DNA of 64,000 nucleotides. It comes from Myxococcota bacterium. Its GTDB lineage: Bacteria; Myxococcota_A; Bradymonadia; UBA7976; UBA1532. This document shows, piece after piece, positions 1 to 64,000 of the stretch. The notes beneath the pieces are model-generated. The model made no database searches. It was given only the letters and a program-made list of their open reading frames with translations, and was not told where the DNA came from. Both the position numbers and the translations under genes were made by a program. The stretch is from assembly GCA_023150895.1 (NCBI GenBank), contig JAKLJY010000012.1, forward strand, positions 336 through 64,335, given 5' to 3'. The stretch's first letter is position 1, and every line of letters begins with the position of its first letter.

Positions 1-136
1 GTCGATCACGGGTGGTTCTCCAGAAGCGAAGGTGAAACGGCGCGAACGTCGAAGGTTCGGAAGGTACTCTAGCCCAAGGCGGGGGAGTCTCCGCAATCTC
101 GGCGGGGCAGTCGCGCGTTCGCCCCGGACAGTGGCC

Positions 137-2374
137 TCAGCCTCGGCCCCGGCCCCGGCCCCGAAGGGACCAGACGAGCCCGAGCGCGAAGGCGAAGAGC
201 CAGCCGGGGCGCTGCTCCGGGCCGGCGGCGGTCCGGCACGCGCACCCCGCGCCCCGGGCGAGCATTTCGCCCGGATCGGCCGGATCGGGCGTGGCGTCGG
301 GCTCGGCGGCGGCGGCGTCGGCGGACGGGCGGGCGTCCGTTCCGGTGTCTGCGGGCCGTGCGACGCGGGCGTCACCGTCCGGTTGGGGGTGTGCGCCGTC
401 CGGCTGGGGTTGCGCACCGTCCGGTCGGGGGTGTGCGCCGTCCGGAAGCGCTTGTGCGCCGTCCGGCAGCGCTTGGGCGCCGTCCGCCAGTGCTTGTGCA
501 CCGTCCGGCAGTGCTTGCGCACCGTTCGGCGCGGGCGGGGCGCCATCGGGAACGGGGGCCGCCGCGTCGTCCGAGGGCCAGGGTGCATCGGGGGTGCTCA
601 TCGCCGGTCGATCACCCGGATCGACGACGCTCGCATCCACGAGCGGCGGCAAGACCGCGTCGGACACGGGCGGCGGGCCGGCGGCGTCGGGCACGGGCGG
701 CGGGCCGGCGGCATCGAGCACCGGACCGGCCGCATCGGGCACGGGCGGGGGGCGGGCATCGAGGTCGATGATCGCGGCGTCGAGCAGCATCGCGTCGATC
801 ACCATCGCGTCCGGCAGCATCGCGTCGATCACCATCGCGTCCGGCAGCATCGCGTCGATCTCCATCGCGTCCGGCAGCATCGCGTCGATCACCATCGCGT
901 CCGGTAGCATCGCGTCCGGCACGGCCGCATCGGGCTCGAGGCACTCGTCCGGCACGCCGTCGCAGTCGTGATCCCAACCGTCACAGGCGGCCGGCTCGGG
1001 GCGCCGCTCCCCCTCGCATGCGGCCGCCCAGCGACCCGCGACGCAGGTCTGGAGGCCGGCCGAGCACAGGCCGACGCCGTTCGTCTCGGGCGGGCCGCCG
1101 TAACACGCCCGCGTCAGCGCCACGTCGGCGGCGGGTCCTTCGTCGACCACGCGATCACAGTCCTGGTCGACGCCATCACATCGTTCCGGGTTCCCCGGGA
1201 AACGATCCGGGTCGAGGTCGTCGCAGTCGCCCCCGGCAGGCCGCACGCCGTCCCCGTCCTGGTCCTGATCGGGGGCGGGCTGGACCGTCACCGTGCCCAG
1301 CTTGAGCACATTGTCCGCGGGCAGGGGTTCGCCGGGCAGCACGTCGATCTCGGCGTAGAGCGTCTTGACGCCACTGATGTCCCACGGGAGCGGGACGGCG
1401 ACGCCCTGGGTCACCGCGCAACCGCCGTACGCGGGGATCTCCGGGCAGGCCAGCGCGCCGACCGGCACGTCGTCGAGGCGGAAGCGCACGGGACCGGCCG
1501 GCCGGGGTCGGCTCCCCCGGTGAAAGACCGTGAAGTTGTTGACCTGCACCGCCCCGAGGCCGGCCTGCGCCTGCGCCGGGGCCAGCGTGGCGCCCTGATA
1601 GCGGAAATTGGGGGTCCAGGCGAAGCCCGCAATCAGGGGGTCCGTCGCGTCCGTCGCGATCTGAGGCCGGTAGAGGCGCATCGTCGCCACGTCGTCGGGC
1701 AGCATGGGCACGTTGCGAAACGGCAGATACGACGGGTTCATCACCGCGGCCGCGCGCTCCTCGTGCTGCAGGCCCATGGCGTGCCCGTACTCGTGGATCA
1801 GAATCTGCCGCAACCCGTACTTCATCTGCGGTGTATTGAACGTCCGGACGGCCTCCTCGTCGTCCACCGTGAACGGTTGCTCGGCGATGGCGACCACATC
1901 GACGTCGAGTTGCCCGCCGGCGGCGGCGGGCTGGCAGGCGTAGAAGCCGTCCGGCGGCAACGGACAGAACCCCCACGGCGCGCCGGGCGGCCGGGTGACC
2001 GGGATCGTGGTGACGCCGAGCACCTGCGCGGGCACCGCGAACCCCCAGCGTTGGGAGACCTGCGCACGCGTCAGGCGCGCGACCGAGTGGACGCCGTCGC
2101 GCGGGGCCGCCACGTCGCGCGACGGCGCGAGCCGCGTCCAGTGGCCGAGGAAGTGATTCCAGTGATTCAACGCGTCGAGCGGCGCGGCCATCAGCGGCGT
2201 GTTGTCACACGTCGAATTGTTGATCTTGACGCAGAGGTTGAGCGCCTGCGGCAGCGACTGCCAATCGAGGCATGCGCAGCCGGCGCGGGCAAGCACGGGT
2301 GCCATCACACCGAGCAGGGCCACGAGCCCGACCAGCGCACGCGTGACGCGACGTAACGGAATGGTCGCGCTCAT
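137..2374 (-). CDS. secreted zinc metalloprotease, matrixin-like (M10 family) with C-terminal MYXO-CTERM sorting signal
   Basis: Motif LILIHEYGHAMGLQHEE...AVMNPSY matches HExxHxxGxxH plus a Met-turn. The start was moved to an internal ATG (aa 133 of the track ORF) that opens a signal peptide, MSATIPLRRVTRALVGLVALLGVMAPVLARA. The C-terminus GAGCACRTAAGPEQRPGWLFAFALGLVWSLRGRGRGRG fits a MYXO-CTERM-type signal. Pro/Asp/Ala-rich tandem repeats lie at the 3' end. An ATGA overlap joins it to the upstream gene. Confidence 0.7.
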   Translation of the reverse strand: MSATIPLRRVTRALVGLVALLGVMAPVLARAGCACLDWQSLPQALNLCVKINNSTCDNTPLMAAPLDALNHWNHFLGHWTRLAPSRDVAAPRDGVHSVARLTRAQVSQRWGFAVPAQVLGVTTIPVTRPPGAPWGFCPLPPDGFYACQPAAAGGQLDVDVVAIAEQPFTVDDEEAVRTFNTPQMKYGLRQILIHEYGHAMGLQHEERAAAVMNPSYLPFRNVPMLPDDVATMRLYRPQIATDATDPLIAGFAWTPNFRYQGATLAPAQAQAGLGAVQVNNFTVFHRGSRPRPAGPVRFRLDDVPVGALACPEIPAYGGCAVTQGVAVPLPWDISGVKTLYAEIDVLPGEPLPADNVLKLGTVTVQPAPDQDQDGDGVRPAGGDCDDLDPDRFPGNPERCDGVDQDCDRVVDEGPAADVALTRACYGGPPETNGVGLCSAGLQTCVAGRWAAACEGERRPEPAACDGWDHDCDGVPDECLEPDAAVPDAMLPDAMVIDAMLPDAMEIDAMLPDAMVIDAMLPDAMVIDAMLLDAAIIDLDARPPPVPDAAGPVLDAAGPPPVPDAAGPPPVSDAVLPPLVDASVVDPGDRPAMSTPDAPWPSDDAAAPVPDGAPPAPNGAQALPDGAQALADGAQALPDGAQALPDGAHPRPDGAQPQPDGAHPQPDGDARVARPADTGTDARPSADAAAAEPDATPDPADPGEMLARGAGCACRTAAGPEQRPGWLFAFALGLVWSLRGRGRGRG
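375..533. repeat. in-frame 21-bp tandem repeat (~7 copies; PDGAQAL heptads) inside the protease gene
   Basis: Unit ccgtccggNNggggNtgNgcg read directly from the sequence. Confidence 0.7.
785..925. repeat. in-frame 30-bp tandem repeat (~4.5 copies; DAMLPDAMVI) inside the protease gene
   Basis: Unit cagcatcgcgtcgatcaccatcgcgtccgg repeats near-identically. Confidence 0.8.
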
Positions 2375-2985
2375 CGGGCCGCCCCCCGGGTCACCAGGGC
2401 GCGCCACCGCGTGTCCACCCTTCGCGCTGCAGCGGGTGGCCGTGGGGCCTGCCCCGCCGGGTAGACGATGCGGGGATCGGGCGGCGCGTCGAGTACGAGC
2501 CCCTCGGGCGTCACGTCGACGATCTTCCGGCCATCCAGCGTGCGAAACGACCAACCGCCCGGCGCGCGGTCGGCCTGGAAGGCGCCGTTCTCGCCGGCGA
2601 CCGTGGCGGGCACCTGCGGCAGTTCGACCTCGGCCGGCAGAAAGAGCAGGTAGGTGCCCCCCGGCGCGAGCACCGGGTTGCCGGCGATCACGGCCCGGGC
2701 GCCCGTCTGCGCATCCCGCACGGTGCGCACCTGCCGGAGCGCGAGGCGCCCCGAGCGAGGACCCCGCCACGTCTCGTGCACGACCAGCGACAGGACGTCG
2801 ATCTCGGCCCCCTCGGGCGTCACCGCGCGTCGGGCGGATTCGATGGTCGCGATGACGACCTGCTCCGCGGCCGCGGCCACCGTGGACGGCGTCTGCGGGC
2901 GATACGTCAGCGCCCGGGCATCCTGGCCGGCGAGCACGAGTCCGGCGACGAGTCCGAGAGAAAGCGCACGCGACGGTCTGGGCAT
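2371..2985 (-). CDS. hypothetical secreted protein (signal peptide), co-transcribed with the metalloprotease
   Basis: Internal ATG (aa 261 of track ORF 2371..3765) opens a signal peptide, MPRPSRALSLGLVAGLVLAGQDARA. An AGGA sits about 5 nt upstream. The stop overlaps the protease start in an ATGA arrangement. Confidence 0.5.
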   Translation of the reverse strand: MPRPSRALSLGLVAGLVLAGQDARALTYRPQTPSTVAAAAEQVVIATIESARRAVTPEGAEIDVLSLVVHETWRGPRSGRLALRQVRTVRDAQTGARAVIAGNPVLAPGGTYLLFLPAEVELPQVPATVAGENGAFQADRAPGGWSFRTLDGRKIVDVTPEGLVLDAPPDPRIVYPAGQAPRPPAAARRVDTRWRALVTRGAAR

Positions 2986-3100
2986 GGAATCCTCGAGAGT
3001 CGTCCGACGGCCGAACGGAGGGGGGAGAGTCCGCAGGCTACACGATGCCGCCCCGCGGCGAGACGGGCATTCGTGCGGGTGATGCTGTACGCTGGCCTCG

Positions 3101-4087
3101 ATGCGCCCCCGCCGACGAGTTCTGCGCACCGCCCTGCGGGTCGCCGGCTTTGCCGGGCCGCTGGTCATCGCCCACGGGTGCGTGGTCGAGTTCCCCGACC
3201 GAGAGCCCGGCGCGACGACGGCGGACGCCGCGGGCTTCGGTCCCGGGCGCCCCGGGGAGCCGTCCGACGGAGGGACGGGCTCCGGCCCTGCGCACCCCGC
3301 GGATGCAACGGCCCGCCCTTCCGACGCTGGGCTCCGGGAGACCGGCCCGCCCTCGCCGACGGACGCCCGGCAACCCGATCCGGAGGCGATGGACGACGCC
3401 GACCGACCCGAAGCGGACGGGGCCCCGGACGCCGAACGCCCCGCGGATCCGGACGACGGGACCCCCTTCGTCGACCTGCAGATCCGCGGCGGCACCGCGC
3501 CGGAGAATTGCGGGGCCCTCGACCTGACGATCGAATACACGGCGCTGAACGTGGGGACGTGCGTGGCGCAGCTCGAACCGGCCGATCGCGACGGGGCCGT
3601 CGCCCCGCTCTTGCCCGGGCGGGGCACCCATACCTGGCCGGACGTCCTCGGCGTCGCGGTCGTGACGCTCTCCTGCCTAGACGCGACGGGGCGGCCCCTT
3701 ACCGACACCGAGACGCGCACGCCCGTGACCGGCCTCGACCCGCAGACCACCGTCGACGGCCGCAACCGCGTCGCGGATATTCAGCGGCTCTGCGCCGGGC
3801 TTCACGGCACGCCCGAGGAGCGTCTGCCGGGTGGGGACGGCGACGGCGCGGTCAAGAACACATCGGTGGCGGCGGCTCGCCTCTGCGCGTGCATGGGGTA
3901 CCACGCCGCGGAGATCACCGAGGCCGAAGATCCCTGCTTTCAGCATGAGATGGGCCGCAAGATCGCCGACTGGAAACATCGGGAGCATCGCTGGGACATC
4001 AAGGCGGCCAAACCGATGGACGGCTGCATCGGACGCCTCGAGTGCACGATGCCGGCCGTGCGATGCGACGCATGGCCGCCGCTGTGA
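3101..4087 (+). CDS. hypothetical secreted protein
   Basis: ATG ORF with an N-terminal hydrophobic signal (MRPRRRVLRTALRVAGFAGPLVIAHGC). The C-terminal part has K/W/H-containing, non-low-complexity sequence. The stop overlaps the next start in a TGATG arrangement. Confidence 0.5.
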   Translation: MRPRRRVLRTALRVAGFAGPLVIAHGCVVEFPDREPGATTADAAGFGPGRPGEPSDGGTGSGPAHPADATARPSDAGLRETGPPSPTDARQPDPEAMDDADRPEADGAPDAERPADPDDGTPFVDLQIRGGTAPENCGALDLTIEYTALNVGTCVAQLEPADRDGAVAPLLPGRGTHTWPDVLGVAVVTLSCLDATGRPLTDTETRTPVTGLDPQTTVDGRNRVADIQRLCAGLHGTPEERLPGGDGDGAVKNTSVAAARLCACMGYHAAEITEAEDPCFQHEMGRKIADWKHREHRWDIKAAKPMDGCIGRLECTMPAVRCDAWPPL

Positions 4088-5643
4088 TGGCGCGACCGGC
4101 AAATGCCCCGCCCGGGGCAGCCTGCACCATGCTGGCAACGGCGCTCTTCGCCCTGGCGGGGTGCGGGGACGGTCGCCTCGATGCCGCTCTTTTGCCCCCC
4201 ACGGCGGCCGACGGGGGCGCATCGGGCGACGCGGACGTCCCGTCGGGACACGGCGGTGCCACGACGGCGGACGCGGAGGTCCCTTCGGACGCGAGCGGCG
4301 CCGGGGACGTTGCGGACGCCCGAGCCGTCGACCCACCGGATCCCGGCGAGCCGGACGCCGCGCCCGCCCCGGGCGAACCCGATGCCGCCGAGCCCCCGGA
4401 TGCCCCGGATGCGACGCCCCCACCGCCCCCGGAACCCGACGCCGCGACGCCCCCGCCCCCCCCCGATGGCCCGCCCGTCTACCCGGCCGACCGCGATCAC
4501 TCGCCCGTCGGGCCGGCGCTCGCGGCGCAGTGGCAGGCCATCGCCGGGGCGACGCCGCGGCGCGCGAACGTGTTCTCGAAGATCGGCGACTCGATCACCG
4601 TCGGCGCCGGTTTCTTGCACTGTTTCGCCGGCGACGCCGTGCGCCTCGACGGCCGGGCCGCACTGCAGGCCACGATCGACCACTTCCGGGCCGGGGACGC
4701 CGGGGGGTCGACGCCGTTCGACCGCACGAGCCTGGCCGCGACGGTCGGCTGGAGCGTGCAGAGCGCGCTGCGGGGCTCTCCTTCGCCCGTTGAACGCGAG
4801 GTCTCGGCCATCGACCCGCGCTTCGCCGTCGTGATGTTCGGGACGAACGACATCGAAAATGACAACCCCTCGTACTACGGCGATCAGATGCGGACGCTCG
4901 TGGATCTGTTGCTCGATCAGGGCGTGATTCCCCTGCTGAGCACGATCCCGCCGCGGGACGACCGGGCGTCGAGCGACGCCGAGGTGCCGACGTACAACAC
5001 ACTCGTCCGCGCCCTCGCGCAGTCGCGCGGCGTCCCGCTGATGGATCTGCACCGGCGGCTGACGCCGATCCCCGGGCACGGGCTCGCGGGGGACAACCTG
5101 CACCTCGACTCGGCCGGCGCCGGGTCGTGTGACTTCCGACCGGACGGGCTGACGGGCGGCAACAACGTCCGCAATCTGTTGACCCTCGAGGCGCTCGACC
5201 GCGTGCGCCGGGTGCTCGCCGGCGAACCGCCCCCCGACGCGGGCGGGCCGTATCGCACCGGCACGGGCACGGCCGCCGATCCGGTCCTGATCGAGGCGCT
5301 GCCCTTCGGGGACGTGCGAAACACCCACGCCGCGCCGCAGAGCGCCCTGCCCGAGTATCCGGGGTGTCAATCGCAGGCCGACGAGGGCGGCGGCGAGTTC
5401 GTGTATCGCCTCGACCTCGCCGCGCCGGCCCGCATCCGCGCCGACGTGGCCGACGGGGACGGGGTCGACGTCGACCTGCACCTGCTCGTCGATCCGACGG
5501 ACGCGGGCACCTGTCTGCAGCGCCACGACCGCCAGATCGTGGCGGATCTGGGCGCGGGGACGTGGTATTTCGTTCTGGACACCTATGTGGCCGCCGGTGC
5601 CCCGCAGCCCGGCGAATATCTGTTGGCCATCGTGGCCGAATAG
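4087..5643 (+). CDS. SGNH/GDSL-family hydrolase lipoprotein with C-terminal pre-peptidase (PPC)-like domain
   Basis: Motifs FSKIGDSITVGAG (GDS block), MFGTNDIEN and GDNLHLDSAG (DxxH) are present. Lipobox MLATALFALAGC. The start is either the ATG at 4087, which overlaps the upstream stop, or 4129. The C-terminal roughly 90 aa resemble a PPC domain. Confidence 0.65.
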   Translation: MARPANAPPGAACTMLATALFALAGCGDGRLDAALLPPTAADGGASGDADVPSGHGGATTADAEVPSDASGAGDVADARAVDPPDPGEPDAAPAPGEPDAAEPPDAPDATPPPPPEPDAATPPPPPDGPPVYPADRDHSPVGPALAAQWQAIAGATPRRANVFSKIGDSITVGAGFLHCFAGDAVRLDGRAALQATIDHFRAGDAGGSTPFDRTSLAATVGWSVQSALRGSPSPVEREVSAIDPRFAVVMFGTNDIENDNPSYYGDQMRTLVDLLLDQGVIPLLSTIPPRDDRASSDAEVPTYNTLVRALAQSRGVPLMDLHRRLTPIPGHGLAGDNLHLDSAGAGSCDFRPDGLTGGNNVRNLLTLEALDRVRRVLAGEPPPDAGGPYRTGTGTAADPVLIEALPFGDVRNTHAAPQSALPEYPGCQSQADEGGGEFVYRLDLAAPARIRADVADGDGVDVDLHLLVDPTDAGTCLQRHDRQIVADLGAGTWYFVLDTYVAAGAPQPGEYLLAIVAE

Positions 5644-5652
5644 GACTCTTCG

Positions 5653-6786
5653 ATGACACGGACCCCGTCGCTCCCGTTTCCCCTCGCCCCGCGGGCCCTC
5701 CGCGCGGCACGGGGCCTCGTGATCGGCCTCATGCTGGTCGGGTGCGGCGACGGCGCGCTGTTTGCCGATGAGACGGTGCTGCTCGACGCCGGTGGTCCAT
5801 CCGGGGCAGGCGGTCAGGGCGGCGCCGGCGCGGTCGGCGGTGAGACGGTCTCCCCGCCGACGGGCGGCTCCGCGGCAGCCGACTCGGCCCGGCCCGACGA
5901 CCCGACCGACGCGCAGGGGTCGACCGATGCGAGGCCCGTGACCGATACCGGAACGCTCGTCGAGACGGACGCCGCGGTGGCGCCCGGACCGGACGCCGCG
6001 GTGGGGCCGGTGCCCGACGCGGCCGCGGCACCCGTACCCGACGCCGCCCCCGGCCCCGATCTACCGGTCTGCGAGTGTTTCGTGCGCGTTTCGTGGTGCG
6101 GCGCGGGGGCCGCCGAGGCCGGCCTCGCCCGCGACGTGCCGTGTCGCGTCCCGCTCGTGCCCGAACACACGGACGACCTGCTCGGCTGCCGCGACGGGCA
6201 GTGGGTGGTCCTCGAAGACTGCGCGTTCGGCTGTTTTGCCGCGCCGGCGGGGACGCCCGACGCGTGCAACTTCGACCCGAACGGCCCGACGCCGGACAAC
6301 CCGGGCTGGGACCCCTGCCCCGAGCGCGATCTGCTCTCGTGGGGCCTGCACCCGGAGGCCTCGGACCGCCTGCGGTGTGCGGGCGTGGCCGCCGATCGCA
6401 TCACACAGACCATCGGCAACGCCGCCGCTTCGGCCGGTTACCACGCCGCGGACGGCAACGCGGAGGGCGAGCCTTACTGTGCCGCCGTCGATCTGCGAAC
6501 GCGCGACCTCGAAAACGCCGAGATCCGGGCCCTGCTGCAGCGCCTCGGAGAAAACGGATTCGCCGCCTGGTATCGACAGCCCGGGCGCGACGGGTGGCCC
6601 GCCGACGAGGCGCCGCACATTCACGCGGTCTTCGCCGGGGTACCCATGAAGAACGCGCTCGAGGGACAGATCGAGGACTTCCTCGACGGGCTCAACGGCC
6701 TGGCGAGTCACGGGCACTATGGTTTCTGGGAGGCGCCGGAGCGCGTCCTCGACCGGATTCGCCTGCTGTTCGCCCGGCATCACTGA
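5653..6786 (+). CDS. hypothetical lipoprotein
   Basis: ATG ORF with lipobox LMLVGCGDG. A Gly/Ala/Pro-rich linker is followed by a Cys-containing globular C-terminal region. Confidence 0.55.
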   Translation: MTRTPSLPFPLAPRALRAARGLVIGLMLVGCGDGALFADETVLLDAGGPSGAGGQGGAGAVGGETVSPPTGGSAAADSARPDDPTDAQGSTDARPVTDTGTLVETDAAVAPGPDAAVGPVPDAAAAPVPDAAPGPDLPVCECFVRVSWCGAGAAEAGLARDVPCRVPLVPEHTDDLLGCRDGQWVVLEDCAFGCFAAPAGTPDACNFDPNGPTPDNPGWDPCPERDLLSWGLHPEASDRLRCAGVAADRITQTIGNAAASAGYHAADGNAEGEPYCAAVDLRTRDLENAEIRALLQRLGENGFAAWYRQPGRDGWPADEAPHIHAVFAGVPMKNALEGQIEDFLDGLNGLASHGHYGFWEAPERVLDRIRLLFARHH

Positions 6787-6919
6787 GAGCATGTGAATGA
6801 ATCGGCCGCTCGCAACGGCGTCCGAATTCTTCACAAGCTCTGAGCGCCGGGACTCAAAATACCTTGACATCCACTGATGAAAACCGGAGGCTGCGCACGT
6901 TGCCCTCCGGAGTTCCGCC
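6787..6919. promoter_or_regulatory. AT-rich intergenic region upstream of the norE-like gene with a TTGACA hexamer
   Basis: Local AT enrichment in a 70% GC background. TTGACA sits at about 6864-6869. GGAG sits 8 nt before the GTG start. Confidence 0.3.
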
Positions 6920-7489
6920 GTGCCCGTCGCCCGCCGCCCGCTGGAGGCCCCGCCCGGGGGCCTGCTCCTCTGGATCATCGTCGCCCTCGAGCTGATGACC
7001 TTCGCGCTGATCTTCGCGCTCCTCGCCCGCCTGCGCACCACCGACGCCGCCGCATTCGCCGCTGGTCAGGCCGGGCTCGACGCCCGTTTCGGACTCGGTC
7101 TGACGCTTCTGCTCGTGACGAGCGGGGCGGCCGCCGCGCGGGGCGTGCATCGTTTCCGTGAGGACGCCCTCGACGCCGCCCGACGCTGGTTTCACATCGC
7201 GGGCGCGCTCGGCCTGGCGTTCGTCGCCGTGAAAATGGCCGACACCGTGCAGCATTTCCGGGCCGGTCACGGCCTCGGCGTGTCCGACTTCTGGGACGCT
7301 TACGTCCTCGCCACCGGGTTTCACCTGGCGCACGTCGTCGTCGGCCTGATCTTCATCGCGAGCGTCGCCCGTCGCATCGGGCGCACGACCTTCGACGACC
7401 CCGAAACCGCCGTCGCCGGCGCCGCGCTGTTCTGGCACATGTGCGACGTGGCGTGGTTCTTTCTCTTTCCCCTCTTCTTCGCCCGGTGA
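6920..7489 (+). CDS. norE: cytochrome c oxidase subunit III family protein (NorE-like)
   Basis: About 5 TM helices. The C-terminal FWHMCDVAWFFLFPLFF resembles the CoxIII/NorE signature WHFVDVVWLFLFP. GTG start with a GGAG upstream. Located beside the nor cluster. Confidence 0.65.
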   Translation: MPVARRPLEAPPGGLLLWIIVALELMTFALIFALLARLRTTDAAAFAAGQAGLDARFGLGLTLLLVTSGAAAARGVHRFREDALDAARRWFHIAGALGLAFVAVKMADTVQHFRAGHGLGVSDFWDAYVLATGFHLAHVVVGLIFIASVARRIGRTTFDDPETAVAGAALFWHMCDVAWFFLFPLFFAR

Positions 7490-7494
7490 GTGTC

Positions 7495-7710
7495 ATGGCC
7501 GCGACGAACACGCTGACATGGTTGGCCCTCGTGACACTCTCCGTCGTTTCGGTCGCGCTCGGACGCCTCGATGTCGCCCTGACCGTGGCGGGCGCGAAGG
7601 CGATCCTCGTCGGGCTCGACTTCATGGAGTTGCGCGCCGCGGCGCGGCCGCATCTCGTGGCATACCTGAGTTATGTCGTGCTCCTCGTGGCGGTGCTCGT
7701 GCTGCTTTGA
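7495..7710 (+). CDS. small two-TM membrane protein (NorF-like / prokaryotic oxidase subunit IV-like)
   Basis: The ATG lies 6 nt after the norE stop. 71 aa, hydrophobic. Its 3' end overlaps the convergent norR 3' end by about 40 bp. Confidence 0.4.
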   Translation: MAATNTLTWLALVTLSVVSVALGRLDVALTVAGAKAILVGLDFMELRAAARPHLVAYLSYVVLLVAVLVLL

Positions 7711-9272
7711 CGCCCGCGGTCGCCCCCAAGCAGGCCGAGGCGCGTGGCAAGCCGGTGCAGGTTGCCACGATCGAGCCCGAGGCGCCGCGCGGCCTCGGCC
7801 CAGTTACCGTCGGCGGCGGCGAGATTGCGCTGAATGATCAGGCGCCGCACGGCTTCGAGGGCGTCCGCCATCGGGAGGTCCAGAAAACCGGGCTCCGCCC
7901 CCGAGGGTGTCATCGGCGTGCCGGGGCGCACGACCGCCGGGCCGAGCCCCAGATGCTCGACGTCGACGACCACCGTCGCGCGTTGCCGCCCGTGGGAGGC
8001 CCGGAGCGTGGCCCGCAGCAGGATGTGTTCGAGCTCGCGCACGTTGCCCGGCCAATCACACGAGACGAGCGCCGCCTGCGCAGCCGCCGTGGCGCGCACG
8101 TTCGTCAGCCCCAGGCGCCCGCGCGCCGCGTCGAGGAAAAAGCCCGTCAGGATGGGCACGTCGTCGAGGCGATCCCGCAGGGGGGGGACGTGCAGGGGAT
8201 ACACGCTGAGCCGATGGTAGAGATCCGGCCGGAACCGCCCGCTCGACACCTCGAGCGCGAGGTCGCGATTCGTCGCCGCGAGGACCCGCACGTCGACGTG
8301 CAACAGACGATCGCTGCCGACGCGCTGCACCTCGCCCGACTGCAGCGCGCGCAGGAGCTTCGGTTGCACGGACAGCGGCAGCTCGCCCACCTCGTCGAGG
8401 AAGAGTGTGCCCCCGTCGGCGGCTTCGAACTTGCCCGCGCGATGATCGACGGCCCCCGTGAACGCGCCCCGCGTGTGCCCGAAGAGTTCACTCTCCGCGA
8501 TCGACTCCGGCAGGGCCGCGCAGTTCACGTAGATCAGATGTGCCTTGCTGCGCCGTGACTGCGCGTGAATCGACCGTGCGACGACCTCTTTGCCCACCCC
8601 GGTCTCGCCGGTGATCAACGCGGTCAGGTCTGAATCGGCGAGGAGCGCGACCTCGGTCCGCAGCCGCTGCATGGCCTGCGACTGCCCGATGAGCTCGCCC
8701 CCGCGCCGCGCCTGCGTTTCCTCGAGGAGCTGACGCGCGACGAGGCCCTGACGCCGGGCGGACAACGCAAGCGCCTCGATGAGCCGGGCCGTCCGGATGG
8801 CAGCGGCGGCGAGCGCGGCAAACGCCGCGACGGCGCGGTCGTCGACCCCTTCAAAGGCGGCCGGATCGTGCGCGTCCATCGTCAGCGCGCCGACGAGCTC
8901 GCCCTCGACGCGCAGCGCACAGCCCATGCAGCCGTGCACCTTCGAGAGGGGGTCCGGGTGGTCGCGCAGCAACCCGTCGAAGGGGTCGGGCAGCGGGCTG
9001 CCGCTGAGCCGTACGGGCCCGGTCTCGGAGAGAATGCGGGCGAGCCGAGGGTGGTCGGCGGGGGCGAACCGGCGCCCGACGACCTCGGGCAGAAGGCCGT
9101 CGACGGCGAGCGGCACGAGCGCGCCCCCCTCGAGCCGCAGCAGCGCCGCGGCGTCACACGGCACCACACGACGCACGGCCTGAAGCAGGTGCCGATATCG
9201 GTCGTCGGCCGCCAGCGTGCTGGTCAGATCGACGGCGATCTCGAAGAGGGAGTGGAGAATCGGGCTTTCCAT
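7671..9272 (-). CDS. norR: sigma54-dependent NO-responsive transcriptional regulator NorR (GAF + AAA+ + HTH)
   Basis: Motifs GETGVGKE (Walker A), [15 protein letters not shown] (the GAFTGA sigma54-contact motif) and [12 protein letters not shown] are present, with an N-terminal GAF-like domain and a C-terminal HTH. Start chosen at the internal ATG giving [16 protein letters not shown]. An alternative ATG is at 9308. Confidence 0.8.
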
Positions 9273-9289
9273 GGGGCGGTTGTATCGCA

Positions 9290-9329
9290 GACGACGGCGT
9301 TGTTCCATAAACAACAACCGGCCGTCGTC
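9290..9329. promoter_or_regulatory. near-perfect 15-bp-arm inverted repeat between divergent norR and the hemerythrin-like gene
   Basis: GACGACGGCGTTGTT-ccataa-AACAACCGGCCGTCGTC. It sits about 20-55 bp upstream of the norR ATG and about 90 bp upstream of the hemerythrin ATG. Confidence 0.45.
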
Positions 9330-9420
9330 CTCAGAACAACACGGCCGCCGCGAAACGGCCTGCCATGCGGAGCGCAGTGTCGGCACGGCGCGTGAAGAGG
9401 GGAGGACCCGAACGCAACGC

Positions 9421-9954
9421 ATGACCGGCCCCCCCAACCCCCCCCGAACCGACGCCGTCACGCCGACGGAAGACGAGCGCGCAAAGCGTTGGGCCGACGC
9501 CCCGCTGGCCGAACTCATCGATCACGTCCTCGGCGTGTACCACCGCGCGCACACCGAAGCGCTGCCCCGCGTGCGGGTGCTGGCGAGGGCAGCGGTGGAT
9601 GAGGCGACCGACGAGGCACGCCCCGCGCTGCTCGAGCTGGAGAGACTGTTGCAGGGGCTCGCCGACGAGCTCGCCGATCACATGCACAAGGAAGAGACCG
9701 TCCTCTTCCCCTGGATCCGCTCCGGGCGCGGGCGCACGGCCGGCGCGCCGATGCGCATCATGTGCGCCGATCACCAGCGGTCGACGGAGACGCTGATCAC
9801 CCTGCGTCGCCTCGCCGGCGCGTTCGACGCAAGCCGCCCGGCGTCCCCCGCGCGCCAGGCGCTCTGCGTCGAACTCGAGCGCCTCGAACGCGACGTGGAC
9901 GAACACATCCACCTCGAGAACGACATTCTGTTCCCGCGCGCGCTCGCGGGATGA
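9421..9954 (+). CDS. hemerythrin-like (HHE cation-binding) domain protein, DnrN/NorA/RIC-like
   Basis: Two HHE-type motifs are present (DHMHKEETVLFPW and DEHIHLENDILFP). It is transcribed divergently from norR and sits immediately upstream of norC. Confidence 0.6.
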   Translation: MTGPPNPPRTDAVTPTEDERAKRWADAPLAELIDHVLGVYHRAHTEALPRVRVLARAAVDEATDEARPALLELERLLQGLADELADHMHKEETVLFPWIRSGRGRTAGAPMRIMCADHQRSTETLITLRRLAGAFDASRPASPARQALCVELERLERDVDEHIHLENDILFPRALAG

Positions 9955-9979
9955 CGACACGAGAGAGAGGAGAGGATCG

Positions 9980-10669
9980 ATGCTGTCAAAGTCCGCCGCG
10001 CGCACGTTTTTCGTGGCCGGCACCGGCGTGTGCGCCGCCGCATTCCTCGGTCTGACCTTCGACACGCTGGCGAAAGTGCCCGAGCGTTCGAAGGCCGCTC
10101 AGATGACCGAGAGCGTGCGACGCGGCCACGATCTGTGGACCGACAACAACTGCATGGGGTGTCACACCCTGCTCGGCGAGGGGGCCTACTACGCGCCCGA
10201 GCTGACACAAGTGGTGAATCGCCGCGGGGCGGCCTGGATCAAGACGTTCCTGAAGGACCCCGAGGCCATGTTCCCCGGCAAACGCAAGATGGTCCGCTAC
10301 GACTTCACGGATCGGGATCGCGACGACCTGGTGGCCTTCTTTTCCTGGGTCGGTGAGATCGATACCAACGGGTTCCCGCCGACGCCGGTGTATCGCATGA
10401 CGGGCGGACCCGCGGTGGGCGCCGCCCCCATGAAGGGCACGCCGCCCCCGACGTTCGAGCAGGTCTGCGTGGCCTGTCATGCGCTCGGCGGCAAGGGCGG
10501 TGCGGTTGGCCCGGCGCTCGACGGCGTGGCGAGCCGCTACACGACGGAGAAGCTGCACACCTGGCTCGCCGATCCGCAGGCCGTGAAGCCGGGCACGGCG
10601 ATGCCCAACCTCGGTCTGAGCGAGGCCGATCGCGGCGCGCTCGTCGACTTCCTCATGCTGCAGAAGTGA
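9980..10669 (+). CDS. norC: nitric oxide reductase subunit C-like membrane-anchored cytochrome c with additional C-terminal heme c domain (two CxxCH)
   Basis: A GGAGAGGA RBS precedes the ATG. An N-terminal TM anchor is followed by CMGCHTLLGEGAYYAPEL (NorC-like) and a second site, CVACHALGGKGG. Located directly upstream of norB. Confidence 0.8.
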   Translation: MLSKSAARTFFVAGTGVCAAAFLGLTFDTLAKVPERSKAAQMTESVRRGHDLWTDNNCMGCHTLLGEGAYYAPELTQVVNRRGAAWIKTFLKDPEAMFPGKRKMVRYDFTDRDRDDLVAFFSWVGEIDTNGFPPTPVYRMTGGPAVGAAPMKGTPPPTFEQVCVACHALGGKGGAVGPALDGVASRYTTEKLHTWLADPQAVKPGTAMPNLGLSEADRGALVDFLMLQK

Positions 10670-10679
10670 GAGGCACGCC

Positions 10680-12023
10680 TTGAAATACTCTACGCAACGC
10701 ATCGCGTATCTGTTCTTCGCGACGAGCATGTTGCTGCTCACGCTGCAGATCATCTACGGCTTCATCATGGGCTTCGCGCACATGGGCTACGACGGACTGC
10801 ACTCGGTCATCCCGTTCAACGCCGCCCGCGCGACGCACACCAACCTGCTGGTCATGTGGCTGCTGAGCGGCTTCATGGGCGCGGCGTATTACATCATCCC
10901 CGAAGAGGCCGAGCGCGAGCTGATGTGGCCGAAGCTGGCCATCGTGCAGTGGGCGGCGCTCGTCATTACCGGCGTCACCGCCATCATCGGGTTCCATCTG
11001 AACTGGTGGGAGGGCCGCAAATTCCTGGAGATCCCGCGCGGGCTCGACTTCCTGGTGGTCGTCGACGTGCTCATGTTCATCTTCAATATCGCCGCGACGA
11101 TCTGGCGCGGCAAGCGTATCACGACGACGAGCTCGGTGCTGTTCTTCGGTCTGCTCGCCGCGGCGCTGCTCTATCTGCCGGGCATGATCACCTTCGACTC
11201 GCAGGTCCTCGACAGTTACTTCCGCTGGTGGGTGGTTCACCTCTGGGTGGAGGGCGTCTGGGAGCTCATCATGGGCGCGATTCTCTCGTACCTGCTCATC
11301 AAGATGACGGGGGTGGACCGCGAGATCGTCGAGAAGTGGCTCTACATCATCGTGGGCGTGACGTTCCTGTCCGGCATCCTGGGCACGGGCCATCACTACT
11401 ATTACATCGGCACGCCGAAGTACTGGCTGATGATCGGTGGCATTTTCTCGGCGCTCGAGCCCCTGGCCTTCCTGGGCATGGCGTTCTATGCCATCGGCAT
11501 GGCGCGCAAGGGTGGTCGGCAGCACCCGAACAAGATCGCCCTCACCTGGACGCTCGGCTGCGCGGTGATGAGCTTCGTCGGTGCCGGTTTCCTCGGGTTC
11601 GCGCACACCCTGCCGGCCGTCAACATGTGGACGCACGGCACGCTGGTCACCGCCATGCACGGCCATCTGGCCTTCTGGGGCGCCTACGCGATGCTCATCT
11701 TCGCGATGATCGCCTACGCGTTGCCCGAGATGACCGGCCGGGCCATCTACAAGGGCCGTCTCGCGGAAATCTCGTTCTGGACGAGCAACATCGGCATGGT
11801 GGCGATGACCGGCGCGTTCGCGGTGGCCGGCGTGGCGCAGGTCTACATGGAGCGCATGTCGGGGATGGACTTCCTGGCCGTGCAGGAAGCCATCGAGGTG
11901 CACTTCCTGGGCCTGGTGCTGGCGGCGACGCTCTTCAGCGTGGGCATCGTGGCCTTCATCGTCGACTTCGTGCGCTACGGCAAACCGCAGCCGGTCGACG
12001 GCGGCGCGGCGGTGACGGTCTGA
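10680..12023 (+). CDS. norB: nitric oxide reductase large subunit NorB (heme-copper oxidase family)
   Basis: TTG start giving MKYSTQRIAYLFF, a typical NorB N-terminus. 12 TM helices. Conserved His ligands are present (GHHYYYIG, HGHLAFWGAY). GAGAGG RBS. Confidence 0.9.
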   Translation: MKYSTQRIAYLFFATSMLLLTLQIIYGFIMGFAHMGYDGLHSVIPFNAARATHTNLLVMWLLSGFMGAAYYIIPEEAERELMWPKLAIVQWAALVITGVTAIIGFHLNWWEGRKFLEIPRGLDFLVVVDVLMFIFNIAATIWRGKRITTTSSVLFFGLLAAALLYLPGMITFDSQVLDSYFRWWVVHLWVEGVWELIMGAILSYLLIKMTGVDREIVEKWLYIIVGVTFLSGILGTGHHYYYIGTPKYWLMIGGIFSALEPLAFLGMAFYAIGMARKGGRQHPNKIALTWTLGCAVMSFVGAGFLGFAHTLPAVNMWTHGTLVTAMHGHLAFWGAYAMLIFAMIAYALPEMTGRAIYKGRLAEISFWTSNIGMVAMTGAFAVAGVAQVYMERMSGMDFLAVQEAIEVHFLGLVLAATLFSVGIVAFIVDFVRYGKPQPVDGGAAVTV

Positions 12024-12028
12024 GCGTC

Positions 12029-12829
12029 ATGTCGACCCCGACCCCCACCCCGACCCCTTCGCTGCCCTGGTATCTGCCGGTCGGCCATGAGATCGAACTG
12101 TTCGAACACTGCCACCGGCAGCGTGTGCCGCTGATGCTCGAGGGGCCGACGGGGTGCGGCAAGTCGCGCTTCGTGGAACACATGGCCGCGCGGCTCGGGC
12201 GTCCGCTGGTGACGGTCTCTTGCCACGACGATACCTCGGCCGTGGATCTGCTCGGTCGTTACCTGGTGGTCGGGGGCGACACGCGCTGGCAGGACGGGCC
12301 GGTGACGCGGGCGGTGCGGCAGGGGGCCATCCTCTATCTCGACGAGATCGTCGAGGCGCGCTCGGACGTCGTCGTGGTGATTCACCCCCTGACGGACCAC
12401 CGCCGGCAACTCGTCGTCGATCGGCACGACGAGGTGCTCGCCGCCCCCGACGCGTTCATGCTCGTGACGAGCTTCAACCCGGCCTATCAGCACGGTCTGA
12501 AGGCCCTGAAGCCGTCGACGCGGCAGCGGTTCGTGGGCATGAAGTTCGACTACCCCGAGGCCGCCGTCGAGCTGAAGGTCCTGACGGGTGAGACGGGCAT
12601 CGACGAGGGCACGGGGAAACGCCTCGTGGCGCTCGGCCGCAAGCTGCGCGGGCTCGACGAGCTCGGCCTCGCGCATGGGGCGTCGACGCGACTCCTGGTG
12701 AACGCCGCACGCCTGATCGTCTCCGGGCTGCCGCCCCGCGTGGCCGCCCGAGCGGCGCTCGTCGAGCCGCTGACGGACGACCCCGAGGTCGTCGCGGCCC
12801 TCTCCGACCTCGTCGCACTCGCGTTCTGA
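12029..12829 (+). CDS. norQ: NorQ/CbbQ-type AAA+ (MoxR family) ATPase
   Basis: Walker A LEGPTGCGKSRF. The ATG lies 5 nt after the norB stop. Confidence 0.85.
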   Translation: MSTPTPTPTPSLPWYLPVGHEIELFEHCHRQRVPLMLEGPTGCGKSRFVEHMAARLGRPLVTVSCHDDTSAVDLLGRYLVVGGDTRWQDGPVTRAVRQGAILYLDEIVEARSDVVVVIHPLTDHRRQLVVDRHDEVLAAPDAFMLVTSFNPAYQHGLKALKPSTRQRFVGMKFDYPEAAVELKVLTGETGIDEGTGKRLVALGRKLRGLDELGLAHGASTRLLVNAARLIVSGLPPRVAARAALVEPLTDDPEVVAALSDLVALAF

Positions 12830-12830
12830 C

Positions 12831-14720
12831 ATGAGTTGGGACGCCGAAGAGGTCCTCTTCCGCGCCGTGCGCGGGGCCTGGCGTGCCGTGGCCGGGCGCC
12901 CCGGCCCCCGCCTCGACGACGAACGCGCCGTGCGTCTGCCAGAGATCGAAGCCCGTCTGCTCGCCCTCGCGCAGACCCTCGCCGGGCGGCGCCTGCTTCT
13001 GAAACCGGCGGAGACCGTCGGCGGCGTGCGCGGGGTGGTTCTCCTGCTGCCGGCCGTCGTCGACGTCGGCACCACGCGGGCCGACGCCCTCGAACACAGT
13101 GTGTTGCGCACAGTGATCTCGGCCCGGATTGCCGCCACGCCCGCCGATGACACGGGCGGGTCGCCGGCGGCCGGCCGCGACGGGCTCTCCGCCACGGTGG
13201 ACGCCCTGCTCGCCGCCCGCGCGGCCATCGACGCCCTCTGCGTCGAGTGGCCCGGCTTCGCTGCGCGCCATGCCGCCGCCGTGCGTCGAGAGTTCGAGGT
13301 CCGCACGCGACCGGCCCGGGAGACCCCGCGCGAGGCCGCTCTGGAAGACCTGCGCCGGGCGCTCGCGGAGGGTCTCCCCCTGCCCGACCGGGCGGCGGTG
13401 CTCGCGCGGCTGCGGGCGTTGCCACACAAGGGACCCGCGCGACCGGGGTTTCTGCTCTGGGGAGAGGCGCCCGCGGCGACCGATCTGTCCCTGGCCGACG
13501 CGGCGATGGCCGCCGCAGACCTCGCCGTCCGACCGCCGGACGGGGACGAGCGGATCGCCCCGCCGCGCGACGCGGTCGAACGCATCTTCTTGCCGAAGAC
13601 GGAAGAGATCGAACCGCTGCCGATGCACACCTTCGAGAAGATCGAGACGCTCGAGGCCTTCAAGGGCGGCCTGCGCAAACTCGACGGCGACGATGAGCTC
13701 GAGGAGCACCTCGAGGCCCTGAGCGAAGTGGATCTTCGGCAGGTGCTGCGCGGCGGCGACGACGTGCATGGCATCTATCGCGCCGACGTCGACCTCAGCT
13801 CGGACATCCCGGATGTGTCGCGCGCGGGCACCGACGAGCGGGGCATCCCCTACGACGAGTGGGACGCCCGGCGGGGAGTCTATCGCTCGCACTGGACCAC
13901 CGTGTACCCGGTCGTCGCGACGACGCGCGCGCCCGGCAGTGGCGCCGAGGCCGCGCGCCGCAACGGGCGGACGATCCGGACGCTGCTGCGCCGCCTGGAG
14001 GCCGAACGAACCCGATTCGCCCACGTTGATCGGCAGCTGGAAGGCGACGACGTGGACCTAGACGCACTCGTCGACGAGCACGGCCTGCGCCAGAGCGGTC
14101 ACGACGCGCCGGGCCGTGTCTATGTGCGGCGCGAACGCCGACAGCGCGACGTCGCGACGACACTCCTGCTCGACATCAGCCTGTCGGCACAGTCGTGGGT
14201 CGAGAATCGCTGCGTCCTCGACGTCAGCCGGGACGCCGCCGTCGTGCTCGGCGAGGTGGCGGCGAAGCTCGGGGACGCGCTGGAAATCCTGGCCTTCGCG
14301 AGCAACACCCGGAACCTGTGTCGAGTGTTCACGCTCAAGGCCTTCGACGACCCGTGGTTCGCGGTGCGCGACCGCCTCGGCGCCCTGGCCCCCCAAGGCT
14401 ACACCCGCGTCGGCCCCGCGCTGCGCCACGCGACGGCGGGTCTGCGCGGACGCCCGGAGCGCCATCGGATGCTGATGCTCGTCACCGACGGCAAACCGAC
14501 GGACTACGACCGCTATGAAGGCGCCTATGGCATCGCGGACGTTCGACAGGCGGTGCGCGAGGCGGCGCGGGACGGCATCGTCGTGCACGCGCTCGGCATC
14601 GATCCGCGGGCCCGCGGCGCGCTGCCGGCGATGTTCGGCCCGGGCGGTTGGGAGGTCGTGCGGCACGTCGGCGAGCTGCCGGCCGCAGTGACCACGGCCT
14701 ACGGCAAGCTCAGAAGCTGA
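12831..14720 (+). CDS. norD: NorD (von Willebrand factor A domain protein)
   Basis: The ATG lies 1 nt after the norQ stop. The C-terminal VWA domain contains LMLVTDGKPTDYD (MIDAS-like). Confidence 0.85.
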   Translation: MSWDAEEVLFRAVRGAWRAVAGRPGPRLDDERAVRLPEIEARLLALAQTLAGRRLLLKPAETVGGVRGVVLLLPAVVDVGTTRADALEHSVLRTVISARIAATPADDTGGSPAAGRDGLSATVDALLAARAAIDALCVEWPGFAARHAAAVRREFEVRTRPARETPREAALEDLRRALAEGLPLPDRAAVLARLRALPHKGPARPGFLLWGEAPAATDLSLADAAMAAADLAVRPPDGDERIAPPRDAVERIFLPKTEEIEPLPMHTFEKIETLEAFKGGLRKLDGDDELEEHLEALSEVDLRQVLRGGDDVHGIYRADVDLSSDIPDVSRAGTDERGIPYDEWDARRGVYRSHWTTVYPVVATTRAPGSGAEAARRNGRTIRTLLRRLEAERTRFAHVDRQLEGDDVDLDALVDEHGLRQSGHDAPGRVYVRRERRQRDVATTLLLDISLSAQSWVENRCVLDVSRDAAVVLGEVAAKLGDALEILAFASNTRNLCRVFTLKAFDDPWFAVRDRLGALAPQGYTRVGPALRHATAGLRGRPERHRMLMLVTDGKPTDYDRYEGAYGIADVRQAVREAARDGIVVHALGIDPRARGALPAMFGPGGWEVVRHVGELPAAVTTAYGKLRS

Positions 14721-17700
14721 GCCGGTCCGTGCCCACCGGGCGACGGCGCCGACGCCGGGCGACGGCGAGAGCGAGCAGCACGAACGGGAGCACCGCGAGG
14801 CTCCCGGAGGACGACGAACCGGGGACCGCCATGCAGCCCGCCCGTCCGTCGAGGGCGGCCTGCCGCGTGCGCGGGCCGGCCCCGGTGAGATCCGCGGGCG
14901 CTGACCCGGCGGGCCTGAGGGCGTCCGGCGCGTCGGGGTCCGGGGCGGGTTCGGGTTCGACCGGCTCGTTCGCCTCCGCGCCGGGTCGTGCGGGCGGGCC
15001 TGCATCGAGATCGCCCGGCGGCAACTCCGGCTCGGGCTCCGGCTCGGGCTCGACGGGCCCGCCGTCGTCACGCGCGGGCAGTGTATCGATGATCGCGCTC
15101 GCCCCCGCCGACGTCTGTACCCAGACCGGCCGGGGTGTCCAGGGCGGGCCCTCTGTGAGCGCGGCGACCTCGCCGGCGGGCACGGTCGCGACGGCGTCGA
15201 AGTCGAAGTGCCAGGCCGCCATGACGTCGGCGTTCGGGACGTGCCGCCGGTGCGTCCCGTCGACCACCCACACCTCGGGCGCGCCGTCGTCGCTGCGGAT
15301 GAGGCGCGGAGCGGCCGGGAAGTCATCGCTCTCGGCCCGGGCGTCGACCTCGGCCGTCGGCGCCGGCAGGGCGTCGAAGAAGGGATCGAGGCGCCAGGGA
15401 CCCGCGTCGACGAGCAGCCGACGCTGCCCCGGCGGCGGTGTCGGCGCGCACTCGAGCGTCGCGGGACTGCCATCGAGCTCGGCGTTCGCGCCCCCGGCCG
15501 CGCCGATGGCATAAGCGTGCACGGGGTGCGGCGCGCCGTCGAACAGACTGAACGGGGGCGCAAAAGCGAAGCCGTGCTCGCAGCTCCCGAGGGGGCCGCA
15601 CAGGTCGTCGCGGCGGTCGTCGGCCCGCACGGAGACACCGGGTGCCGCCCCGCCCGCCGGGCCGCCGAAGTACAGATGAACGTCGAGGGGCGCCGCGGCG
15701 TCGTCGGGATCCTGCGCCCACCCCCGCGCGGCGTCGCAGCCGGCCGCCTCGAGGTTGCCCTGCGGCGGTGCGTCCGGCGGCTCGACCTCGACGGACCAGA
15801 AGTCGAGACCCGTCTCGTCGATCACCGTCTGCAGACTGTCGTTGTAGCTCGCGTAGCGCTGGTTCCAGCAGCCGTAGTCGGGCCGGCAACCGTTGTAGTA
15901 ATGCGTGACCGTGCGGATCCACTGATCGCGCAGCGTCGCGTCGTGGATGTCGAAGTTCTGGAGCCAGATGAGCGCCCGCTCCTCGTTCTCGGCGTTGCGC
16001 GTGTATTGCGAGCGGAACGTCATGTTCACGACGTAGTCGATGGCATGGCTGACGTTGCCGGCCACCAACAAGACATCCCGCCCGTAGCGACCGAGCGTGT
16101 CGTCGAACGTGCCGGCGTCGAACTGAAACATGCCGAGGCCGCCTTGACGATCGGCGCAGGGACCGTCGGCCGATCCGGCGATCACCGGCCCGCCGCCGCA
16201 ATCCGCGCTGTCCGGTCCCTGACAGGCCCACTGCGCCTCGGACCAACAGTGGGCGAGGCCCGTCTCGGCGTGCGCGATGCCGCCGAGCAAGTACCCGGTG
16301 CGCGTCAGGCCCCGCGCGGCCGCGGCGTCGCGGATTTGGGCGTACCGTGCCATGCGCTGCTCGCGATTGAGGGCGGCCTGCACCGTCTCGAGCGCAGGCA
16401 GCGCGCGGCCCTCCGGTTCGGGTGCAGGGTACTCACACCCGGGGAGTATCGACGCGAGCGCGGCGACCGCGGCCACGACGCCGGCCCGGCGCTGGCTCGG
16501 ACGACGGCGGCGGTGGCGCGGGAGCCCGAGTGTCAGCAGCAAGAGTGCCCCCGCCCCCGGCCCCGCGGCCCCCGGACGCTGCGTGCAGCCGCCCCCACCC
16601 TCGAAGGCGGCGTGTGTCGTGCGAAGTCCCGGCCCCTCGGGGCGCGGCACCCCGGCGTCGAAAACGCCGTCCGGCAGCGGCGACGGCGGCGTCGACCCCT
16701 CCGGGGCATCACCGTCGGGGGGCGTGGCGTTCACGGGCGGGCGGTCGTGACCTGCATCCGCCCACGGCGCGCCCCCATCGGGCTCCGTCGGCGCAGGCGG
16801 ATCGGGCGGCCCCGCCGTGGCGTCCGCTTCGCCCTCCACGGGCGTCACGGCGGCGTCCGGCGTTTCCGGCGTCACGGGCGGGTCCGGCGTCTCGGGCGGA
16901 CCCGGCGGGGGCGGCACGTGCGGCCGGATGCGCACCGCGTCGACCAGGATGTGTTGATCGCCCGGCACGTTGCCATCGTAGTTGTCGAAGACCTCGACGG
17001 CCTGCGCCTCGCCGGCGCCGAAGGAGTACACCCCGAGCGGCTGCCACCCGTCGACGGCGCTCTGATCGACGATCACATCGTCGGCCCCGCCCGGGTGACG
17101 CACCGTGTACCGCGTCCGCGGCCAGATCCCGTAGGCGCCGCCCGTGCGGACCTCGACTTCGTAATCGCCGGGCACGGAGACGTGCAGCGACCAGCGCGCC
17201 CAGTTGTCCGGCTCCGCGGCGGCGAAGGCGTTCGTCCAGCGCAGGCGCCCGCCCTCGCCCTGACCGTCGACGATGCGCCAGTAGTTCGACGGCCCGAACG
17301 CCCGGAAACAGGTGCTCGCGTCGTCGACGACCCCGCCCTCCGCCGGCAGGGGCTCGCAGGGGAGCCCGACACACGGGCCGCCCCCCGGGCCACCGCCCCA
17401 CCACTCCCAGTGCCAGTCCTCGCTCGGCACGGTCCGCTCGAAGCCGTACGCCGCGCCGTTGGCGTTGAGCCAGCGCAGGACGCCGCCCGCCGCCGTGTTC
17501 AGGTCGAGGGCGTGTCCGCTCTGATGGTTCGAGAACCCGGGCCGCGCCGCGAGGTTGCAGTTGTTGCAGTTGCAGTTCTGGTAGCAGTTCCAGAAGTACG
17601 TCTGCTCGTCCATCGTGCGAAAACCGCTGGAAATGCGGATGTTCACGCCGTCGTTCGCCGCCGCCGCCTGCATGACGATGTACGCGTTGGCCGTCTCGCG

Positions 17701-17928
17701 TTCGACCGGCTCGCCATCGACGCTCACGACCGTGATGTCGAAGGGCTCGCCCTGCACGTACCCCGTGTCCGTGCGTTCGCTACAGTCGTAGACCGCCTGC
17801 TCGATGGTCTCGAGATCCGGGGGTCGCACGAAGTCCCGGCCGTCGTCCGGGTCGGGACCGGGCGCGCCCGGGTAGGTGCAGCCGACGAAGGCCAGGGCGA
17901 TGAGCCCGAGACGGACCGATGCGCTCAT
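14710..17928 (-). CDS. secreted two-module lipoprotein: N-terminal M15 (VanY-like D-Ala-D-Ala carboxypeptidase) module ending in a MYXO-CTERM-like segment, then lipobox-like segment + lysozyme/SLT-like module + terminal MYXO-CTERM
   Basis: Lipobox MSASVRLGLIALAFVGC. M15 motif GFSNHQSGHALDL. An internal sorting-signal-like segment, GGGGCTQRPGAAGPGAGALLLLTLGLPRHRRRR, is followed with no stop codon by AGVVAAVAALASILPGCEYP, then HAETGL...GGLGMFQFDAGTF, and a terminal MYXO-CTERM GCMAVPGSSSSGSLAVLPFVLLALAVARRRRRR. GAGGAG RBS. An ATGA overlap joins it to the upstream PLD gene. Confidence 0.6.
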   Translation of the reverse strand: MSASVRLGLIALAFVGCTYPGAPGPDPDDGRDFVRPPDLETIEQAVYDCSERTDTGYVQGEPFDITVVSVDGEPVERETANAYIVMQAAAANDGVNIRISSGFRTMDEQTYFWNCYQNCNCNNCNLAARPGFSNHQSGHALDLNTAAGGVLRWLNANGAAYGFERTVPSEDWHWEWWGGGPGGGPCVGLPCEPLPAEGGVVDDASTCFRAFGPSNYWRIVDGQGEGGRLRWTNAFAAAEPDNWARWSLHVSVPGDYEVEVRTGGAYGIWPRTRYTVRHPGGADDVIVDQSAVDGWQPLGVYSFGAGEAQAVEVFDNYDGNVPGDQHILVDAVRIRPHVPPPPGPPETPDPPVTPETPDAAVTPVEGEADATAGPPDPPAPTEPDGGAPWADAGHDRPPVNATPPDGDAPEGSTPPSPLPDGVFDAGVPRPEGPGLRTTHAAFEGGGGCTQRPGAAGPGAGALLLLTLGLPRHRRRRPSQRRAGVVAAVAALASILPGCEYPAPEPEGRALPALETVQAALNREQRMARYAQIRDAAAARGLTRTGYLLGGIAHAETGLAHCWSEAQWACQGPDSADCGGGPVIAGSADGPCADRQGGLGMFQFDAGTFDDTLGRYGRDVLLVAGNVSHAIDYVVNMTFRSQYTRNAENEERALIWLQNFDIHDATLRDQWIRTVTHYYNGCRPDYGCWNQRYASYNDSLQTVIDETGLDFWSVEVEPPDAPPQGNLEAAGCDAARGWAQDPDDAAAPLDVHLYFGGPAGGAAPGVSVRADDRRDDLCGPLGSCEHGFAFAPPFSLFDGAPHPVHAYAIGAAGGANAELDGSPATLECAPTPPPGQRRLLVDAGPWRLDPFFDALPAPTAEVDARAESDDFPAAPRLIRSDDGAPEVWVVDGTHRRHVPNADVMAAWHFDFDAVATVPAGEVAALTEGPPWTPRPVWVQTSAGASAIIDTLPARDDGGPVEPEPEPEPELPPGDLDAGPPARPGAEANEPVEPEPAPDPDAPDALRPAGSAPADLTGAGPRTRQAALDGRAGCMAVPGSSSSGSLAVLPFVLLALAVARRRRRRPVGTDRLSF

Positions 17929-20258
17929 TCTACAGTCTCCTCATCACACATCGTCGCCCGGGTACACGCTTCGCCGGGACCGCACGGCGACTGCGCATCG
18001 ACGTGGGTGAACGCACGGTCCATGTCGCACGCGAACGCATCGTAGACCGCCGCATTGCGAATGCGGAGCATGGCCTCGTCGTTCCGACGCAGCGAGTCGC
18101 GCGTGTAGTTGTGCGAGCCGGCGTAGACCGTCTTGCGCCCGCCCTCGTCGATCAACATGTATTTCGAATGACTCGTCACGTGGCGGCTCTGGCGACAAAA
18201 GACCTTCTGGTTGGTCCTGCGCAGCGCCCGCATCACCTTCGGGCTCGGCAGGGTGCCTCCGTGGAACGTCCCCATCAGAACGTCGACCCGGCAACCGGCG
18301 TTCCGTTTGCGACGCAGCGCGTGGTAGACCGCGCGGCGATCCTTGTTGAAGAACGCGACGTGGACGCGAATCGTGCTCGGGTTCTCGGGCGAACCGCAGT
18401 CGACGCCGCGAATCGCCTTCGCGACGGGGTCGTCCGCCCGCGGGAAGAAGAAGGCCGTCACCGTCCCGTCGTCGCGGCGCCACTTGCGCGTCTGTTGATA
18501 GAGCGTGCGCGTCTGTCGTCGCAGGGCCTGCCAGTAGGCCTCGAAGTGATCGTAAAGCCGCTTCTGGTCTCGCACGATCACCAGATGATTGAAGCGATGG
18601 TCCTGACTCTCCACGAAGTTCTGCGAGCCGTGCGCGACGATGTGCTTCCCGCCCTCGTTCGCGAGTTCGGACACCAGCAGGAACTTGTTGTGGTTGATCT
18701 TGTCGCCGATGCACCCGCCGTTCGAGCAGATCGTGAGCTTGTCCTCGCCGACGGCGGCCTTCAGCGCGGCGAGGGGCGTGTTGCGCTGATTCTTGGCCTT
18801 GCCGTCCTTCACGACGCGCAGATCGCCCGTCTTCCGCGCCTCATCGAGCGCGGCGACGTAGTCGTCTTCGTGGATCTGGAACATCGCGAGGCGCAGTTCG
18901 GCGTCCGGCGCGGCGCCCCGCAGGAGCGCCTTGTACCGATCCCGGATGGCGGTGCTCTTGCGCGCATTCGCGACGTCGTTGAACACCACCTCGATGAAGT
19001 TCGAGTCGTCCGTCTCGTCCGGGGGCGTCACCGCGCAGACGGCCTGTTTGGGTGAATCCGGAGAGACGTCGGGCACGACCTGGTCGTCCTCCGACTCGAC
19101 GTCGAACGTGGCCTCCGTCAGGCCCGCGGCGTCCTCCGCGTCGGCCTCGGGGCCGCCACAGACCCCCCACCGGGCCTCGAGCAGCCCGCCGCGCCCGTCC
19201 TCGGCGCAGAACGCCATCGCCGCCTCGGTACACTGGAAGCCCGTGTCGACGAACTTCTCGCGGCGCGCGCCGACACAGGTGGCACAACACTCGAGACAGG
19301 GCTCCGTGCGCTGATACAGCGGGACGACGTTCTCGCAGGCCGGCTGCGAGAACGAGATGGCCACCGTCTTCCGGTGCTCCCGGCATTGGCGCCACTGCGC
19401 CTGACACGTCTGCGCGTCGGGCGCCTCCATGACGAAGCGCGTGTCGTCGCAACAGACGACGGTGCATGTGCCCGGACCGGGGGCGGGTGCATCGCATACG
19501 GGAGGGGCGTCCGGCGGGCTCGGCGCGTCGACGCCCGGGGCCGGCTCCGGGTCGGGCTGGCAGTCGGGGTCCGTATCCGGATCACACAACGAGTCTTCAT
19601 CGCAGATGCCATCCGGCTCGGCGCAGTCGACGCAATCGGGATCCGTGCCCGTCGCGCACGGCTCGGGCTCGTCGCAGAACCCGTCGGGCGTCGCGCAGAG
19701 CGGGTCGGCGTCCGCGGCGGGGACGCCGTCGTCGTCGGCATCGGCGCAGTCCGGATCCGTGCCGGCGGCGCAGATGACGCCTTCGTCACAGATGCCGTCG
19801 GGCACGCCGCAGTCCGGGTCGCCCGCCGGCCCGAGGGGCACGCAATCCGGATCCGTCCCCGGGGCGCAATGGTCGGGCTCCTGGCAACGACCGTCGGCGA
19901 TTTCGCAGGCGCCGACGGGGGCCGCCACCGGCACGGCGCCCGCCGGCAACGGCCGCGCGACGTCGGGGGTCGGGCACGCATCCGCCGGCGCACCGGTCTC
20001 GCGTCCGCACGCCGCCACGTCGAAGCCCAACGGCCCCGACGCCGCCGGGGTGGCTGCGGGCCCTTCGTCCTCCGGATCGGCCGCCCAGGCGGGGGTGTCG
20101 ATGGGCGCGAGGGTCGCCGACCCGCCCGTCGGGCCGGCCGCGTCACCGGCCGAGGCGCCCCCCGTCGCACCGGCTTCGCCGCCATCGTCTGCGCCGGGCG
20201 AGCAGGCCGCACCGAGCAGCGACAGCAGCAGCAACCGACACGAGAGGGGCAGGCGCAC
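17925..20258 (-). CDS. phospholipase D family lipoprotein with N-terminal Cys-rich CxxGTDPDC repeats
   Basis: Two HKD-type motifs (HNKFLLVS...GSQNF and HSKYMLIDEGG...GSHNYT). A GTG start gives MRLPLSCRLLLLSLLGAAC, with GGAG upstream. The track ORF's first 292 aa are an Arg-rich alternate-frame extension. Confidence 0.7.
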   Translation of the reverse strand: MRLPLSCRLLLLSLLGAACSPGADDGGEAGATGGASAGDAAGPTGGSATLAPIDTPAWAADPEDEGPAATPAASGPLGFDVAACGRETGAPADACPTPDVARPLPAGAVPVAAPVGACEIADGRCQEPDHCAPGTDPDCVPLGPAGDPDCGVPDGICDEGVICAAGTDPDCADADDDGVPAADADPLCATPDGFCDEPEPCATGTDPDCVDCAEPDGICDEDSLCDPDTDPDCQPDPEPAPGVDAPSPPDAPPVCDAPAPGPGTCTVVCCDDTRFVMEAPDAQTCQAQWRQCREHRKTVAISFSQPACENVVPLYQRTEPCLECCATCVGARREKFVDTGFQCTEAAMAFCAEDGRGGLLEARWGVCGGPEADAEDAAGLTEATFDVESEDDQVVPDVSPDSPKQAVCAVTPPDETDDSNFIEVVFNDVANARKSTAIRDRYKALLRGAAPDAELRLAMFQIHEDDYVAALDEARKTGDLRVVKDGKAKNQRNTPLAALKAAVGEDKLTICSNGGCIGDKINHNKFLLVSELANEGGKHIVAHGSQNFVESQDHRFNHLVIVRDQKRLYDHFEAYWQALRRQTRTLYQQTRKWRRDDGTVTAFFFPRADDPVAKAIRGVDCGSPENPSTIRVHVAFFNKDRRAVYHALRRKRNAGCRVDVLMGTFHGGTLPSPKVMRALRRTNQKVFCRQSRHVTSHSKYMLIDEGGRKTVYAGSHNYTRDSLRRNDEAMLRIRNAAVYDAFACDMDRAFTHVDAQSPCGPGEACTRATMCDEETVE

Positions 20259-20317
20259 GGGACTTCTCCGGGGGACAAAACGACCACGAACGAACCATCG
20301 GCCGGTCGCGCGAACGC

Positions 20318-22126
20318 TCACGGCGGCTCCAGGATAGACGCGCGGTGCGTGTAGATCACGTCCCATGGACCCGTGGGGTCGTCGGCGGGCGCGCCGAACC
20401 CGACCGCCTCGACGCGGGTGTTGCCGAGCCGGAAGACCGTGAACTGCAACCGGCCGTCGTTGTGCGGGTTCGAATAGAGGGGCGTGCCGACGCTGTAGGT
20501 CGGGATCGAGATGGCGGCATACGGAGCCGGGCACTGCCATACTTCGCGCTCCGGCGCGTGGTGATTGTGGCCGTGCAGGTGCGCGACGACCGGATACTCG
20601 GCGGCGAGCTTCGGTCCGGTGAAGTCCCCCGTGCCGCGTTTGGCGTCGTCGAGAATCTCGCACAACCGGAGATGCTCGTCGTCCGTGTTGTCCGCCGCAC
20701 CGAAGTGAAAGTGCGAGATCAGCACGATGCGTCGCCGCCGGCTGTCGGTCCGCGTCTCGAGGAACGACCGCAGAAAGCGCAGCGCACGGTGCGGATCGGC
20801 GACCCGGAGTCCGTCCTCCGAGGGCATCTGTTGCGCATCGTTGCCGGCTTCGAGGTCCAGCATGACGAACCAGATGTCGTCCCACCGCCAGGCGTAGTGG
20901 CCGGTGCCGGCCACGGGGTCGTCGTACACGTCGTCGGGCCCGTTCACACCGCCCGGTCGGAACGGCGTCGAGCGCGCATCGAGGGCGTCGACGACGGGGT
21001 GAAAGTGTTCGCCCGGCACGCCGGCCACCCGCGGGAAGTCGTGGTTGCCATACCCGTCGTAGACCGGGATGGCCAGCCGCCCCTCGTCGCCGCAGGCACC
21101 GAACGCATCTCGATACGCGCGATACTGGCGGCACGTGGTCGTGCCCGCGGGAATGGACTCGTCACCCGACTGCGTGAGATCACCGGCGATGATGGCCCCG
21201 CGGACGTGATCGAACGGCAGACCGGCGCGGGTGACGTCGGGGTCGTCGGGCCAGAGGTGCGCGCGCCAGAACACCGACGGGATCAGCGCGTTGATCGCCG
21301 CTCGCATCCGTTCGTTGCCGTCGATGTGGAAGCCGCGGACGCTGCCGCACCCGGCCTTCGCCTCCGTCGCGTGCGTGTCTGCGAAGGCGACGAAGGTGAT
21401 GTCCCGGTCGTCCTGTGTCTCGGGGCTCGACCACCACTGCATCGGATCGAACGTGCAGGCCCGAACCTCGGTCGGCAACGAACAGGCGCCCCGGATGCAG
21501 AGTTCGTCGACACCGCAGCGGACGCCGCAGCCGCCGCAGTTCTCCGCGTCCGTGAAACCGAGGGTGCACTCCCCGGAAGCCGCGTTCCCCGGACAACACA
21601 GCGCGGCGAACAGACCGCACGTGTCCGGATCACAGCGGGTGCAGAACGGGGCGCCCCCTTCGGGTCCGGGCAGGCAGCGTTCGTCGGGGCCGCAGGCGCT
21701 GCAATCGTCGACGGGCGGCGGGCGCGCCGCGTCCGGGGTCGGCACGGCACCGGCATCACGCCAGGCCTCGGCGCCGTCGTCCTCGCCGCCTTCACCGCCC
21801 CCACCGTTCTCCGCAATCGCGCCGCCGGCACCGGAGTCGGGCAACGCAGGCTTCGGCGGCTGCGCGTCGACCCGGACCGCCCCGGGGACCCCGGCATCGA
21901 GGACCGGTTCTGAAGCGCCAGACCCGGCCTCCCGACCCCGCGACGGCTCCACGGCCGCATCGCGCGCCATGGCCGGGCCGCTGAAGGCGGCGTCGGTCGC
22001 CCCCGTCAGGTCGGTCGCGCCGCCCGAGCCGTCCGGGTCGCGGTCTGCAGCCGATTCGGGTGTCGCGCAGGCCGCCACGAGGGCGAGTCCGACGAAGGCG
22101 GACGCAAACGACACGGGACGTGACAT
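20318..22126 (-). CDS. calcineurin-like metallophosphoesterase lipoprotein
   Basis: Start at the internal ATG giving MSRPVSFASAFVGLALVAAC. Phosphoesterase motifs GDLTQSG, GYGNHDF and HLHGHNHH. GGAGGAGGAG upstream. Confidence 0.65.
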   Translation of the reverse strand: MSRPVSFASAFVGLALVAACATPESAADRDPDGSGGATDLTGATDAAFSGPAMARDAAVEPSRGREAGSGASEPVLDAGVPGAVRVDAQPPKPALPDSGAGGAIAENGGGGEGGEDDGAEAWRDAGAVPTPDAARPPPVDDCSACGPDERCLPGPEGGAPFCTRCDPDTCGLFAALCCPGNAASGECTLGFTDAENCGGCGVRCGVDELCIRGACSLPTEVRACTFDPMQWWSSPETQDDRDITFVAFADTHATEAKAGCGSVRGFHIDGNERMRAAINALIPSVFWRAHLWPDDPDVTRAGLPFDHVRGAIIAGDLTQSGDESIPAGTTTCRQYRAYRDAFGACGDEGRLAIPVYDGYGNHDFPRVAGVPGEHFHPVVDALDARSTPFRPGGVNGPDDVYDDPVAGTGHYAWRWDDIWFVMLDLEAGNDAQQMPSEDGLRVADPHRALRFLRSFLETRTDSRRRRIVLISHFHFGAADNTDDEHLRLCEILDDAKRGTGDFTGPKLAAEYPVVAHLHGHNHHAPEREVWQCPAPYAAISIPTYSVGTPLYSNPHNDGRLQFTVFRLGNTRVEAVGFGAPADDPTGPWDVIYTHRASILEPP

Positions 22127-22319
22127 GCGGGTCAACGGCTCCTCCTCCGGGCGCGGGTCGCGCCGACGTGGCACGGGAGAGCCGGCACGTTGCAAGACCG
22201 GGACCAGACCCCGAACGTCCGCCGGCACCCGGTCCGGGACCGCGAGACCCCACCGAGCCGCCCGTGCGCCGGGGGACACTCGACCCCACGGGGCCCGTCG
22301 ACCGCCCCGAACGCGCTGC

Positions 22320-23504
22320 TCAGAAGTTCGACACGACCGGCGCGCAGGTCGAGACCCCCGCGCCCACGATCCGGCGCCCCGTCTCCTCCACGGCCACCAC
22401 CGTTCGGCCCGTGACCGGGTCGAATCGGAGGACGCGGGACGCGACCCCACCGGCACCGTCGGACTCGCTGATGAACACGAAGAACTGCCCGCCCCAGTGG
22501 GCGAACGCCCAGCCCGCAGGCTGCCCGCGCAGGCCCGGCAGAGGCCACTCCTGCTCCACGAAGGCGTCGGACTTGTCGATGCGCGCGACGCTGCTGTTCG
22601 GCCCCGGCCAGTAGGCCCAGAGCTCTCCGTTGCCATTGCCGGTCAGCTCGGCGCCGTAGTCGTGGGCGGGCAGCACCCCCACCTCCGTCACACCGCTTGC
22701 GCGGGCGTCGACCGTCCCGAGGCGCCCGAGTTCGATGGCGTCGACCGGGCCGCCGGCGACGTGCAGGGTTTCGGACTGCGTGTCTTCCCCGTCGCTCACG
22801 AAGGCCATGCCGAAGAGCTGAAAGCCCCCGTCGCCGGGCGGAAACGGTGAGCGCTGGCAAGCCGCCGTGGCCGTGTCCACCCAGAAGATCTCGCCCGAGC
22901 CGAAGAGCACCCAGGCGCGGGCCTGTCGGTCGACCGCCATGGAGAACGGTGTCGCGGTGCCCTCGCCGAAGTCCGGCCAGATGGGCCCGGCGGGACAGTC
23001 GAGGCGGCCGACCCGCGCGAAGTCCGACGTCCGCGGGTCGAAGCTGAGCAGTGTGTTCTCGGCGTCGACGACGTAGATGAGCTCGGAACCGGTCGCGCAG
23101 TCCGTCACACACTTGCCGTTGGCGCAGCCACTTTCGCAGTCCGCGATCTTCTCACCCCGGGCGCCGTCGACGCCGCAGGCGAAGAGCGCGCTGCCCTCGC
23201 AGACCGCGACTTCGCCCGGACTGCAGGCCGCGCAGCCGACCCCGGGCACGCAGGCGGCCGTCGCGGCGCAGACCTGCACCTGCACGAACTCCCCGCCCTG
23301 ACAGACCGAGTAGGCGCTGCCCGCGCAGGTGCCCGACCCCTCGACGCAGCCCGTCCCCACCGCCGCGTCGAGCCCGACGCTTTGCGGGTCGTCGTCGGCG
23401 GGCGCATCCGTACACGCTGCAATGGCGAGTCCGAGCCCGGCGACGAGCGCGCAGGCCGCGGTCACGGGAAGGCGAGGGCGGAGGGGTCGATGGGTGCGGC
23501 GCAT
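22320..23504 (-). CDS. hypothetical lipoprotein (Cys-rich N-terminal region, beta-propeller-like C-terminal region)
   Basis: ATG giving MRRTHRPLRPRLPVTAACALVAGLGLAIAAC (lipobox). Confidence 0.5.
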   Translation of the reverse strand: MRRTHRPLRPRLPVTAACALVAGLGLAIAACTDAPADDDPQSVGLDAAVGTGCVEGSGTCAGSAYSVCQGGEFVQVQVCAATAACVPGVGCAACSPGEVAVCEGSALFACGVDGARGEKIADCESGCANGKCVTDCATGSELIYVVDAENTLLSFDPRTSDFARVGRLDCPAGPIWPDFGEGTATPFSMAVDRQARAWVLFGSGEIFWVDTATAACQRSPFPPGDGGFQLFGMAFVSDGEDTQSETLHVAGGPVDAIELGRLGTVDARASGVTEVGVLPAHDYGAELTGNGNGELWAYWPGPNSSVARIDKSDAFVEQEWPLPGLRGQPAGWAFAHWGGQFFVFISESDGAGGVASRVLRFDPVTGRTVVAVEETGRRIVGAGVSTCAPVVSNF

Positions 23505-23556
23505 CGCCGAAATCTCTCGCACGGCCGCGGTCGGGGCAAGGGGGGTGTCTCTGACC

Positions 23557-25296
23557 CTACTCCCCCACCCCGGTCACCCGCCGCACGCCCGTCCGGAGGC
23601 CGTTTGCGCTGGCCGTTCCGCCGAACCGCGGGCGCGAGAGGACGAGCCAACGCTTGACGTCGCCCTCGACGAGGCAGAGGTCGCCGGTGTCGACGGGGAA
23701 GCCCGCACCGGCGATCTGGATCGGCGGCGCGTCGGGCGGGCGGGAGGCGAGCAGGGTGTAGCCGTCGAGGGGAAGCGGCGCGCCGGCGACGTCGAAGAGG
23801 GTCGCCATGACATCGACGTGGGCGGAGCGGTCGATCTCGCGAGCCGGAGCCGCTCCGGCCGGCAGGCAGAGGATCAGCGGCACCTCGACGCGAACGCGGT
23901 GAAACCGGTTCGTGCCATGGCCGAGCTGTCCGTCCTCCCAGAACGCCTCGCCGTGGTCACCGACAATGGCGATGAACGTCTCGGGCCCCTGCGCGGCGAG
24001 CACCCGGCCGAGCTGGCGGTCGACCCACCGCACGGCGTTCAGATACCGCGCGCGGATGGCATCGGCCCTGTGTCGCATCCGGTCGCCACCGAAGAGGTCG
24101 GCGAAGTCCGGTCGCGCGTGGCGGCCGTAGGGGGTGAAGTCCGGCGGGGCGTCGTAGTCGAAGTGCGTGGCGTCGAAGAACAGAAAGCCGAACGCCGGCG
24201 CACGTCCGGTGCGCGCGAGCGCAAAGTCGGCGATGAGACTGTCGCGCACGGCGGCCGAGGGGTGGTCCGGCTCGTGGTAGGCCTCGAGCTGATCGACCAT
24301 CAGCGCGGCACCGTTCCAGGCCCGCAGCGCCGAGGCGGATGCCCCCCAGGTGTGATAGCCGTTGTGTCGAAGCGTCGAGAGCGTGAGGGCCGGGACGGGC
24401 GGCTGCGCCTCGGCGAAGGGGATGAACCGGTGCGCGTCGAGACCGTAGATCAGCGAGAAGATGCCCTGCTCCGTCGAGGTCCCGCTCGCGAAGTGTTGCC
24501 GGGAGACCAGACAGCCCCGCTCGGCCGCGTAGCGGCTCACGATGGGCATGTGTTCGGGCGTGAACGCGTCGGCCCGGAGGGACTCGACGGCAACGAGCAG
24601 GATGTCGGGTTTCGACCGCATCGTGGGGGGCCCGCCCGCCGGAAACGCCGGCACCGGGACGTCGAGCGGGCCGGGGGGCACGGCCCCGAACAGGGGCTCG
24701 AAGAGGGTGAGGGCGCGGGCCATGCCCGTTTCGGGCGCGAACGCGGTCTGCCCGGCCGCGGCGAAAACGAGGGCGGCGAAGAGGCCGGCGGAGGCGACCC
24801 GCCGCGGCCACGGCCCCGGCGTCGGTCGGGTCTTCATGAACCGAACGACCGCCCCGGTGAGTGTGAGGAAGAACGCCAGACACACCCCGCCGACGAGCAG
24901 AAAGACCCCCGCGCCGAGGTGCATCTCGCGGTTGGGCTCGGCGTTGTCGAGCGCCCGCTGCACGATGGGCCAATAGAGGTGCAGTCCCTGGGCGGCGGCC
25001 ACCTGCAGGTCGATGAGGTGCAAGCTCCAGGTGAGCCCGCCGGCGAAAACGAGGCCCGCCGCCGCCGCACGCGGCCAACCGAGTCGCGCCATCGCGCGGG
25101 CGAGGGCACCGGTGCCGACCGCCAGGAAGACCGACAGCGCGAGACCCCAGGCGAAAGCCGCGACGAGGTCGACGGTGGACGTCGTGACCTCGAACGTCTG
25201 CAAAAGTCGCGGCAGCGTCCAGGCCTGGATTGCGAAATGGGCCGCCGCGAGCACGGCCGTCGCACGCCAGAGCGCGCCCTCGACGCCGGGTGTCAT
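23557..25296 (-). CDS. sulfatase-like hydrolase/transferase (LTA-synthase / phosphoethanolamine-transferase-like) with N-terminal multi-TM domain
   Basis: About 5 TM helices, then a sulfatase domain (ILLVAVESLRADAF, IAIVGDHGEAFWEDGQLGHG). Start is the internal ATG at the first TM (MTPGVEGALW). An alternative ATG is at 25440. Confidence 0.6.
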   Translation of the reverse strand: MTPGVEGALWRATAVLAAAHFAIQAWTLPRLLQTFEVTTSTVDLVAAFAWGLALSVFLAVGTGALARAMARLGWPRAAAAGLVFAGGLTWSLHLIDLQVAAAQGLHLYWPIVQRALDNAEPNREMHLGAGVFLLVGGVCLAFFLTLTGAVVRFMKTRPTPGPWPRRVASAGLFAALVFAAAGQTAFAPETGMARALTLFEPLFGAVPPGPLDVPVPAFPAGGPPTMRSKPDILLVAVESLRADAFTPEHMPIVSRYAAERGCLVSRQHFASGTSTEQGIFSLIYGLDAHRFIPFAEAQPPVPALTLSTLRHNGYHTWGASASALRAWNGAALMVDQLEAYHEPDHPSAAVRDSLIADFALARTGRAPAFGFLFFDATHFDYDAPPDFTPYGRHARPDFADLFGGDRMRHRADAIRARYLNAVRWVDRQLGRVLAAQGPETFIAIVGDHGEAFWEDGQLGHGTNRFHRVRVEVPLILCLPAGAAPAREIDRSAHVDVMATLFDVAGAPLPLDGYTLLASRPPDAPPIQIAGAGFPVDTGDLCLVEGDVKRWLVLSRPRFGGTASANGLRTGVRRVTGVGE

Positions 25297-25487
25297 CGAC
25301 GGCGCGGCCGGCGGCGGGGCGCAGTGGCGAGGGACCTGGGGGTGGGTCGCGACATGCCCGAAGCCTCGCCCAGGCCCGCGCGCGAGGCAAGGCCGGGGCG
25401 TTCGGCCACCAGCGTTTTCACGGCGACCGTTTGCGGACATGATGCGCGGGTGCCCGAGACGTGCTCCGCCCCCGAGGAGAAAAGCCC

Positions 25488-26246
25488 GTGACCTCTGCCT
25501 TCCGACCCATTCTGGCTCCGCTGATCGTCGCCCTCGCGGGCGCGCGCCCCGCGCTCGCTCACATTCAGCTCGACGACCCCCCGGCGCGCACGACGCAACA
25601 GAAGGACGGCCCGTGCGGCGCGGCGGGCAGCCCCCGTGGTGCGGCGGTCACCGTCTTCGCGCCCGGCGAGACCATCACCGTGCGCTGGCGCGAGACCATC
25701 AATCACCCGTCCCACTATCGCATCGCGTTCGACGCGGACGGCGATGACGACTTCGCCGATCCGGCGGACTTCATGGACTTCTCGGGCAATCCGACGGTGC
25801 TTCTCGATGCCATCGGGGACCGCGCCGGGGGCGACTACAGTGCGTTGGTGACCCTGCCGGACGTCGTCTGCGAAACCTGTACCCTCCAGCTCGTTCAGGT
25901 CATGTACGACAAGCCGCCCTACGGCGACGGCAACGATCTGTACTACCAGTGCGCCGACCTCGCCCTGCGACGCGCAGAAGCGCCCGGGCCCGACGCCTCG
26001 CCCGATGAGGCGCCCGAGCCCGACGCGGCGCCCGAGCCCGACGCCGTGCAGCCGGTCGTCCCCGAGGTCCCCGAGCCGGCGCCCGACGAGCTCGCCGACG
26101 CGGGCCCCTCGACGGCGCCCCCCGATACCGCCGACGACGACGGGGAGGGCTGTACGGCTCGCCCCGGCACATCGACGCCGGCCGTGTCGGGTCTGTTCGC
26201 GGCCGGGCTCGTCGCCGCTGCACTCGCGCGCCGTCGCCGCCGCTGA
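25488..26246 (+). CDS. secreted protein with predicted N-terminal His after signal cleavage and C-terminal MYXO-CTERM (possible copper-binding CopC/LPMO-like fold)
   Basis: A GTG start is preceded by GAGGAG 9 nt upstream. Signal peptide MTSAFRPILAPLIVALAGARPALA|HIQLDDP. Pro/Glu/Asp-rich linker. C-terminus GCTARPGTSTPAVSGLFAAGLVAAALARRRRR. Confidence 0.5.
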   Translation: MTSAFRPILAPLIVALAGARPALAHIQLDDPPARTTQQKDGPCGAAGSPRGAAVTVFAPGETITVRWRETINHPSHYRIAFDADGDDDFADPADFMDFSGNPTVLLDAIGDRAGGDYSALVTLPDVVCETCTLQLVQVMYDKPPYGDGNDLYYQCADLALRRAEAPGPDASPDEAPEPDAAPEPDAVQPVVPEVPEPAPDELADAGPSTAPPDTADDDGEGCTARPGTSTPAVSGLFAAGLVAAALARRRRR

Positions 26247-26252
26247 GCGCGC

Positions 26253-28763
26253 TCAGCCGCGGACGTCGACCGCACGCAGCGCCAGCACGCCGACGCCGCC
26301 GAGGGTGCGGATGGCGACGCGAATCTGATCGCCCGCATCGGGCTGCCAGCGAACGACGAGGCCATCCCCGTCGATGGCCCCGGACGCCGAGGCCCACCGG
26401 GTCGAAGCCGAACCGAGCGCGCCGACCACCCGAACCTCGATCGCACCGTCGACCGCGCGTGCCTCGAGTCGCAGATCGGGCGGCGCCCAGAGGGGCAAAT
26501 CCGTCGAGCGCGTCGCCCGCCGCGGCGCCGTGTCTCGCCACTGATCGATGCCCGGGGTGCGCGGGGGCGCATTCATCGCCTGGTCCGGCGGCGGCGGGTC
26601 GACGGGACCGGGCACGAAGACGTCGGGCTCGAGTCCGGCGTCCGGCGGCGGCGGATCGACGGGACCGGGGACGAACACGTCCGGGGACAGACCGGCATCC
26701 GGGGGCAGGGGGTCGACCGGGCCGGGGTCGAAGGCATCGGGCGCCAGGCCGAAGTCCGGCGGCGGGGGGTCGACCACCAGGAAGTCCCCCGTCTGGCCGC
26801 CGAATCCCGCGTCGGGCGGCAATGGATCGGCCACCATGCCACCGAAGCCCGCGTCGGGCGGCAACGGATCGGCCACCATGCCGCCGAAACCCGCGTCCGG
26901 CGGCAGCGGATCGGCCACCATGCCGCCGAAACCCGCGTCCGGCGGCAGCGGATCGGCCACCATGCCGCCGAAGCCGCCGTCCGGGGGCAGCGGGTCGACC
27001 ACCATGCCACCGATGCCCGTGTCCGGCTCGGGGTCCGGGCTCGGGCTGCCCGCGTCGTCACACGCCGCCGCCGTGACCGCCGCGGCGGCCAGCGAGGCGC
27101 CGAGCGCCAGGTGCTTCACCCCCCGGGCGACCCGGCGCACGCCGCCGGCCACCCCCCGAGCGGCCCGAGCCTCCCGCGCCGCCGCGGCCATGTCGGCGAA
27201 GAGTTCGTCGAGTTCGGCGTGCCGAACGTGGTCGGCGGCCGCAATCCGCAGCCCGAGCAGGGCCGTATCGCGCGTCAGGGCCTCGGCGCCGTCGGCCGTG
27301 TCGAGGGTCGCCGCGCGGGCGAGGGTCAGCGCTTCGTCGAGGAAGTCCGCCGTCTCGAGGGCAATCGCCCGCGTCAGCGCGCGGCACCGGCGCCGGAAGC
27401 CGTCGTGCCGCGCCGCGCCGAGCTCCGGATGGAAGTGTTCGAGCACCACCTGCGTGTACCCGAGTCCCATGTAGCGGTTGGCCACCCCCGTCGGATCGAA
27501 GTTGCGCTGCCGGAAAGCCGCCGACGTGATGCGGAACAGAAGCTCGGTGCGATCGTCCGCAATGCGGTAGTCGTACCCGAGGTAGCTGCCCGAGAGCCCC
27601 CCGCGGGCGGCGAGCGTCGCGGCGAGGGGCGTGCCGGCATAGGGCTCAGCGCGACAGAAGTTGACCGGGTGGTCGGCGTGTTCGCGGATGAACGCGATGT
27701 TCTCGGCGACGTCGTCGAGCCGTGCGTCGGGCTCGAAGATGAGCAGGTTGTAACAGACGAAGATGCCGGCCTCCCGGCAGGCCGCCAGCGCCGCGTCGAC
27801 GTGCTGCGTCTGCCGCGCCCGGTTCAGATGCAGTGCGCCCATCTCGGAGGCGTTCTCGACCCCGACGTACAGCCGAATGACACCCAGGTCCCGAAGGGAA
27901 CGGGCCAGCTCCGGGGTGACACAGTCGGGACGACACTTGCCGATGAGACCGATGCGACCGACGCCGCGGGCATCGAGCGACGCGCGGATCGCGCCGAGCC
28001 GGGTGAGGGTGTCCTCGGGGCGGGGTTTCAGCAGGTTGTCGTCGTGGAAACAGAACAGGGACGGCCCGCCCTCGCGATGCCAGAGCGTCGCCATCTCGGC
28101 GGCGACGTTTTTGGGGCTGCGCTCACGGAACGTGCGACCGCCGCCGTGCCCGCGAGCGTCGCGGAACGTGGACGTGATGGAACAGTAGGTGCACGCCCCC
28201 CAACACCCGCGGCTCGCCATGATCGGGATGAAGGGCACGCCGAGGTGGCGGGTGGCGCGGCGGTAGCGCAGGGGCGCCGGCAGCGCGTCGAGCGCGTCGC
28301 TCAGGGGCCGGCCCGCCGTGCGCCGCGGGAGGCCGTCGGCCGTGCGCAGCGCCAGACCGGGGAGGTCGTCGAGGGGCGCGCCGCTCGCGAGCGCCTGCAG
28401 AAGTTCGAGGAACGTCGCTTCGCCGTCGTTGAAGACGACCGTGTCGAGCCCGTTCTCGGGGAGGAGGACCTCCCGCCACGCCAGCGACGGGAACTGTCCG
28501 CCGCAGGTGACGTGCCCCCGAAACCCGCACGCCCGCAGTGCCCGCGCGAGCGCGATGAAGTCGTGTGCCCGGTGCTGGAACTGCATGCTCAGACCCACGA
28601 CGTGGGGCCGGTGGGCGAGGCAGGCCCGCGCGACGGCGGCCATCTGGTCGAAGTGGTCGTAAGTGACGATGCGGACGGTGTGCCCGGCCCGCTGCGCAAC
28701 GGCGGCGATCATCCCGACGCCCAGGTTCTCTTCGAAGTCCGCGCCGACGAGGACGATACGCAT
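26253..28763 (-). CDS. B12-binding domain radical SAM protein; the ORF continues without a stop into a TM/lipobox-like segment and Pro-rich tandem repeats
   Basis: An AGGAGGAGA RBS lies 8 nt before the ATG (MRIVLVGADFEENLG). B12-binding-like N-terminus. Radical SAM motif CWGACTYCS (CxxxCxxC). From aa ~543 the sequence reads RRVARGVKHLALGASLAAAAVTAAAC (a signal-peptide/lipobox look with three in-frame GTG codons) and then 5x GFGGMVADPLPPDA. Confidence 0.65.
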   Translation of the reverse strand: MRIVLVGADFEENLGVGMIAAVAQRAGHTVRIVTYDHFDQMAAVARACLAHRPHVVGLSMQFQHRAHDFIALARALRACGFRGHVTCGGQFPSLAWREVLLPENGLDTVVFNDGEATFLELLQALASGAPLDDLPGLALRTADGLPRRTAGRPLSDALDALPAPLRYRRATRHLGVPFIPIMASRGCWGACTYCSITSTFRDARGHGGGRTFRERSPKNVAAEMATLWHREGGPSLFCFHDDNLLKPRPEDTLTRLGAIRASLDARGVGRIGLIGKCRPDCVTPELARSLRDLGVIRLYVGVENASEMGALHLNRARQTQHVDAALAACREAGIFVCYNLLIFEPDARLDDVAENIAFIREHADHPVNFCRAEPYAGTPLAATLAARGGLSGSYLGYDYRIADDRTELLFRITSAAFRQRNFDPTGVANRYMGLGYTQVVLEHFHPELGAARHDGFRRRCRALTRAIALETADFLDEALTLARAATLDTADGAEALTRDTALLGLRIAAADHVRHAELDELFADMAAAAREARAARGVAGGVRRVARGVKHLALGASLAAAAVTAAACDDAGSPSPDPEPDTGIGGMVVDPLPPDGGFGGMVADPLPPDAGFGGMVADPLPPDAGFGGMVADPLPPDAGFGGMVADPLPPDAGFGGQTGDFLVVDPPPPDFGLAPDAFDPGPVDPLPPDAGLSPDVFVPGPVDPPPPDAGLEPDVFVPGPVDPPPPDQAMNAPPRTPGIDQWRDTAPRRATRSTDLPLWAPPDLRLEARAVDGAIEVRVVGALGSASTRWASASGAIDGDGLVVRWQPDAGDQIRVAIRTLGGVGVLALRAVDVRG
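26585..27015. repeat. in-frame tandem repeats (about 57-bp units x3 then 42-bp units x5) encoding PPPDAGLxPDVFVPGPVD and GFGGMVADPLPPDA
   Basis: Direct reading of 26590-27015 shows a near-identical 42-bp unit (ccgcgtcgggcggcaatggatcggccaccatgccaccgaagc) repeated five times. Confidence 0.8.
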
Positions 28764-28896
28764 GGCCGATTCTCCTCCTGCCGATTCCACCTTGAACACC
28801 GTGAATCCGACGGGAGGAGACGCTGGCACGTTCGGGCCCGACGGCGCCTTGACGCGGGTCACGCCCTGCCGACGAAGGGCCGGTGCTTGACGCGGA

Positions 28897-31881
28897 TCAC
28901 GGGATGGCGCGGGCCCGCAGCGCGAAACCCAGGTCGTCGTCGCCGTTGACGTCGCCGCCGAAGTCGAGCCGGTGGAAGAGACCGTCGCCCATGGTGCTCG
29001 TGCAGCGCTGGCCATTGGCCTCGCCGGCGAGCGCGCCGGGGCAAGGCCCCCACCCCGCCGCGCCATCCCCCGGGCCCCGGTTGCTGTCGGCCCACCCCAT
29101 GAACAGGGCGACCGACTGCTGCAGCGCGGCCGCGCGCCCCGGATCGGCCGGGTCGGAGCACTTGAACGCGATCGCGAGGTCGTCGTTGGCGTCGACGTCG
29201 CCCTCGAGGTTGATCTTGCGGAACGTGCGGTCGTACCCCGACGACGTGCAGCGCAGGCCGTCGTTGTCCCAGTTGAGCGCGGGCGGGCACTGACCCCAGC
29301 TCTGCGTGCCGTCGGGCCCGCGGTTTTCGTCCGCGTATCCCAGGTACACGGCGCAGTGCGTCTGCACGTAGTCCGCCAGGGCCGGCGCGCCGGGGTCGTC
29401 ACACAGGAAGGCGAACGCCAGGCGGTCGTTGTCGTCGACGTCACCGGCCAGGTCGAGCTGCATGAACAGACCGTCGCGTCGGGTTCCGACACACCGGATG
29501 CGGTCGCCGTACCACTTGTCGGCGTTGAAGGGACACTCTCCCCAGGCGTTCGATACGCCCACGGGCCCCCGGTTCTCGTCCGACCAGCCGACGAACCACC
29601 GGCAGGCCTGCTGAATGAACGGCCCGCACGCCCCGCCATCGTCGATGACACCGTTGCAGTCGTCGTCCACGCCGTTGCAGGTCTCGGCGGGCTCCGGTCC
29701 GCAGCCGTTACAGCGATTGCGCTGACCTTCGTCCACCTGTCCGTCGCAGTCGTCGTCGGCGAAGTTACACACCTCGGCGCCGCCGTTCTGCGCGGTGCAG
29801 GCGTACTCGCAGCCGTTCTCCGCGACGCCGTCGAGGTCGACCCGGCCGTCGATGCACGCCTCGAAGACACACTGTCCCGAGACACAGCCGACGATGGCAC
29901 CGGGCCGCTCGCAGCGCGTTCCGCAGAAGCCGCAGTTCTCCGGATCCGTCTCGCGATCGAACGTTTCGTCGGTCTGCCCGTCGCAGTCGTTGTCGACCCC
30001 GTCGCAGGCCTCCACGCCGCCGTTCGAGACGAAACAGCCGAACTCGCACCCGTTCTCGGTCAGGCCGTCGAGATCCGAGAAGCCGCCGAGGCACTCCGTA
30101 ATGATGCAGCCCCCCTCCAGACACCGACCGACGGCGTTGTCGAGGGCGCACCGGTGGTCACACCGCCCGCAGTTCGCCGGATCCGTCAACAGATCGATGC
30201 CTTCGTCGATCTGCAGATCACAGTCGTCGTCGGCCCCGTTGCAGATCTCGACGCCGCCGTTGAAGGGCGTGCACCGATACTCGCAGCCCGTGCCGGGGTC
30301 GCCGTCGCCGTCCGCGAACCCGTCCTCGCACCGTTCGACGCGACACGCCCCCGCCACACAGCTCGAGACGGCGTGCAGCAACTCACAGCGGGCGCCACAG
30401 GCACCGCAGTGGTCGGGATCGTTGGCGAGGTCGGTCTCTTCGTCGACGGCGCCGTCACAGTCGTTGTCGATGAGATCGCAGCGTTCGAGTCCGTCATTGC
30501 TCGGGAAACACCCGTACTCACAACCGTCGGCCGCGTCGCCGTCGACATCGTGCCAACCCGGTTCGCAGGCCCCGCGGCAGGCGGCCCCCTCGCAGACGCC
30601 GGCGCGGTGGGGCGACTCGCAGACGACCCCGCAGGCGCCGCAGTTCCGGGCATCCGTCGCGACGTCGTAGCCCTCGTCGACGGCGTCGTCGCAGTCGTTG
30701 TCGACCCCGTCGCAGCGTTCGCCGCCGTCGAACCCCTCGTCGACGTCGCCGTCACAGTCGTCGTCGGCCCCGTTGCAGGTCTCGATCGCGTCCGGGCTCG
30801 GGAGGCAGAGATACTCGCAGCCGTTGCCGGCGTTGCCGTCGGCATCGTGCCAACCGGCCTCGCATTGGCCCGGGTGACACTCGCCACCGACACAAAGCGC
30901 AGCGGCGTTCGGGAATGTGCAGACGCGCCCGCACAGACCGCAGTTCGAGGCATCGATGCCGAGATCGAAGGCCTCGTCGACGGCGCCGTCGCAGTCGTTG
31001 TCGAGCAGGTCGCAGGTCGTCTCGTCGGCCTCGTAGGTGCCCGGGTAGGCGCACGCCCAGGTGCCGGACTGGCAGCGCTGGGGGGTGCCCGCGCAGACGC
31101 CGCGGTCGAGGCAGGCGGGCAGGTCGACGGGGACCTGCAGCAGCTCGAGCTCGTCGGCCAGGCTGTTGCAGTTGTTGTCCCGGCCGTCACAGCGCTCGGG
31201 CGCGCCCGTGTAGACGGTGGCATCGGTATCGTCGCAGTCCGCCCCGAGGCAATCGCCGCCGTCCCCGAAGCCGTCTCCATCTCCATCCCGACAGGGGAGA
31301 CAGCCCTCGCCCCCGGCCGGAACACACTGTCGACCCCGCGGCGTCACGCGATCCGCCTCGAAGACGTCCGTGCAGACATACCCCTCCGGGCAGAGGCCGT
31401 CCGCCGCGCAATCCTCGCCGCAGTACGTGCCGTTGCCAATCTCCAGACAGAGATCCTCGGTGTCGTCGCACTCGCGATCGGTCTGGCAGGGTTTGCAGAG
31501 GTCCGGGCGGTCCACGGTGCAGACGTTGATGCGATCGGCGCCGGTATTGCCAATCAGCGTACACTCGTACCCCTCCGGGCAGTCGCCGCAGAGCTGCGTA
31601 CAGATGCGTCCCGCCTCGAGGCCTTCGATACAGAAGCCCGCGAGACACTCGGCGTCCGCCTCGCACGGCTCGCCGAAACCGCGCGGGCGCGCCCCCGTGT
31701 CCGGCTCGTCGACGCGGGCGTCGAGGGGTGGGCGCAGGGCGTCGCCGGCCTCGGCATCCGGGACACCGGCCTCCGCCGACGAACCGGCCGAGATCGCGTC
31801 ACCGCAGGCGGTCGAGAAGAGAAGCGCGGTCATCGCGGCGGCGCGACGGCCGACGGCGGGGCGTCGGGGGCGGTTCTGCAT
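28897..31881 (-). CDS. large Cys-rich repeat lipoprotein (CDGxDNDCDGxVDE-type putative metal-binding repeats; 3x C-terminal GWxDxNRGP repeats)
   Basis: Start at the internal ATG giving MQNRPRRPAVGRRAAAMTALLFSTAC (lipobox). At least 8 copies of CNGADDDCDG/CDGVDNDCDG-type motifs. The first 249 aa of the track ORF are a spurious extension. Confidence 0.65.
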   Translation of the reverse strand: MQNRPRRPAVGRRAAAMTALLFSTACGDAISAGSSAEAGVPDAEAGDALRPPLDARVDEPDTGARPRGFGEPCEADAECLAGFCIEGLEAGRICTQLCGDCPEGYECTLIGNTGADRINVCTVDRPDLCKPCQTDRECDDTEDLCLEIGNGTYCGEDCAADGLCPEGYVCTDVFEADRVTPRGRQCVPAGGEGCLPCRDGDGDGFGDGGDCLGADCDDTDATVYTGAPERCDGRDNNCNSLADELELLQVPVDLPACLDRGVCAGTPQRCQSGTWACAYPGTYEADETTCDLLDNDCDGAVDEAFDLGIDASNCGLCGRVCTFPNAAALCVGGECHPGQCEAGWHDADGNAGNGCEYLCLPSPDAIETCNGADDDCDGDVDEGFDGGERCDGVDNDCDDAVDEGYDVATDARNCGACGVVCESPHRAGVCEGAACRGACEPGWHDVDGDAADGCEYGCFPSNDGLERCDLIDNDCDGAVDEETDLANDPDHCGACGARCELLHAVSSCVAGACRVERCEDGFADGDGDPGTGCEYRCTPFNGGVEICNGADDDCDLQIDEGIDLLTDPANCGRCDHRCALDNAVGRCLEGGCIITECLGGFSDLDGLTENGCEFGCFVSNGGVEACDGVDNDCDGQTDETFDRETDPENCGFCGTRCERPGAIVGCVSGQCVFEACIDGRVDLDGVAENGCEYACTAQNGGAEVCNFADDDCDGQVDEGQRNRCNGCGPEPAETCNGVDDDCNGVIDDGGACGPFIQQACRWFVGWSDENRGPVGVSNAWGECPFNADKWYGDRIRCVGTRRDGLFMQLDLAGDVDDNDRLAFAFLCDDPGAPALADYVQTHCAVYLGYADENRGPDGTQSWGQCPPALNWDNDGLRCTSSGYDRTFRKINLEGDVDANDDLAIAFKCSDPADPGRAAALQQSVALFMGWADSNRGPGDGAAGWGPCPGALAGEANGQRCTSTMGDGLFHRLDFGGDVNGDDDLGFALRARAIP

Positions 31882-31953
31882 CCGGCCATCGTAGCACTGG
31901 CGCGCCGGAATCGCCTTTTCCGGCGCGGTCAAGTCCGCTAGATCTGCCCGCGT

Positions 31954-32577
31954 ATGTCCACGCGCCCGCCCTCGTCGTCCCCTGCCCCCGCCGCGCCGCC
32001 GTCGACCGCCCGCGAGATCGACCCGGAGCTGCGCGAGCTGCGAACCTATACGCTCTTCCGGTCGCTCAACGAGGTGGAGCTCGGGGTGGTCCGCAGCCTG
32101 CTCGAGCCCTTCGTGATCGACCGCGCCGGTGGCCTCCTCTTCGACCGCGGTGCTGCGCCGGACGGCGCCTGGCTGGTGCGCCAGGGCACCCTGCGCGTGG
32201 AGATTCCCCGCCCGGAGGAGCGTGTCCTGGAGATTGCGCGCCTCGGGCCGGGCACGACGGTCGGCGAGCTGGCGCTGGTCGACCCCGCACCCCGCGGGCT
32301 GCGCGTCCGCGCCCTCGAACCCTGCAAGCTCTGGCGGGTGGACGGCGAGCGGTTCCAGGCCCTGCGCCGCCAGGGCAACCCGACGGCCTACCGCATCGTG
32401 CGCAACGTGGCCCTGATGATGTGTGACCGCCTGCGCTCCAACAACCTGCTCATCGAGCACGAGCGCCTCACGCAGCGCACGCTCGTGACCGCCGAGCTGA
32501 GCCGCACCGCGGCCCCCGCGGAGAGCCCGTCGACGACCTCCATCTGGTTTGCGCTGCGCGGCCTCTTCGGCGCCTGA
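31954..32577 (+). CDS. cyclic nucleotide-binding domain protein
   Basis: cNMP-binding signature GTTVGELALVDPAPRGLRVRALE. Confidence 0.7.
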   Translation: MSTRPPSSSPAPAAPPSTAREIDPELRELRTYTLFRSLNEVELGVVRSLLEPFVIDRAGGLLFDRGAAPDGAWLVRQGTLRVEIPRPEERVLEIARLGPGTTVGELALVDPAPRGLRVRALEPCKLWRVDGERFQALRRQGNPTAYRIVRNVALMMCDRLRSNNLLIEHERLTQRTLVTAELSRTAAPAESPSTTSIWFALRGLFGA

Positions 32578-32645
32578 GAGTCCGCCGCCCGCCAACGGCC
32601 ACCGACGCCCCCGACGCACCGCCCCCACGGAAAGACCCCGTCGCC

Positions 32646-33149
32646 ATGTCCGGCATCTCCTCGACGCAGCTCTCCAACCTCCCCGTGTTCCAGATGATGT
32701 CCCCGAAAGAGCTCGAGGTCCTGGCGCTCGCGCTCTCGGAACGCAAGCTGGTCGCCGGGCAGGAGCTCTATCGCCAGGGCGAACGCGGCTCGACGTGTCA
32801 CATCGTGCTGCACGGCGCGCTCGTCATCTGCCTCGACGCGAACGGCGAGCGGCGCGAAGTGGGGCTGGCGCTGCCCGGCGAACTGCTCGGCGAGGTCGCC
32901 CTGCTCGACGGCGGCCCCCGCTCTGCGACGGTGTGCGCCGGCCCGGACGGCGCCCGCATCGGTGAGCTCAGCAAGGCGGACTTCGACCAGGTCTTCGGAG
33001 CGGGCAGCCCGTTCGCCTTCAAGCTCATGGATCTCGTCGCGGGGCGCATGGTGGGCCGAATGCGCGAAGCGATGGACCGCCTCGTGACCGCCGTCGTCGC
33101 CGAGGACGAACGGCAGGCGACCGGCACCGGCGCGACCCCGCGGAGCTGA
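32646..33149 (+). CDS. cyclic nucleotide-binding domain protein
   Basis: cNMP-binding signature GELLGEVALLDGGPRSATVCA. Confidence 0.7.
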   Translation: MSGISSTQLSNLPVFQMMSPKELEVLALALSERKLVAGQELYRQGERGSTCHIVLHGALVICLDANGERREVGLALPGELLGEVALLDGGPRSATVCAGPDGARIGELSKADFDQVFGAGSPFAFKLMDLVAGRMVGRMREAMDRLVTAVVAEDERQATGTGATPRS

Positions 33150-33152
33150 GTC

Positions 33153-34193
33153 ATGTTGATGATGCGCCCCGCCCGCCCGGACGACCTCGACGGTCTGATG
33201 GGCCTCGCCTCGAACGCCGGGGTCGGCCTGACGACGCTGCCCCCCGACCGCCGGCTTCTCCGCGATCGCATCCAGCGCTCACAGCACGCCTTCGCGTCGG
33301 ATCCGGTCAAGGCCGGCGGCGAGGCGTACCTGCTCGTCCTCGAGGACCTCCGCAGCGGCGCCCTCGCCGGGACGTGCGGCATGGTCGCCAAGGTCGGCGG
33401 CTTCGAGCCTTTCTACAGCTACAACGTGCAGAACACCGTCCACGAGAGCCCCGAGCTCAACGTGCGGCGTGAGATTCCGACGCTGCACCTCGAGGCCGAC
33501 CACGCCGGGCCGAGCGAAATCGGCACGCTGTTCCTGTCCGGGGCGTTTCGGGGCGGCGGCAATGGCCGGTTGCTCTCCCTGTCTCGGTTTCTGTTCATGG
33601 CGGACCACCCGCAACGGTTCGACGCCCAGGTCATCGCCGAGATGCGCGGCGTGCTGACCCCGGCGGGGGACAGCCCCTTCTGGGAAGCCGTCGGGCGACA
33701 CTTCTTCGACATGGAGTTCGCCCGCGCCGACGTCCTGAGCGCGGCCGACAAGAAGTTCATCGCCGATCTCATGCCGAAACACCCCATCTACATCCCGATG
33801 CTGCCGCCCGACGTGCAGAAGGTCATCGGCGTGGTGCACGTCGAGACGCGGCCGGCGCTGCGGCTGCTCGAGCAGGAGGGGTTCCGCTTCGGCAATCACG
33901 TCGACATCTTCGACGCGGGCCCGCTGCTCTCCGCGCCGCGCGAGTCGATCCGCACGATTCGGCAGAGCGTCTGCGCGGTCGTGCACGACATCGTCGCCGA
34001 GGTCGGCCTGCCGGAGACGTTCCTGATCAGCAACGCCCGCATCGACTTCCGCTGCTGTCTCGGGCACCTGCGCGTGCTGACGGGGGACGCCGACGGGCGC
34101 GGAGCGTCCAAGGTCGAACTCCCGCGCGACCTCGCGCTCGCACTCGGCATCCGGGTCGGGGAGACGATCCGATACTCGCCGGCGCGCGCTTGA
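33153..34193 (+). CDS. astA: arginine N-succinyltransferase (AstA family)
   Basis: Collinear with recalled E. coli AstA at several blocks (ELNV..PTLHL, AEMRGV...SPFWEAVGRHFFDMEFARAD, FIADLMPKHPIYIPML, VIGVVHVETRPA, LEQEGFRFGNHVDIFDAGP). GGAG RBS. Confidence 0.75.
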   Translation: MLMMRPARPDDLDGLMGLASNAGVGLTTLPPDRRLLRDRIQRSQHAFASDPVKAGGEAYLLVLEDLRSGALAGTCGMVAKVGGFEPFYSYNVQNTVHESPELNVRREIPTLHLEADHAGPSEIGTLFLSGAFRGGGNGRLLSLSRFLFMADHPQRFDAQVIAEMRGVLTPAGDSPFWEAVGRHFFDMEFARADVLSAADKKFIADLMPKHPIYIPMLPPDVQKVIGVVHVETRPALRLLEQEGFRFGNHVDIFDAGPLLSAPRESIRTIRQSVCAVVHDIVAEVGLPETFLISNARIDFRCCLGHLRVLTGDADGRGASKVELPRDLALALGIRVGETIRYSPARA

Positions 34194-34248
34194 ACGTCCC
34201 CGGCGCCGCGATCGATCCCGGCCCCCAAACGAGACGGAGACACATGCC

Positions 34249-35235
34249 ATGCAAACTGCGTTGATGTGGGGGCAGCTCTTCCTGGGCGCCCTCGTCCTGT
34301 ATTTCGGCGCGGAGTGGCTGGTCAAGGGCGCCGCCGGCCTGGCCCGCGCGTTCGGCATGCCACCGCTGATCATCGGCCTCACGGTGGTCGCCTACGGCAC
34401 CTCCGCACCGGAGCTGACCGTCGGGGTGTCCGCGGCCCTGTCGAATCAGGGTGCCATCGCCCTCGGCAACTCCATCGGCTCCAACATCGCCAATCTGGGG
34501 CTCATCCTGGGCATGACGGCGCTGATCAGCCCGCCGCGCGTGGACGGCAGCCTCATCCGGCGCGAGCTGCCGGTCCTCGTCCTGACGACGCTGGCGCTCC
34601 CGCTGGTGCTGCTCGACGGTGAGATGTCGCGGCTCGACGGCGCGCTGATGATCCTCGTGGCGGTGGTCTATAGCGTGTGGATGATCCGCGCGGCGCGCCG
34701 TGATCCCGCCCTGGGCGCAGAGGTGACCGCCGCCGAAGCCGAGGCGGAGGCCGGGGCCGTCGGGGCGGGCGCACCGCCGGTGGAGGGGCGCGGGCGGATG
34801 GCTGCCGTGGCGCTCGTCGGCCTCGTTTTGCTCGTCGTGGGCGGCAAGGTCTTCGTCGATGCGGCCGTCGAGATCGCCCGGGCGGCCGGCATGAGCGAGC
34901 GCGTCGTCGGGTTGACGATCGTCGCCGTCGGGACGTCGCTGCCGGAGCTGGCCGCGTCCCTCGTGGCCGCGCTGCGGGGGCACAGCGACATCGCGGTCGG
35001 CAACGTCATCGGGTCCAACATCTTCAACATCGTCCTGATTCTGGGCGGCTCGGCGCTCGTGCGGCCGTTGTCGGGCGACGTCGGCGCGATGACGCTGGAC
35101 CTGGCGTTCCTGGGCGGCATGACGCTGCTCGGCGTCGTCTTCATGCGCACCGCCCGGTTCATGCCCCGCATCGAGGGCGCCGTCTTCCTGATGGCCTACG
35201 TCTCCTTCCTCATCGCGCTCGTCGTCGGCGGCTGA
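34249..35235 (+). CDS. Ca2+/Na+ antiporter (CaCA family, YrbG-like)
   Basis: Two alpha-repeat signatures, GTSAPEL and GTSLPEL. About 10 TM helices. Confidence 0.8.
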   Translation: MQTALMWGQLFLGALVLYFGAEWLVKGAAGLARAFGMPPLIIGLTVVAYGTSAPELTVGVSAALSNQGAIALGNSIGSNIANLGLILGMTALISPPRVDGSLIRRELPVLVLTTLALPLVLLDGEMSRLDGALMILVAVVYSVWMIRAARRDPALGAEVTAAEAEAEAGAVGAGAPPVEGRGRMAAVALVGLVLLVVGGKVFVDAAVEIARAAGMSERVVGLTIVAVGTSLPELAASLVAALRGHSDIAVGNVIGSNIFNIVLILGGSALVRPLSGDVGAMTLDLAFLGGMTLLGVVFMRTARFMPRIEGAVFLMAYVSFLIALVVGG

Positions 35236-35328
35236 CGCTCTGCACGGCCCCGCGAGACGCTCCCCCATCGACGCGCGGGCTCGGTTGGCCTAGACTCTGG
35301 CCGCACGCCCCCCGCCGCGGAGCCCGAA

Positions 35329-36720
35329 ATGCCGACGCCTGCCAAGAAGGACACCCCGACCCAGACGCCGGCCCGCGCGCAGGCGCCCGCCCCCGACGCC
35401 GTTCGCGCCCCCGCCGGCCCGGTCACGGCGCCGGCCGCCCAGGGCCAGGCGAGCGCGCAGCGCGCCTACATGGGTGCGCTCGCCCAGGAGAAGGCCCCGG
35501 CCGCCAAGGCCGCCGATCCCGCCCAGCAGAGCGCCGGCAAGACGACGGTGCCCAAGGCCCCGGCCAAGATGGGCAGCCTCGAGGCCATCGGGCAGTACCT
35601 CGGGTCATTCCAGGTGGCCCGCGGCGAGTTCGCCGACGTCGAGGTCTGGGTGGACGTCCCCATCCCGCAGCTCCCCGGCGCGACGGGCAAGATCGGCCTC
35701 AAGGGCACCTACACCTGCGACAAGGCCGGCAAGAAGGAGCTCTCGCTGTCGGTCGACGGCGGCCTCGCCTGGGAGCTCTTCAAGGTGATCCGGGCCTCGG
35801 TTCGGTTGCAGACGGCCCTCAAACTGTCCGGGGACGACCTCGGCGCCGCTTTCACCGACGCCCTGAAACAAAACCTCTTCATGGTGTTGCAGACGTCGGG
35901 GGTCGACAATCAGGTGCAGGAGCTCGCGCGGCTCGCCAAAGACGGCCCCTCCGCCTGGGAGCTCGCCCAGGCGCTCGTGCCCATCTACGGCACCTACGAC
36001 GCGGCCAAGATTGCCATCGCGCGGGTCGGCAAAGACAAGGTCCTCGAGTTTCACCGCGCCTACGGGGCGTTCTTTCACAACAACCCGAACGTCGGTTTCG
36101 AGTCGAGCGTCGCGGTCGTCGCCGACGCCGAGATCGGCGCGACGACCAAGGGCAAGGGCACCCTCGAAGGGCGCGTCGGCCTCGAGGACGTCGACAACAA
36201 AAAGGCCAAGAAATTCGCCGAGGTCGCCGGCGAAGTCATGGTCAGCAACGGCAACAATCTGGCCAAGGTCCGCGTCGCGAAGCGCCGCCGTGAGGGTGGG
36301 CAGGACGTCGTGAAGCTCGACCTTTCGGGGCAGTTCTCGGTGCCGCGCTCGCTCGCGAAGGACTCGGGTTCGCGCCTCGCCAACGCACGCGGTCTGTTCC
36401 AGTCCGTCAAGGGCCTGTACACCGCCGTCCGCGGCGCGCAGGAAGGCCGCGACATCCCGCAGATTTCCGGCGTCGCCAATGCCCTGCTCTCCGGCTTCGG
36501 CACGCTCGGCATCGCCGGCAAACAGGCCGACTTCCTGCAGGGCATCGAGGCGAATTTCACGTGGACGAACGGCACCCTCTCCGCGTGCACCGCCCGCCTG
36601 AAGAACATCACCCAGCTCGGCACGGGCACCGGTCAGACGGTCGGCCCCGTCGAGGCGAACGTCCAGTTGGGGACGTTTACCGATGTCTCCAAAGAGTTCG
36701 CGGCCGCCGCCGCGGGCTGA
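35329..36720 (+). CDS. hypothetical protein, Lys-rich with disordered P/A/Q/K-rich N-terminus
   Basis: 463-aa ATG ORF with no signal peptide. Unusually Lys-rich for this genome. No recognizable motif. Confidence 0.5.
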   Translation: MPTPAKKDTPTQTPARAQAPAPDAVRAPAGPVTAPAAQGQASAQRAYMGALAQEKAPAAKAADPAQQSAGKTTVPKAPAKMGSLEAIGQYLGSFQVARGEFADVEVWVDVPIPQLPGATGKIGLKGTYTCDKAGKKELSLSVDGGLAWELFKVIRASVRLQTALKLSGDDLGAAFTDALKQNLFMVLQTSGVDNQVQELARLAKDGPSAWELAQALVPIYGTYDAAKIAIARVGKDKVLEFHRAYGAFFHNNPNVGFESSVAVVADAEIGATTKGKGTLEGRVGLEDVDNKKAKKFAEVAGEVMVSNGNNLAKVRVAKRRREGGQDVVKLDLSGQFSVPRSLAKDSGSRLANARGLFQSVKGLYTAVRGAQEGRDIPQISGVANALLSGFGTLGIAGKQADFLQGIEANFTWTNGTLSACTARLKNITQLGTGTGQTVGPVEANVQLGTFTDVSKEFAAAAAG

Positions 36721-36737
36721 GAAAGGTCGGATCGAGA

Positions 36738-37214
36738 ATGACTGGCACCTACGCCCACAAGCTCGTGGGCGAACCCCTCGAATTCGGCGCCGTGAACGGG
36801 GGCGAACCCTTCCCCGTCGTGCTCGCGCGCCTCGACGTCTATCGCCCCGCCGGCGGCGAGGCCCTCCCCGCCGTGCACGCCCTGCTCGACGTCGACTACG
36901 AGACGTACGTTCGCATGGACGAAGCCGGCGCCTTCGGCTTCTCCCTCTTCTCCGTCGATCCGGCGACGGCGAACGCACAGTTCACCAACGCCCGCGACCT
37001 CGAGCTCACGCTGCGCGCCGACGCGGCCCTTCTCCCGGGCGACGCGGCGAGCATGAGCGACGGCGCGCTTCTCGACGCGATGCTCGCCGGCCTCACCGAC
37101 GATCCCGACCGCTTCCTCGACCCCAACGCCTGGCAATGGCTCAGCGTGTTGCAGGCAGCCACTCCGGGCGGTCCGGCCCTCTCGGGCATCCGCTCGAAGT
37201 TTCCGCCCCGCTGA
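36738..37214 (+). CDS. hypothetical protein
   Basis: The ATG lies 18 nt after the upstream stop. 158 aa. Start is the internal Met of track ORF 36561..37214. Confidence 0.45.
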   Translation: MTGTYAHKLVGEPLEFGAVNGGEPFPVVLARLDVYRPAGGEALPAVHALLDVDYETYVRMDEAGAFGFSLFSVDPATANAQFTNARDLELTLRADAALLPGDAASMSDGALLDAMLAGLTDDPDRFLDPNAWQWLSVLQAATPGGPALSGIRSKFPPR

Positions 37215-37260
37215 CCACCACGCCCGATCGAACACACCCCCGAAAGACACGAACGCAGCC

Positions 37261-38295
37261 ATGACCGCCCACGCGACCGACGCCGAACTCCCCATCCTCG
37301 ATTTCGTCCTGACGAACTACAAGAACTTCAACGCCCGTGCCACGCGGGACGCGCTGATCGCTTACTGGCGACACATTCAGGGCGGCGGCAAGATGTTCTG
37401 GGCGGTCGCCGGCGCGATGTCGTCGGCGCAGCTCGGCATCACGCTCGCCCCGGCCATTCGCGCCGGCCTGATCCACGGCCTGAGCGTCACGGGGGCCAAC
37501 CTCGAGGAGTCCCTCTTCCGCCTGGTCGCCCACCACGGCTACAAAGACTTCCCCGACTACCGCTACTTCACCAAGGACGACGACACGCGCATCCTCGAGG
37601 ACCGCATGCGGCGGGTGACGGACACGAGTATCCCCGAGGATGAAGCGTTCCGGGCCGTCGAACAGGTCATCGTCCCGATGTGGACGCAGGCGACGGCCTC
37701 GGGCGAGCGCCGGTTCTGGCACGAGTACTTCTACGATCTCATCCAGCAGATCGGGCCGGATAAACACGAGGGCAATCCCGACGAGTGCTGGCTGCTGGCG
37801 GCGGCGAAGGCCGGCCTGCCCGTCGTCGTGCCCGGCTGCGAAGACTCCACCTTCGGCAACATCTTCGCCAGTCACGTCAAGCTCGGCGAGTGTTCGGCGT
37901 CGATCGTCAAGTCCGGCATCGAATACATGGCGGCCTTCTACGACCAATACAAGGTCCTCTCGGAGGGGGCCGGGGTCGGCTTCTTCCAGATTGGCGGCGG
38001 CATCGCGGGGGACTTCCCCATCTGCGTCGTCCCGTCCATCAAGTACGATCTCGCCGAGCCCGTGAAGCCCTGGGCCTACTTCTGCCAGATCTCCGACAGC
38101 ACGACGTCCTATGGCTCGTACTCGGGCGCGACGCCCAACGAGAAGATCACCTGGGACAAACTGACGCGCGATACGCCGATGTTCGTCATCGAGTCGGACG
38201 CGACCATCGTCGCGCCGTTGCTCCTGCGCGCGCTGCTCGAGTGCAAGGCGCACCCCGAGGCCGCCGACGCCCTCATCGCCCGCCGCCTGGGCTGA
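37261..38295 (+). CDS. deoxyhypusine synthase family protein (DHS-like)
   Basis: KMFWAVAGAMSSAQLGITLAPAIRAGLIHGLSVTGANLEE and FQIGGGIAGDFP resemble the DHS (PF01916) NAD/spermidine-binding blocks. Confidence 0.65.
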   Translation: MTAHATDAELPILDFVLTNYKNFNARATRDALIAYWRHIQGGGKMFWAVAGAMSSAQLGITLAPAIRAGLIHGLSVTGANLEESLFRLVAHHGYKDFPDYRYFTKDDDTRILEDRMRRVTDTSIPEDEAFRAVEQVIVPMWTQATASGERRFWHEYFYDLIQQIGPDKHEGNPDECWLLAAAKAGLPVVVPGCEDSTFGNIFASHVKLGECSASIVKSGIEYMAAFYDQYKVLSEGAGVGFFQIGGGIAGDFPICVVPSIKYDLAEPVKPWAYFCQISDSTTSYGSYSGATPNEKITWDKLTRDTPMFVIESDATIVAPLLLRALLECKAHPEAADALIARRLG

Positions 38296-38322
38296 GCGCC
38301 CGACGGCGGGTCGCCCGCCGGT

Positions 38323-39585
38323 TCACAGGCCGCAGCGCAGGGGGACGGCCGCCGAGTCGACGACGGTGCCGTCGACATTGACGAACGCGAACGTCGCATC
38401 GGTCGCCGTCACCGTCACGCGCAGCGCCCCGGCGCGGTCCCGATAGCGGAACTGGGACTCGGGCAGCGGCGTCTCGGCGAAGGTGTGCGTGCGCGCGCCG
38501 CCGCTCAGACCGATGATGAAGTACGGCACGCCCTCGACGCTCAGGCGCTCGTAGATGCGGTCCTGACCGCTGACCACGGCATCGATGCCGGCCATCGCGA
38601 AAGGCCAGCGCATCGGCACGCCGCCGCCTTCCTCGCCCCGCCACGAGCTCGAGTACGGCGGGTGGTGGAAGACCGCGACCTTGAGACAGGCGGTGCTGCG
38701 AGCCACCGCCGCCTGGAACCACTGCCCCTGCACGCTCTCCCAGGTGTTCCCGTCGGGCTCGCGGGCGTCGCTGCTCAGGACGAAGAGGTGCACGACCCCG
38801 AGATTGACGTCGTAGTAGCGCTCGTTGCCGGGCAGGGTGAAGAAGTCGAGGAACGGTTGCGCGTTCTCGGTCAGCCAGTCGGCGTCACCGAGCGCCGGCC
38901 AGAAACGGTTGTCGTCCGAACCGCCGCCGAAGCTGCCCGCGTACTCGCCGATGAACTCGCCGAAGTACTGACCGACGTTGCGGTCGATGGTGTCGGCGGC
39001 CCCGGCGGGCATGTTGTTGTCGCCGGCGGTGACCACGAACGCCGGCTCGAAGGTGCGGATGAGATCGGCGACGACGCCCTCGCCGCGGGTGTTGCCGCCG
39101 TAGTCGCTGACCATCGCGAAGACGAGCGGCGTCTCGCGGCAGGTGAGCGTCTCGACGTCCGGGCAGAATGGCACCGCCTCGGCATCGCAGATGCGGCTGC
39201 TGTCGACGAGGCAGTCCGCGCGACGCGCGACGCAGCCGTTGCCGATGATGCGCCCCTCGTCGACCCGGCGATCGCAGTCGTCGTCGAGGCCGTTGCACAC
39301 CTCGGGTACGGGGTCGTCGCAGGCGGGTCCGAGGGCCGCGTCGGGCACCGGCGCCGGCGGGGCGGCGTCGAGCACGGGCAGCGGTGGCCCGGTGTCGAGG
39401 AATGGCAGAAAGGCGTCCGCTCGCAACGCGTCGGGCTCGGGGGCCGCGTCCGGGAGCGCGTCGAGGTCGATGAGCGGGCCGCGGTCGGTGTCGCCGCCGA
39501 GGTCGACCCCTTGCGGGTTGCACGCGGCGAGGAAGAGCAGCAGGGCGAACGGCGGGGTCGCAGACGAAGGGCGTATGCTGGGCAT
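38323..39585 (-). CDS. calcineurin-like metallophosphoesterase lipoprotein
   Basis: Lipobox MPSIRPSSATPPFALLLFLAAC. Phosphoesterase motifs VVTAGDNN and FHHPPYSS. CNGLDDDCDRRVDEG metal-binding-type motif. Confidence 0.6.
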   Translation of the reverse strand: MPSIRPSSATPPFALLLFLAACNPQGVDLGGDTDRGPLIDLDALPDAAPEPDALRADAFLPFLDTGPPLPVLDAAPPAPVPDAALGPACDDPVPEVCNGLDDDCDRRVDEGRIIGNGCVARRADCLVDSSRICDAEAVPFCPDVETLTCRETPLVFAMVSDYGGNTRGEGVVADLIRTFEPAFVVTAGDNNMPAGAADTIDRNVGQYFGEFIGEYAGSFGGGSDDNRFWPALGDADWLTENAQPFLDFFTLPGNERYYDVNLGVVHLFVLSSDAREPDGNTWESVQGQWFQAAVARSTACLKVAVFHHPPYSSSWRGEEGGGVPMRWPFAMAGIDAVVSGQDRIYERLSVEGVPYFIIGLSGGARTHTFAETPLPESQFRYRDRAGALRVTVTATDATFAFVNVDGTVVDSAAVPLRCGL

Positions 39586-39638
39586 GACCCCCGCAGCATG
39601 CGACCTTCGTGCCAGCGGACGCAAGCGCCCGCGCAGCC

Positions 39639-40610
39639 TCAGACGGGGAGTCCGAGCAACCAGCCACCGAGCCAGGCGCCAAGCATGCCTGCCACCGGCA
39701 CCGTCAGGTTGTCATCGATCCGATGGCTGAAGAGCTCGGCGAGGCAGGCGACGAAGGCGGCACACACCCCGACGACGGCGGCGGCGCCCAGCCCCAGCCC
39801 CCCGAACGCACCGACGATCGTTGCAGCGAGCGTGCCGACCGCCAGGAACGTGGTGCTGCCCTCGAGGGAGCGCCCGTGCACGAGTTTGGTGCGCCCCCAG
39901 CGGCGCCCGATCAGCGCCGCGGCCGGATCGGCGAAGGTCAGAATCGCCACGGCGACGCCGCACACCAACGACGAGGCCGAGAGCGCCAGGATGACCAGCG
40001 CCGTCGCGTACCAGGTGCCGGAGTTGACCCGATTCCACTCGTGCGGGTGCGCGACCTTGCCGTAAAGGCGCATGACCCGCTCGTTGAAGGCCGGACTGAA
40101 CTTGCGGATGATCTCGAGCGTCCAGGCGTAGGCGGCGAACAGGAGCGCCGCGAGGGCCAGCGCGTCGTGCGGCAGCAGGACGAGAATGAGGAGCAGCGCG
40201 AACAGGCCCCAGCACACGTGGAAGAGGTTGCGCGCGTAGTTCGTCGGCCGCAGGGCCGGGACGTGGATGCGATACTCGCGCAGGGCGTCCGCGAGGGCTT
40301 CGTAGCGGTGCTGCAGGGAGCGATGGACCTGCCGTCGGTGTTCACGCTCCGCCCGCCAGCGCTCGGCGTGGTGCAGGAGGGTCGCCCGCATTTCGGCGAC
40401 GCGTTCGCGAAGGCCGGCGTGGGGCGCCTCCTCGACGGCCGGCACCGAGGACAGCAGGTGCTCGGCGCGCCCCGCGAGGGCGGCGAGACGCTCGGCGGCG
40501 GCCGCCGCGTTCTTCGAGCGGCGTCGCGCCGGGTCGAACTCCTTGAGGATGGCGTGGAGCTCGATGGCGAGGGCTTCGGTACCGGCGGTCAGCAGGGCTG
40601 TGGACATCAT
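39639..40610 (-). CDS. membrane protein, CTP-dependent polyprenol/phytol kinase-like (dolichol kinase family) C-terminal domain
   Basis: Start at internal MMSTALL. The TM domain contains ADPAAALIGRRWGRTKLVHGRSLEGSTTFL, which is dolichol/phytol-kinase-like. Confidence 0.45.
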   Translation of the reverse strand: MMSTALLTAGTEALAIELHAILKEFDPARRRSKNAAAAAERLAALAGRAEHLLSSVPAVEEAPHAGLRERVAEMRATLLHHAERWRAEREHRRQVHRSLQHRYEALADALREYRIHVPALRPTNYARNLFHVCWGLFALLLILVLLPHDALALAALLFAAYAWTLEIIRKFSPAFNERVMRLYGKVAHPHEWNRVNSGTWYATALVILALSASSLVCGVAVAILTFADPAAALIGRRWGRTKLVHGRSLEGSTTFLAVGTLAATIVGAFGGLGLGAAAVVGVCAAFVACLAELFSHRIDDNLTVPVAGMLGAWLGGWLLGLPV

Positions 40611-40730
40611 GCACTCGTTCGGGGTGGGCGGCCGCGGCCGCGTGCCATGCGCCGACGTGTATAGCGGAATCGGATCGCACACGCCAGCGCCCACGCCCGC
40701 GCGCGAGCGGCGCTCGGGCCGTCATCGCCG

Positions 40731-41417
40731 TCACGTCCGGAAGAGCGGTCGCAGCGCATCGAGCGGCAGGCGGTCGCGGACGAAAACGAGCCCCTCCGGC
40801 AGGTAGAAAACGGCGGTCTCCGTGCGGACGACCGGTGGCGCGGGCGGATCGAATCGGGCGAGGTCGAAGTGCCGGTGGATCTCGGCCCGCAGGCGGCGGG
40901 CGAGGATGGTGAGGTCGCCGTAGCCGAAGACGCCCATCGCCGTGCGCGTGCAGCGCGTGAAGGCGTAGGCGTTGCGACAGAGGAATGGCCGCACGGCATG
41001 AACGCTGCACGCGCCCTGCCCGTCGAGGAAGGGGCACGGACGCGCGTCGGTGAACTGCTGCGCGGCCAGCGCCGGCGGGCTGCGCAGCCCGGCCCGGCGG
41101 AGGCGGTTCAGGTAGGCGACCTCGGCCTCCAGTCGTCGGGCGAACGCCGGCCGGGTGAAGCGGTCCTCGTCGGAGAACCAGAGTCGCAGCAGCTCGACGA
41201 CGCCGACGAGCAGAGGCTGATGGCAGCAGGTGCTGCACCCCGCCGCGCAGGCCGGCGCGCGCCCCGCGAGCGCTTCGTCGAGCAGGGTGCCGAGGACCGC
41301 GTCGTAGCGGGCAAGCGCGGCGGGCAGGGTCAGGTCCGGGAGCGCGGCGCAAAACGCCTCGACCGTCTCGAGGGCGCGCTCCGCGGTGAGCGGGCTCTGT
41401 AACGGACTCGCGGACAT
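40731..41417 (-). CDS. YkgJ-family Fe/Zn-chelating Cys-cluster protein (CxxCxxCC)
   Basis: CAAGCSTCC plus additional conserved Cys residues. Confidence 0.6.
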   Translation of the reverse strand: MSASPLQSPLTAERALETVEAFCAALPDLTLPAALARYDAVLGTLLDEALAGRAPACAAGCSTCCHQPLLVGVVELLRLWFSDEDRFTRPAFARRLEAEVAYLNRLRRAGLRSPPALAAQQFTDARPCPFLDGQGACSVHAVRPFLCRNAYAFTRCTRTAMGVFGYGDLTILARRLRAEIHRHFDLARFDPPAPPVVRTETAVFYLPEGLVFVRDRLPLDALRPLFRT

Positions 41418-41447
41418 CCGAGGCGCGCCCGAACGTGAACCCGCGCC

Positions 41448-41873
41448 TCAGATCACCACGCCCGGCTCGGTCTCCGGGCGCAGGCGGCTCTTGATGGCGC
41501 GCAGGATGTCGAAGCGGGTGATGGCGCCGACGAGCATGTCGCCCTCGACGACGGGCAGTCGACGGAACTGACCCCGCAGAAAGATGCCCGCCGCGAAATA
41601 GACGTCCATGTCCGGTTTGACCGTCTCGACGTTGCGGGTCATGTAGTCGGCCACGGTGCCGTGCGGTGCCTGATGATCGAAGCCCTGCGCGAGCAGGCGC
41701 AGGCAGTCCTTCTCCGAGATGATGCCCACCAGACGCCCCGCGGCGTCCACCACCGGTGCGCCGGTGACGCGCCGTTCGAGCAGGAACTCCACCGCGTCGA
41801 AGATGTCCGTCTCCGGGCGCAGCGTGTTGACGAAGTGATCCATGTATTCGCGGACCAGGGGCAGGGCGGGCAT
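41448..41873 (-). CDS. CBS domain pair protein
   Basis: Start at the internal ATG with GAGGAGG 5 nt upstream. Two CBS-like repeats. Confidence 0.7.
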   Translation of the reverse strand: MPALPLVREYMDHFVNTLRPETDIFDAVEFLLERRVTGAPVVDAAGRLVGIISEKDCLRLLAQGFDHQAPHGTVADYMTRNVETVKPDMDVYFAAGIFLRGQFRRLPVVEGDMLVGAITRFDILRAIKSRLRPETEPGVVI

Positions 41874-41919
41874 GACAGCCTCCTCAAGGCAACCTGCCGG
41901 CATCATACTCCAATCTGGA

Positions 41920-42810
41920 TCAGGGTGCGCGCCCTTCGCCGAGGGGCAGACCAATCAGGATCCACAGGTTGTATGAGGCGAGCTGCGCCGCCCCCCACCA
42001 CGTCAGCGCGATGCACTGCCGGGCGTCGGGCAGGCGCTCGCCCCCGGCGAAGTGCCGGACGAGCAAGGCCTGCTGCAGCACGCCGGCGACCACGACCCAC
42101 TCGCGCAGCACGAGCAGCCCCGTCGCCGCGCCGATCACCGGGAAAATGGCCGAGAAGACGAGCAGCCCGGTGATGATGCGTTTCGCCCCGTCCGCCCCGT
42201 GAACGACGGGAAACGTCGGCACGTTGAAGCGGCGATCCCCGTCGATGTCCCGCAGGTCGTACATGACCTCGTACGTCAGCTCGAGCGGGATGAAGAAGAA
42301 GATCGAGAGCACGAGCGGCACGACGGGATACGCCCCCTCGAGGCCGAGGCCGAAGAGCGGGTACAGAAACACGCTGTGCGTGAACAGAATCGACGAGCCG
42401 AAGTTCTTGAAGAAATAGCGTTCTTTGAGTCGTTTGAAGCCCAACACATTGTAATTGTAGACGATGCCGACGGCCGTGAAGCTGAGGCGCAAGGGCAGCA
42501 GCTCCGGGTGCAGCCAGGCACCCGCGGCCAGGCCCGCGACCATCATGCCCCAGCCGAGACCTTCGACCGCGCGCTTGTGGGCCGCGACGGCCTCGGCGCC
42601 GGCGATGCCATTGGCGAGATCCTCTTCGAGATCCGTCGCCTTGTTCATCCAGTTCACGATGAACCAGTCCCAGACGGCCACCGCGCCGATGAAGAGCAGC
42701 GCCCCCGTGTGCGCACCCTGGAAGATCCACCCGTAGGTGATCGTCGACGCGAAGATGATGGCCAGGATGTGCGGGCGGGCGACGCTCGCCCAGAGGCGCA
42801 GGGGCGTCAC
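41920..42810 (-). CDS. UbiA-family prenyltransferase
   Basis: About 8 TM helices. Asp-rich motifs NKATDLEEDLANG and YDLRDIDGD. The GTG start overlaps the upstream stop (GTGA). Confidence 0.7.
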   Translation of the reverse strand: MTPLRLWASVARPHILAIIFASTITYGWIFQGAHTGALLFIGAVAVWDWFIVNWMNKATDLEEDLANGIAGAEAVAAHKRAVEGLGWGMMVAGLAAGAWLHPELLPLRLSFTAVGIVYNYNVLGFKRLKERYFFKNFGSSILFTHSVFLYPLFGLGLEGAYPVVPLVLSIFFFIPLELTYEVMYDLRDIDGDRRFNVPTFPVVHGADGAKRIITGLLVFSAIFPVIGAATGLLVLREWVVVAGVLQQALLVRHFAGGERLPDARQCIALTWWGAAQLASYNLWILIGLPLGEGRAP

Positions 42811-44105
42811 GGGATGGCGCTTTCGTCGGCCTCGTGCGAGATGACGCGGAGGTCGGTGACCCCGGGCAGCGCGGCCATCTTGTCGCGCACCTCGTCGGCG
42901 GTGCAGACCATGACCACGAGCAGATCGGCGGGCGTCAGGCGGCGGCGAACGGCGTCGCGCACCTCGTCGGGGGTGAGGGCCTTCAGCCGCGGGACGTACC
43001 CGGCGACGTAGTCGTCCGGGCGGCCGAGCAGGCGGCTCTGCACGATCTGCGAGGCCCGCAGTCCCGGAGTCTCGATGCGGAAGGGGTAGGCGTTGACGAG
43101 GTAGTTGCGCGCGAACTCGATCTCGTCGTCGCGCAGGCCCTCGTGGACGAACTTCTCGAACTCCGAGAGCAGAAGCGCGACCGTCTCGGGCGCGTAGGTG
43201 CTCGTCGGGGCGGCGTTGAGGAGGTAGTACCCGCCGGCCCGCTCGACGGCGATGCGGGCGTGCGCGCCGTACGACCAGCCGCGCTTGACCCGGACCTCCT
43301 CCATCAGGCGAGCCGTGAAGGTGCCGCCGAAGGCCGTCGTCGCCAGTTCGATGGCCTGGTAGTCCGGGTCCGCCGCGTGAAACGCCGGGTGTCCGATGAG
43401 GATCTGCGCCTGCGTGCGCTCCGGCTTGTCGATGAGCGCAATGCGGCGGCCGGCCGGGCGGGGCGGCTCGGGGAACCCCCAGGTGTGGGCGCCCGCGGGC
43501 AGGGCGTCGAGGGGGGCGAGGAGGCGCGCGGCCGTCTGCGGATCGAGATCGCCGCTCGCCCCGACCAGCAGGTTGTCGCGGGTGTACGTCTGCGCGGCGT
43601 GCGAAAGGACCTCGTCGCGCGTGATGGCCGCCACGCCGCTGAGCGTGCCTTGCCCGCCATGCCCGAACGGGTGGCCGGCGTAGAGCAGGCGCCGGAACCA
43701 GATGGCCGCCAGCGTGCCGTCGTCGTCGCGATCGGCGAGCAGCTCGGAGGCGACCTCGCGCTTGACCTTGTCGAGCTCGTCCTGGGTGAACGCCGGCTCG
43801 GTCAGGACCTCCATCAGCAGCGCCGCGAAGGCCTCGAGGTTGCGCGTCAGCACGGAGCCGCCGACCGTCACGGCGTCGCGCTGCGTGCTCGTGACGAGCT
43901 CCGTGCCGAGCGCCTCGACGGCCTCCTCGAGCGCATTGCGGCCCCGTCGGCGCGTGCCGCGCGCCAGCATGCGGTTGGTGACGCCGGTCAGACCGGCGCG
44001 GCCGGGGGGATCGAAGGCCGGCCCCGCCTGGAAGTTGCAGAAGAGGTTGGCGAAGGGCAGGCCGTGGTGCTCGACGAGCAGCAGGTGTTCGCGGGTCATG
44101 GTCAT
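42807..44105 (-). CDS. M16-family peptidase, non-catalytic (no HxxEH) subunit-like
   Basis: Peptidase_M16 / M16_C-like fold with no inverted zinc motif. Confidence 0.65.
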   Translation of the reverse strand: MTMTREHLLLVEHHGLPFANLFCNFQAGPAFDPPGRAGLTGVTNRMLARGTRRRGRNALEEAVEALGTELVTSTQRDAVTVGGSVLTRNLEAFAALLMEVLTEPAFTQDELDKVKREVASELLADRDDDGTLAAIWFRRLLYAGHPFGHGGQGTLSGVAAITRDEVLSHAAQTYTRDNLLVGASGDLDPQTAARLLAPLDALPAGAHTWGFPEPPRPAGRRIALIDKPERTQAQILIGHPAFHAADPDYQAIELATTAFGGTFTARLMEEVRVKRGWSYGAHARIAVERAGGYYLLNAAPTSTYAPETVALLLSEFEKFVHEGLRDDEIEFARNYLVNAYPFRIETPGLRASQIVQSRLLGRPDDYVAGYVPRLKALTPDEVRDAVRRRLTPADLLVVMVCTADEVRDKMAALPGVTDLRVISHEADESAIP

Positions 44106-44142
44106 GGGATACTCGGCAAAGCTCGGTTCGGGCGCGTCGGTT

Positions 44143-45489
44143 TCAGCGGGTCAGTTCGCCCAGCCGGCGCACGGTCGTGGCGAAATCGGAGAGTTCGTCG
44201 GGCCGCTGCCGCAGGAACGCTTCGAGGGCGTCCCGACGGGCCAGCCAGGCGTCGGCGTCGGCGTCCGTGCCGCGCTGGTAGGCCCCGATGGCCACGAGAT
44301 CGGCGCGGGCCTCTCCGGCGGCGAGCCAGCGACGCAGGCGGCGGGCGGCCTCGCCGTGGGTGGGACTCGCCACCTGGGCCATGCACCGGCTCACGCTGCG
44401 CGAGACCGCCACGGCGGGAAATCGCCCGGCCCCGGCGAGCCCCGCGTCGAGGGCGAGGTGCCCGTCGAGCAAGGCGCGGGCCTCTTCGGCCACCGGGTCG
44501 TCGACGTCGTCCCCCTCGACCAGGACCGTGTAGAGGGCGGTGAGCGTGCCGTGTGCGTCGTTGCCGGCGCGCTCGATCAGCGCCGACAGGGCCGTCGAAA
44601 GCGACGGCGGAAACCCGCGGCGGGTCGCCGGCTCGCCCCGGGACACGCCGACGACCCGCACCGCCCGAGCCACCCGCGTCAGCGAGTCGAGCAGCAACAG
44701 CACGTCGCGGCCCTCGCCCCGGAAGTACTCGGCGAGGGCGGTGGCCGTCTCGGCCGCGCGCCACTGGAGCAACGGTGGATCGTCGGCGCGGCTCAGCACC
44801 ACGACCGTCCGCGCGCGGGCCGAGGGCGACAGGCGGGCGAGCAGCTCGGCGGCCTCCCGGCCCCGCTCGCCGATGAGCGCGAGGACCACGACGTCCGCCG
44901 CCGAAGTGGTCGCCACCTGCGCGAGCAGCGTCGTTTTGCCCGCCCCGGGACCGGCCTGCAGCGCGAGCCGCTGCCCGCGCCCGAGCGTGCACAGGGCGTC
45001 GATCACCCGCACCCCGAGCGGCAATGCGGTGTCCACCGGCCGGCGGGTCAGCGGATCGGGCCCCGGGCGGTCGACGGGCCAGTGGCGGTCCACCGGGAGG
45101 GGCGGGCCACCATCGACCGGCGTCCCGAGACCGTCGAGCACGCGCCCGAGCACCGCCTCCGACGCGTGCAGGGCGGGCTCGGACGCCTCCACCGTCACGG
45201 GGGCGCCGGCGGTCAGGCCGCGCATGGCCCCGAGGGGCATCACCGTGGCCTCGAGACCGTCGAACGCCACCACCTCGGCCAGCGTCTCGCCGCCGAGCCT
45301 TACCCGTGCGCCCAGGCGTGCGCCCCCCCACGCGACCCGCACGGCGTTGCCGACGACCGCCAGGACACTGCCCGGCGCCGGACTCGCCCCTGCCTCCAGG
45401 GCGGCGGTCAGGGCGCGCACGTCGCGCAGCGAGGCGGGAAAGGGTCGGCTCTGCATCGGAGGCGCATGCTGCCCCGCCCCCACGCGCAT
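44143..45489 (-). CDS. FliI/YscN-family (type III secretion / flagellar-type) ATPase, orphan
   Basis: N-terminal beta-barrel-like domain. Walker A GPGAGKTTLL. DVLLLLDSLTRVARAVRVVGVSRGEPATRRGFPPSLSTALSALIERAG and TALYTVLVEGDDVDDPVAEEARALLDGHLALD closely follow FliI/YscN signature blocks. Start at an ATG with GAGGA upstream. Alternatives are GTG 45519 and ATG 45456. Confidence 0.7.
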   Translation of the reverse strand: MRVGAGQHAPPMQSRPFPASLRDVRALTAALEAGASPAPGSVLAVVGNAVRVAWGGARLGARVRLGGETLAEVVAFDGLEATVMPLGAMRGLTAGAPVTVEASEPALHASEAVLGRVLDGLGTPVDGGPPLPVDRHWPVDRPGPDPLTRRPVDTALPLGVRVIDALCTLGRGQRLALQAGPGAGKTTLLAQVATTSAADVVVLALIGERGREAAELLARLSPSARARTVVVLSRADDPPLLQWRAAETATALAEYFRGEGRDVLLLLDSLTRVARAVRVVGVSRGEPATRRGFPPSLSTALSALIERAGNDAHGTLTALYTVLVEGDDVDDPVAEEARALLDGHLALDAGLAGAGRFPAVAVSRSVSRCMAQVASPTHGEAARRLRRWLAAGEARADLVAIGAYQRGTDADADAWLARRDALEAFLRQRPDELSDFATTVRRLGELTR

Positions 45490-45523
45490 TGCCAGCGGAT
45501 CCTCGCCGGGCCGCGACACGCAT

Positions 45524-53656: not shown

Positions 53657-55002
53657 CAGCGCAGCCCGATCTTGGCGCGGGCCTCGTCGATCATGACCTG
53701 ATGCTCGGCCGGATCGGCCCAGCGGCGGCGACCCTCCTCGGGCAAGAGGTCCACCGGGTCGAAGTAGTAGAAGAGCTGCCCGGGCTTGACACTCGGGGCG
53801 GTGTAGATGCTGACGCCCGTCGTGCGGTCGTAGACCTCGTAGCTCGACGCGACGCGCTTGCCGCCGCCGCCCGGGGCGTCGACGATGAGGTTCGGCGTGT
53901 TGAAGCCGGCCGTGCTGCCGCGCAGGTTCTTCTCGAGGTCGAGCGCCGTCTGGAGCGTGGTGCGGAGGTCCTCGACGCCCTGCACCAGATCGTGCGCGTA
54001 GATGTAATACGGCTGCACGTTGATGTGTCCCATGCGCTTGACGAGCAGCTTCATGGTGTCGAGCGTGTCGTTCACGCCGCGCAGCAGCACCGTCTGGTTG
54101 CGCACCGTGACACCGCCCTCGAACAGACGGTTGGTGGCGCGTGCCGTGATGGCGGTGAGCTCGTTGGGGTGGTTGAAGTGCGTGTGCACGACCACCTGCT
54201 TGTGCAGGCTACGTCCGAGCGCGGCCATGTCGACGATGGCCCGGTACCAGTCGTCGTCCGTCAGGACCTTCTGCGGCATGACCGCGAGGCCCTTGGTGGC
54301 GAACCGGATTCGGCGGATGTTCTTCATGTTCAAGAGGCGCGTGCCGATCTCGCGGATCATGTCGTCGCGCAACTGATAGGCATCCCCGCCGCTGACCACG
54401 ATGTCTTCGAGCTCAGGCCGCGACTCGATGTATTCGAACGCCGCCGCCCAGCGGTCCCGGTTGGCCTTCAGGCTGAGTTTCTCGACGCCCTCGGTGTCCC
54501 CGCCGATGGCATACGACCGCGTGCAGAAGCGGCAATACACGGGGCAGGTGTCGAGGGCGAGGAACAGAGCCTTGTCGCGATAGCGGTGCGTCAGGCCAGG
54601 CACGGGCGAGTCGGCCTGCTCGCCGAGACTGTCGAGGCCGAGCTTCGGATGGTCGGGCAGGATGCGCGACCCCACCGGGATGAACTGAATGCGCAGCGGG
54701 TCGTTGTAGGGGTCCGTCCAGTCGATGAGGCTCAGCAGGTACGGGCTGACGCGGACGTTCATGGGCGCCCGCTTGAAGCCGACCTCGGCGTCGGCGATGA
54801 AGCGCTGCGGAACGAGGCCCTGCACGGCGGCGAGCAGCTTGTCCACGCGAGTGATGGTGTTCTTCGCCTGCCACTTGTGATCGAGGAACGTGGCCTCGTC
54901 GATGGCTTCGTAGGCGGGGATGCGCCGCCAGAAGTCGCCCTCCAGGAGCTGCGTGTGCGTGAGCGTGGCGGGGTCGACGGGCGGTTTGACGTGGGACGAC
55001 AT
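53656..55002 (-). CDS. KamA-family radical SAM aminomutase (lysine 2,3-aminomutase / EpmB-like)
   Basis: CPVYCRFCTRSY (CxxxCxxC) and SGGDAY/PLP-region blocks typical of KamA. Start at the internal ATG (MSSHVKPP) with GGAG 8 nt upstream. Confidence 0.8.
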   Translation of the reverse strand: MSSHVKPPVDPATLTHTQLLEGDFWRRIPAYEAIDEATFLDHKWQAKNTITRVDKLLAAVQGLVPQRFIADAEVGFKRAPMNVRVSPYLLSLIDWTDPYNDPLRIQFIPVGSRILPDHPKLGLDSLGEQADSPVPGLTHRYRDKALFLALDTCPVYCRFCTRSYAIGGDTEGVEKLSLKANRDRWAAAFEYIESRPELEDIVVSGGDAYQLRDDMIREIGTRLLNMKNIRRIRFATKGLAVMPQKVLTDDDWYRAIVDMAALGRSLHKQVVVHTHFNHPNELTAITARATNRLFEGGVTVRNQTVLLRGVNDTLDTMKLLVKRMGHINVQPYYIYAHDLVQGVEDLRTTLQTALDLEKNLRGSTAGFNTPNLIVDAPGGGGKRVASSYEVYDRTTGVSIYTAPSVKPGQLFYYFDPVDLLPEEGRRRWADPAEHQVMIDEARAKIGLR

Positions 55003-55188
55003 GGTCAATCTCCGGCGCGGGGCGCAGTCGGGCGCCGCTCGCGCAAACGAGGTGAACGAAGAAACGACGAACGGGTGGTGGTTCGAACGAAACGGGCCGC
55101 GGGACGCGCTCAGGTCACGTCGGGCTGGTGCAGTACGTTGGTCTTGAACCACATGGGACCGCGAGCGTAGCCCCCGCCACCGCGGGGG

Positions 55189-57366
55189 TCAAGGCGTGCC
55201 CAAAGGCAGCGTCCGTTCGAATCCGACGCCCCGCTCCACGTAACGCCCGGCCGCGTCGAGGCGGACGAACGTCGGCGTCGCGTCGACCCCGAAGAGGCCG
55301 CCCGTTCGCGCGCCGCCGTCGAGGGCGATGGGAAACGGAAACGGCGCCGTCCGCGCGCGCAGCCAGGCCCGCACGTCGGCCTCGCGCTCGTCGGTGACGG
55401 CCACCACGTCGAGCCCGTGCGTCTCGGCATACGCCGCCAGCGCCGGGAAGCTGGCCTTGCAGGGCTTGCACCACGTCGCCCAGAAGACGAGGACCGCCCC
55501 CCGCCCCTGCCCCCCGCCGATCATCGGCAGCGGCTCGTCGAGCGGGCGCCAGGGCAGCTCGCCGGCCGGGTCGCCGATCTCCAGTGGCCGGCGGGCCATG
55601 GGGAACGCCGTGGCCGAGAGCCGCAGCGAGAGGGTCTCGCTCCCGCGCACGACCCGCAGGCGACGGACCTGCCCGGGCGCCGAGAAGAACGCCATCTCCC
55701 GGAAGCGCCCCGGGCGACTCAGGACCTCGTCGTCGACGGCCGTGACCACGTCGCCGCGCTGCAGACCCGCCCGATCCGCCGGGCCGTCGGGCACGACGGC
55801 GCCGATGAGCACCGGGCCCCGACCGACGGGCACGCCCTTCGAGCGGCGCGCGACTGCCGTGGGATCGTCTTCACCCTGATCCTGGTAACTGACCCCGAAG
55901 TATCCCGGTCGCGCCTGCTCGACGGCCGCCACCGTCTCCGTCGCGGCGGGGAGTGCCGGCGGCGGCGATGGGATGCGGCCGGCCCTCTCGGGCGCCGGTG
56001 GGACGAGCGGCGCGCGTTCGCAGGCTCGCAGCGCCTCCCAGCGCTTGGCCGCGTCCGGGGGCAGGAGATGGGGGGCCGCCAGGCGAGCGTGAAGGTCCCC
56101 GATGCGCAGGGTCGCCGCGATCTGCGTGCCGAGCGTGTCGGCCGCCGTCGCCGCGCCCGACTGCTTCGCCGCCATCGCCATCAACAGCTCCTCGAGGCCC
56201 GGTTGGTCGCGCGCGGCGGCCGCGAGGCGCTCGACGAAGGCCCCGCGAATCACGCGTTTCTCCGCGGACGTGGCGTTCTTCTTGACTTCGGCGGTGAAGG
56301 GACCGGCGAGCCAGCGCCGCGCCCCCGTCGTCGGAGCCGTCCAGAGGTCGCGCCAGGTCTCGGCCGCGAATTCGGCCCGGTCGAGCGCGTCGAGGCGGGC
56401 CCCCATCGTCGTCTGATCGGGAATGGCACCAAGACCGTAGGCGTCGGCGATGCGCGCCGCGAAAGCCCGATCGGGGTGGTCGGCCGGTACACGCGCGAGT
56501 CCTTCATCCACCAACGCATCGACGGAGATCCGGCGACGCTCGGCCTCGTCGTTCAGCCAGTCCGTCAGGAACACATCACTCGACAGATGCGGCTGATCCG
56601 GTGTGTCGTCGCGCAGCATCGCCCAGTCCGAGGCGCCGCCGAGGGAGCCCGTCGCGGCGAGCCCGTCGAGCATGTGGACGAAGTGCCCGACGTCCGTACG
56701 CCCGGCCAGCTCGGGGAAACAACCGTAGGCGATCTCCGTGGCGTTCGCGGAGAACGCGCCGCAGGTGTTCGGGCGGTCGAGGGCGACGTCGGCGAACCCG
56801 CCGGAAAAACACTGGGACATCCACAGGACGACGCGCACGCCCTCGGGCACGACCGAGAGATCCTCGCGGAACGCGCGTTGCGTCCAGCGTTGGCCCCACA
56901 ACACGATGCGGGTGTCTCGACCCTGCCCCTCTCCGGCTTTCGGATCGGCCTCGCCGTGGTCGGTGACGGCGATGAACAGCGTGTCGCCCGGTTGCAGCCG
57001 CCGGGCGGCCCCGGAGAGCCACTTTCGCAAGGCATTCCGCCGGGCGGGGAAGACCTCGAGCCCGGGGAACTCCGTGTTTTCGAGGGAAAGTCCGGGATCC
57101 GTCGGCCCGTCGAGGTGCGTGTCGTGCAGAATCCAGTCGCCGGGAACGGGCGCTTCACGCACCACGGCGCGGTCGGGGCCCGGATCGCGGCCGTCCGCCC
57201 AGGACAAGGCGATGCGGTTCGGCGGGACCCCCCGGGCCGTCAGATGCTCTGCCAGCGCCCGGACGTGAACCGCGTGCGAGTGATAGTTGTGGGACGCTTC
57301 GCCACCGCCCGCGATCAGCAGGACCTCGAGCGCACCGACCTGCGCAAGGAGTGACCCCACGGGCAC
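55189..57366 (-). CDS. multidomain protein: caspase-like C13-family peptidase domain + PDZ + thioredoxin-like (TlpA/ResA-type CxxC)
   Basis: Candidate His/Cys dyad (VTDHGEAD ... VLWMSQCFSGGF). PDZ region GPVLIGAVVPDGPADRAGLQRGDVV. Thioredoxin motif FWATWCKPCK. Start is a GTG (57366 or 57360) 4 nt after the FkbM stop and is uncertain. Confidence 0.55.
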   Translation of the reverse strand: MPVGSLLAQVGALEVLLIAGGGEASHNYHSHAVHVRALAEHLTARGVPPNRIALSWADGRDPGPDRAVVREAPVPGDWILHDTHLDGPTDPGLSLENTEFPGLEVFPARRNALRKWLSGAARRLQPGDTLFIAVTDHGEADPKAGEGQGRDTRIVLWGQRWTQRAFREDLSVVPEGVRVVLWMSQCFSGGFADVALDRPNTCGAFSANATEIAYGCFPELAGRTDVGHFVHMLDGLAATGSLGGASDWAMLRDDTPDQPHLSSDVFLTDWLNDEAERRRISVDALVDEGLARVPADHPDRAFAARIADAYGLGAIPDQTTMGARLDALDRAEFAAETWRDLWTAPTTGARRWLAGPFTAEVKKNATSAEKRVIRGAFVERLAAAARDQPGLEELLMAMAAKQSGAATAADTLGTQIAATLRIGDLHARLAAPHLLPPDAAKRWEALRACERAPLVPPAPERAGRIPSPPPALPAATETVAAVEQARPGYFGVSYQDQGEDDPTAVARRSKGVPVGRGPVLIGAVVPDGPADRAGLQRGDVVTAVDDEVLSRPGRFREMAFFSAPGQVRRLRVVRGSETLSLRLSATAFPMARRPLEIGDPAGELPWRPLDEPLPMIGGGQGRGAVLVFWATWCKPCKASFPALAAYAETHGLDVVAVTDEREADVRAWLRARTAPFPFPIALDGGARTGGLFGVDATPTFVRLDAAGRYVERGVGFERTLPLGTP

Positions 57367-57370
57367 GGCG

Positions 57371-58348
57371 TCAGACCGCCCGGTCGAGGACGCGCAGGGG
57401 CGCCGCGGTCGAGGTGCGGGCGCTCGCCGCGTCGACGTCCCGCAGGTAGAGCATGTTGCCCCGCCGGACGGGCTCGTCCCGGGGGCGCAGCGCCCGGGTC
57501 TCGAGATCGTAATCGAAGGCGCGCAGGCCGAGCGCGAGCAGGTGGGCGTGCAGGTCCCGGTCGTCGAACGCATACCGCAGGGCCTGCGGTGTCATCTCGA
57601 GCAGGAGACCCATCAACTCGGGCGCGCGCAGGACAGTCTCCGCACCGGCCACCACGGCGGCCTCGTACCCCTCGACGTCCACCTTGACGAAGAACGGCCC
57701 CGCCGGCCGGTCGGCCAGCAGTGCGTCGAGCGGCGCCACGGGGACCGTGACGGCAGGGCCACCGTGATTGGCGTGTTCCGCCGTCGCGAGCACGTGATTG
57801 ACGACGTCGAGGCCGGCGGTCATGGCCACCTGCCCGGCAGCGGCGCCCACCGCCACCGCGAACGCCCGCGCCCGGGCATCGAGCCCGTTGAGCACGATGT
57901 TGGCGACGAGGGCCCGGTGCGCGGCGGGCACGGGTTCGTAGGCCAGCACGCGCGCCCCGCAGACGCCGGCCGCCAGGACCGTGTACGACCCCACGTTGGC
58001 ACCGACGTCGACGAAGAGGTCCCCGGGACGCAGCAGGTGGCCGACGAAGGCCATCGACTCGGCCTCGTGCAGGCCGAAGTACAGGTTCCCCGTCGCACCG
58101 AAGTCGCCCCGGCGAACGAGCAACCGCGTGTCCCCGACGAACGGCACGACGGCGGGCGCCGCCCACAAGCGCGAGCGGACCTGCCAGCGGGCCCAGCGCA
58201 GCCACGCGGCGCGGGGGTCGGCGGCCGTCAGGGGGTGGCGCCGAAAGGCCCGCTGCAGACTGCCGAGCCGCTTGAACACGCCCGCACCGGGCCAGCCCGG
58301 GCCTCCGCCGTCGGCGCGTCGTGGGGGTCCGGTCCGGTTGTCGGGCAT
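57371..58348 (-). CDS. FkbM-family methyltransferase
   Basis: VDVGANVGSYT and KVDVEGYE blocks. Confidence 0.7.
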   Translation of the reverse strand: MPDNRTGPPRRADGGGPGWPGAGVFKRLGSLQRAFRRHPLTAADPRAAWLRWARWQVRSRLWAAPAVVPFVGDTRLLVRRGDFGATGNLYFGLHEAESMAFVGHLLRPGDLFVDVGANVGSYTVLAAGVCGARVLAYEPVPAAHRALVANIVLNGLDARARAFAVAVGAAAGQVAMTAGLDVVNHVLATAEHANHGGPAVTVPVAPLDALLADRPAGPFFVKVDVEGYEAAVVAGAETVLRAPELMGLLLEMTPQALRYAFDDRDLHAHLLALGLRAFDYDLETRALRPRDEPVRRGNMLYLRDVDAASARTSTAAPLRVLDRAV

Positions 58349-58440
58349 GGGCCGGACGATGGCCGACCGGACCGCATGCCGTCAAGCCCGGCCGCCGGCA
58401 GGACTTTGCGCCGGCGCCGCCGCCCGGGGTATCAAGGGGG

Positions 58441-61400
58441 ATGCGCTTCGCTCGCCCCCTGCCGCTCGCCCTCGCCCTCGCCCTCACCGGCGCCCTCACC
58501 GCCTGCCAGAGCGCCAATCCGGACCGCGTCCTCGGGGACGCCGCCCCCGCCGCCGACGCCACCCCGCCCCTCCCGGACGCGTCCCCCGACTGCACGGAGG
58601 GCGTCGCGTGTGACGATGATGACCTCTGCACGACCGGCGACGTCTGCACCGACGGTCGCTGCAAGGGCGTGCCGCGCAACTGCGCGGACGACGATCCGTG
58701 TACCGCCGACGCCTGCGTGCTCGGCACGGGCGAGTGCACGCACGAGCCCGTCACGGGCGTGCCCGAGGGCCCACCGGGCGATCCGAGCTGTTCGGATGGC
58801 GACGATCAGGACTGCGACGGCGACACGGACGCCGCCGACCTCGACTGCCGCGCGTGCCGGATCGATGCCGACTGCCCCAACGTCGACCCCTGCCGCACCG
58901 TTGCCTGCACGGCGGGTCGCTGCGCCGAAATGCCCGTCGAGGACGGCCGCACGTGCGAGACGGGCGATCCGTGCCGCGAAAAGGGTACCTGCGCCGGCGG
59001 CCGCTGCGAGGCGGCGCCGCGTGTCTGCCCCGATCCCGACCCCGAGGACCCCTGCCAGGGCGCCGTCTGTCAACCGGGCTCGGGCGTCTGCGTGCCCGGC
59101 CCGGCGGAGGACGGGACCCCCTGCGACGACGGCGACGCGTGCACCGCCGGCGACGCGTGCGCCGCCGGGGTCTGCGGCGGTGCGCCGCGTGACTGTTCCG
59201 CGCTCGACGCGGCGTGCGTCGCGGGCACCTGCGAGCCCGAATCCGGCAATTGTCGCGCGGTCGCGGCGGCAGACGGCACCCCCTGTGGCGGCGATCACTG
59301 CGTCGCCGACGGGGCCTGTGTTTCCGGGCGCTGCCAAGGGCGCCCCCTCGATTGCGCCGAGCTCGACGGGCAATGTCGCGTCGGGGCCTGCGATGCCGAG
59401 ACCGGGGCGTGCACGGCCGAGCCCGTCGCCGACGGGACGCCCTGCGACGACGGCGATCCCTGCACGTTTCAGGATGCCTGCGCGGGCGCCGGATGTGTCG
59501 GGATGCGCCTCGACTGCACCGTGCTCGACACGCCCTGCCAGGTAGGGCGCTGCGATCCCGACTTCGGCGCGTGCGTCGCCGACGCCTTGCCGGACGGCGC
59601 GCCCTGCGACGATGGGGCGAGCTGCACCGGCCCCGACCGCTGCTCGGGCGGCACCTGCGCCGGCCCCGAGGTAATCTGCGAGGGGGTCGACGCGCGCTGC
59701 GCCGTCGTCACCTGCGACGAGGCGGCCGGGGGCTGCGTCGCCGCGGCCATTGCGGACGGTCGCGCGTGCGACGACGGCGACCTTTGCAGCGCGGCGGACG
59801 CGTGCACCGACGGGACCTGCGCGGGCACGCCACGCACCTGTGAACCGCCCTCCGCCTGTCTCGTCGGCGCCTGCGAGCCGACGAACGGCGCCTGCATCTT
59901 CCAACGCGCGTTGCGCGACGAGCCCGAGGGGGCGCCCGGCAGCCCCGCCTGCGGCGATGGCACCGACGACGACTGCGACGGGCTGATCGACGCCGACGAT
60001 CCGGACTGCCGCGCCTGCGCGCAGGACGCCGACTGCGTCGCCGCGGATCCGTGCGCCCGTTTCGCGTGTGTCGACGGCCGGTGCCGCGCCGACCGGGACG
60101 CGCTCGAAGGCGCCGCCTGCGACGATGGCAACCCGTGCACGACGAACGACCTCTGTCGTGATGGGCTTTGTGTCGCCGCCCCCGTCGTGTGTGAGCAGTT
60201 CGACACGCCCTGCACGGTCGGTCGGTGCGACCCTGCGGCGGGCGGCTGTATCGTCGAGCATCGACCGGACGGCGCCGTATGTCACGACGGCGACCCCTGC
60301 ACCATCGGCGACGTCTGCACCGACGGCCTCTGCGCCGGCTCCGCCCGCGACTGCGGCGGGCTCGACGGAGAGTGTGTCGTCGGCGCCTGTGATCCGGTCG
60401 ACGGGGCCTGCCGCGCCGTCCCGCGGCCGGACGGCGCTCCCTGCACGGACGGCGCCCCCTGCAGCGGCCCCGACGTTTGCAGCGCCGGCACCTGCGCCGG
60501 CCCCCCCGTCGCCTGTGAGGCGGGCCCCTGCAAGGTCGGCGTCTGCGACCCGGCGTCCGGGGCGTGCCATGTCGTCCCCGCGGCCGATGGCACCGCCTGC
60601 GACGACGCCGATCCCTGCACCGAGGCGGACATTTGCGGGGCGGGCGCCTGCGCGGGCCGCCCGCGTGACTGCGGCGCCCTCGACGGCGCCTGTGTCGTCG
60701 GAATCTGTGCCCCCGATACGGGCGAGTGCCGGGCGGTCCCTCGCCCGGATGACACCCCCTGCGACGACGGCAGCCTCTGCACGGCCGACGAAACCTGCCG
60801 TGGTGGTTCGTGTGCCGGCACACCGCTGGATTGCACCGAGCTCGACGGGGTGTGTCGCGTCGGGATCTGCGACCCCGCCACGGGCGCCTGCGCCGCCCTG
60901 CCCGTCGGCGATGGCACCGCCTGCGATGACGGCGACGCCTGCACCACGACGGACGTCTGTACCGAGGGCCGCTGCGTCGGCGAGGTCGTCGACTGCACCC
61001 GCCTCGGCTCGCTCTGCGCCCGCGGCCGGTGCGATGCCGACTCCGGCGCGTGCGTCGCCGAGCCCATCAACGAGGCGGCGGCCTGTGACGACGGCAACCC
61101 CTGCACCGCCGACGATGTCTGCGGGGCGGGCGCGTGCACGGGGGCCGGTCTCGATTGCACCGCCCTCGACGGCCCGTGCACGGTCGGTCAGTGCAACGAC
61201 CAGGGCGGCTGCGTCGCGGTCCCGCGGCTCGACGGCACCGCCTGCGAGACGGGCGATCTCTGCGACGAAACGGGCGTCTGCTCGGCCGGTGTCTGTCAGA
61301 CCGCGGCGAGGGACTGCAGCGCCCTCGACACCGACTGCGCCCGGGGGACCTGCGATCCCCGCAACGGGGCCTGCGTCGCCGTGCCCGCCCCCGATGCGAC

Positions 61401-62145
61401 CCCATGCGACGACGGCAGCGTGTGTACCGAACTCGACGCCTGCCTCGCCGGGCAGTGCCAAGGTCACCCCAAGAACTGTCTGTTTCTCGACACGCCATGC
61501 ACGGAGGGCGCCTGCGATCCGGACGTGCCGGGCGGGTGTTACGCCCGCCCCGTCGTCGACGGCATCCCGTGCAGCAGCGGCAATCGGTGTCAGGTCGGCG
61601 AGGCGTGCACGGCCGGCGTGTGCCGTGGCACCCCCGCCGAATGCCCCGACCCGCCGCCGGGGAGTTGCCGCGTCGCGGTGTGTGATCCCCTGACGGGGGC
61701 GTGCGGGTTCGCCGACAGTCCGGACGGCACCCCGTGCAACGACGGTGCCTTCTGCACGGTCGGCGAGACGTGTCAGGCCGGTGTCTGCGGCGCCGCCCGC
61801 CCGCGGGAGTGCAACCCGGCCGGCGAGCCCTGCCGGACGGGGACGTGCGACGAGGCGAACGATCGCTGTGTCGTGCAGAACCGACCCGACAACTCCGGCT
61901 GCGAAGACGGTTCGTTCTGTACCGTCGACGACCGCTGCTTCGACGGCGTGTGTCGGGCGCGACGTCCGCGCACGTGCCCGGACGCCAACGCCGGATGTCG
62001 GGTCGGGCGCTGCAACGAGGCGGCCGATCGGTGCGATCTCGAAAACGCCTTCGACCTGAAACCGTGCTCCGACGGCTCGCTGTGCACGATCGGCGACCAC
62101 TGCGAAGGGGGCGCCTGCATTCAGGGCGTCCGCGTCTGCGACTGA
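58441..62145 (+). CDS. very large Cys-rich repeat lipoprotein (about 25 copies of a roughly 40-aa DGTPCDDGDxCTxxDxCxxGxCxG unit)
   Basis: Lipobox MRFARPLPLALALALTGALTAC. AAGGGGG RBS. Highly periodic Cys spacing across 1234 aa. Confidence 0.65.
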   Translation: MRFARPLPLALALALTGALTACQSANPDRVLGDAAPAADATPPLPDASPDCTEGVACDDDDLCTTGDVCTDGRCKGVPRNCADDDPCTADACVLGTGECTHEPVTGVPEGPPGDPSCSDGDDQDCDGDTDAADLDCRACRIDADCPNVDPCRTVACTAGRCAEMPVEDGRTCETGDPCREKGTCAGGRCEAAPRVCPDPDPEDPCQGAVCQPGSGVCVPGPAEDGTPCDDGDACTAGDACAAGVCGGAPRDCSALDAACVAGTCEPESGNCRAVAAADGTPCGGDHCVADGACVSGRCQGRPLDCAELDGQCRVGACDAETGACTAEPVADGTPCDDGDPCTFQDACAGAGCVGMRLDCTVLDTPCQVGRCDPDFGACVADALPDGAPCDDGASCTGPDRCSGGTCAGPEVICEGVDARCAVVTCDEAAGGCVAAAIADGRACDDGDLCSAADACTDGTCAGTPRTCEPPSACLVGACEPTNGACIFQRALRDEPEGAPGSPACGDGTDDDCDGLIDADDPDCRACAQDADCVAADPCARFACVDGRCRADRDALEGAACDDGNPCTTNDLCRDGLCVAAPVVCEQFDTPCTVGRCDPAAGGCIVEHRPDGAVCHDGDPCTIGDVCTDGLCAGSARDCGGLDGECVVGACDPVDGACRAVPRPDGAPCTDGAPCSGPDVCSAGTCAGPPVACEAGPCKVGVCDPASGACHVVPAADGTACDDADPCTEADICGAGACAGRPRDCGALDGACVVGICAPDTGECRAVPRPDDTPCDDGSLCTADETCRGGSCAGTPLDCTELDGVCRVGICDPATGACAALPVGDGTACDDGDACTTTDVCTEGRCVGEVVDCTRLGSLCARGRCDADSGACVAEPINEAAACDDGNPCTADDVCGAGACTGAGLDCTALDGPCTVGQCNDQGGCVAVPRLDGTACETGDLCDETGVCSAGVCQTAARDCSALDTDCARGTCDPRNGACVAVPAPDATPCDDGSVCTELDACLAGQCQGHPKNCLFLDTPCTEGACDPDVPGGCYARPVVDGIPCSSGNRCQVGEACTAGVCRGTPAECPDPPPGSCRVAVCDPLTGACGFADSPDGTPCNDGAFCTVGETCQAGVCGAARPRECNPAGEPCRTGTCDEANDRCVVQNRPDNSGCEDGSFCTVDDRCFDGVCRARRPRTCPDANAGCRVGRCNEAADRCDLENAFDLKPCSDGSLCTIGDHCEGGACIQGVRVCD

Positions 62146-62153
62146 GCGCCCCC

Positions 62154-63782
62154 TTGTCCGTCGGGACCCCCACCCCCGCCGCGGCACCGTCACATGACGT
62201 CGTCGTCGTCTCCGATCTGCACATCGGCCGCGGCCGCAACCCCCGGACCGGCCGGTACCACCCCCTCGAGACGTTCTTCCACGACACGGACATCCGCCGT
62301 TTCCTGGAGTGGGTCGCCCGGGACGCGGAGCGGCGCGGCCGGCAGCTCAAGGTCGTCTTCAACGGCGACACCTTCGACCTCCTGCGGACCGAGATTCACC
62401 CCGTCGAGGGCGAGAGCAGCCGCCGCGAGGCCCGGTTCGGCCTCGATCCGACGCCGGACGTCGTCGCCCGCCAGATGGATGTCATCGTCGCCGGGCACCC
62501 CGGCTTCATCGAGGCCCTCGCCGATCTGGTCGCCGCGGGGCACGTCGCGACGATCCTGCCCGGCAATCACGACCTCGAGATCCAGTGGGACGCGGCCCAG
62601 AGACCCGTCTTCGAGGCCCTGCGCGAGGTTCTCGCCGCCCGCGGCGGCGTCGACGTGGACGCCGCCGTCGCGCGTCTGACTTTCGAGCCATGGTTCGTGT
62701 ACGAGCCCGGCCGGCTCTGGATCGAACACGGCTGTCAGTACGACGCGGAGAGCGCATTCCATTATCCCCTCCGGCGGCCGATCGAGCACCGCTTCCCGAC
62801 CGGCGCCGCCGAAGAGGACCTGCCGATGGGCAGCTTCTTCCAGCGGTATCTCTACAACGCCTTCGGTGCGCTCACCTTTCTCGTCCCCTCGACGCGGGCC
62901 AACGCGCGGTATGCCCGGTGGCTGTTGCTCAACCAGCCCCGCCTGCTCTACCGGGTGGCCATGAGTCACCTGCCGTTCATCTGGCAGCTCATGCGCCGCC
63001 TCAGCCGCCGCGATGGTGAGACGCGGATGGCCATGGCCGCCGCGCATGCGGTGGAGCTCGACCGTCTCTCGCGGACGTATGACCTCGGGGACGATCTGTT
63101 GGCGATCGACGCGGAGAAGGTCACGCTCGGGGCCGACCTCTCGGTCGCGCTCGAAGACTACGGCCGGCGGGCGCTCCGGGCCGCCGGCATGGTCTCCGGC
63201 CTCGTGCTCGCGGCGGCCGGCCTGTGGTCGAGCGGGCTATTGGCGATCAGCGAGCTCGGGCCCGACTTCGGTCTCAAGACGCTGCTCTTTCTGGCGCTCA
63301 ACGTGGCCATGATGTTCGCCGTCGGCGCCGCCACGACGTATCTGCTGCTGCGGACCGAGCCGCCGCCGTCGCCGCCCTCCCTGCCACGGGCGGCGCGTGC
63401 CATCGCCCGACGCCTCGACGTGCCGATCGTCTCGTTCGGTCACACGCACGAGGAGGTCTTCCTGCGCTTCGACCGCCGCCCCGGCCTCGTTTCGACCTAC
63501 GTCAACACGGGTACCTGGGTGGCCGTCTTCGCCCACCACGACGCCGTGCCGCGCGAGCGCGTCCAGATGACCTTCCTGCGCATCGTCGACGCCCACCCGG
63601 AGTTGCTCTACTGGAGCCCGGGCCGCGGTGAGCCGATGCCCGTGATTCTCTTCGACGACCACGACGACGAAGCCGCGACCGCAGCGTCGGACCGGCCCGA
63701 CCGGACGCCCGCCCCGACTGCGGGTACTTCCCACGGGTCGACCTTTACCGCGCCCGCCCGTCATGGTAGCCCGCGACCATGA
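62154..63782 (+). CDS. membrane-associated calcineurin-like metallophosphoesterase
   Basis: VVVVSDLHIG, GDTFDL, PGNHDLE and FGHTHE blocks with TM helices in the second half. The only in-frame start upstream of motif I is TTG 62154, which is uncertain. The stop overlaps the fur-like ATG. Confidence 0.55.
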   Translation: MSVGTPTPAAAPSHDVVVVSDLHIGRGRNPRTGRYHPLETFFHDTDIRRFLEWVARDAERRGRQLKVVFNGDTFDLLRTEIHPVEGESSRREARFGLDPTPDVVARQMDVIVAGHPGFIEALADLVAAGHVATILPGNHDLEIQWDAAQRPVFEALREVLAARGGVDVDAAVARLTFEPWFVYEPGRLWIEHGCQYDAESAFHYPLRRPIEHRFPTGAAEEDLPMGSFFQRYLYNAFGALTFLVPSTRANARYARWLLLNQPRLLYRVAMSHLPFIWQLMRRLSRRDGETRMAMAAAHAVELDRLSRTYDLGDDLLAIDAEKVTLGADLSVALEDYGRRALRAAGMVSGLVLAAAGLWSSGLLAISELGPDFGLKTLLFLALNVAMMFAVGAATTYLLLRTEPPPSPPSLPRAARAIARRLDVPIVSFGHTHEEVFLRFDRRPGLVSTYVNTGTWVAVFAHHDAVPRERVQMTFLRIVDAHPELLYWSPGRGEPMPVILFDDHDDEAATAASDRPDRTPAPTAGTSHGSTFTAPARHGSPRP

Positions 63783-64000
63783 CCAGCACCGAAGCCCTCG
63801 ATGTCCTCGAAGCCTACCTTCAGCGGAAAGGCCTCAAGACCACCGCCCAGCGGCGGCTCATCACCGAGGTGTTTTTCGATCCGCGGTTCAAGAAGGACCA
63901 CCCCAGCGTCGACGATCTCTTCCGACACGTCCGGGCTCAGGACGCCAACGTCGGCTACGCCACCGTCTACCGGACGATGAAGCTGCTCGTCGAGTGCGGG
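63779..64000 (+). CDS. Fur-family transcriptional regulator (5' partial; runs off the window end)
   Basis: MTSTEALDVLEAYLQRKGLKTTAQRRLITEVFFD...HPSVDDLFRHV...GYATVYRTMKLLVECG matches Fur/Zur/PerR N-terminal DNA-binding domain blocks. Confidence 0.7.
   Translation, partial: MTSTEALDVLEAYLQRKGLKTTAQRRLITEVFFDPRFKKDHPSVDDLFRHVRAQDANVGYATVYRTMKLLVECG

Follow-up and report, generated by a model that had tools for sequence, protein, structure and literature searches.

Can a sorting signal that is usually C-terminal stand in the middle of a protein, directly followed by a lipoprotein signal in the same reading frame, and what becomes of such a protein? This question is raised by a single open reading frame (ORF) of 1072 aa at 14710-17928, MINUS strand, in a window of 64,000 nucleotides (the whole stretch of DNA analysed) from a myxobacterium-like organism with a 72% GC genome. 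The original prediction, which gave no strand for the ORF, had described two secreted modules in one frame with no stop codon between them. Here, we argue that the ORF is a genuine in-frame fusion of two complete precursors, and that the hairpin at their junction is probably excised to yield two mature lipid-anchored enzymes.

Results

There is no in-frame stop codon at the junction between the two modules. GC3 is 0.80-0.97 across it with the frame unchanged, which leaves no room for a hidden frameshift. The ORF translation contains ...GGGGCTQRPGAAGPGAGALLLLTLGLPRHRRRR PSQRR AGVVAAVAALASILPGC EYP... exactly as originally quoted, GGLGMFQFDAGTF is also present verbatim, and the ORF ends with a second Cys-TM-RRRRRR tail. 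Translation starts from an ATG at 17928, with a GAGGAG Shine-Dalgarno (SD) sequence 8 nt upstream, and this ATG overlaps the stop codon of an upstream PLD-like gene (ATGA). The product of that neighbouring gene is a PLD-like lipoprotein. The anatomy first proposed for the ORF (a lipobox and VanY/M15 peptidase followed by an internal MYXO-CTERM, then a lipobox-like segment leading into another module with a MYXO-CTERM of its own) was recovered in full. From the N-terminus, its features are:

17878..17928, minus strand: N-terminal lipoprotein signal peptide of module 1, MSASVRLGLIALAFVGC, lipobox Cys17
17395..17706, minus strand: VanY / peptidase M15 D-Ala-D-Ala carboxypeptidase domain, aa 75-178 (Pfam PF02557 and motifs)
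16927..17217, minus strand: Golvesin_C, accessory domain of module 1, aa 238-334 (Pfam PF25275, 46.2 bits, cutoff 31.6)
16600..16923, minus strand: Pro/Glu/Asp-rich disordered linker 1, aa 336-443
16501..16599, minus strand: internal MYXO-CTERM sorting domain, aa 444-476, GGGGC448-TQRPGAAGPGAG-ALLLLTLGLP-RHRRRR (TIGR03901.2)
16435..16500, minus strand: internal lipoprotein signal peptide without initiator Met, aa 477-498, PSQRR-AGVVAAVAALASI-LPGC498
15751..16434, minus strand: catalytic-type domain of module 2, aa 499-726, uncharacterised family
14974..15750, minus strand: two accessory domains of module 2, aa 727-850 and aa 851-985 (no Pfam model)
14740..14841, minus strand: C-terminal MYXO-CTERM, aa 1030-1063, Cys1032, ...ARRRRRR
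14710-14739, minus strand: tail of 9 aa and stop codon

Each precursor reads as a lipoprotein signal peptide, a peptidoglycan-hydrolase cargo and a MYXO-CTERM tag. The cargo of module 1 is a VanY/M15 domain with Golvesin_C. The VanY domain scores 56.9 bits against PF02557 (cutoff 25), and its metal/catalytic motifs (H-x6-D and E-x2-H) are intact in SNHQSGHALD (aa 133) and EDWHWE (aa 170); the NCBIfam LdcB/VanY equivalog models scored far below their cutoffs on module 1.

The catalytic-type domain of module 2 belongs to a family common in Myxococcota (323 homologs), with conserved AHAETG, GGLGMFQFD and HYYNG motifs and conserved Cys residues. Searches of Pfam, NCBIfam and PDB with this domain gave no match. 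An AF2 model has a pLDDT of 92.4, and structure matches in BFVD were weak ones only, to lysozyme-like proteins; neither SLT/lysozyme sequence models nor solved structures of lysozyme-like fold were matched significantly. The domain is possibly lysozyme/lytic-transglycosylase-like; the lysozyme/SLT assignment originally made for it is plausible, though unproven. The accessory domains carry the motifs GWAQDPD...VHLYFGGPAG (aa 727-850) and ...VWVVDG..RRHVP...AW.F (aa 851-985), and in relatives they are also joined to VanY, Amidase_2 and SpoIID modules. Scanned alone, the C-terminal MYXO-CTERM reaches 19.8 bits on TIGR03901 (cutoff 20) and 16.3 bits on TIGR03382 (cutoff 15.85). When the full-length protein was scanned, neither TIGR03901 nor TIGR03382 was reported, and the only hit was that of the MXAN_0125 family model to the C-terminal tail, below threshold (E=0.86). 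A canonical MYXO-CTERM protein at 25443-26246 shows normal use of the tag elsewhere in the same 64-kb window.

The internal tag is tripartite, with a Cys motif (GGGGC448), a hydrophobic helix (ALLLLTLGLP, of which the strongly hydrophobic core, ALLLLTLGL, is short) and an Arg cluster (RHRRRR), all of them kept in the ortholog described below. As a segment on its own it scores 21.2 bits on the TIGR03901.2 MYXO-CTERM model, barely above the cutoff of 20, which bears out the predicted MYXO-CTERM at the junction. It is followed by 596 further residues. Equivalent internal segments of other fusions pass the TIGR03901 cutoff in 9/10 cases (20.9-41.2 bits).

The second half of the junction has the parts of a lipoprotein signal: an n-region formed by QRR together with RHRRRR, a 16-residue h-region (AGVVAAVAALASILPG) and Cys498. 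In the classic pattern, [LVI][ASTVI][GAS]C closes a hydrophobic region of 7-22 residues that follows a positively charged one; the Pro at position -2 (LPGC) is atypical, lies outside this pattern, and is identical in the ortholog. The segment is the positional equivalent of the N-terminal lipoprotein signal of stand-alone module 2 homologs, since in 90/120 of these an N-terminal lipobox Cys stands about 20-30 aa ahead of the conserved start PRYAxIRDAA, a spacing like that found here. The closest stand-alone homologs also end in MYXO-CTERM. The junction was also compared with the NCBIfam NF058595 'lipo-invert tail' model and is not a member (14.2 bits, cutoff 37).

A sequencing or assembly artefact, in which a missed stop or an indel joins two ordinary genes, had been among the explanations first offered, and it has some prior plausibility in a genome of 72% GC, in which spurious long ORFs are frequent. 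It was put to rest by independent data. The Logan assembly of SRR10609169 carries the same uninterrupted ORF with 2 nt differences in 3219, the protein of the public copy differing from that of the window in 2 residues, and an ortholog (P0002; 76% identity, 98% coverage) is found in three further assemblies with the same upstream synteny. Together with the constant GC3 frame and the presence of the same junction in 30 or more different proteins of unrelated assemblies, these findings refute an artefact and leave it a negligible probability.

Comparison with orthologous loci had been named beforehand as a check, and it showed that the fusion is kept in the ortholog, while the internal segment of the window passes the MYXO-CTERM model. 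At a dS of about 0.83 between the two, the junction is in frame with one 6-nt indel, and the ortholog keeps both Cys (Cys448 and the lipobox Cys), the Arg cluster and LPGCEYP. Indels in linker 1 are all multiples of 3. The dN/dS values of 0.05 (VanY) and 0.02 (module 2) indicate strong purifying selection. Across five orthologous pairs the junction is 57-81% identical, compared with 70-88% for the whole proteins, and despite this divergence both Cys, the Arg cluster and the hydrophobicity are always kept.

These data bear on the idea of a recent stop-codon loss or gene fusion, of which the fusion stands and the recent date does not, given an ortholog fused in frame at this distance. A recent, neutral stop loss heading for decay, with one module or the signals non-functional, would fit the rarity of the fused state relative to single-module genes. 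It would also fit the minimally spaced split neighbours that exist at two loci (a 14-nt gap in L054 and an ATGA overlap in L077), from which a single mutation could create a fusion. However, the fusion is older than the split from the ortholog at dS 0.83, the catalytic domains evolve at dN/dS 0.02-0.05 and the features of the junction are kept, so that this explanation is largely refuted and very improbable.

The junction retains both signals, is conserved, and recurs in many independent fusions. Among internal MYXO-CTERM-like segments in related proteins, 19/21 are followed by a hydrophobic stretch and a lipobox Cys, although the search pattern for internal tags did not require a lipobox; random windows show this in 1.15% of cases, so that the pattern lies far outside chance (binomial P ~3e-35 for 19/21). 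Within 642 long ORFs in 1.29 Mb of related DNA, the junction pattern is confined to these hydrolase genes. The cysteines are both present in 25/25 junctions, with a median Cys-to-Cys distance of 45 aa, a loop net charge of +3 to +9, a second hydrophobic segment of median length 13 aa and a lipobox that is always xxGC. The order and number of modules vary. L082 has the same two enzyme families fused in reverse order, and L026 is a three-module ORF (SpoIID-VanY-Amidase_2). In L077, VanY and Amidase_2 are fused and SpoIID is a separate gene with the ATGA overlap, and in L054 the neighbouring modules are split by the 14-nt gap. An exhaustive HMMER profile search extended the arrangement to unrelated cargo families, in which the unit of signal peptide, cargo and MYXO-CTERM is repeated 2-4 times per ORF and, within each ORF, the internal signal shares its type (SPI or SPII) with the N-terminal one.

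The fused state is nevertheless a minority relative to single-module genes (2-3/58 VanY ORFs and 1/78 module-2 ORFs), so that fusion may bring no advantage and simply be neutral. A search for the ancestral split arrangement in the DNA downstream of VanY genes with a single module found it in L054 and L077 alone, suggesting that tight adjacency is not the common state.

It could also be asked whether module 2 is translated from a start of its own, as a nested or overlapping gene with an ordinary N-terminal lipoprotein signal and with stop-loss read-through as an incidental event. Two in-frame candidates exist at the junction, a TTG (Leu463, 16540..16542) and the GTG anticipated at about 16475, which lies at 16474..16476 (Val485). 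Initiation at the TTG would yield a long signal peptide of plausible form, and a TTG is present in the same helix of the ortholog; in 3/25 junctions, all from other proteins, an ATG (Met) stands directly before the Arg cluster, and at these three internal initiation is possible. The GTG, from which a nested gene had been proposed, is GTC in the ortholog, and it has neither a charged n-region after it nor an SD motif before it. No start candidate is conserved in position between window and ortholog, nor is any start codon (ATG/GTG/TTG) positionally conserved among 10 junction DNAs, and the L059 junction has no usable candidate at all. An SD-like motif precedes 5/9 true starts but only 1/22 internal candidates (Fisher P=0.004 per candidate, 0.057 per junction), and TTG in the junction helices shows no clear enrichment over Leu codon usage. 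Moreover, the full-length fusion would still be produced despite internal initiation and would still need processing. We thus regard a nested gene as improbable.

Discussion

The fusion of two complete precursors, our preferred reading, suggests the following route through the membrane. Export of module 1 through Sec would begin at the N-terminal signal, the MYXO-CTERM helix (aa ~459-470) would stop transfer, and the RHRRRR..QRR loop would remain in the cytoplasm. The hydrophobic stretch at aa 482-497 would then re-insert N-in/C-out like a signal peptide and export module 2, for which the terminal MYXO-CTERM would provide a second stop-transfer. In this arrangement the junction is predicted to form a helical hairpin in the membrane, whose two helices each carry a Cys on the periplasmic side. 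With the tag ending and the signal peptide beginning on the cytoplasmic side, the two would be topologically compatible, which may be the reason why fusion is tolerated and so recurs.

In the standard lipoprotein pathway, Lgt acts first and LspA then cleaves before the lipobox Cys. The lipobox side of the hairpin would be processed in the same way, by Lgt and then by LspA before Cys498. On the MYXO-CTERM side, lipidation of the Cys would be followed by cleavage distal to it by the myxosortase MrtX, as in the published MYXO-CTERM pathway, where Lgt is already suspected as the acyltransferase (PMC11980579). The predicted excised hairpin comprises aa 449-497 (49 aa, 4.9 kDa). Overall, the ORF would encode a membrane-processed bacterial polyprotein, akin to a viral polyprotein.

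It is also conceivable, but rather unlikely, that the fusion is real and stays uncleaved or half cleaved, with the hairpin serving as a permanent two-helix inner-membrane anchor for both hydrolase modules in the periplasm, or with myxosortase alone releasing module 1 and the uncut hairpin still anchoring module 2. The topological argument is equally valid without cleavage, and the internal lipobox is both atypical (Pro at -2) and not N-terminal. Literature searches returned no case of Lgt or LspA acting on a lipobox that is not N-terminal, nor of lipoprotein polyproteins, and neither enzyme is known to act on a lipobox away from the N-terminus of the chain. On the other hand, a plain anchor would have no need of two cysteines, yet these are kept in every junction and in the five orthologous pairs. 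All but one of the ten internal tags still pass the curated MYXO-CTERM model, and the internal signal is always of the cleavable type used at the N-terminus of its own protein. A central sorting signal is cleaved in HVO_0405 (PMC7157517).

Beyond excision as such, we tentatively consider a deliberate polyprotein strategy with mirror-symmetric double lipidation, which we hold to be possible rather than likely. Lgt would act on both Cys, and MrtX together with LspA (signal peptidase I at SPI-type junctions) would excise the hairpin. Fusion would then be selected because it brings two to four surface enzymes or adhesins, in this case a cell-wall-lytic set, to the surface of a predator in constant proportion.

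Parts of this scheme have parallels. The bifunctional autolysin precursor Atl of Staphylococcus aureus also holds two peptidoglycan hydrolases that are parted after export; unlike the ORF described here, it has a single signal peptide and extracellular proteolysis, without an internal membrane hairpin or sorting signals. FbcH of Bradyrhizobium japonicum, studied by Thony-Meyer et al., is reportedly a cytochrome b/c1 precursor, a membrane polyprotein from which cleavage at an internal signal peptide gives two functional products; it is said to differ from the present case in using type I signal peptidase, in giving respiratory-chain subunits and in lacking a C-terminal sorting tag and a lipobox. 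The flavivirus polyprotein C-prM-E combines stop-transfer anchors with internal signal peptides. The Gn/Gc polyprotein of SFTSV follows the same logic as that proposed here: a transmembrane anchor leads through a short loop in the cytoplasm to an internal signal peptide, and host membrane peptidases separate its ectodomains from one ORF (PMC5113920). Viral envelope polyproteins differ in being processed in the eukaryotic ER by signal peptidase I alone, and they involve neither lipid anchors nor a protease for sorting tags. Taken as an analogy, the resemblance is one of mechanism, not homology.

Two published proteins come closer, and they make the view that a sorting signal must be C-terminal too strong. 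In MXAN_5598 of Myxococcus xanthus, a MYXO-CTERM lies in mid-ORF, a situation termed rare, and the authors regard the protein as a fusion of two genes whose N-terminal part is proposed to be processed and surface-anchored (PMC11980579, mBio 2025). Both this protein and the ORF reported here thus have an internal MYXO-CTERM attributed to gene fusion. By that description, the downstream part of MXAN_5598 is an outer membrane (OM) beta-barrel with an OmpA domain, unlike module 2, and the text found by searches of the article holds no mention for it of a signal peptide or lipobox after the tag, a second MYXO-CTERM, recurrence or multi-module ORFs (PMC11980579). HVO_0405 of Haloferax volcanii is an ArtA substrate that arose by fusion of two independent genes and has, like our ORF, a usually C-terminal sorting signal, here tripartite, in a central position (PMC7157517). 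The central signal is cleaved in vivo, and its cleavage depends on lipidation as well as on the sorting enzyme (PMC7157517, with reference to Abdul Halim et al. 2017 J Bacteriol). HVO_0405 differs in being archaeal, in relying on PGF-CTERM/ArtA instead of MYXO-CTERM/MrtX, and in being described there as a strain-specific single case (PMC7157517). The internal MYXO-CTERM itself is thus already in print as a rare feature (PMC11980579); for the obligatory pairing of tag and signal peptide, and for its recurrence, no prior report was found in the literature searched.

If the precursor is cut as predicted, bacterial sorting enzymes would also serve in polyprotein processing, with two to four separately anchored surface proteins arising from one ORF. 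Annotation would then mis-describe such ORFs as single multidomain proteins and dismiss their internal tags as noise or error. The fused genes would also be natural substrates with a large size contrast, from a 113 kDa precursor to products of 46 and 57 kDa; a large difference of this kind is what made HVO_0405 useful for archaeosortase work. In this regard, they could probe both the lipidation of the MYXO-CTERM Cys and the action of LspA on an internal lipobox, and if double lipidation holds they would offer natural reporters for lipidation, the unsolved step in the MYXO-CTERM pathway. It may be speculated that the cargo (D-Ala-D-Ala carboxypeptidase, amidase, SpoIID and putative muramidase), beside a PLD-like lipoprotein, forms a co-delivered cell-wall-lytic set for myxobacterial predation.

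An uninterrupted reading frame through an internal MYXO-CTERM

The open reading frame (ORF) claimed by the original prediction at 14710..17928 is present on the minus strand, encodes 1072 aa and contains the quoted strings in its translation. Codon reading across the junction (GGC TGC ACG ... CTC CCG CGC CAC CGC CGC CGT CGT CCG AGC CAG CGC CGG GCC GGC GTC GTG ... CCC GGG TGT GAG) was stop-free, as had been proposed. The G+C content of the window is 71.6%, and GC3 was 0.80-0.97 in the ORF frame from start to stop, junction included. Long antisense or off-frame ORFs of up to 945 aa nearby, e.g. 15208-18045 (+), were rejected as shadow ORFs, since GC3 peaks in the minus-strand frame alone. Shadow ORFs are typical of 72% GC DNA. 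The following domains were delimited on the minus strand:

aa 75-178, VanY (Pfam, 56.9 bits)
aa 238-334, Golvesin_C (Pfam, 46.2 bits)
15751-16434 (-), aa 499-726, catalytic-type domain of module 2
14974-15750 (-), aa 727-985, two accessory domains of module 2, motifs GWAQDPD...VHLYFGGPAG and ...VWVVDG..RRHVP..AW.F

A Pfam scan of the second half of the ORF gave no match. Scanned alone, the internal segment reached 21.2 bits on the MYXO-CTERM model TIGR03901.2 (cutoff 20), in agreement with its proposed identity; the C-terminal segment scored 19.8 bits on that model (cutoff 20) and passed TIGR03382 (16.3 vs 15.85). The NCBIfam scan of the full-length protein reported neither MYXO-CTERM sorting-domain model, and its C-terminal tail matched the MXAN_0125 family model below threshold (E=0.86). 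The region 16435-16620 (-), covering the helix-Arg-helix-lipobox of the junction, also matched weakly NF058595, the 'lipo-invert putative C-terminal anchoring domain' (14.2 bits, cutoff 37), a model that may describe a related hairpin-type anchor.

Conservation of the fusion

A sequencing or assembly frameshift at the junction had been suggested, and this explanation did not hold. GC3 is steady across the junction, therefore nothing points to a frameshift, and in the Logan assembly of another run, SRR10609169, the ORF is likewise unbroken and differs at 2 of 3219 nt (P831L, A1034T). Comparison of orthologous loci, proposed as a way of telling fusion from separate genes, returned a fused ortholog, P0002 (1060 aa, 76% identity, 98% coverage, identical copy in three assemblies). 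Its junction is in frame and 58% identical, with a single indel of 6 nt, and retains GGC-TQRPGA, the Leu-rich helix, the Arg cluster and LPGCEYP; linker indels are all multiples of three. In the codon alignment dS was 0.83, and dN/dS was 0.05 for VanY, 0.14 for Golvesin_C and 0.02 for the module 2 domain.

A PLD-like lipoprotein gene (PLDc_2, HKD motif) lies directly upstream (window 17925-~20200 (-); contig L001:7728-10004). Its stop overlaps the ATG of the ORF (ATGA), in the P0002 loci too, and this synteny, kept in the 76% ortholog, suggests a phospholipase/nuclease-type enzyme co-expressed with cell-wall hydrolases. The closest match among species-representative genomes, L009 (JBILLN010000091.1, 'Bradymonadia bacterium' MAG), is 88% identical over aa 5-218, where the contig ends; it gives a hint of the lineage to which the organism belongs, whose own genome is absent from that set.

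Two complete precursors joined repeatedly

A single-module VanY gene normally has a lipobox at its N-terminus and a MYXO-CTERM-like tail at its C-terminus; such a tail was found in 43/58 VanY ORFs from species-representative genomes. The protein collection contains 323 homologs of the module 2 domain. Almost all are Myxococcota proteins, mostly of 240-400 aa and often with LGFP repeats. An N-terminal lipoprotein signal peptide was present in 90 of the 120 homologs listed, with the lipobox Cys about 20-30 residues before a conserved PRYAxIRDAA, and Cys498 is placed alike. The closest relatives (metagenome contigs L080-L088, 65-71% identity) are stand-alone genes, each starting at a Met of its own with a lipoprotein signal and ending in a MYXO-CTERM. 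Since stand-alone genes of both kinds are built alike, the window ORF is two complete precursors of one kind, fused in frame and keeping all of their signals. Elsewhere in the window, an SCE4755-family polysaccharide-monooxygenase-like protein (25443-26246 (+), 159.5 bits) carries a canonical C-terminal MYXO-CTERM ending ...ALARRRRR-stop, an internal control for normal tag use in this organism.

The 115 relatives of the full protein, none shorter than 589 aa and thus a length-biased sample, contained 21 internal Cys-helix-Arg segments when these were sought with no downstream requirement. A hydrophobic stretch and lipobox Cys followed within 55 residues in 19/21, vs 1.15% of random internal windows (P about 3e-35). 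A lipobox follows in a 20th segment too, that of P0063 (LFGC), missed by the search pattern alone, and P0003 is a further case. When extracted alone, 9/10 internal tags passed the TIGR03901 cutoff (20.9-41.2 bits). Fusion partners and orders included Amidase_2-VanY, VanY-Amidase_2, VanY-SpoIID, SpoIID-VanY, NAGPA-VanY and VanY-lectin-type. The metagenome ORF L082:3890-7204 (+) (Ga0209575_10000222) joins the window's two families in reverse (module-2-type first, VanY second) by the same junction type, and is an independent fusion event. In a MAG, on the 1.6-Mb Polyangiaceae contig L026 (CBDCTZ010000015.1), 4018-9894 (+) encodes SpoIID-VanY-Amidase_2 in one ORF with two MYXO-CTERM-to-lipobox junctions; its three complete modules share a Cys-rich and SLH-like accessory region. 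On contig L077, VanY-Amidase_2 are fused and SpoIID follows as a lipoprotein gene of its own, its ATG overlapping the TGA. One gene set thus exists in both fused and split form, and fusion has occurred more than once.

The original observation is confirmed, and gene fusion, offered among its explanations, is supported as a real, conserved and recurrent architecture with stand-alone relatives of both halves. It is a minority state: in samples without length bias, 2-3 of 58 VanY ORFs and 1/78 module 2 ORFs were fused. In 1.29 Mb of fetched DNA (642 long ORFs, 96 with a MYXO-like tail), the junction pattern occurred in the hydrolase genes described here only.

Generality and junction geometry

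An exhaustive search of 1.84 billion representatives with a profile of 19 junctions (E<=0.001) gave 19 matches, and the newly found ones are not cell-wall enzymes:

P0239, trypsin-like protease and unknown module
P0247, PD40 propeller protein
P0244 (2106 aa), MopE-repeat protein, three modules
P0246 (2220 aa), CARDB/He_PIG adhesin-like protein
P0238 (971 aa), Ig-like protein, three modules
P0237 (1236 aa), four paralogous modules

In every new match the signal peptide after the internal tag agrees in type with the one at the N-terminus: a lipobox protein has a lipobox there as well, and an SPI-type protein an AxA-type signal. P0237, P0238, P0244 and P0246 are multi-module ORFs with non-hydrolase cargo, where an SPI-type signal peptide resembling the N-terminal one comes after each internal MYXO-CTERM (in P0246, N-terminal GAALA-QQ and internal APALA-QT). 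These sequences follow one rule, signal peptide-cargo-MYXO-CTERM, two to four times over.

Over 25 junctions, the two Cys lie 38-63 aa apart (median 45). A first helix of about 18 aa is followed by a loop of 3-23 aa (net charge +3 to +9) and by a second hydrophobic segment with a median length of 13 aa; the lipobox ends in GC in every case and acidic residues are very scarce (8/1193). In five orthologous pairs junction identity was 57-81% vs 70-88% for the whole protein, with both cysteines, the basic loop and hydrophobicity kept in all five, which is the mark of selection on junction features rather than sequence.

Internal initiation or processing

A nested gene starting at the in-frame GTG (Val485) had also been proposed. 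The in-frame candidates in the window junction, TTG (Leu463) and GTG (Val485), are CTG and GTC in the ortholog, whose TTG and GTG codons lie elsewhere, so no start is conserved. No positionally conserved candidate was found in ten junction DNAs, and the junction of contig L059 is without a usable one. SD-like motifs precede 5/9 true starts (among them GAGGAG 8 nt upstream of the ATG at 17928) vs 1/22 internal candidates (Fisher P 0.004 per candidate, 0.057 per junction). In 3/25 junctions (P0003, P0025, P0032; L074, L078, L076) a Met stands one or two positions ahead of the Arg cluster, more often than expected from the frequency of Met. This Met is probably left over from the start of the downstream gene, whose n-region probably now serves as the tag's Arg cluster, and these three could still function as starts.

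Processing of the window ORF product into two proteins is the best-supported mechanism and reasonably likely. What the sequences show is that the signals at the junction are retained and conserved; cleavage is a prediction. In lipoprotein maturation, Lgt acts first and LspA then cuts before the lipobox Cys. The junction would form a helical hairpin: the tag helix would stop transfer, the Arg loop would fit the positive-inside rule with respect to either helix, and export would resume at the second one, a Cys at the periplasmic face ending each helix. Cuts at both Cys would release aa 449-497 (4.9 kDa, computed) and turn the 112.9-kDa precursor into predicted products Cys17-Cys448 (45.7 kDa) and Cys498-Cys1032 (56.5 kDa). 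Fusions may be tolerated because a tag ending in the cytoplasm and a signal beginning there are compatible, and a single mutation at an ATGA overlap as in L077 would create one. In the published MYXO-CTERM model, Sec export comes first; the helix of the tag then anchors the protein, its Arg cluster on the cytoplasmic side, the invariant Cys is lipidated (Lgt is a candidate), the myxosortase MrtX cleaves distal to that Cys, and the T2SS takes the product to the surface (PMC11980579).

Precedents for such precursors include B. japonicum FbcH and S. aureus Atl. Viral glycoprotein precursors, e.g. SFTSV Gn/Gc, follow the same anchor-loop-internal-signal logic as the junction (PMC5113920). H. volcanii HVO_0405 is a two-gene fusion cleaved at a central archaeosortase site (PMC7157517). 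The internal MYXO-CTERM of MXAN_5598 was attributed to gene fusion, with processing proposed; the text searched mentions for it no following signal peptide, second tag or recurrence (PMC11980579). A literature search for internal lipoboxes or lipoprotein polyproteins found no paper.

The module 2 family

Module 2 had been called lysozyme/SLT-like. The confident AlphaFold model of its domain (pLDDT 92.4) gave weak BFVD matches (best E 0.05, mostly transglycosylases and tail lysozymes) and no Foldseek match in the PDB, so that 'lysozyme-like' is a lead, not a result. The family also has no Pfam or NCBIfam match. Its invariant residues include E57, D106, several Trp and five Cys, in the numbering of an alignment that begins with aa 499 in its first sequence. 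The domain appears to represent a cell-wall enzyme family not yet described, and its members are mostly small lipoproteins carrying LGFP repeats. No Pfam model covers the accessory domains (aa 727-985). Many relatives carry them after VanY, Amidase_2, SpoIID or the module 2 domain, P0003 twice, and they may act as a common unit for targeting or binding.

Follow-up and report, generated by a model that had tools for sequence, protein, structure and literature searches.

The locus examined here raises the question of whether a long reading frame in a freshwater Myxococcota genome encodes one multidomain enzyme or two secreted proteins joined end to end. It lies in the window, a stretch of 64,000 nucleotides of contig JAKLJY010000012.1, and belongs to what the original prediction had taken to be an operon of three secreted hydrolases acting as a prey-lysis or envelope-remodelling cassette.

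Layout and extent of the gene cluster

Three consecutive genes, A (20318-22126), B (17925-20258) and C (14710-17928), lie on the minus strand, and each begins with a lipobox-type N-terminus (LVAAC20, LGAAC19 and FVGC17, respectively), as had been predicted for lipoproteins. The ATG of gene C lies within an ATGA at 17925-17928 that it shares with the stop codon of gene B; this overlap is as originally described, but the distance between A and B, given as 60 bp, measures 59 nt. The same gene calls were obtained in an independent Logan assembly, itself seen in 3 samples. At the ortholog locus of a sister lineage (L002), the A-B-C order, the ATGA overlap and the 59-nt gap are all retained, so that the features typical of an operon (one strand, overlap or short gap, and conserved order) are found together. 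Because each gene has many homologs and the set has a syntenic ortholog set, A, B and C are genuine genes rather than chance ORFs.

Two further genes precede gene A on the same strand. The nearer one (22320-23504) lies 193 nt away from gene A and encodes a lipoprotein (LAIAAC) of 394 aa, whose N-terminal region is Cys-rich and for which the family search returned no match. The other (23557-25296) encodes 579 aa, with an N-terminal half that is hydrophobic and predicted to form several TM helices, and with a Sulfatase-family domain at the C-terminus. We take this architecture to be that of membrane phospho-group transferases (EptA/LtaS/OpgB type) rather than of a soluble sulfatase. Since both genes lie on this strand and keep their synteny in the sister lineage, the transcription unit probably includes them, which enlarges the predicted three-gene unit to five genes. 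Read in order, the proposed cluster would then start with the membrane-anchored sulfatase-family enzyme and the Cys-rich lipoprotein, followed by gene A (a metallophosphoesterase lipoprotein), gene B (a lipoprotein of the PLD superfamily with two HKD motifs) and gene C. Promoter and terminator scans of the locus gave nothing above chance level. Conservation of the whole cluster is limited to one sister lineage, and stand-alone homologs of its members occur in unrelated gene contexts, with the exception of one metallophosphoesterase-VanY adjacency, in which a gene A homolog from a more distantly related genome stands immediately upstream of a VanY gene. The neighbourhood also contains further degradative enzymes carrying MYXO-CTERM tags, namely an M10 protease and an LPMO/BIM1-like protein.

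Enzyme families of the three lipoprotein genes

Gene A encodes a 602-aa protein in which a Cys-rich region (aa 150-235) precedes a calcineurin-like metallophosphoesterase domain at the C-terminus (aa ~240-602). The five signature motifs of that superfamily (DxH, GD, GNHD/E, H and GHxH) are conserved in the family alignment and read ADTHA 249, GDLTQSGD 315, GNHD 360, SHFH 471 and GHNHH 519 in gene A. A Pfam search with gene A itself gave no Metallophos match even at E<=10; however, 22 of 30 relatives (41-96% identical) match Metallophos (PF00149), with a best E-value of 6.5e-10. The predicted phosphoesterase is thus supported indirectly, as a metallophosphoesterase at the family level. Gene A shares the five motifs with calcineurin-like metallophosphoesterases, and a PDB sequence search detected no solved relative.

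The 777-aa product of gene B starts with GTG, with a GGAG 7 nt upstream, and carries four Cys-rich repeats (C-x3-DG-x-C-x-E-x3-C-x3-TDPDC, aa 118-233), followed by another Cys-rich domain and a C-terminal two-HKD domain of the PLD superfamily (aa ~430-760; 17979-18971, minus strand). PLDc_2 (PF13091) matches in two stretches (E=2.6e-23; 82.8 bits against a cut-off of 27), and the HKD motifs are HNKFLLVS 523-530 with GSQN, where Ser replaces Asp, and HSKYMLID 697-704 with GSHN. PLDc_2 also takes in nucleases and synthases. The two HKD motifs bear out the superfamily part of the predicted phospholipase D, but the family label does not establish a phospholipid substrate. The PDB sequence search found no relative of gene B, and no characterised close relative was found either.

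Gene C encodes 1072 aa in two modules. Module 1 consists of an N-terminal lipoprotein signal (MSASVRLGLIALAFVGC, ending in FVGC17; 17878-17928), a VanY/peptidase M15B catalytic domain (aa 40-180; 17389-17811), a Golvesin_C-type accessory domain matched by profile (aa 238-334; 16927-17217) and a Pro-rich linker (aa 337-443; 16600-16920), all on the minus strand. The predicted M15 peptidase is confirmed by VanY (PF02557; E=2.5e-15, 56.9 bits against a cut-off of 25) and by the metal-binding and catalytic motifs SxHxxGxAxD (SNHQSGHALD 133-142) and ExxH (EDWH 170-173). Module 1 shares both motif sets and the above-gathering PF02557 score with the VanY/LdcB family; in contrast, it scores far under the cut-off of every NCBIfam equivalog, and gene C adds a lipobox, the Golvesin_C domain, a MYXO-CTERM and a second fused module.

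Module 2 runs from its own lipoprotein signal through an all-helical domain (aa ~520-715; 15784-16371), a beta-sandwich of Ig-like type (aa ~722-830) and then a small alpha/beta domain (aa ~835-950; together 15079-15765, minus strand) to a linker and a MYXO-CTERM. The Ig-like and alpha/beta part is modelled with a pLDDT of 85 and has Ig/FN3 matches, N_BRCA1_IG being matched in 11 of 41 relatives. The helical domain, seen in structure models, belongs to an undescribed family whose conserved features are AETG 554, a Cys-rich loop, GLGMFQF 597 and YYNG 677. It had been predicted to be a lysozyme-like or SLT/GH23 module, an assignment that the searches did not establish: Pfam and NCBIfam gave no match for the domain at E<=10, nor did Pfam at that threshold for any of the 41 members, the PDB sequence search gave no match and Foldseek no significant one, and hhalign against the SLT domains of E. 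coli Slt, MltC, MltD and EmtA returned P=0.11 and 0.041 with a probability of about 1%. What is left is resemblance in motifs and, weakly, in fold. The weak hhalign alignment pairs AETG with the catalytic E-S of SLT and GLGMFQ with GLMQ, and the Foldseek matches with the highest TM values, all weak, are GH73, GH19, phi29 gp13-like proteins and phage tail lysozymes. Like GH23 enzymes (Slt70, MltC, MltD and MltE) and the lysozyme-like fold, the domain is all-helical, and it fills the slot held by Amidase_2 or SpoIID in sister fusions; unlike them, it has a conserved Cys-rich insertion of ~30 residues between AETG and GLGMFQ, its YYNG does not align with AYNAG, and no method gives it a significant score. 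It is a candidate lysozyme-like or lytic transglycosylase-like domain, which would make module 2 a probable wall glycosidase.

A recurrent junction of two sorting signals

The MYXO-CTERM predicted for gene C is present twice. According to passages of a recent study, this tag combines a Cys motif with a TM helix and with an Arg cluster that lies in the cytoplasm, is cut by the myxosortase MrtX, and sits on proteins delivered to the surface by the T2SS; the same passages give TraA and MXAN_4924 as the only proteins for which myxosortase cleavage and surface display are known (PMC11980579). Both tags of gene C have the tripartite layout. The internal one (aa 444-476; 16501-16599, minus strand) reads GGGGC448...ALLLLTLGL...RHRRRR, scores 21.9 bits on TIGR03901.2 (cut-off 20), is conserved in the gene C ortholog and is followed by 596 residues, that is, it does not lie at a C-terminus. 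The terminal one (aa 1028-1063; 14740-14847, minus strand) reads RAGC1032...LAVLPFVLLALAVA...RRRRRR and scores 19.7 bits on TIGR03901, just short of 20, and 16.5 bits on TIGR03382 (cut-off 15.85).

Directly after the internal tag comes a second lipoprotein-type signal (aa 477-498; 16435-16500, minus strand), consisting of PSQRR, AGVVAAVAALASILPG and C498. A positive n-region, an uncharged h-region and a [LVI..]-x-[GAS]-Cys lipobox are present at the N-termini of A, B and C, of which LGAAC of B and FVGC of C are looser than the classical L-[AS]-[GA]-C, and likewise in the internal RRRRPSQRR-AGVVAAVAALASILPG-C498; only the internal signal is displaced from an N-terminus, beginning at residue ~473. 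At the equivalent place, stand-alone homologs have an ordinary N-terminal lipoprotein signal. The junction is therefore a cassette of ~50 residues that runs from the Cys motif and TM helix through the Arg cluster and a hydrophobic h-region to the lipobox Cys. A single Arg cluster appears to play two parts in it, closing the first tag as its cytoplasmic tail and opening the second signal as its n-region. Judged by these signals, gene C is two complete surface-lipoprotein precursors in one frame, each with its own lipobox and MYXO-CTERM, and not the single multidomain protein that had been assumed.

The fusion is real, since an identical 1072-aa ORF occurs in the independent Logan assembly and in an ortholog of 76% identity (P0002, identical to the L011 Bradymonadia MAG) the junction contains a 2-aa indel yet stays in frame. 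The catalytic domains on both sides of the junction are 93-98% identical between the two proteins. Stand-alone genes with their own lipobox and MYXO-CTERM exist for module 2 (P0116-P0120) and for module 1 (P0007 and P0008). We then screened for proteins in which a hydrophobic stretch inside the chain precedes a run of three Arg/Lys residues (RRR-type), whether or not a Cys was present. Among the 20 proteins obtained, 18 have a second hydrophobic run, which ends in [GAS]-C in 18/18; the remaining two (P0055 and P0140) resemble read-through past a MYXO-CTERM. The Cys-to-Cys spacing is 39-54 aa except in P0095 (68 aa from the Cys picked by the pattern, ~29 aa from a nearer Cys), the Arg cluster lies 0-11 residues from the h-region across about 20 unrelated pairings, and 16 of 19 internal tags in the other fused proteins match TIGR03901.2. 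About 20 proteins join VanY to Amidase_2, SpoIID or the helical domain through a like junction, NAGPA or lectin modules are also paired with VanY, Amidase_2 and SpoIID are paired in both orders, and the helical domain precedes VanY in L013/P0265 and P0014. These reverse orders and varied VanY partners at one junction type show the fusions to be independent. All fused examples come from metagenome assemblies, and none was found in the loci examined from the cultured Nannocystis or Enhygromyxa.

Proposed processing and related systems

We propose that module 1 would be exported via Sec until the MYXO-CTERM helix halts transfer, leaving the Arg cluster in the cytoplasm; the h-region behind it would restart export, now of module 2, giving a tight membrane hairpin. 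Cys498 would be lipidated and the chain cut there by Lgt and LspA, and Cys448 (and Cys1032) would be lipidated with a cut by myxosortase, so that the hairpin is likely to yield two surface lipoproteins. We infer this topology, the cleavages and surface display by extrapolation from what holds for lipoprotein signals at N-termini and MYXO-CTERM tags at C-termini, and the target would be foreign rather than own peptidoglycan. Taken as a whole, this model of fusion and hairpin processing, set within a same-strand cluster of cell-envelope or extracellular enzyme genes, is one that we hold slightly more probable than not.

The same hairpin topology is expected if gene C were an unprocessed bifunctional membrane protein, with a permanent two-helix anchor that would keep both domains in the periplasm, attached to the inner membrane, to trim the peptidoglycan of the cell itself during growth, division or sporulation. 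VanY/LdcB-type enzymes classically trim their own wall, and the cluster holds an inner-membrane sulfatase-family transferase. However, both cleavage-site cysteines are retained in every junction from the Cys-blind screen and the MYXO-CTERM model still recognises most internal tags, which speaks against a plain anchor because such an anchor needs neither; its stand-alone relatives, moreover, are ordinary precursors with lipobox and MYXO-CTERM. We therefore consider this reading rather improbable. Far less probable still is that module 2 arises mainly from an internal start codon, the fusion being only apparent. In-frame codons do lie just before the h-region, inside the internal signal (GTG in the window, TTG/GTG in the ortholog), but they are not preceded by anything resembling a Shine-Dalgarno sequence, signals that start there would have no positive n-region, unlike those of every stand-alone homolog, and the junction recurs in about 20 unrelated pairings; as module 1 has no stop codon, the full fusion would be made regardless. 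An assembly chimera, a sequencing frameshift or a recent, functionless loss of a stop codon is hardly credible: stop codons are scarce in high-GC genomes and P0055 and P0140 do look like read-through, but the comparative data already contradict it through the identical ORF in independent assemblies, the 76% ortholog conserved on both sides of an in-frame junction indel, and the independent fusions in other lineages and orders.

A further reading concerns the cluster rather than the junction, namely that A, B and C form a translationally coupled cassette jointly dismantling the phosphoesters, phospholipids, peptide cross-links and glycan strands of prey envelopes. The tight spacing with its ATGA overlap, the PLD, M15 and metallophosphoesterase assignments, and the nearby MYXO-CTERM M10 protease and LPMO/BIM1-like protein are in its favour. 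The two tags of gene C predict surface display, where by the published account of MYXO-CTERM sorting the own sacculus would be out of reach (PMC11980579), and predators are reported among Myxococcota (PMC10433427). Against it, neither the lysozyme assignment nor the phospholipid substrate is proven, five genes rather than three probably make up the unit, and the set is not kept together beyond one sister lineage. A prey-lysis role for the cluster would be plausible, but the three-gene cassette as such seems doubtful.

Returning to hairpin processing, a more general and more tentative suggestion, to which we give somewhat less than even weight, is that Myxococcota use a sorting-signal hairpin (MYXO-CTERM plus lipoprotein signal around one Arg cluster) as a self-excising linker. 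If so, one ORF would supply two separately lipid-anchored peptidoglycan hydrolases at the surface in a fixed 1:1 ratio, by a bacterial polyprotein strategy in which the two ends of the linker are processed within the membrane, one by myxosortase and the other by Lgt/LspA. VanY would then be repeatedly paired with an amidase, with a SpoIID-type enzyme or with a member of a new lysozyme-like family.

A polyprotein of this kind, the cytochrome b/c1 precursor FbcH of Bradyrhizobium japonicum, was reportedly described by Thony-Meyer et al. in 1989 and 1991. Signal peptidase I is reported to cut it where the signal peptide of cytochrome c1 lies inside the chain, with neither lipidation nor a C-terminal sorting tag. 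FbcH, like gene C by our proposal, turns one ORF into two mature envelope proteins at an internal signal that follows a membrane segment; unlike the recurrent junction of gene C, it concerns respiratory proteins of a single family. Compared with lipoprotein maturation by Lgt/LspA, the internal signal, a candidate for such processing, has the positive region, the uncharged h-region, [GAS]-Cys and a predicted N-in/C-out orientation, but lies ~480 residues into the chain instead of at its N-terminus. A literature search found no paper on an internal lipobox of this type. Internal MYXO-CTERM tags have been called rare, with MXAN_5598, an adhesin joined to an OM barrel/OmpA, as the one example, and its tag was proposed to be processed and to be the product of a gene fusion (Guo, Haft & Wall, mBio 2025, PMC11980579). 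The internal tag of gene C likewise has a Cys signature, a TM helix and an Arg cluster; it differs in abutting a lipoprotein signal that shares the Arg cluster, of which the passages of that paper make no mention. In gene C, moreover, both partners are enzymes (module 2 putatively), and about 20 peptidoglycan-hydrolase pairings show this design.

Three lipoprotein genes and their catalytic domains

Genes A (20318-22126, 602 aa), B (17925-20258, 777 aa) and C (14710-17928, 1072 aa) lie in series on the minus strand, and each of their products begins with a positively charged, hydrophobic signal followed by [GA]-Cys. The ATGA at 17925-17928 is the stop codon of gene B overlapping the start of gene C, while the TGA of gene A (20318-20320) is followed by 59 nt up to the GTG start of gene B at 20258; a GGAG is positioned 7 nt 5' of this start. 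An independent public assembly (Logan SRR17665588; contig present in three samples) contains this DNA too, and its gene calls are identical. Since the open reading frames, the overlap, the short gap between A and B and the lipoprotein signals were all verified, the sequence-level claims of the original prediction are correct. Scans of the cluster genes for promoters, terminators and sigma-54 sites gave no site above chance, and alignment of the 193-nt region 5' of gene A with its ortholog revealed nothing informative.

The three products had been proposed as a candidate prey-lysis or envelope-remodelling set consisting of a phosphoesterase, a phospholipase D and an M15 peptidase with a lysozyme-like module. 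The peptidase assignment is supported: the N-terminal half of gene C (module 1) matches the Pfam families VanY/M15B (E=2.5e-15, aa 75-178) and Golvesin_C (aa 238-334), and SNHQSGHALD and EDWH are both present. As for phospholipase D, gene B matches PLDc_2 (Pfam, E=2.6e-23) in two stretches and contains two HKD-type motifs (HNKFLLVS...GSQN and HSKYMLID...GSHN), but the family label does not fix its substrate as a phospholipid. For gene B, no close relative that is characterised or has a solved structure turned up, and PDB sequence and profile searches with its PLD domain retrieved no relative. Gene A itself has no Pfam match even at E<=10, NCBIfam gave nothing useful, and PDB sequence and profile searches retrieved no relatives; however, the term phosphoesterase holds at the family level, because 22 of 30 relatives (41-96% identical) match Metallophos and the five metallophosphoesterase motifs are present in gene A and conserved. 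In addition, gene B has four Cys-rich 22-residue repeats (C-x3-DG-x-C-x-E-x3-C-x3-TDPDC; aa 118-233, 19560-19907, minus strand) between its signal and the PLD domain, and Cys-rich N-terminal regions are also seen in gene A and in a 394-aa protein encoded upstream.

Gene C as two fused precursors

Residues 444-498 of gene C read GGGGC-TQRPGAAGPGAG-ALLLLTLGL-PRHRRRR-PSQRR-AGVVAAVAALASILPG-C. This junction is a MYXO-CTERM sorting domain (Cys motif at Cys448, transmembrane helix and Arg cluster) that runs straight into a lipoprotein-type signal with its h-region and lipobox (Cys498). A single frame in gene C encodes two precursors, a feature that the original prediction overlooked. The MYXO-CTERM signals it had noted in gene C were borne out: the internal tag alone scores 21.9 bits on TIGR03901.2 (cut-off 20), and the terminal tag (Cys1032) scores 19.7 bits on this model and passes TIGR03382. 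The junction (16420-16623, minus strand) was also compared with NCBIfam NF058595, 'lipo-invert putative C-terminal anchoring domain', but membership was not accepted at 14.4 bits against a cut-off of 37 (E=0.036). The name of NF058595 suggests a curated family with a similar transmembrane-plus-lipobox tail; no paper on it was found in the literature searched.

A fusion of this kind could arise as an assembly artefact or a fresh pseudogene, which we reject on comparative grounds, because the stand-alone halves are complete precursors and an ortholog keeps the junction in frame. The closest relatives of module 2, the C-terminal half of gene C (P0116-P0120; 500-620 aa, 59-68% identity), are stand-alone proteins, each with its own N-terminal lipobox signal and its own MYXO-CTERM, and the stand-alone relatives of module 1 (P0007 and P0008) are complete precursors too. 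The gene C ortholog P0002, which is 76% identical (93% in the VanY domain and 98% in the helical domain), retains the junction in frame despite a 2-aa indel; it lies on a 266-kb ENA contig, and a Lake Mendota 'Bradymonadia' MAG carries the identical gene.

How such a product might be processed can be considered from what is described for MYXO-CTERM proteins. According to one study (PMC11980579), an exported MYXO-CTERM protein is anchored in the inner membrane by the helix of its tag, the Arg cluster lying on the cytoplasmic side. The myxosortase MrtX, which is also reported to function in E. coli, cuts the helix off in a reaction that depends on the Cys, and type II secretion then carries the protein to the surface; Lgt is the leading candidate there for the still-sought enzyme that lipidates the MYXO-CTERM cysteine, and internal tags are presented as rare, with one example, MXAN_5598, proposed to be processed. 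The part of gene C that follows the Arg cluster is oriented N-in/C-out, exactly as in an ordinary lipoprotein signal, and the simplest reading is therefore that the junction would fold as a helical hairpin with both modules exported. Cleavage would then occur at Cys448 through lipidation plus myxosortase and at Cys498 through Lgt plus LspA, which would leave one enzyme of about 432 residues, another of about 535 and an excised hairpin of 49. Were the junction instead a permanent hairpin anchor, neither the cysteines nor the tag scores would be expected to be retained as they are, which argues against this possibility. Module 2 could also be made by internal initiation, for which GTG/TTG codons are available in frame, but these codons are accompanied by neither an RBS-like sequence nor an n-region. 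If displayed on the surface, the wall hydrolases would be unable to reach the cell's own sacculus, which would fit a foreign-cell target.

The helical domain of module 2 and recurrence of the junction

The original prediction of a lysozyme-like module concerns the helical domain of module 2 (gene C aa ~520-715), for which no Pfam or NCBIfam match was obtained at E<=10 with either the window copy or 41 relatives; PDB sequence and profile searches with module 2 and tblastn of the domain against phage and plasmid collections were likewise without a match. The AlphaFold model of module 2 (aa 498-960, 463 residues; pLDDT 85) shows an all-helical domain, then an Ig-like sandwich, then a small alpha/beta domain. 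Because a Foldseek search with this whole model matched Ig/FN3 structures only, through the middle domain, the helical domain was modelled alone (pLDDT 75). It gave nothing significant (best E 0.5 in PDB and 0.076 in BFVD), and its highest-TM matches, weak and non-significant at TM-scores of 0.35-0.47, were lysozyme-superfamily enzymes (GH73 Auto, GH19 chitinase, phi29 gp13-like, phage tail lysozymes, FlgJ and SLT). An hhalign comparison with the aligned catalytic domains of E. coli Slt70, MltC, MltD and EmtA fell short of significance (P=0.11), and it still did so once the query profile had been widened with 120 diverse members (P=0.041, probability about 1%). Within this non-significant alignment, AETG is paired with the catalytic Q-E-S and GLGMFQ with GLMQ, whereas the AYNAG motif of GH23/SLT does not align with YYNG of the helical domain. 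The domain defines a compact undescribed family, with no Pfam or NCBIfam model, of 240 clusters at 50% identity among 1.84 billion representatives. A peptidoglycan glycosidase or lytic transglycosylase is plausible, not demonstrated.

The only requirement in a screen of the retrieved homologs was a hydrophobic stretch inside the protein with three Arg/Lys in a row (RRR-type) after it. This returned 20 proteins; 18 of them have a further hydrophobic run, which in every case ends in [GAS]-Cys, and an upstream Cys motif is present in all 18, while the remaining two resemble read-through past a normal tag. A stricter pattern gave 20 distinct fused proteins, in which the second h-region begins 0-11 residues after the Arg cluster and the Cys-to-Cys spacing is 39-54 residues in all but P0095, where the pattern chose a distant upstream Cys. 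TIGR03901.2 is matched by 16 of 19 internal tags (best E=1.2e-10).

According to Pfam, the catalytic domains fall on opposite sides of the junction. Amidase_2 precedes VanY in P0003, P0032 and P0062 and follows it in P0100; SpoIID precedes VanY in P0035 and P0063 and follows it in P0006; NAGPA plus Golvesin_C precedes VanY in P0004, and VanY precedes MopE plus a lectin domain in P0025. Reverse-order fusions of the helical domain and VanY exist as well: P0014 is one, and another, of the same type as P0265, is encoded by ORF 8911-12192 of a Polyangiaceae MAG (L013). Given these varied pairings and both orders, the same junction arose repeatedly. Judged by domain content, it mostly joins a VanY peptidase to a second, predicted peptidoglycan-active enzyme, and since the partners of VanY are mostly of this kind, association argues that the helical domain may act on peptidoglycan as well. 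Junction fusions are rare within the helical-domain family (1/139 new representatives). In Enhygromyxa salina SWB007 (L037, minus strand, near reverse-strand position 4858), the end of a MYXO-CTERM ORF overlaps the start of a lipoprotein-signal ORF by 4 nt; this pair is possibly a pre-fusion state, from which a one-base change could create the fused form.

Genomic neighbourhood and significance of the fusion

Upstream of gene A on the minus strand are the 394-aa lipoprotein (22320-23504), which has no Pfam match at E<=10 and adjoins gene A in the sister lineage too, and a 579-aa protein (23557-25296) whose N-terminal half is hydrophobic and multi-TM and whose C-terminal part is a Sulfatase-family domain, a layout that we take to be that of EptA/LtaS/OpgB-type membrane transferases (phosphoethanolamine/phosphoglycerol transferases or LtaS-type enzymes) rather than of a soluble sulfatase. 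In the sister-lineage locus (L002), the sulfatase gene is followed by an extra 717-aa gene, by the 391-aa gene and then by A, B and C, with the same 4-nt overlap; the extra gene has no Pfam match. An 877-aa M10 protease (137-2770, minus strand; Peptidase_M10 and a MopE metal-binding motif, terminal MYXO-CTERM at 143-244) has an ortholog downstream of the fused gene in L002, and the sister-lineage synteny therefore extends well beyond A-B-C. Convergent to gene C is a norB/norQ/norD-like trio (10680-14720, plus strand) encoding COX1-family, MoxR/CbbQ-type AAA and VWA proteins, the 3' end of the VWA gene overlapping that of gene C by 11 nt. This block is missing from L002, where the ortholog of a GAF-domain sigma-54 enhancer-binding protein (7671-9518, minus strand) directly follows the fused gene.

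Outside the sister lineage, the gene set is not kept together, and stand-alone homologs of module 2 or gene A are mostly not beside VanY or PLD. The sole exception is L009, where a homolog of gene A (54% identity) is followed 56 nt later by a VanY gene; the catalytic domain of the latter shares 68% identity with its counterpart in gene C, and the gene after this VanY gene is unrelated to module 2. At this L009 locus (5920-7743 and 4361-5866, minus strand), the divergent neighbours encode an eCIS_core-domain protein and a Peptidase_M23 protein. In the window, a divergent 261-aa LPMO_10/BIM1-like ORF (25461-26246, plus strand) with weak copper-protein matches and a C-terminal MYXO-CTERM (26151-26243) may encode a surface-anchored lytic polysaccharide monooxygenase-like protein. 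Like the M10 protease, it adds a degradative domain with a MYXO-CTERM to the neighbourhood. Beyond it, 26253-32628 (minus strand) holds a B12-binding radical SAM protein and a large MopE-repeat protein, with overlapping long ORFs and ambiguous starts.

Neither the direct coupling of MYXO-CTERM to a lipoprotein signal via a shared Arg cluster nor the recurrence of this junction in peptidoglycan-hydrolase pairs was found in the searchable literature, an absence that is no proof that the junction is undescribed elsewhere. Genes of the gene C type naturally place a C-terminal sorting tag right before an N-terminal lipoprotein signal in one chain; as substrates, their products probe directly whether myxosortase and LspA cut internal sites, and bear on which enzyme lipidates the MYXO-CTERM cysteine. 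The fusion also points to a bacterial means of producing two wall-degrading enzymes at 1:1 and co-localising them, and flags the helical-domain family (about 240 clusters) as strongly associated with peptidoglycan enzymes. Furthermore, the current annotation labels 'D-alanyl-D-alanine carboxypeptidase family protein' and 'N-acetylmuramoyl-L-alanine amidase' conceal two-in-one precursors. Overall, the hydrolase cluster is ordinary as an operon and of known kinds, and the fused gene C is its useful part.

Follow-up and report, generated by a model that had tools for sequence, protein, structure and literature searches.

Radical SAM enzymes are generally taken to be soluble and to work in the cytoplasm, and lipoprotein signals to be confined to the N-terminus. 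In class B (cobalamin-dependent) radical SAM enzymes, such as OxsB, TsrM, MgmA, Mmp10, TokK, CysS, HpnR/HpnP, BchE and ApyD, a B12-binding Rossmann-like domain is followed by a barrel carrying the CxxxCxxC motif. Lipoprotein precursors, which pass through Sec, Lgt and LspA and are described by the PROSITE pattern PS51257, have a basic n-region, a short h-region and a [GAS]-Cys lipobox followed by G, D or S, with the Cys within about the first 15–35 residues. The type-II topology, in which a single membrane pass joins a cytoplasmic catalytic domain to a periplasmic domain, is common in bacteria, and TonB-type bitopic proteins combine a single hydrophobic pass with a long Pro-rich spacer and a small C-terminal globular domain. 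An internal signal has been proposed for the cytochrome b-c1 precursor FbcH of Bradyrhizobium, a single ORF in which it would separate two products during export; both products of FbcH are subunits of a single membrane complex, and its site is one for a type I signal peptidase. Our literature searches found no description of an internal lipobox, nor of the design or function of the fusion family reported here.

The window, i.e. the whole stretch of 64,000 nucleotides of Myxococcota DNA that was analysed, contains on its minus strand a single ORF of 836 aa (28763..26253) with an ATG start codon and its stop codon at 26253-26255. The ORF encodes a B12-binding radical SAM enzyme, an internal lipoprotein signal, a Pro-rich linker and an Ig-like domain, and the enzyme frame continues into RRVARGVKHLALGASLAAAAVTAAAC without any stop between. 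A Shine-Dalgarno-like AGGAGGAGA (28771..28779, minus strand), read directly from the sequence, lies 7 nt before the ATG. The sequence-only reading had described a radical SAM gene with a ribosome-binding site and a CxxxCxxC motif, whose frame runs stop-less into a lipoprotein-like region. Both statements hold, the first also by virtue of the Pfam B12-binding and Radical_SAM matches. The fusion is thus confirmed, with small corrections to its internal start codons and repeats that are given below.

Profile, structure and model comparisons show that the N-terminal ~540 residues constitute a class B radical SAM enzyme with an extra helical domain, for which the corresponding activity is predicted. 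The B12-binding Rossmann-like domain comprises aa 11-121 (28401..28733, minus strand) and matches Pfam PF02310 with E=4e-15 and 56 bits against a cut-off of 32; its AF2 pLDDT exceeds 90, and Foldseek pairs it with OxsB, TsrM and MgmA. The radical SAM partial TIM-barrel core comprises aa 176-400 (27564..28238, minus strand; Pfam PF04055 at aa 184-343, E=6e-14) and contains C187-x3-C191-x2-C194, the motif of the SAM-binding [4Fe-4S] cluster, at 28182-28205, of which C191 and C194 are invariant and C187 is kept in at least 90% of 120 sequences. The alignment further contains four family-specific conserved Cys residues, C238, C277, C337 and C370, which the AF2 model places on barrel strands. Counterparts of these are absent from the aligned stretches of OxsB (covering C337) and AprD4 (covering C277, C337 and C370). 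The helical domain, aa 401-542 (27138..27563, minus strand), is delineated by the AF2 model and carries a conserved TALLGLRIAAAD motif. The same model, whose confident parts are aa 1-535 and 750-836, shows a long helix (aa 490-562) that extends into the hydrophobic segment. The best structures retrieved by Foldseek were OxsB (1.5e-19), MgmA (4.9e-18) and TsrM (1.3e-16), followed by AprD4, CysS and TokK. Membership in a named B12-radical SAM equivalog (ApyD, HpnR, HpnJ, BchE, MgmA, PhpK, KedN5 or BzaD) was rejected, as no curated NCBIfam cut-off was reached; the best scores and cut-offs were 94.6/750 for ApyD, 84/650 for HpnR, 67/578 for HpnJ, 58/481 for BchE and 52/360 for MgmA. PDB sequence searches for a named B12-radical SAM family likewise gave weak matches only.

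The whole architecture recurs, at 44-97% identity, in over 180 full-length homologues encoded by MAGs of Myxococcota, and the best 120 of them measure 715-838 aa and mostly span 100% of the query. There are 116 relatives in GTDB species genomes, and the 80 listed are all from MAGs, nearly all labelled as Myxococcota groups. The fusion genes are widespread in uncultured Myxococcota, often with 2-4 copies per MAG. dN/dS lies between 0.09 and 0.35 in every segment and GC3 peaks in frame 1 throughout; every segment of the gene is under purifying selection within one frame. These data bear on the earlier suspicion of a missed stop, by which a sequencing or assembly error would have joined two adjacent genes. 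The unusual architecture is all that speaks for such an error, whereas the fusion is found, with a constant spacing of the signal and with all segments selected in one frame, in over 180 full-length sequences that were obtained independently from many samples and with many assemblers. The comparative data exclude an artefact, to which we assign a negligible probability.

The homologue comparison also shows that aa 543-568 (27060..27137, minus strand) bear all features of a signal peptidase II lipoprotein signal except the N-terminal position. The segment consists of the n-region RRVARGVK, the short h-region HLALGASLAAAAVT, rich in Ala, Gly and Leu, and the lipobox AAAC, which ends in Cys568 (codon 27060-27062, read as 27062-27060 on the minus strand). 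A [GAS]-Cys pair is found in 179 of 182 full-length family members, and Cys568 is invariant in two homologue alignments. Of 118 homologues, 117 have G, A or S at position -1 and 99 have G, D or S at position +2. The n-region (10 residues) has a median net charge of +3, and the uncharged stretch before the Cys, rich in Ala and Gly, has a median length of 17 residues. The window signal, LAAAAV-TA-A-A-C, satisfies the PS51257 lipobox core, which we used in the form {DERK}(6)-[LIVMFWSTAG](2)-[LIVMFYSTAGCQ]-[AGS]-C. This strict core occurs at the signal site in 76 of 120 homologues versus three matches elsewhere in 89,442 aa, indicating that the internal lipobox is present beyond chance. The pattern is missed by 44 of the 120, in most cases because position -2 holds P, E, D, N or H, and at position -3 Ala outnumbers Leu, Val and Ile among the homologues. 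In all members the signal follows the FCRAEPY motif at a distance of 186-201 aa. The rule that lipoprotein signals are placed N-terminally fails here, since the Cys is residue 568. Export by the Tat system was rejected, as the n-regions mostly contain a single Arg (xRxL) and, judged by eye, no twin-arginine motif.

The same region bears on the suggestion that a separate lipoprotein gene starts inside the radical SAM ORF. The codons proposed as its starts are located slightly differently from the 27132/27117/27096 given earlier, the first bases of the in-frame GTGs being 27152, 27140 and 27119 on the minus strand. Together with an in-frame ATG at 27191, they would provide the window gene with four starts ahead of the h-region for a nested lipoprotein gene. 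However, no GTG of the window gene is preceded by a suitably spaced SD-like sequence, and 32 of 79 orthologous genes have no ATG, GTG or TTG in the n-region. Nor is either element enriched across the 79 genes, where n-region starts amount to 59% versus 54% in control windows and SD-like sequences to 9% versus 6%. No split or stop-containing orthologue was found among the homologues, and as the halves are not separated by a stop codon in any orthologue, ribosomes on the enzyme would always continue into the lipoprotein part. Translation from a nested start is not supported by these gene comparisons as the mechanism of the family, and we consider it very unlikely.

Downstream of the Cys, aa 569-735 (26559..27059, minus strand) form a Pro/Asp/Gly-rich linker with DPxPPD repeats that is disordered as judged by pLDDT values below 50; Pro, Asp and Gly account for 45, 27 and 27 of its 167 residues. 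TRF detected two DNA tandem arrays in the linker, one of 42 nt x 5.5 (26796-27027, 90% matches) and one of 57 nt x 3.4 (26583-26775). Instead of the five perfect 14-aa repeats first counted, there are four perfect GFGGMVADPLPPDA copies (aa 597-652) with one imperfect copy preceding them. The likeness of these repeats to those of the MYXO-CTERM protease, another exported protein of the window, held up in composition and in nothing beyond composition. Pro/Asp/Ala linkers would fit being a feature of exported proteins in the source genome.

The linker leads into a conserved linear motif, IDQWRDTxPRRAxRSxDLPLxxPP (aa 738-764; 26472..26552, minus strand), of which aa 738-752 have low to medium pLDDT, and then into a 7-strand Ig-like beta-sandwich (aa 765-836; 26256..26471, minus strand) modelled by AF2 with pLDDT 89-96. 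R752 and W806 are invariant in the C-terminal region of the homologue alignments, and R752 remains invariant when the divergent subclade is included (retained by P0232, P0271, P0241 and P0270, see below). Foldseek of the Ig-like domain against the PDB returned generic Ig matches, none at E<=1e-3, and Pfam gave no match at E<=0.01 on aa 400-836, hence no TonB_C (PF03544). A profile of the domain produced 154 matches among 1.84 billion representatives. Of these, 32 sequences were read, and each proved to be a family member, or a fragment of one, that carries the domain at its very C-terminus; the weakest few matches were repeated Ig-domain proteins. Among these 154 matches, 32 of them read, the Ig-like domain thus appears to be limited to the C-terminus of the fusion family. 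Three candidates for standalone C-domain genes were dismissed. P0148 and P0122 are contig-edge fragments, starting 45 and 20 nt from their contig ends, and P0132, on a 1.4-kb contig and with an unrelated N-terminus, is probably an IS insertion or chimera.

Directly upstream on the same strand lies the huge Cys-rich lipoprotein that the first inspection had pointed out. This 994-aa protein (31881..28897, minus strand) indeed has an N-terminal lipobox, LLFSTAC, and six Pfam PF11617 MopE metal-binding motifs. If the two genes were operon partners, the radical SAM enzyme could mature this lipoprotein, and the shared strand, the gap of 133 nt and the like arrangement in two other loci (L005 and L006) agree with this. 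We compared neighbourhoods in three annotated contigs and by all-vs-all clustering of 979 flanking ORFs from 77 loci. The adjacency turned out to be confined to the window, L005 and L006, the three closest relatives; the flanks are unrelated in 74 other loci, and no flanking family occurs in more than 7 of the 77. MopE-repeat proteins are abundant in Myxococcota, and scattered co-occurrence is therefore expected. In the absence of a conserved neighbour the idea that the enzyme modifies the upstream protein is unsupported and was dropped, as we regard it as highly improbable; the MopE-repeat gene is placed outside the conserved unit. Rfam found no riboswitch or other RNA in the whole window, and a scan for promoters and terminators gave background level. 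Given an Ig-like domain exclusive to this family and the lack of any conserved neighbour, the enzyme half and the C-terminal half most likely work as a dedicated pair, as far as the sequence comparisons can tell.

Taken together, we infer that the gene encodes a single precursor polypeptide, consisting of a cytoplasmic enzyme and an exported, lipidated C-terminal part that is probably cut off by signal peptidase II, and we give this reading an even chance. The internal signal would insert N-in/C-out through Sec, leaving the Fe-S/B12 enzyme on the cytoplasmic face of the inner membrane and exporting the last ~270 residues. Cys568 would then be acylated by Lgt, after which LspA would probably cut ahead of it. 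The products would be a membrane-proximal enzyme ending in a signal-peptide remnant, and a mature lipoprotein composed of a Pro-rich stalk and the Ig-like domain. Of the membrane-tethered radical SAM enzyme with a periplasmic repeat domain, as first envisaged, the fusion itself is upheld by its conservation in more than 180 homologues, and the tethering topology is deduced.

Two sequences of a Cys-less subclade (P0232 and P0271) retain the hydrophobic segment and the linker, showing that lipidation is not obligatory for the architecture. They are consistent with an uncleaved bitopic enzyme, in which the signal would serve as a permanent anchor tethering the radical SAM domain to the inner membrane, where it would act on a lipid or a membrane-proximal substrate. 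The enzyme would then be positioned or regulated by its Pro-rich spacer and Ig-like domain, which would cross the periplasm in the manner of a TonB-like tether or sensor. The commonness of type-II topology, the disordered Pro-rich linker (74-323 aa from the Cys to R752 across homologues) and a weak resemblance, in NCBIfam, to HpnR and HpnJ, both hopanoid enzymes, and to a B12-radical SAM enzyme of lipid biosynthesis agree with such a protein, and a protein that remains in one piece is the simplest explanation for the strict covalent fusion. However, all scores against the lipid enzymes are far under the cut-offs, and a permanent anchor leaves the near-universal Cys, the small -1 residue and the G, D or S at +2 unexplained. 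Moreover, the Ala/Gly-rich stretch preceding the Cys is short and weakly hydrophobic, as is typical of a cleavable signal, and a conformational signal is not transmissible through a disordered linker of 167 aa. We therefore regard the uncleaved enzyme as possible but rather unlikely.

Two other complete members, P0241 and P0270, have neither the hydrophobic segment nor the linker, and their Ig-like domain is joined directly to the helical domain, which means that this domain can reside in the cytoplasm with the enzyme. Such genes would suit an entirely cytoplasmic protein, whose hydrophobic helix stays uninserted and serves, for instance, in oligomerisation or as an amphipathic helix at the membrane surface; the invariant Cys would be a ligand or cross-link, and the Ig-like domain would bind or present the substrate. 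The AF2 model, where the segment simply extends the long helix, points in the same direction. Yet the full n-h-lipobox grammar is kept in ~98% of members, and the window encodes another exported protein with a similar repeat linker rich in Pro and Asp. P0241 and P0270 have also lost all four family-specific core Cys residues, which marks them as a derived, functionally altered branch. An entirely cytoplasmic protein is accordingly a clearly unlikely explanation.

Returning to the cleaved precursor, we would guess first that the conserved unfolded motif or the domain is the enzyme's substrate ahead of export, either on the same polypeptide or on a sister precursor; a membrane lipid is an alternative candidate substrate. 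A specific version, in which the polypeptide is an enzyme-substrate precursor whose own motif (R752, Q741/W742) or Ig-like domain is modified in the cytoplasm, exported and then cut by signal peptidase II, strikes us as doubtful. If LspA parts the halves, their strict covalent fusion needs a reason, and modification in cis before cleavage is a guess at it.

With at least 180 members, the family departs in one polypeptide from both the soluble radical SAM enzyme and the N-terminal lipoprotein signal. Use of the internal signal would mean that Lgt and LspA can act on a site that lies 540 residues into a protein and behind a folded domain, that predictors confined to N-termini would overlook such lipoprotein sites, and that a cytoplasmic radical enzyme is coupled to the cell envelope in a new way. 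Action of the enzyme on its own exported half would represent a new logic of protein maturation. Should the doubtful enzyme-substrate precursor prove true, the enzyme would be a giant self-removing 'leader', and its cleavage site the first natural internal one for signal peptidase II.

Compared with the systems described at the outset, the fusion has the domain order of class B radical SAM enzymes, although it shares just 13-19% identity with those of solved structure, and these enzymes have no counterpart of its C-terminal helical domain, internal signal, exported linker or Ig-like domain. Its signal is built like that of lipoprotein precursors, but is preceded by the ~540 residues of a folded cytoplasmic enzyme that bears cofactors. 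The single hydrophobic pass, long Pro-rich spacer and small C-terminal domain recall TonB-type proteins, from which the fusion differs in having no TonB_C, a large enzyme instead of a short tail as its cytoplasmic part, and a lipobox Cys. Unlike FbcH, it has a site of the lipoprotein type, and its halves would reach different compartments. With MYXO-CTERM elements, of which the window holds an example (137..2770, minus strand), it shares a conserved Cys at the periplasmic end of the helix and a basic cluster on the cytoplasmic side; in the fusion, however, the element is internal and its order mirrored (basic, hydrophobic, Cys) relative to the sorting domain, which places a Cys motif, a hydrophobic helix and an Arg-rich tail in succession at the very C-terminus, and membership was rejected on these grounds and by the lack of an NCBIfam match. 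The fusion is thus a new architecture built on a known enzyme class.

The gene under study is an ORF of 836 codons on the minus strand (ATG at 28763, end at 26253) in a window with a G+C content of about 72%, and the ATG is preceded by AGGAGGAGA (28779–28771, minus strand) at a 7-nt spacing. The encoded protein contains a B12-binding domain (aa 11–121, Pfam E=4e-15) and a Radical_SAM core (aa 184–343, Pfam E=6e-14) with the cluster motif C187-x3-C191-x2-C194. Downstream of this radical SAM (rSAM) part the same frame runs without a stop through ...RRVARGVKHLALGASLAAAAVTAAAC(568)DDAGSP..., a 167-residue Pro/Asp/Gly-rich stretch and the C-terminal 100 residues or so. The DNA of this stretch contains a 42-nt tandem array of 5.5 units (26796–27027) followed by a 57-nt array of 3.4 units (26583–26775). 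The 14-aa repeats described in the sequence-only reading are real, although four perfect GFGGMVADPLPPDA copies (aa 597–652) and one imperfect copy were found rather than five perfect ones. Their number and type vary between the window protein (aa 583–660) and the 96% identical homologue P0001; since near-identical homologues differ in this way, the array grows and shrinks fast while the frame is kept.

Two other explanations of the stop-free frame were considered, namely a missed stop codon between the enzyme and the lipoprotein part, and a separate lipoprotein gene started inside the rSAM ORF. A search of 5.8 billion proteins (E<=1e-10) gave 589 matches, of which the best 120 were each 715–838 aa long, mostly with 100% query coverage. 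The order of the parts was identical in every sequence of alignments of 21 and 120 homologues (52–97% identity to the window protein), and Cys568 was invariant in both. When 79 genes were read as DNA, the frame continued for 350–500 codons past the FCRAEPY motif, and none of them contained a stop after the enzyme part, which argues against a missed stop. With regard to a nested gene, the three in-frame GTGs claimed near the signal are present, but at 27152, 27140 and 27119 instead of 27132, 27117 and 27096. Across the 15 n-region codons of the 79 genes, possible starts were about as frequent as in control windows within the same genes: any ATG/GTG/TTG occurred in 47 genes (59%, versus 54% in controls), ATG in 25% versus 21%, and a start with a Shine-Dalgarno-like sequence in 9% versus 6%, and 32 of the 79 n-regions held no possible start. 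Comparison with the two closest relatives (loci L005 and L006) gave dN/dS values of 0.09–0.35 in each of five segments, including signal, linker and C-terminal domain, and GC3 was highest in frame 1 along the whole gene. Orthologues encoded as two separate genes were not found either, as the apparently standalone C-domain proteins P0148 and P0122 begin close to contig ends (45 and 20 nt away) and P0132 is probably chimeric; all three were rejected. Taken together, the stop-free orthologues, the lack of start enrichment, the dN/dS and GC3 profiles and the absence of genuine split forms demonstrate that the fusion is real, conserved and translated as one chain, and that it is not accounted for by a missed stop or by a nested gene.

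The internal segment was compared among 118 aligned homologues. Position -1 to the Cys is G in 62, A in 50 and S in 5, while position +2 is G in 48, D in 28 and S in 23. The 10 residues ahead of the hydrophobic stretch have a median net charge of +3, and the Cys follows an uncharged stretch with a median length of 17 residues. Of 120 members, 76 match the strict PROSITE lipobox core at this Cys; 89,442 residues yielded 3 matches at other sites. Among 182 full-length members, 179 have [GAS]-Cys, one has R-Cys, and two (P0232 and P0271) lack the Cys and keep the hydrophobic stretch. The site lies 186–201 residues past the FCRAEPY motif in every gene. By these features, the segment has the sequence grammar of signal peptidase II substrates and is situated about 540 residues into the protein; its short Ala/Gly-rich h-region seems to resemble a cleavable signal more than a stable anchor. 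In the window protein it agrees with lipoprotein signals in every sequence criterion except the defining N-terminal position. A second Cys is found 1–4 residues past the lipobox Cys in 29 of the 179 members (CDGC, CNAC, CEC, CGC; for instance P0021, P0029, P0068, P0071 and P0055, and loci L024, L025, L034 and L040), recalling the Cys-x-Cys of MYXO-CTERM signals.

AlphaFold2, run with the 120-sequence alignment, modelled aa 1–535 at pLDDT >90 as a Rossmann-like domain, a partial TIM barrel and a helical domain, with a long helix (aa 490–562) extending into the hydrophobic segment, aa 561–737 disordered, and aa 765–836 as a confident 7-strand beta-sandwich. The latter domain was again a confident Ig-like sandwich when modelled alone, and its PDB matches were to generic Ig folds only. 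The spacer from the Cys to R752 is Pro-rich, disordered and variable (74–323 aa, median 129). Ahead of the domain stands the motif IDQWRDTxPRRAxRSxDLPLxxPP, only partly ordered in both models, with a mean top-residue frequency of 0.66 versus 0.71–0.73 for the enzyme core; its conservation is thus comparable to that of the core. A profile search with the C-domain among 1.84 billion cluster representatives (E<=1e-3) gave 154 proteins. The 32 of these that were read were all family members or N-truncated fragments thereof that end in this domain, and a few weak multi-stretch matches were large proteins of Big_9, PKD or cadherin-like Ig repeats. This makes the domain a family-specific offshoot of bacterial Ig-like domains, dedicated to the rSAM enzyme.

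Foldseek matched the enzyme part to OxsB, MgmA, TsrM, AprD4, CysS and TokK at 13–19% identity. The protein fits the class B radical SAM definition and no curated subfamily; no NCBIfam family cut-off was approached, so the enzyme represents an unassigned branch of this class. Four cysteines, C238, C277, C337 and C370 (codons within 27652–28052, minus strand), are conserved family-wide and lie on barrel strands 2, 3, 5 and 6 in the model. The aligned stretch of OxsB lacks a counterpart of C337, and those of AprD4 lack counterparts of C277, C337 and C370. Biotin synthase carries [2Fe-2S] ligands inside its barrel, and by analogy the four cysteines may, as a lead only, mark an in-barrel auxiliary Fe-S site of similar placement.

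Four divergent members vary this plan. The complete genes of P0241 (locus L085, 731–2740) and P0270 encode neither hydrophobic segment nor Pro-rich linker, the Ig-like domain being joined straight to the helical domain, and the counterparts of all four cysteines are lost together. P0232 and P0271 (locus L052) keep the four cysteines, hydrophobic segment and linker, whereas the lipobox Cys and the IDQWRD portion of the motif are missing. R752, within RSxDLP, is kept in all four. These variants indicate that membrane insertion would be more general than lipidation, that the Ig-like domain can presumably function beside the enzyme in the cytoplasm, and that the four family-specific cysteines behave as one unit.

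Among GTDB species, each represented by one genome, 116 relatives were detected. The 80 listed were all MAGs, nearly all with Myxococcota labels (Polyangiales, Sandaracinaceae, Nannocystaceae, Haliangium), and the nearest among the matches listed (84% identity) was labelled Bradymonadia. Several MAGs hold 2–4 copies on different contigs (loci L014/L027/L067 in M_MetaBat.197; L035/L043/L053/L063 in SJ883; L025/L030; L017/L033; L034/L066; L041/L069; L018/L077). One paralogue often has a far more divergent C-terminal half, with a tblastn match only from aa 1 to about 590.

The fusion gene looks self-contained. When 979 ORFs flanking 77 loci were clustered, no family occurred in more than 7 loci, and three annotated contigs with distant members showed unrelated neighbours. 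Directly upstream in the window is a 994-aa lipoprotein (31881..28897, minus strand) that carries a lipobox at its N-terminus and six MopE metal-binding motifs. Such a Cys-rich protein occupies this position only in the window, L005 and L006 among the 77 loci, leaving the proposed modification of this protein by the rSAM enzyme unsupported. Its C-terminal part (28897–29650, minus strand) ends in a repeated unit of about 80 aa with conserved Cys/Trp, a DxDxNDD-like acidic motif and no Pfam match; W[SA]D[ES]NRGP occurs at aa 766 and again at aa 930, and inspection by eye shows a similar third copy in between. The divergent genes encode a cNMP-binding protein (31954–32577), arginine N-succinyltransferase AstA (33153–34193), a Na/Ca exchanger (34249–35235) and a deoxyhypusine-synthase-like protein (37057–38295), all on the plus strand, and none recurs near rSAM homologues. 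On the other side, a convergent ORF (25461–26246, plus strand) ending 7 nt from the rSAM stop gave weak copper-protein matches (LPMO_10, about at the cut-off; BIM1-like, below it). Taken from stop to stop, the frame of this ORF runs into the start region of a 627-aa sulfatase-family gene (23557–25440, minus strand), whose product has a C-terminal Sulfatase domain (PF00884) after an N-terminal region of about 277 aa, a layout resembling that of LtaS/EptA-type membrane transferases. Farther away, an 877-aa ORF (137–2770, minus strand) combines a zinc-metalloprotease-like HExxH (HEYGHAMGLQHE) with MopE-type Cys motifs, and also has long PDAM/PDGAQ low-complexity repeats and, at the C-terminus, a MYXO-CTERM-like tail (GAGCAC...RGRGRGRG). 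Rfam gave no match in the window, and a promoter/terminator scan of it no notable pattern.

The family thus has a solid and surprising architecture: a single conserved polypeptide in which a class B rSAM fold is followed, at a constant internal position, by lipoprotein-signal grammar, then by a Pro-rich spacer and a dedicated Ig-like domain. As putative processing, Sec-dependent N-in/C-out insertion would leave the cofactor-bearing enzyme in the cytoplasm, Lgt would acylate Cys568, and LspA would probably cleave, yielding a membrane-proximal enzyme and a long-stalked lipoprotein. In the chief rival model, the enzyme would stay uncleaved and tethered to the membrane, with a stalk of TonB type in the periplasm and a lipid as substrate; this accounts better for the unbroken fusion but leaves unexplained the conserved Cys and the residue preferences at -1 and +2. 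Given that no break in the fusion occurs, that the C-domain belongs to it exclusively and that partner genes are not conserved, the two halves are probably functionally paired. The most attractive reading of the putative function, speculative and rather improbable as it stands, has the enzyme modifying the precursor's unfolded motif or its domain before export; protein-modifying B12-rSAMs such as MgmA and Mmp10 are precedents. We regard the fusion as a known class of enzyme in a new architectural form. In full-text literature searches, neither an internal lipobox nor this fusion family was found described, and the nearest known concept is that of polyproteins divided by an internal signal peptide, as in the FbcH cytochrome b-c1 precursor.
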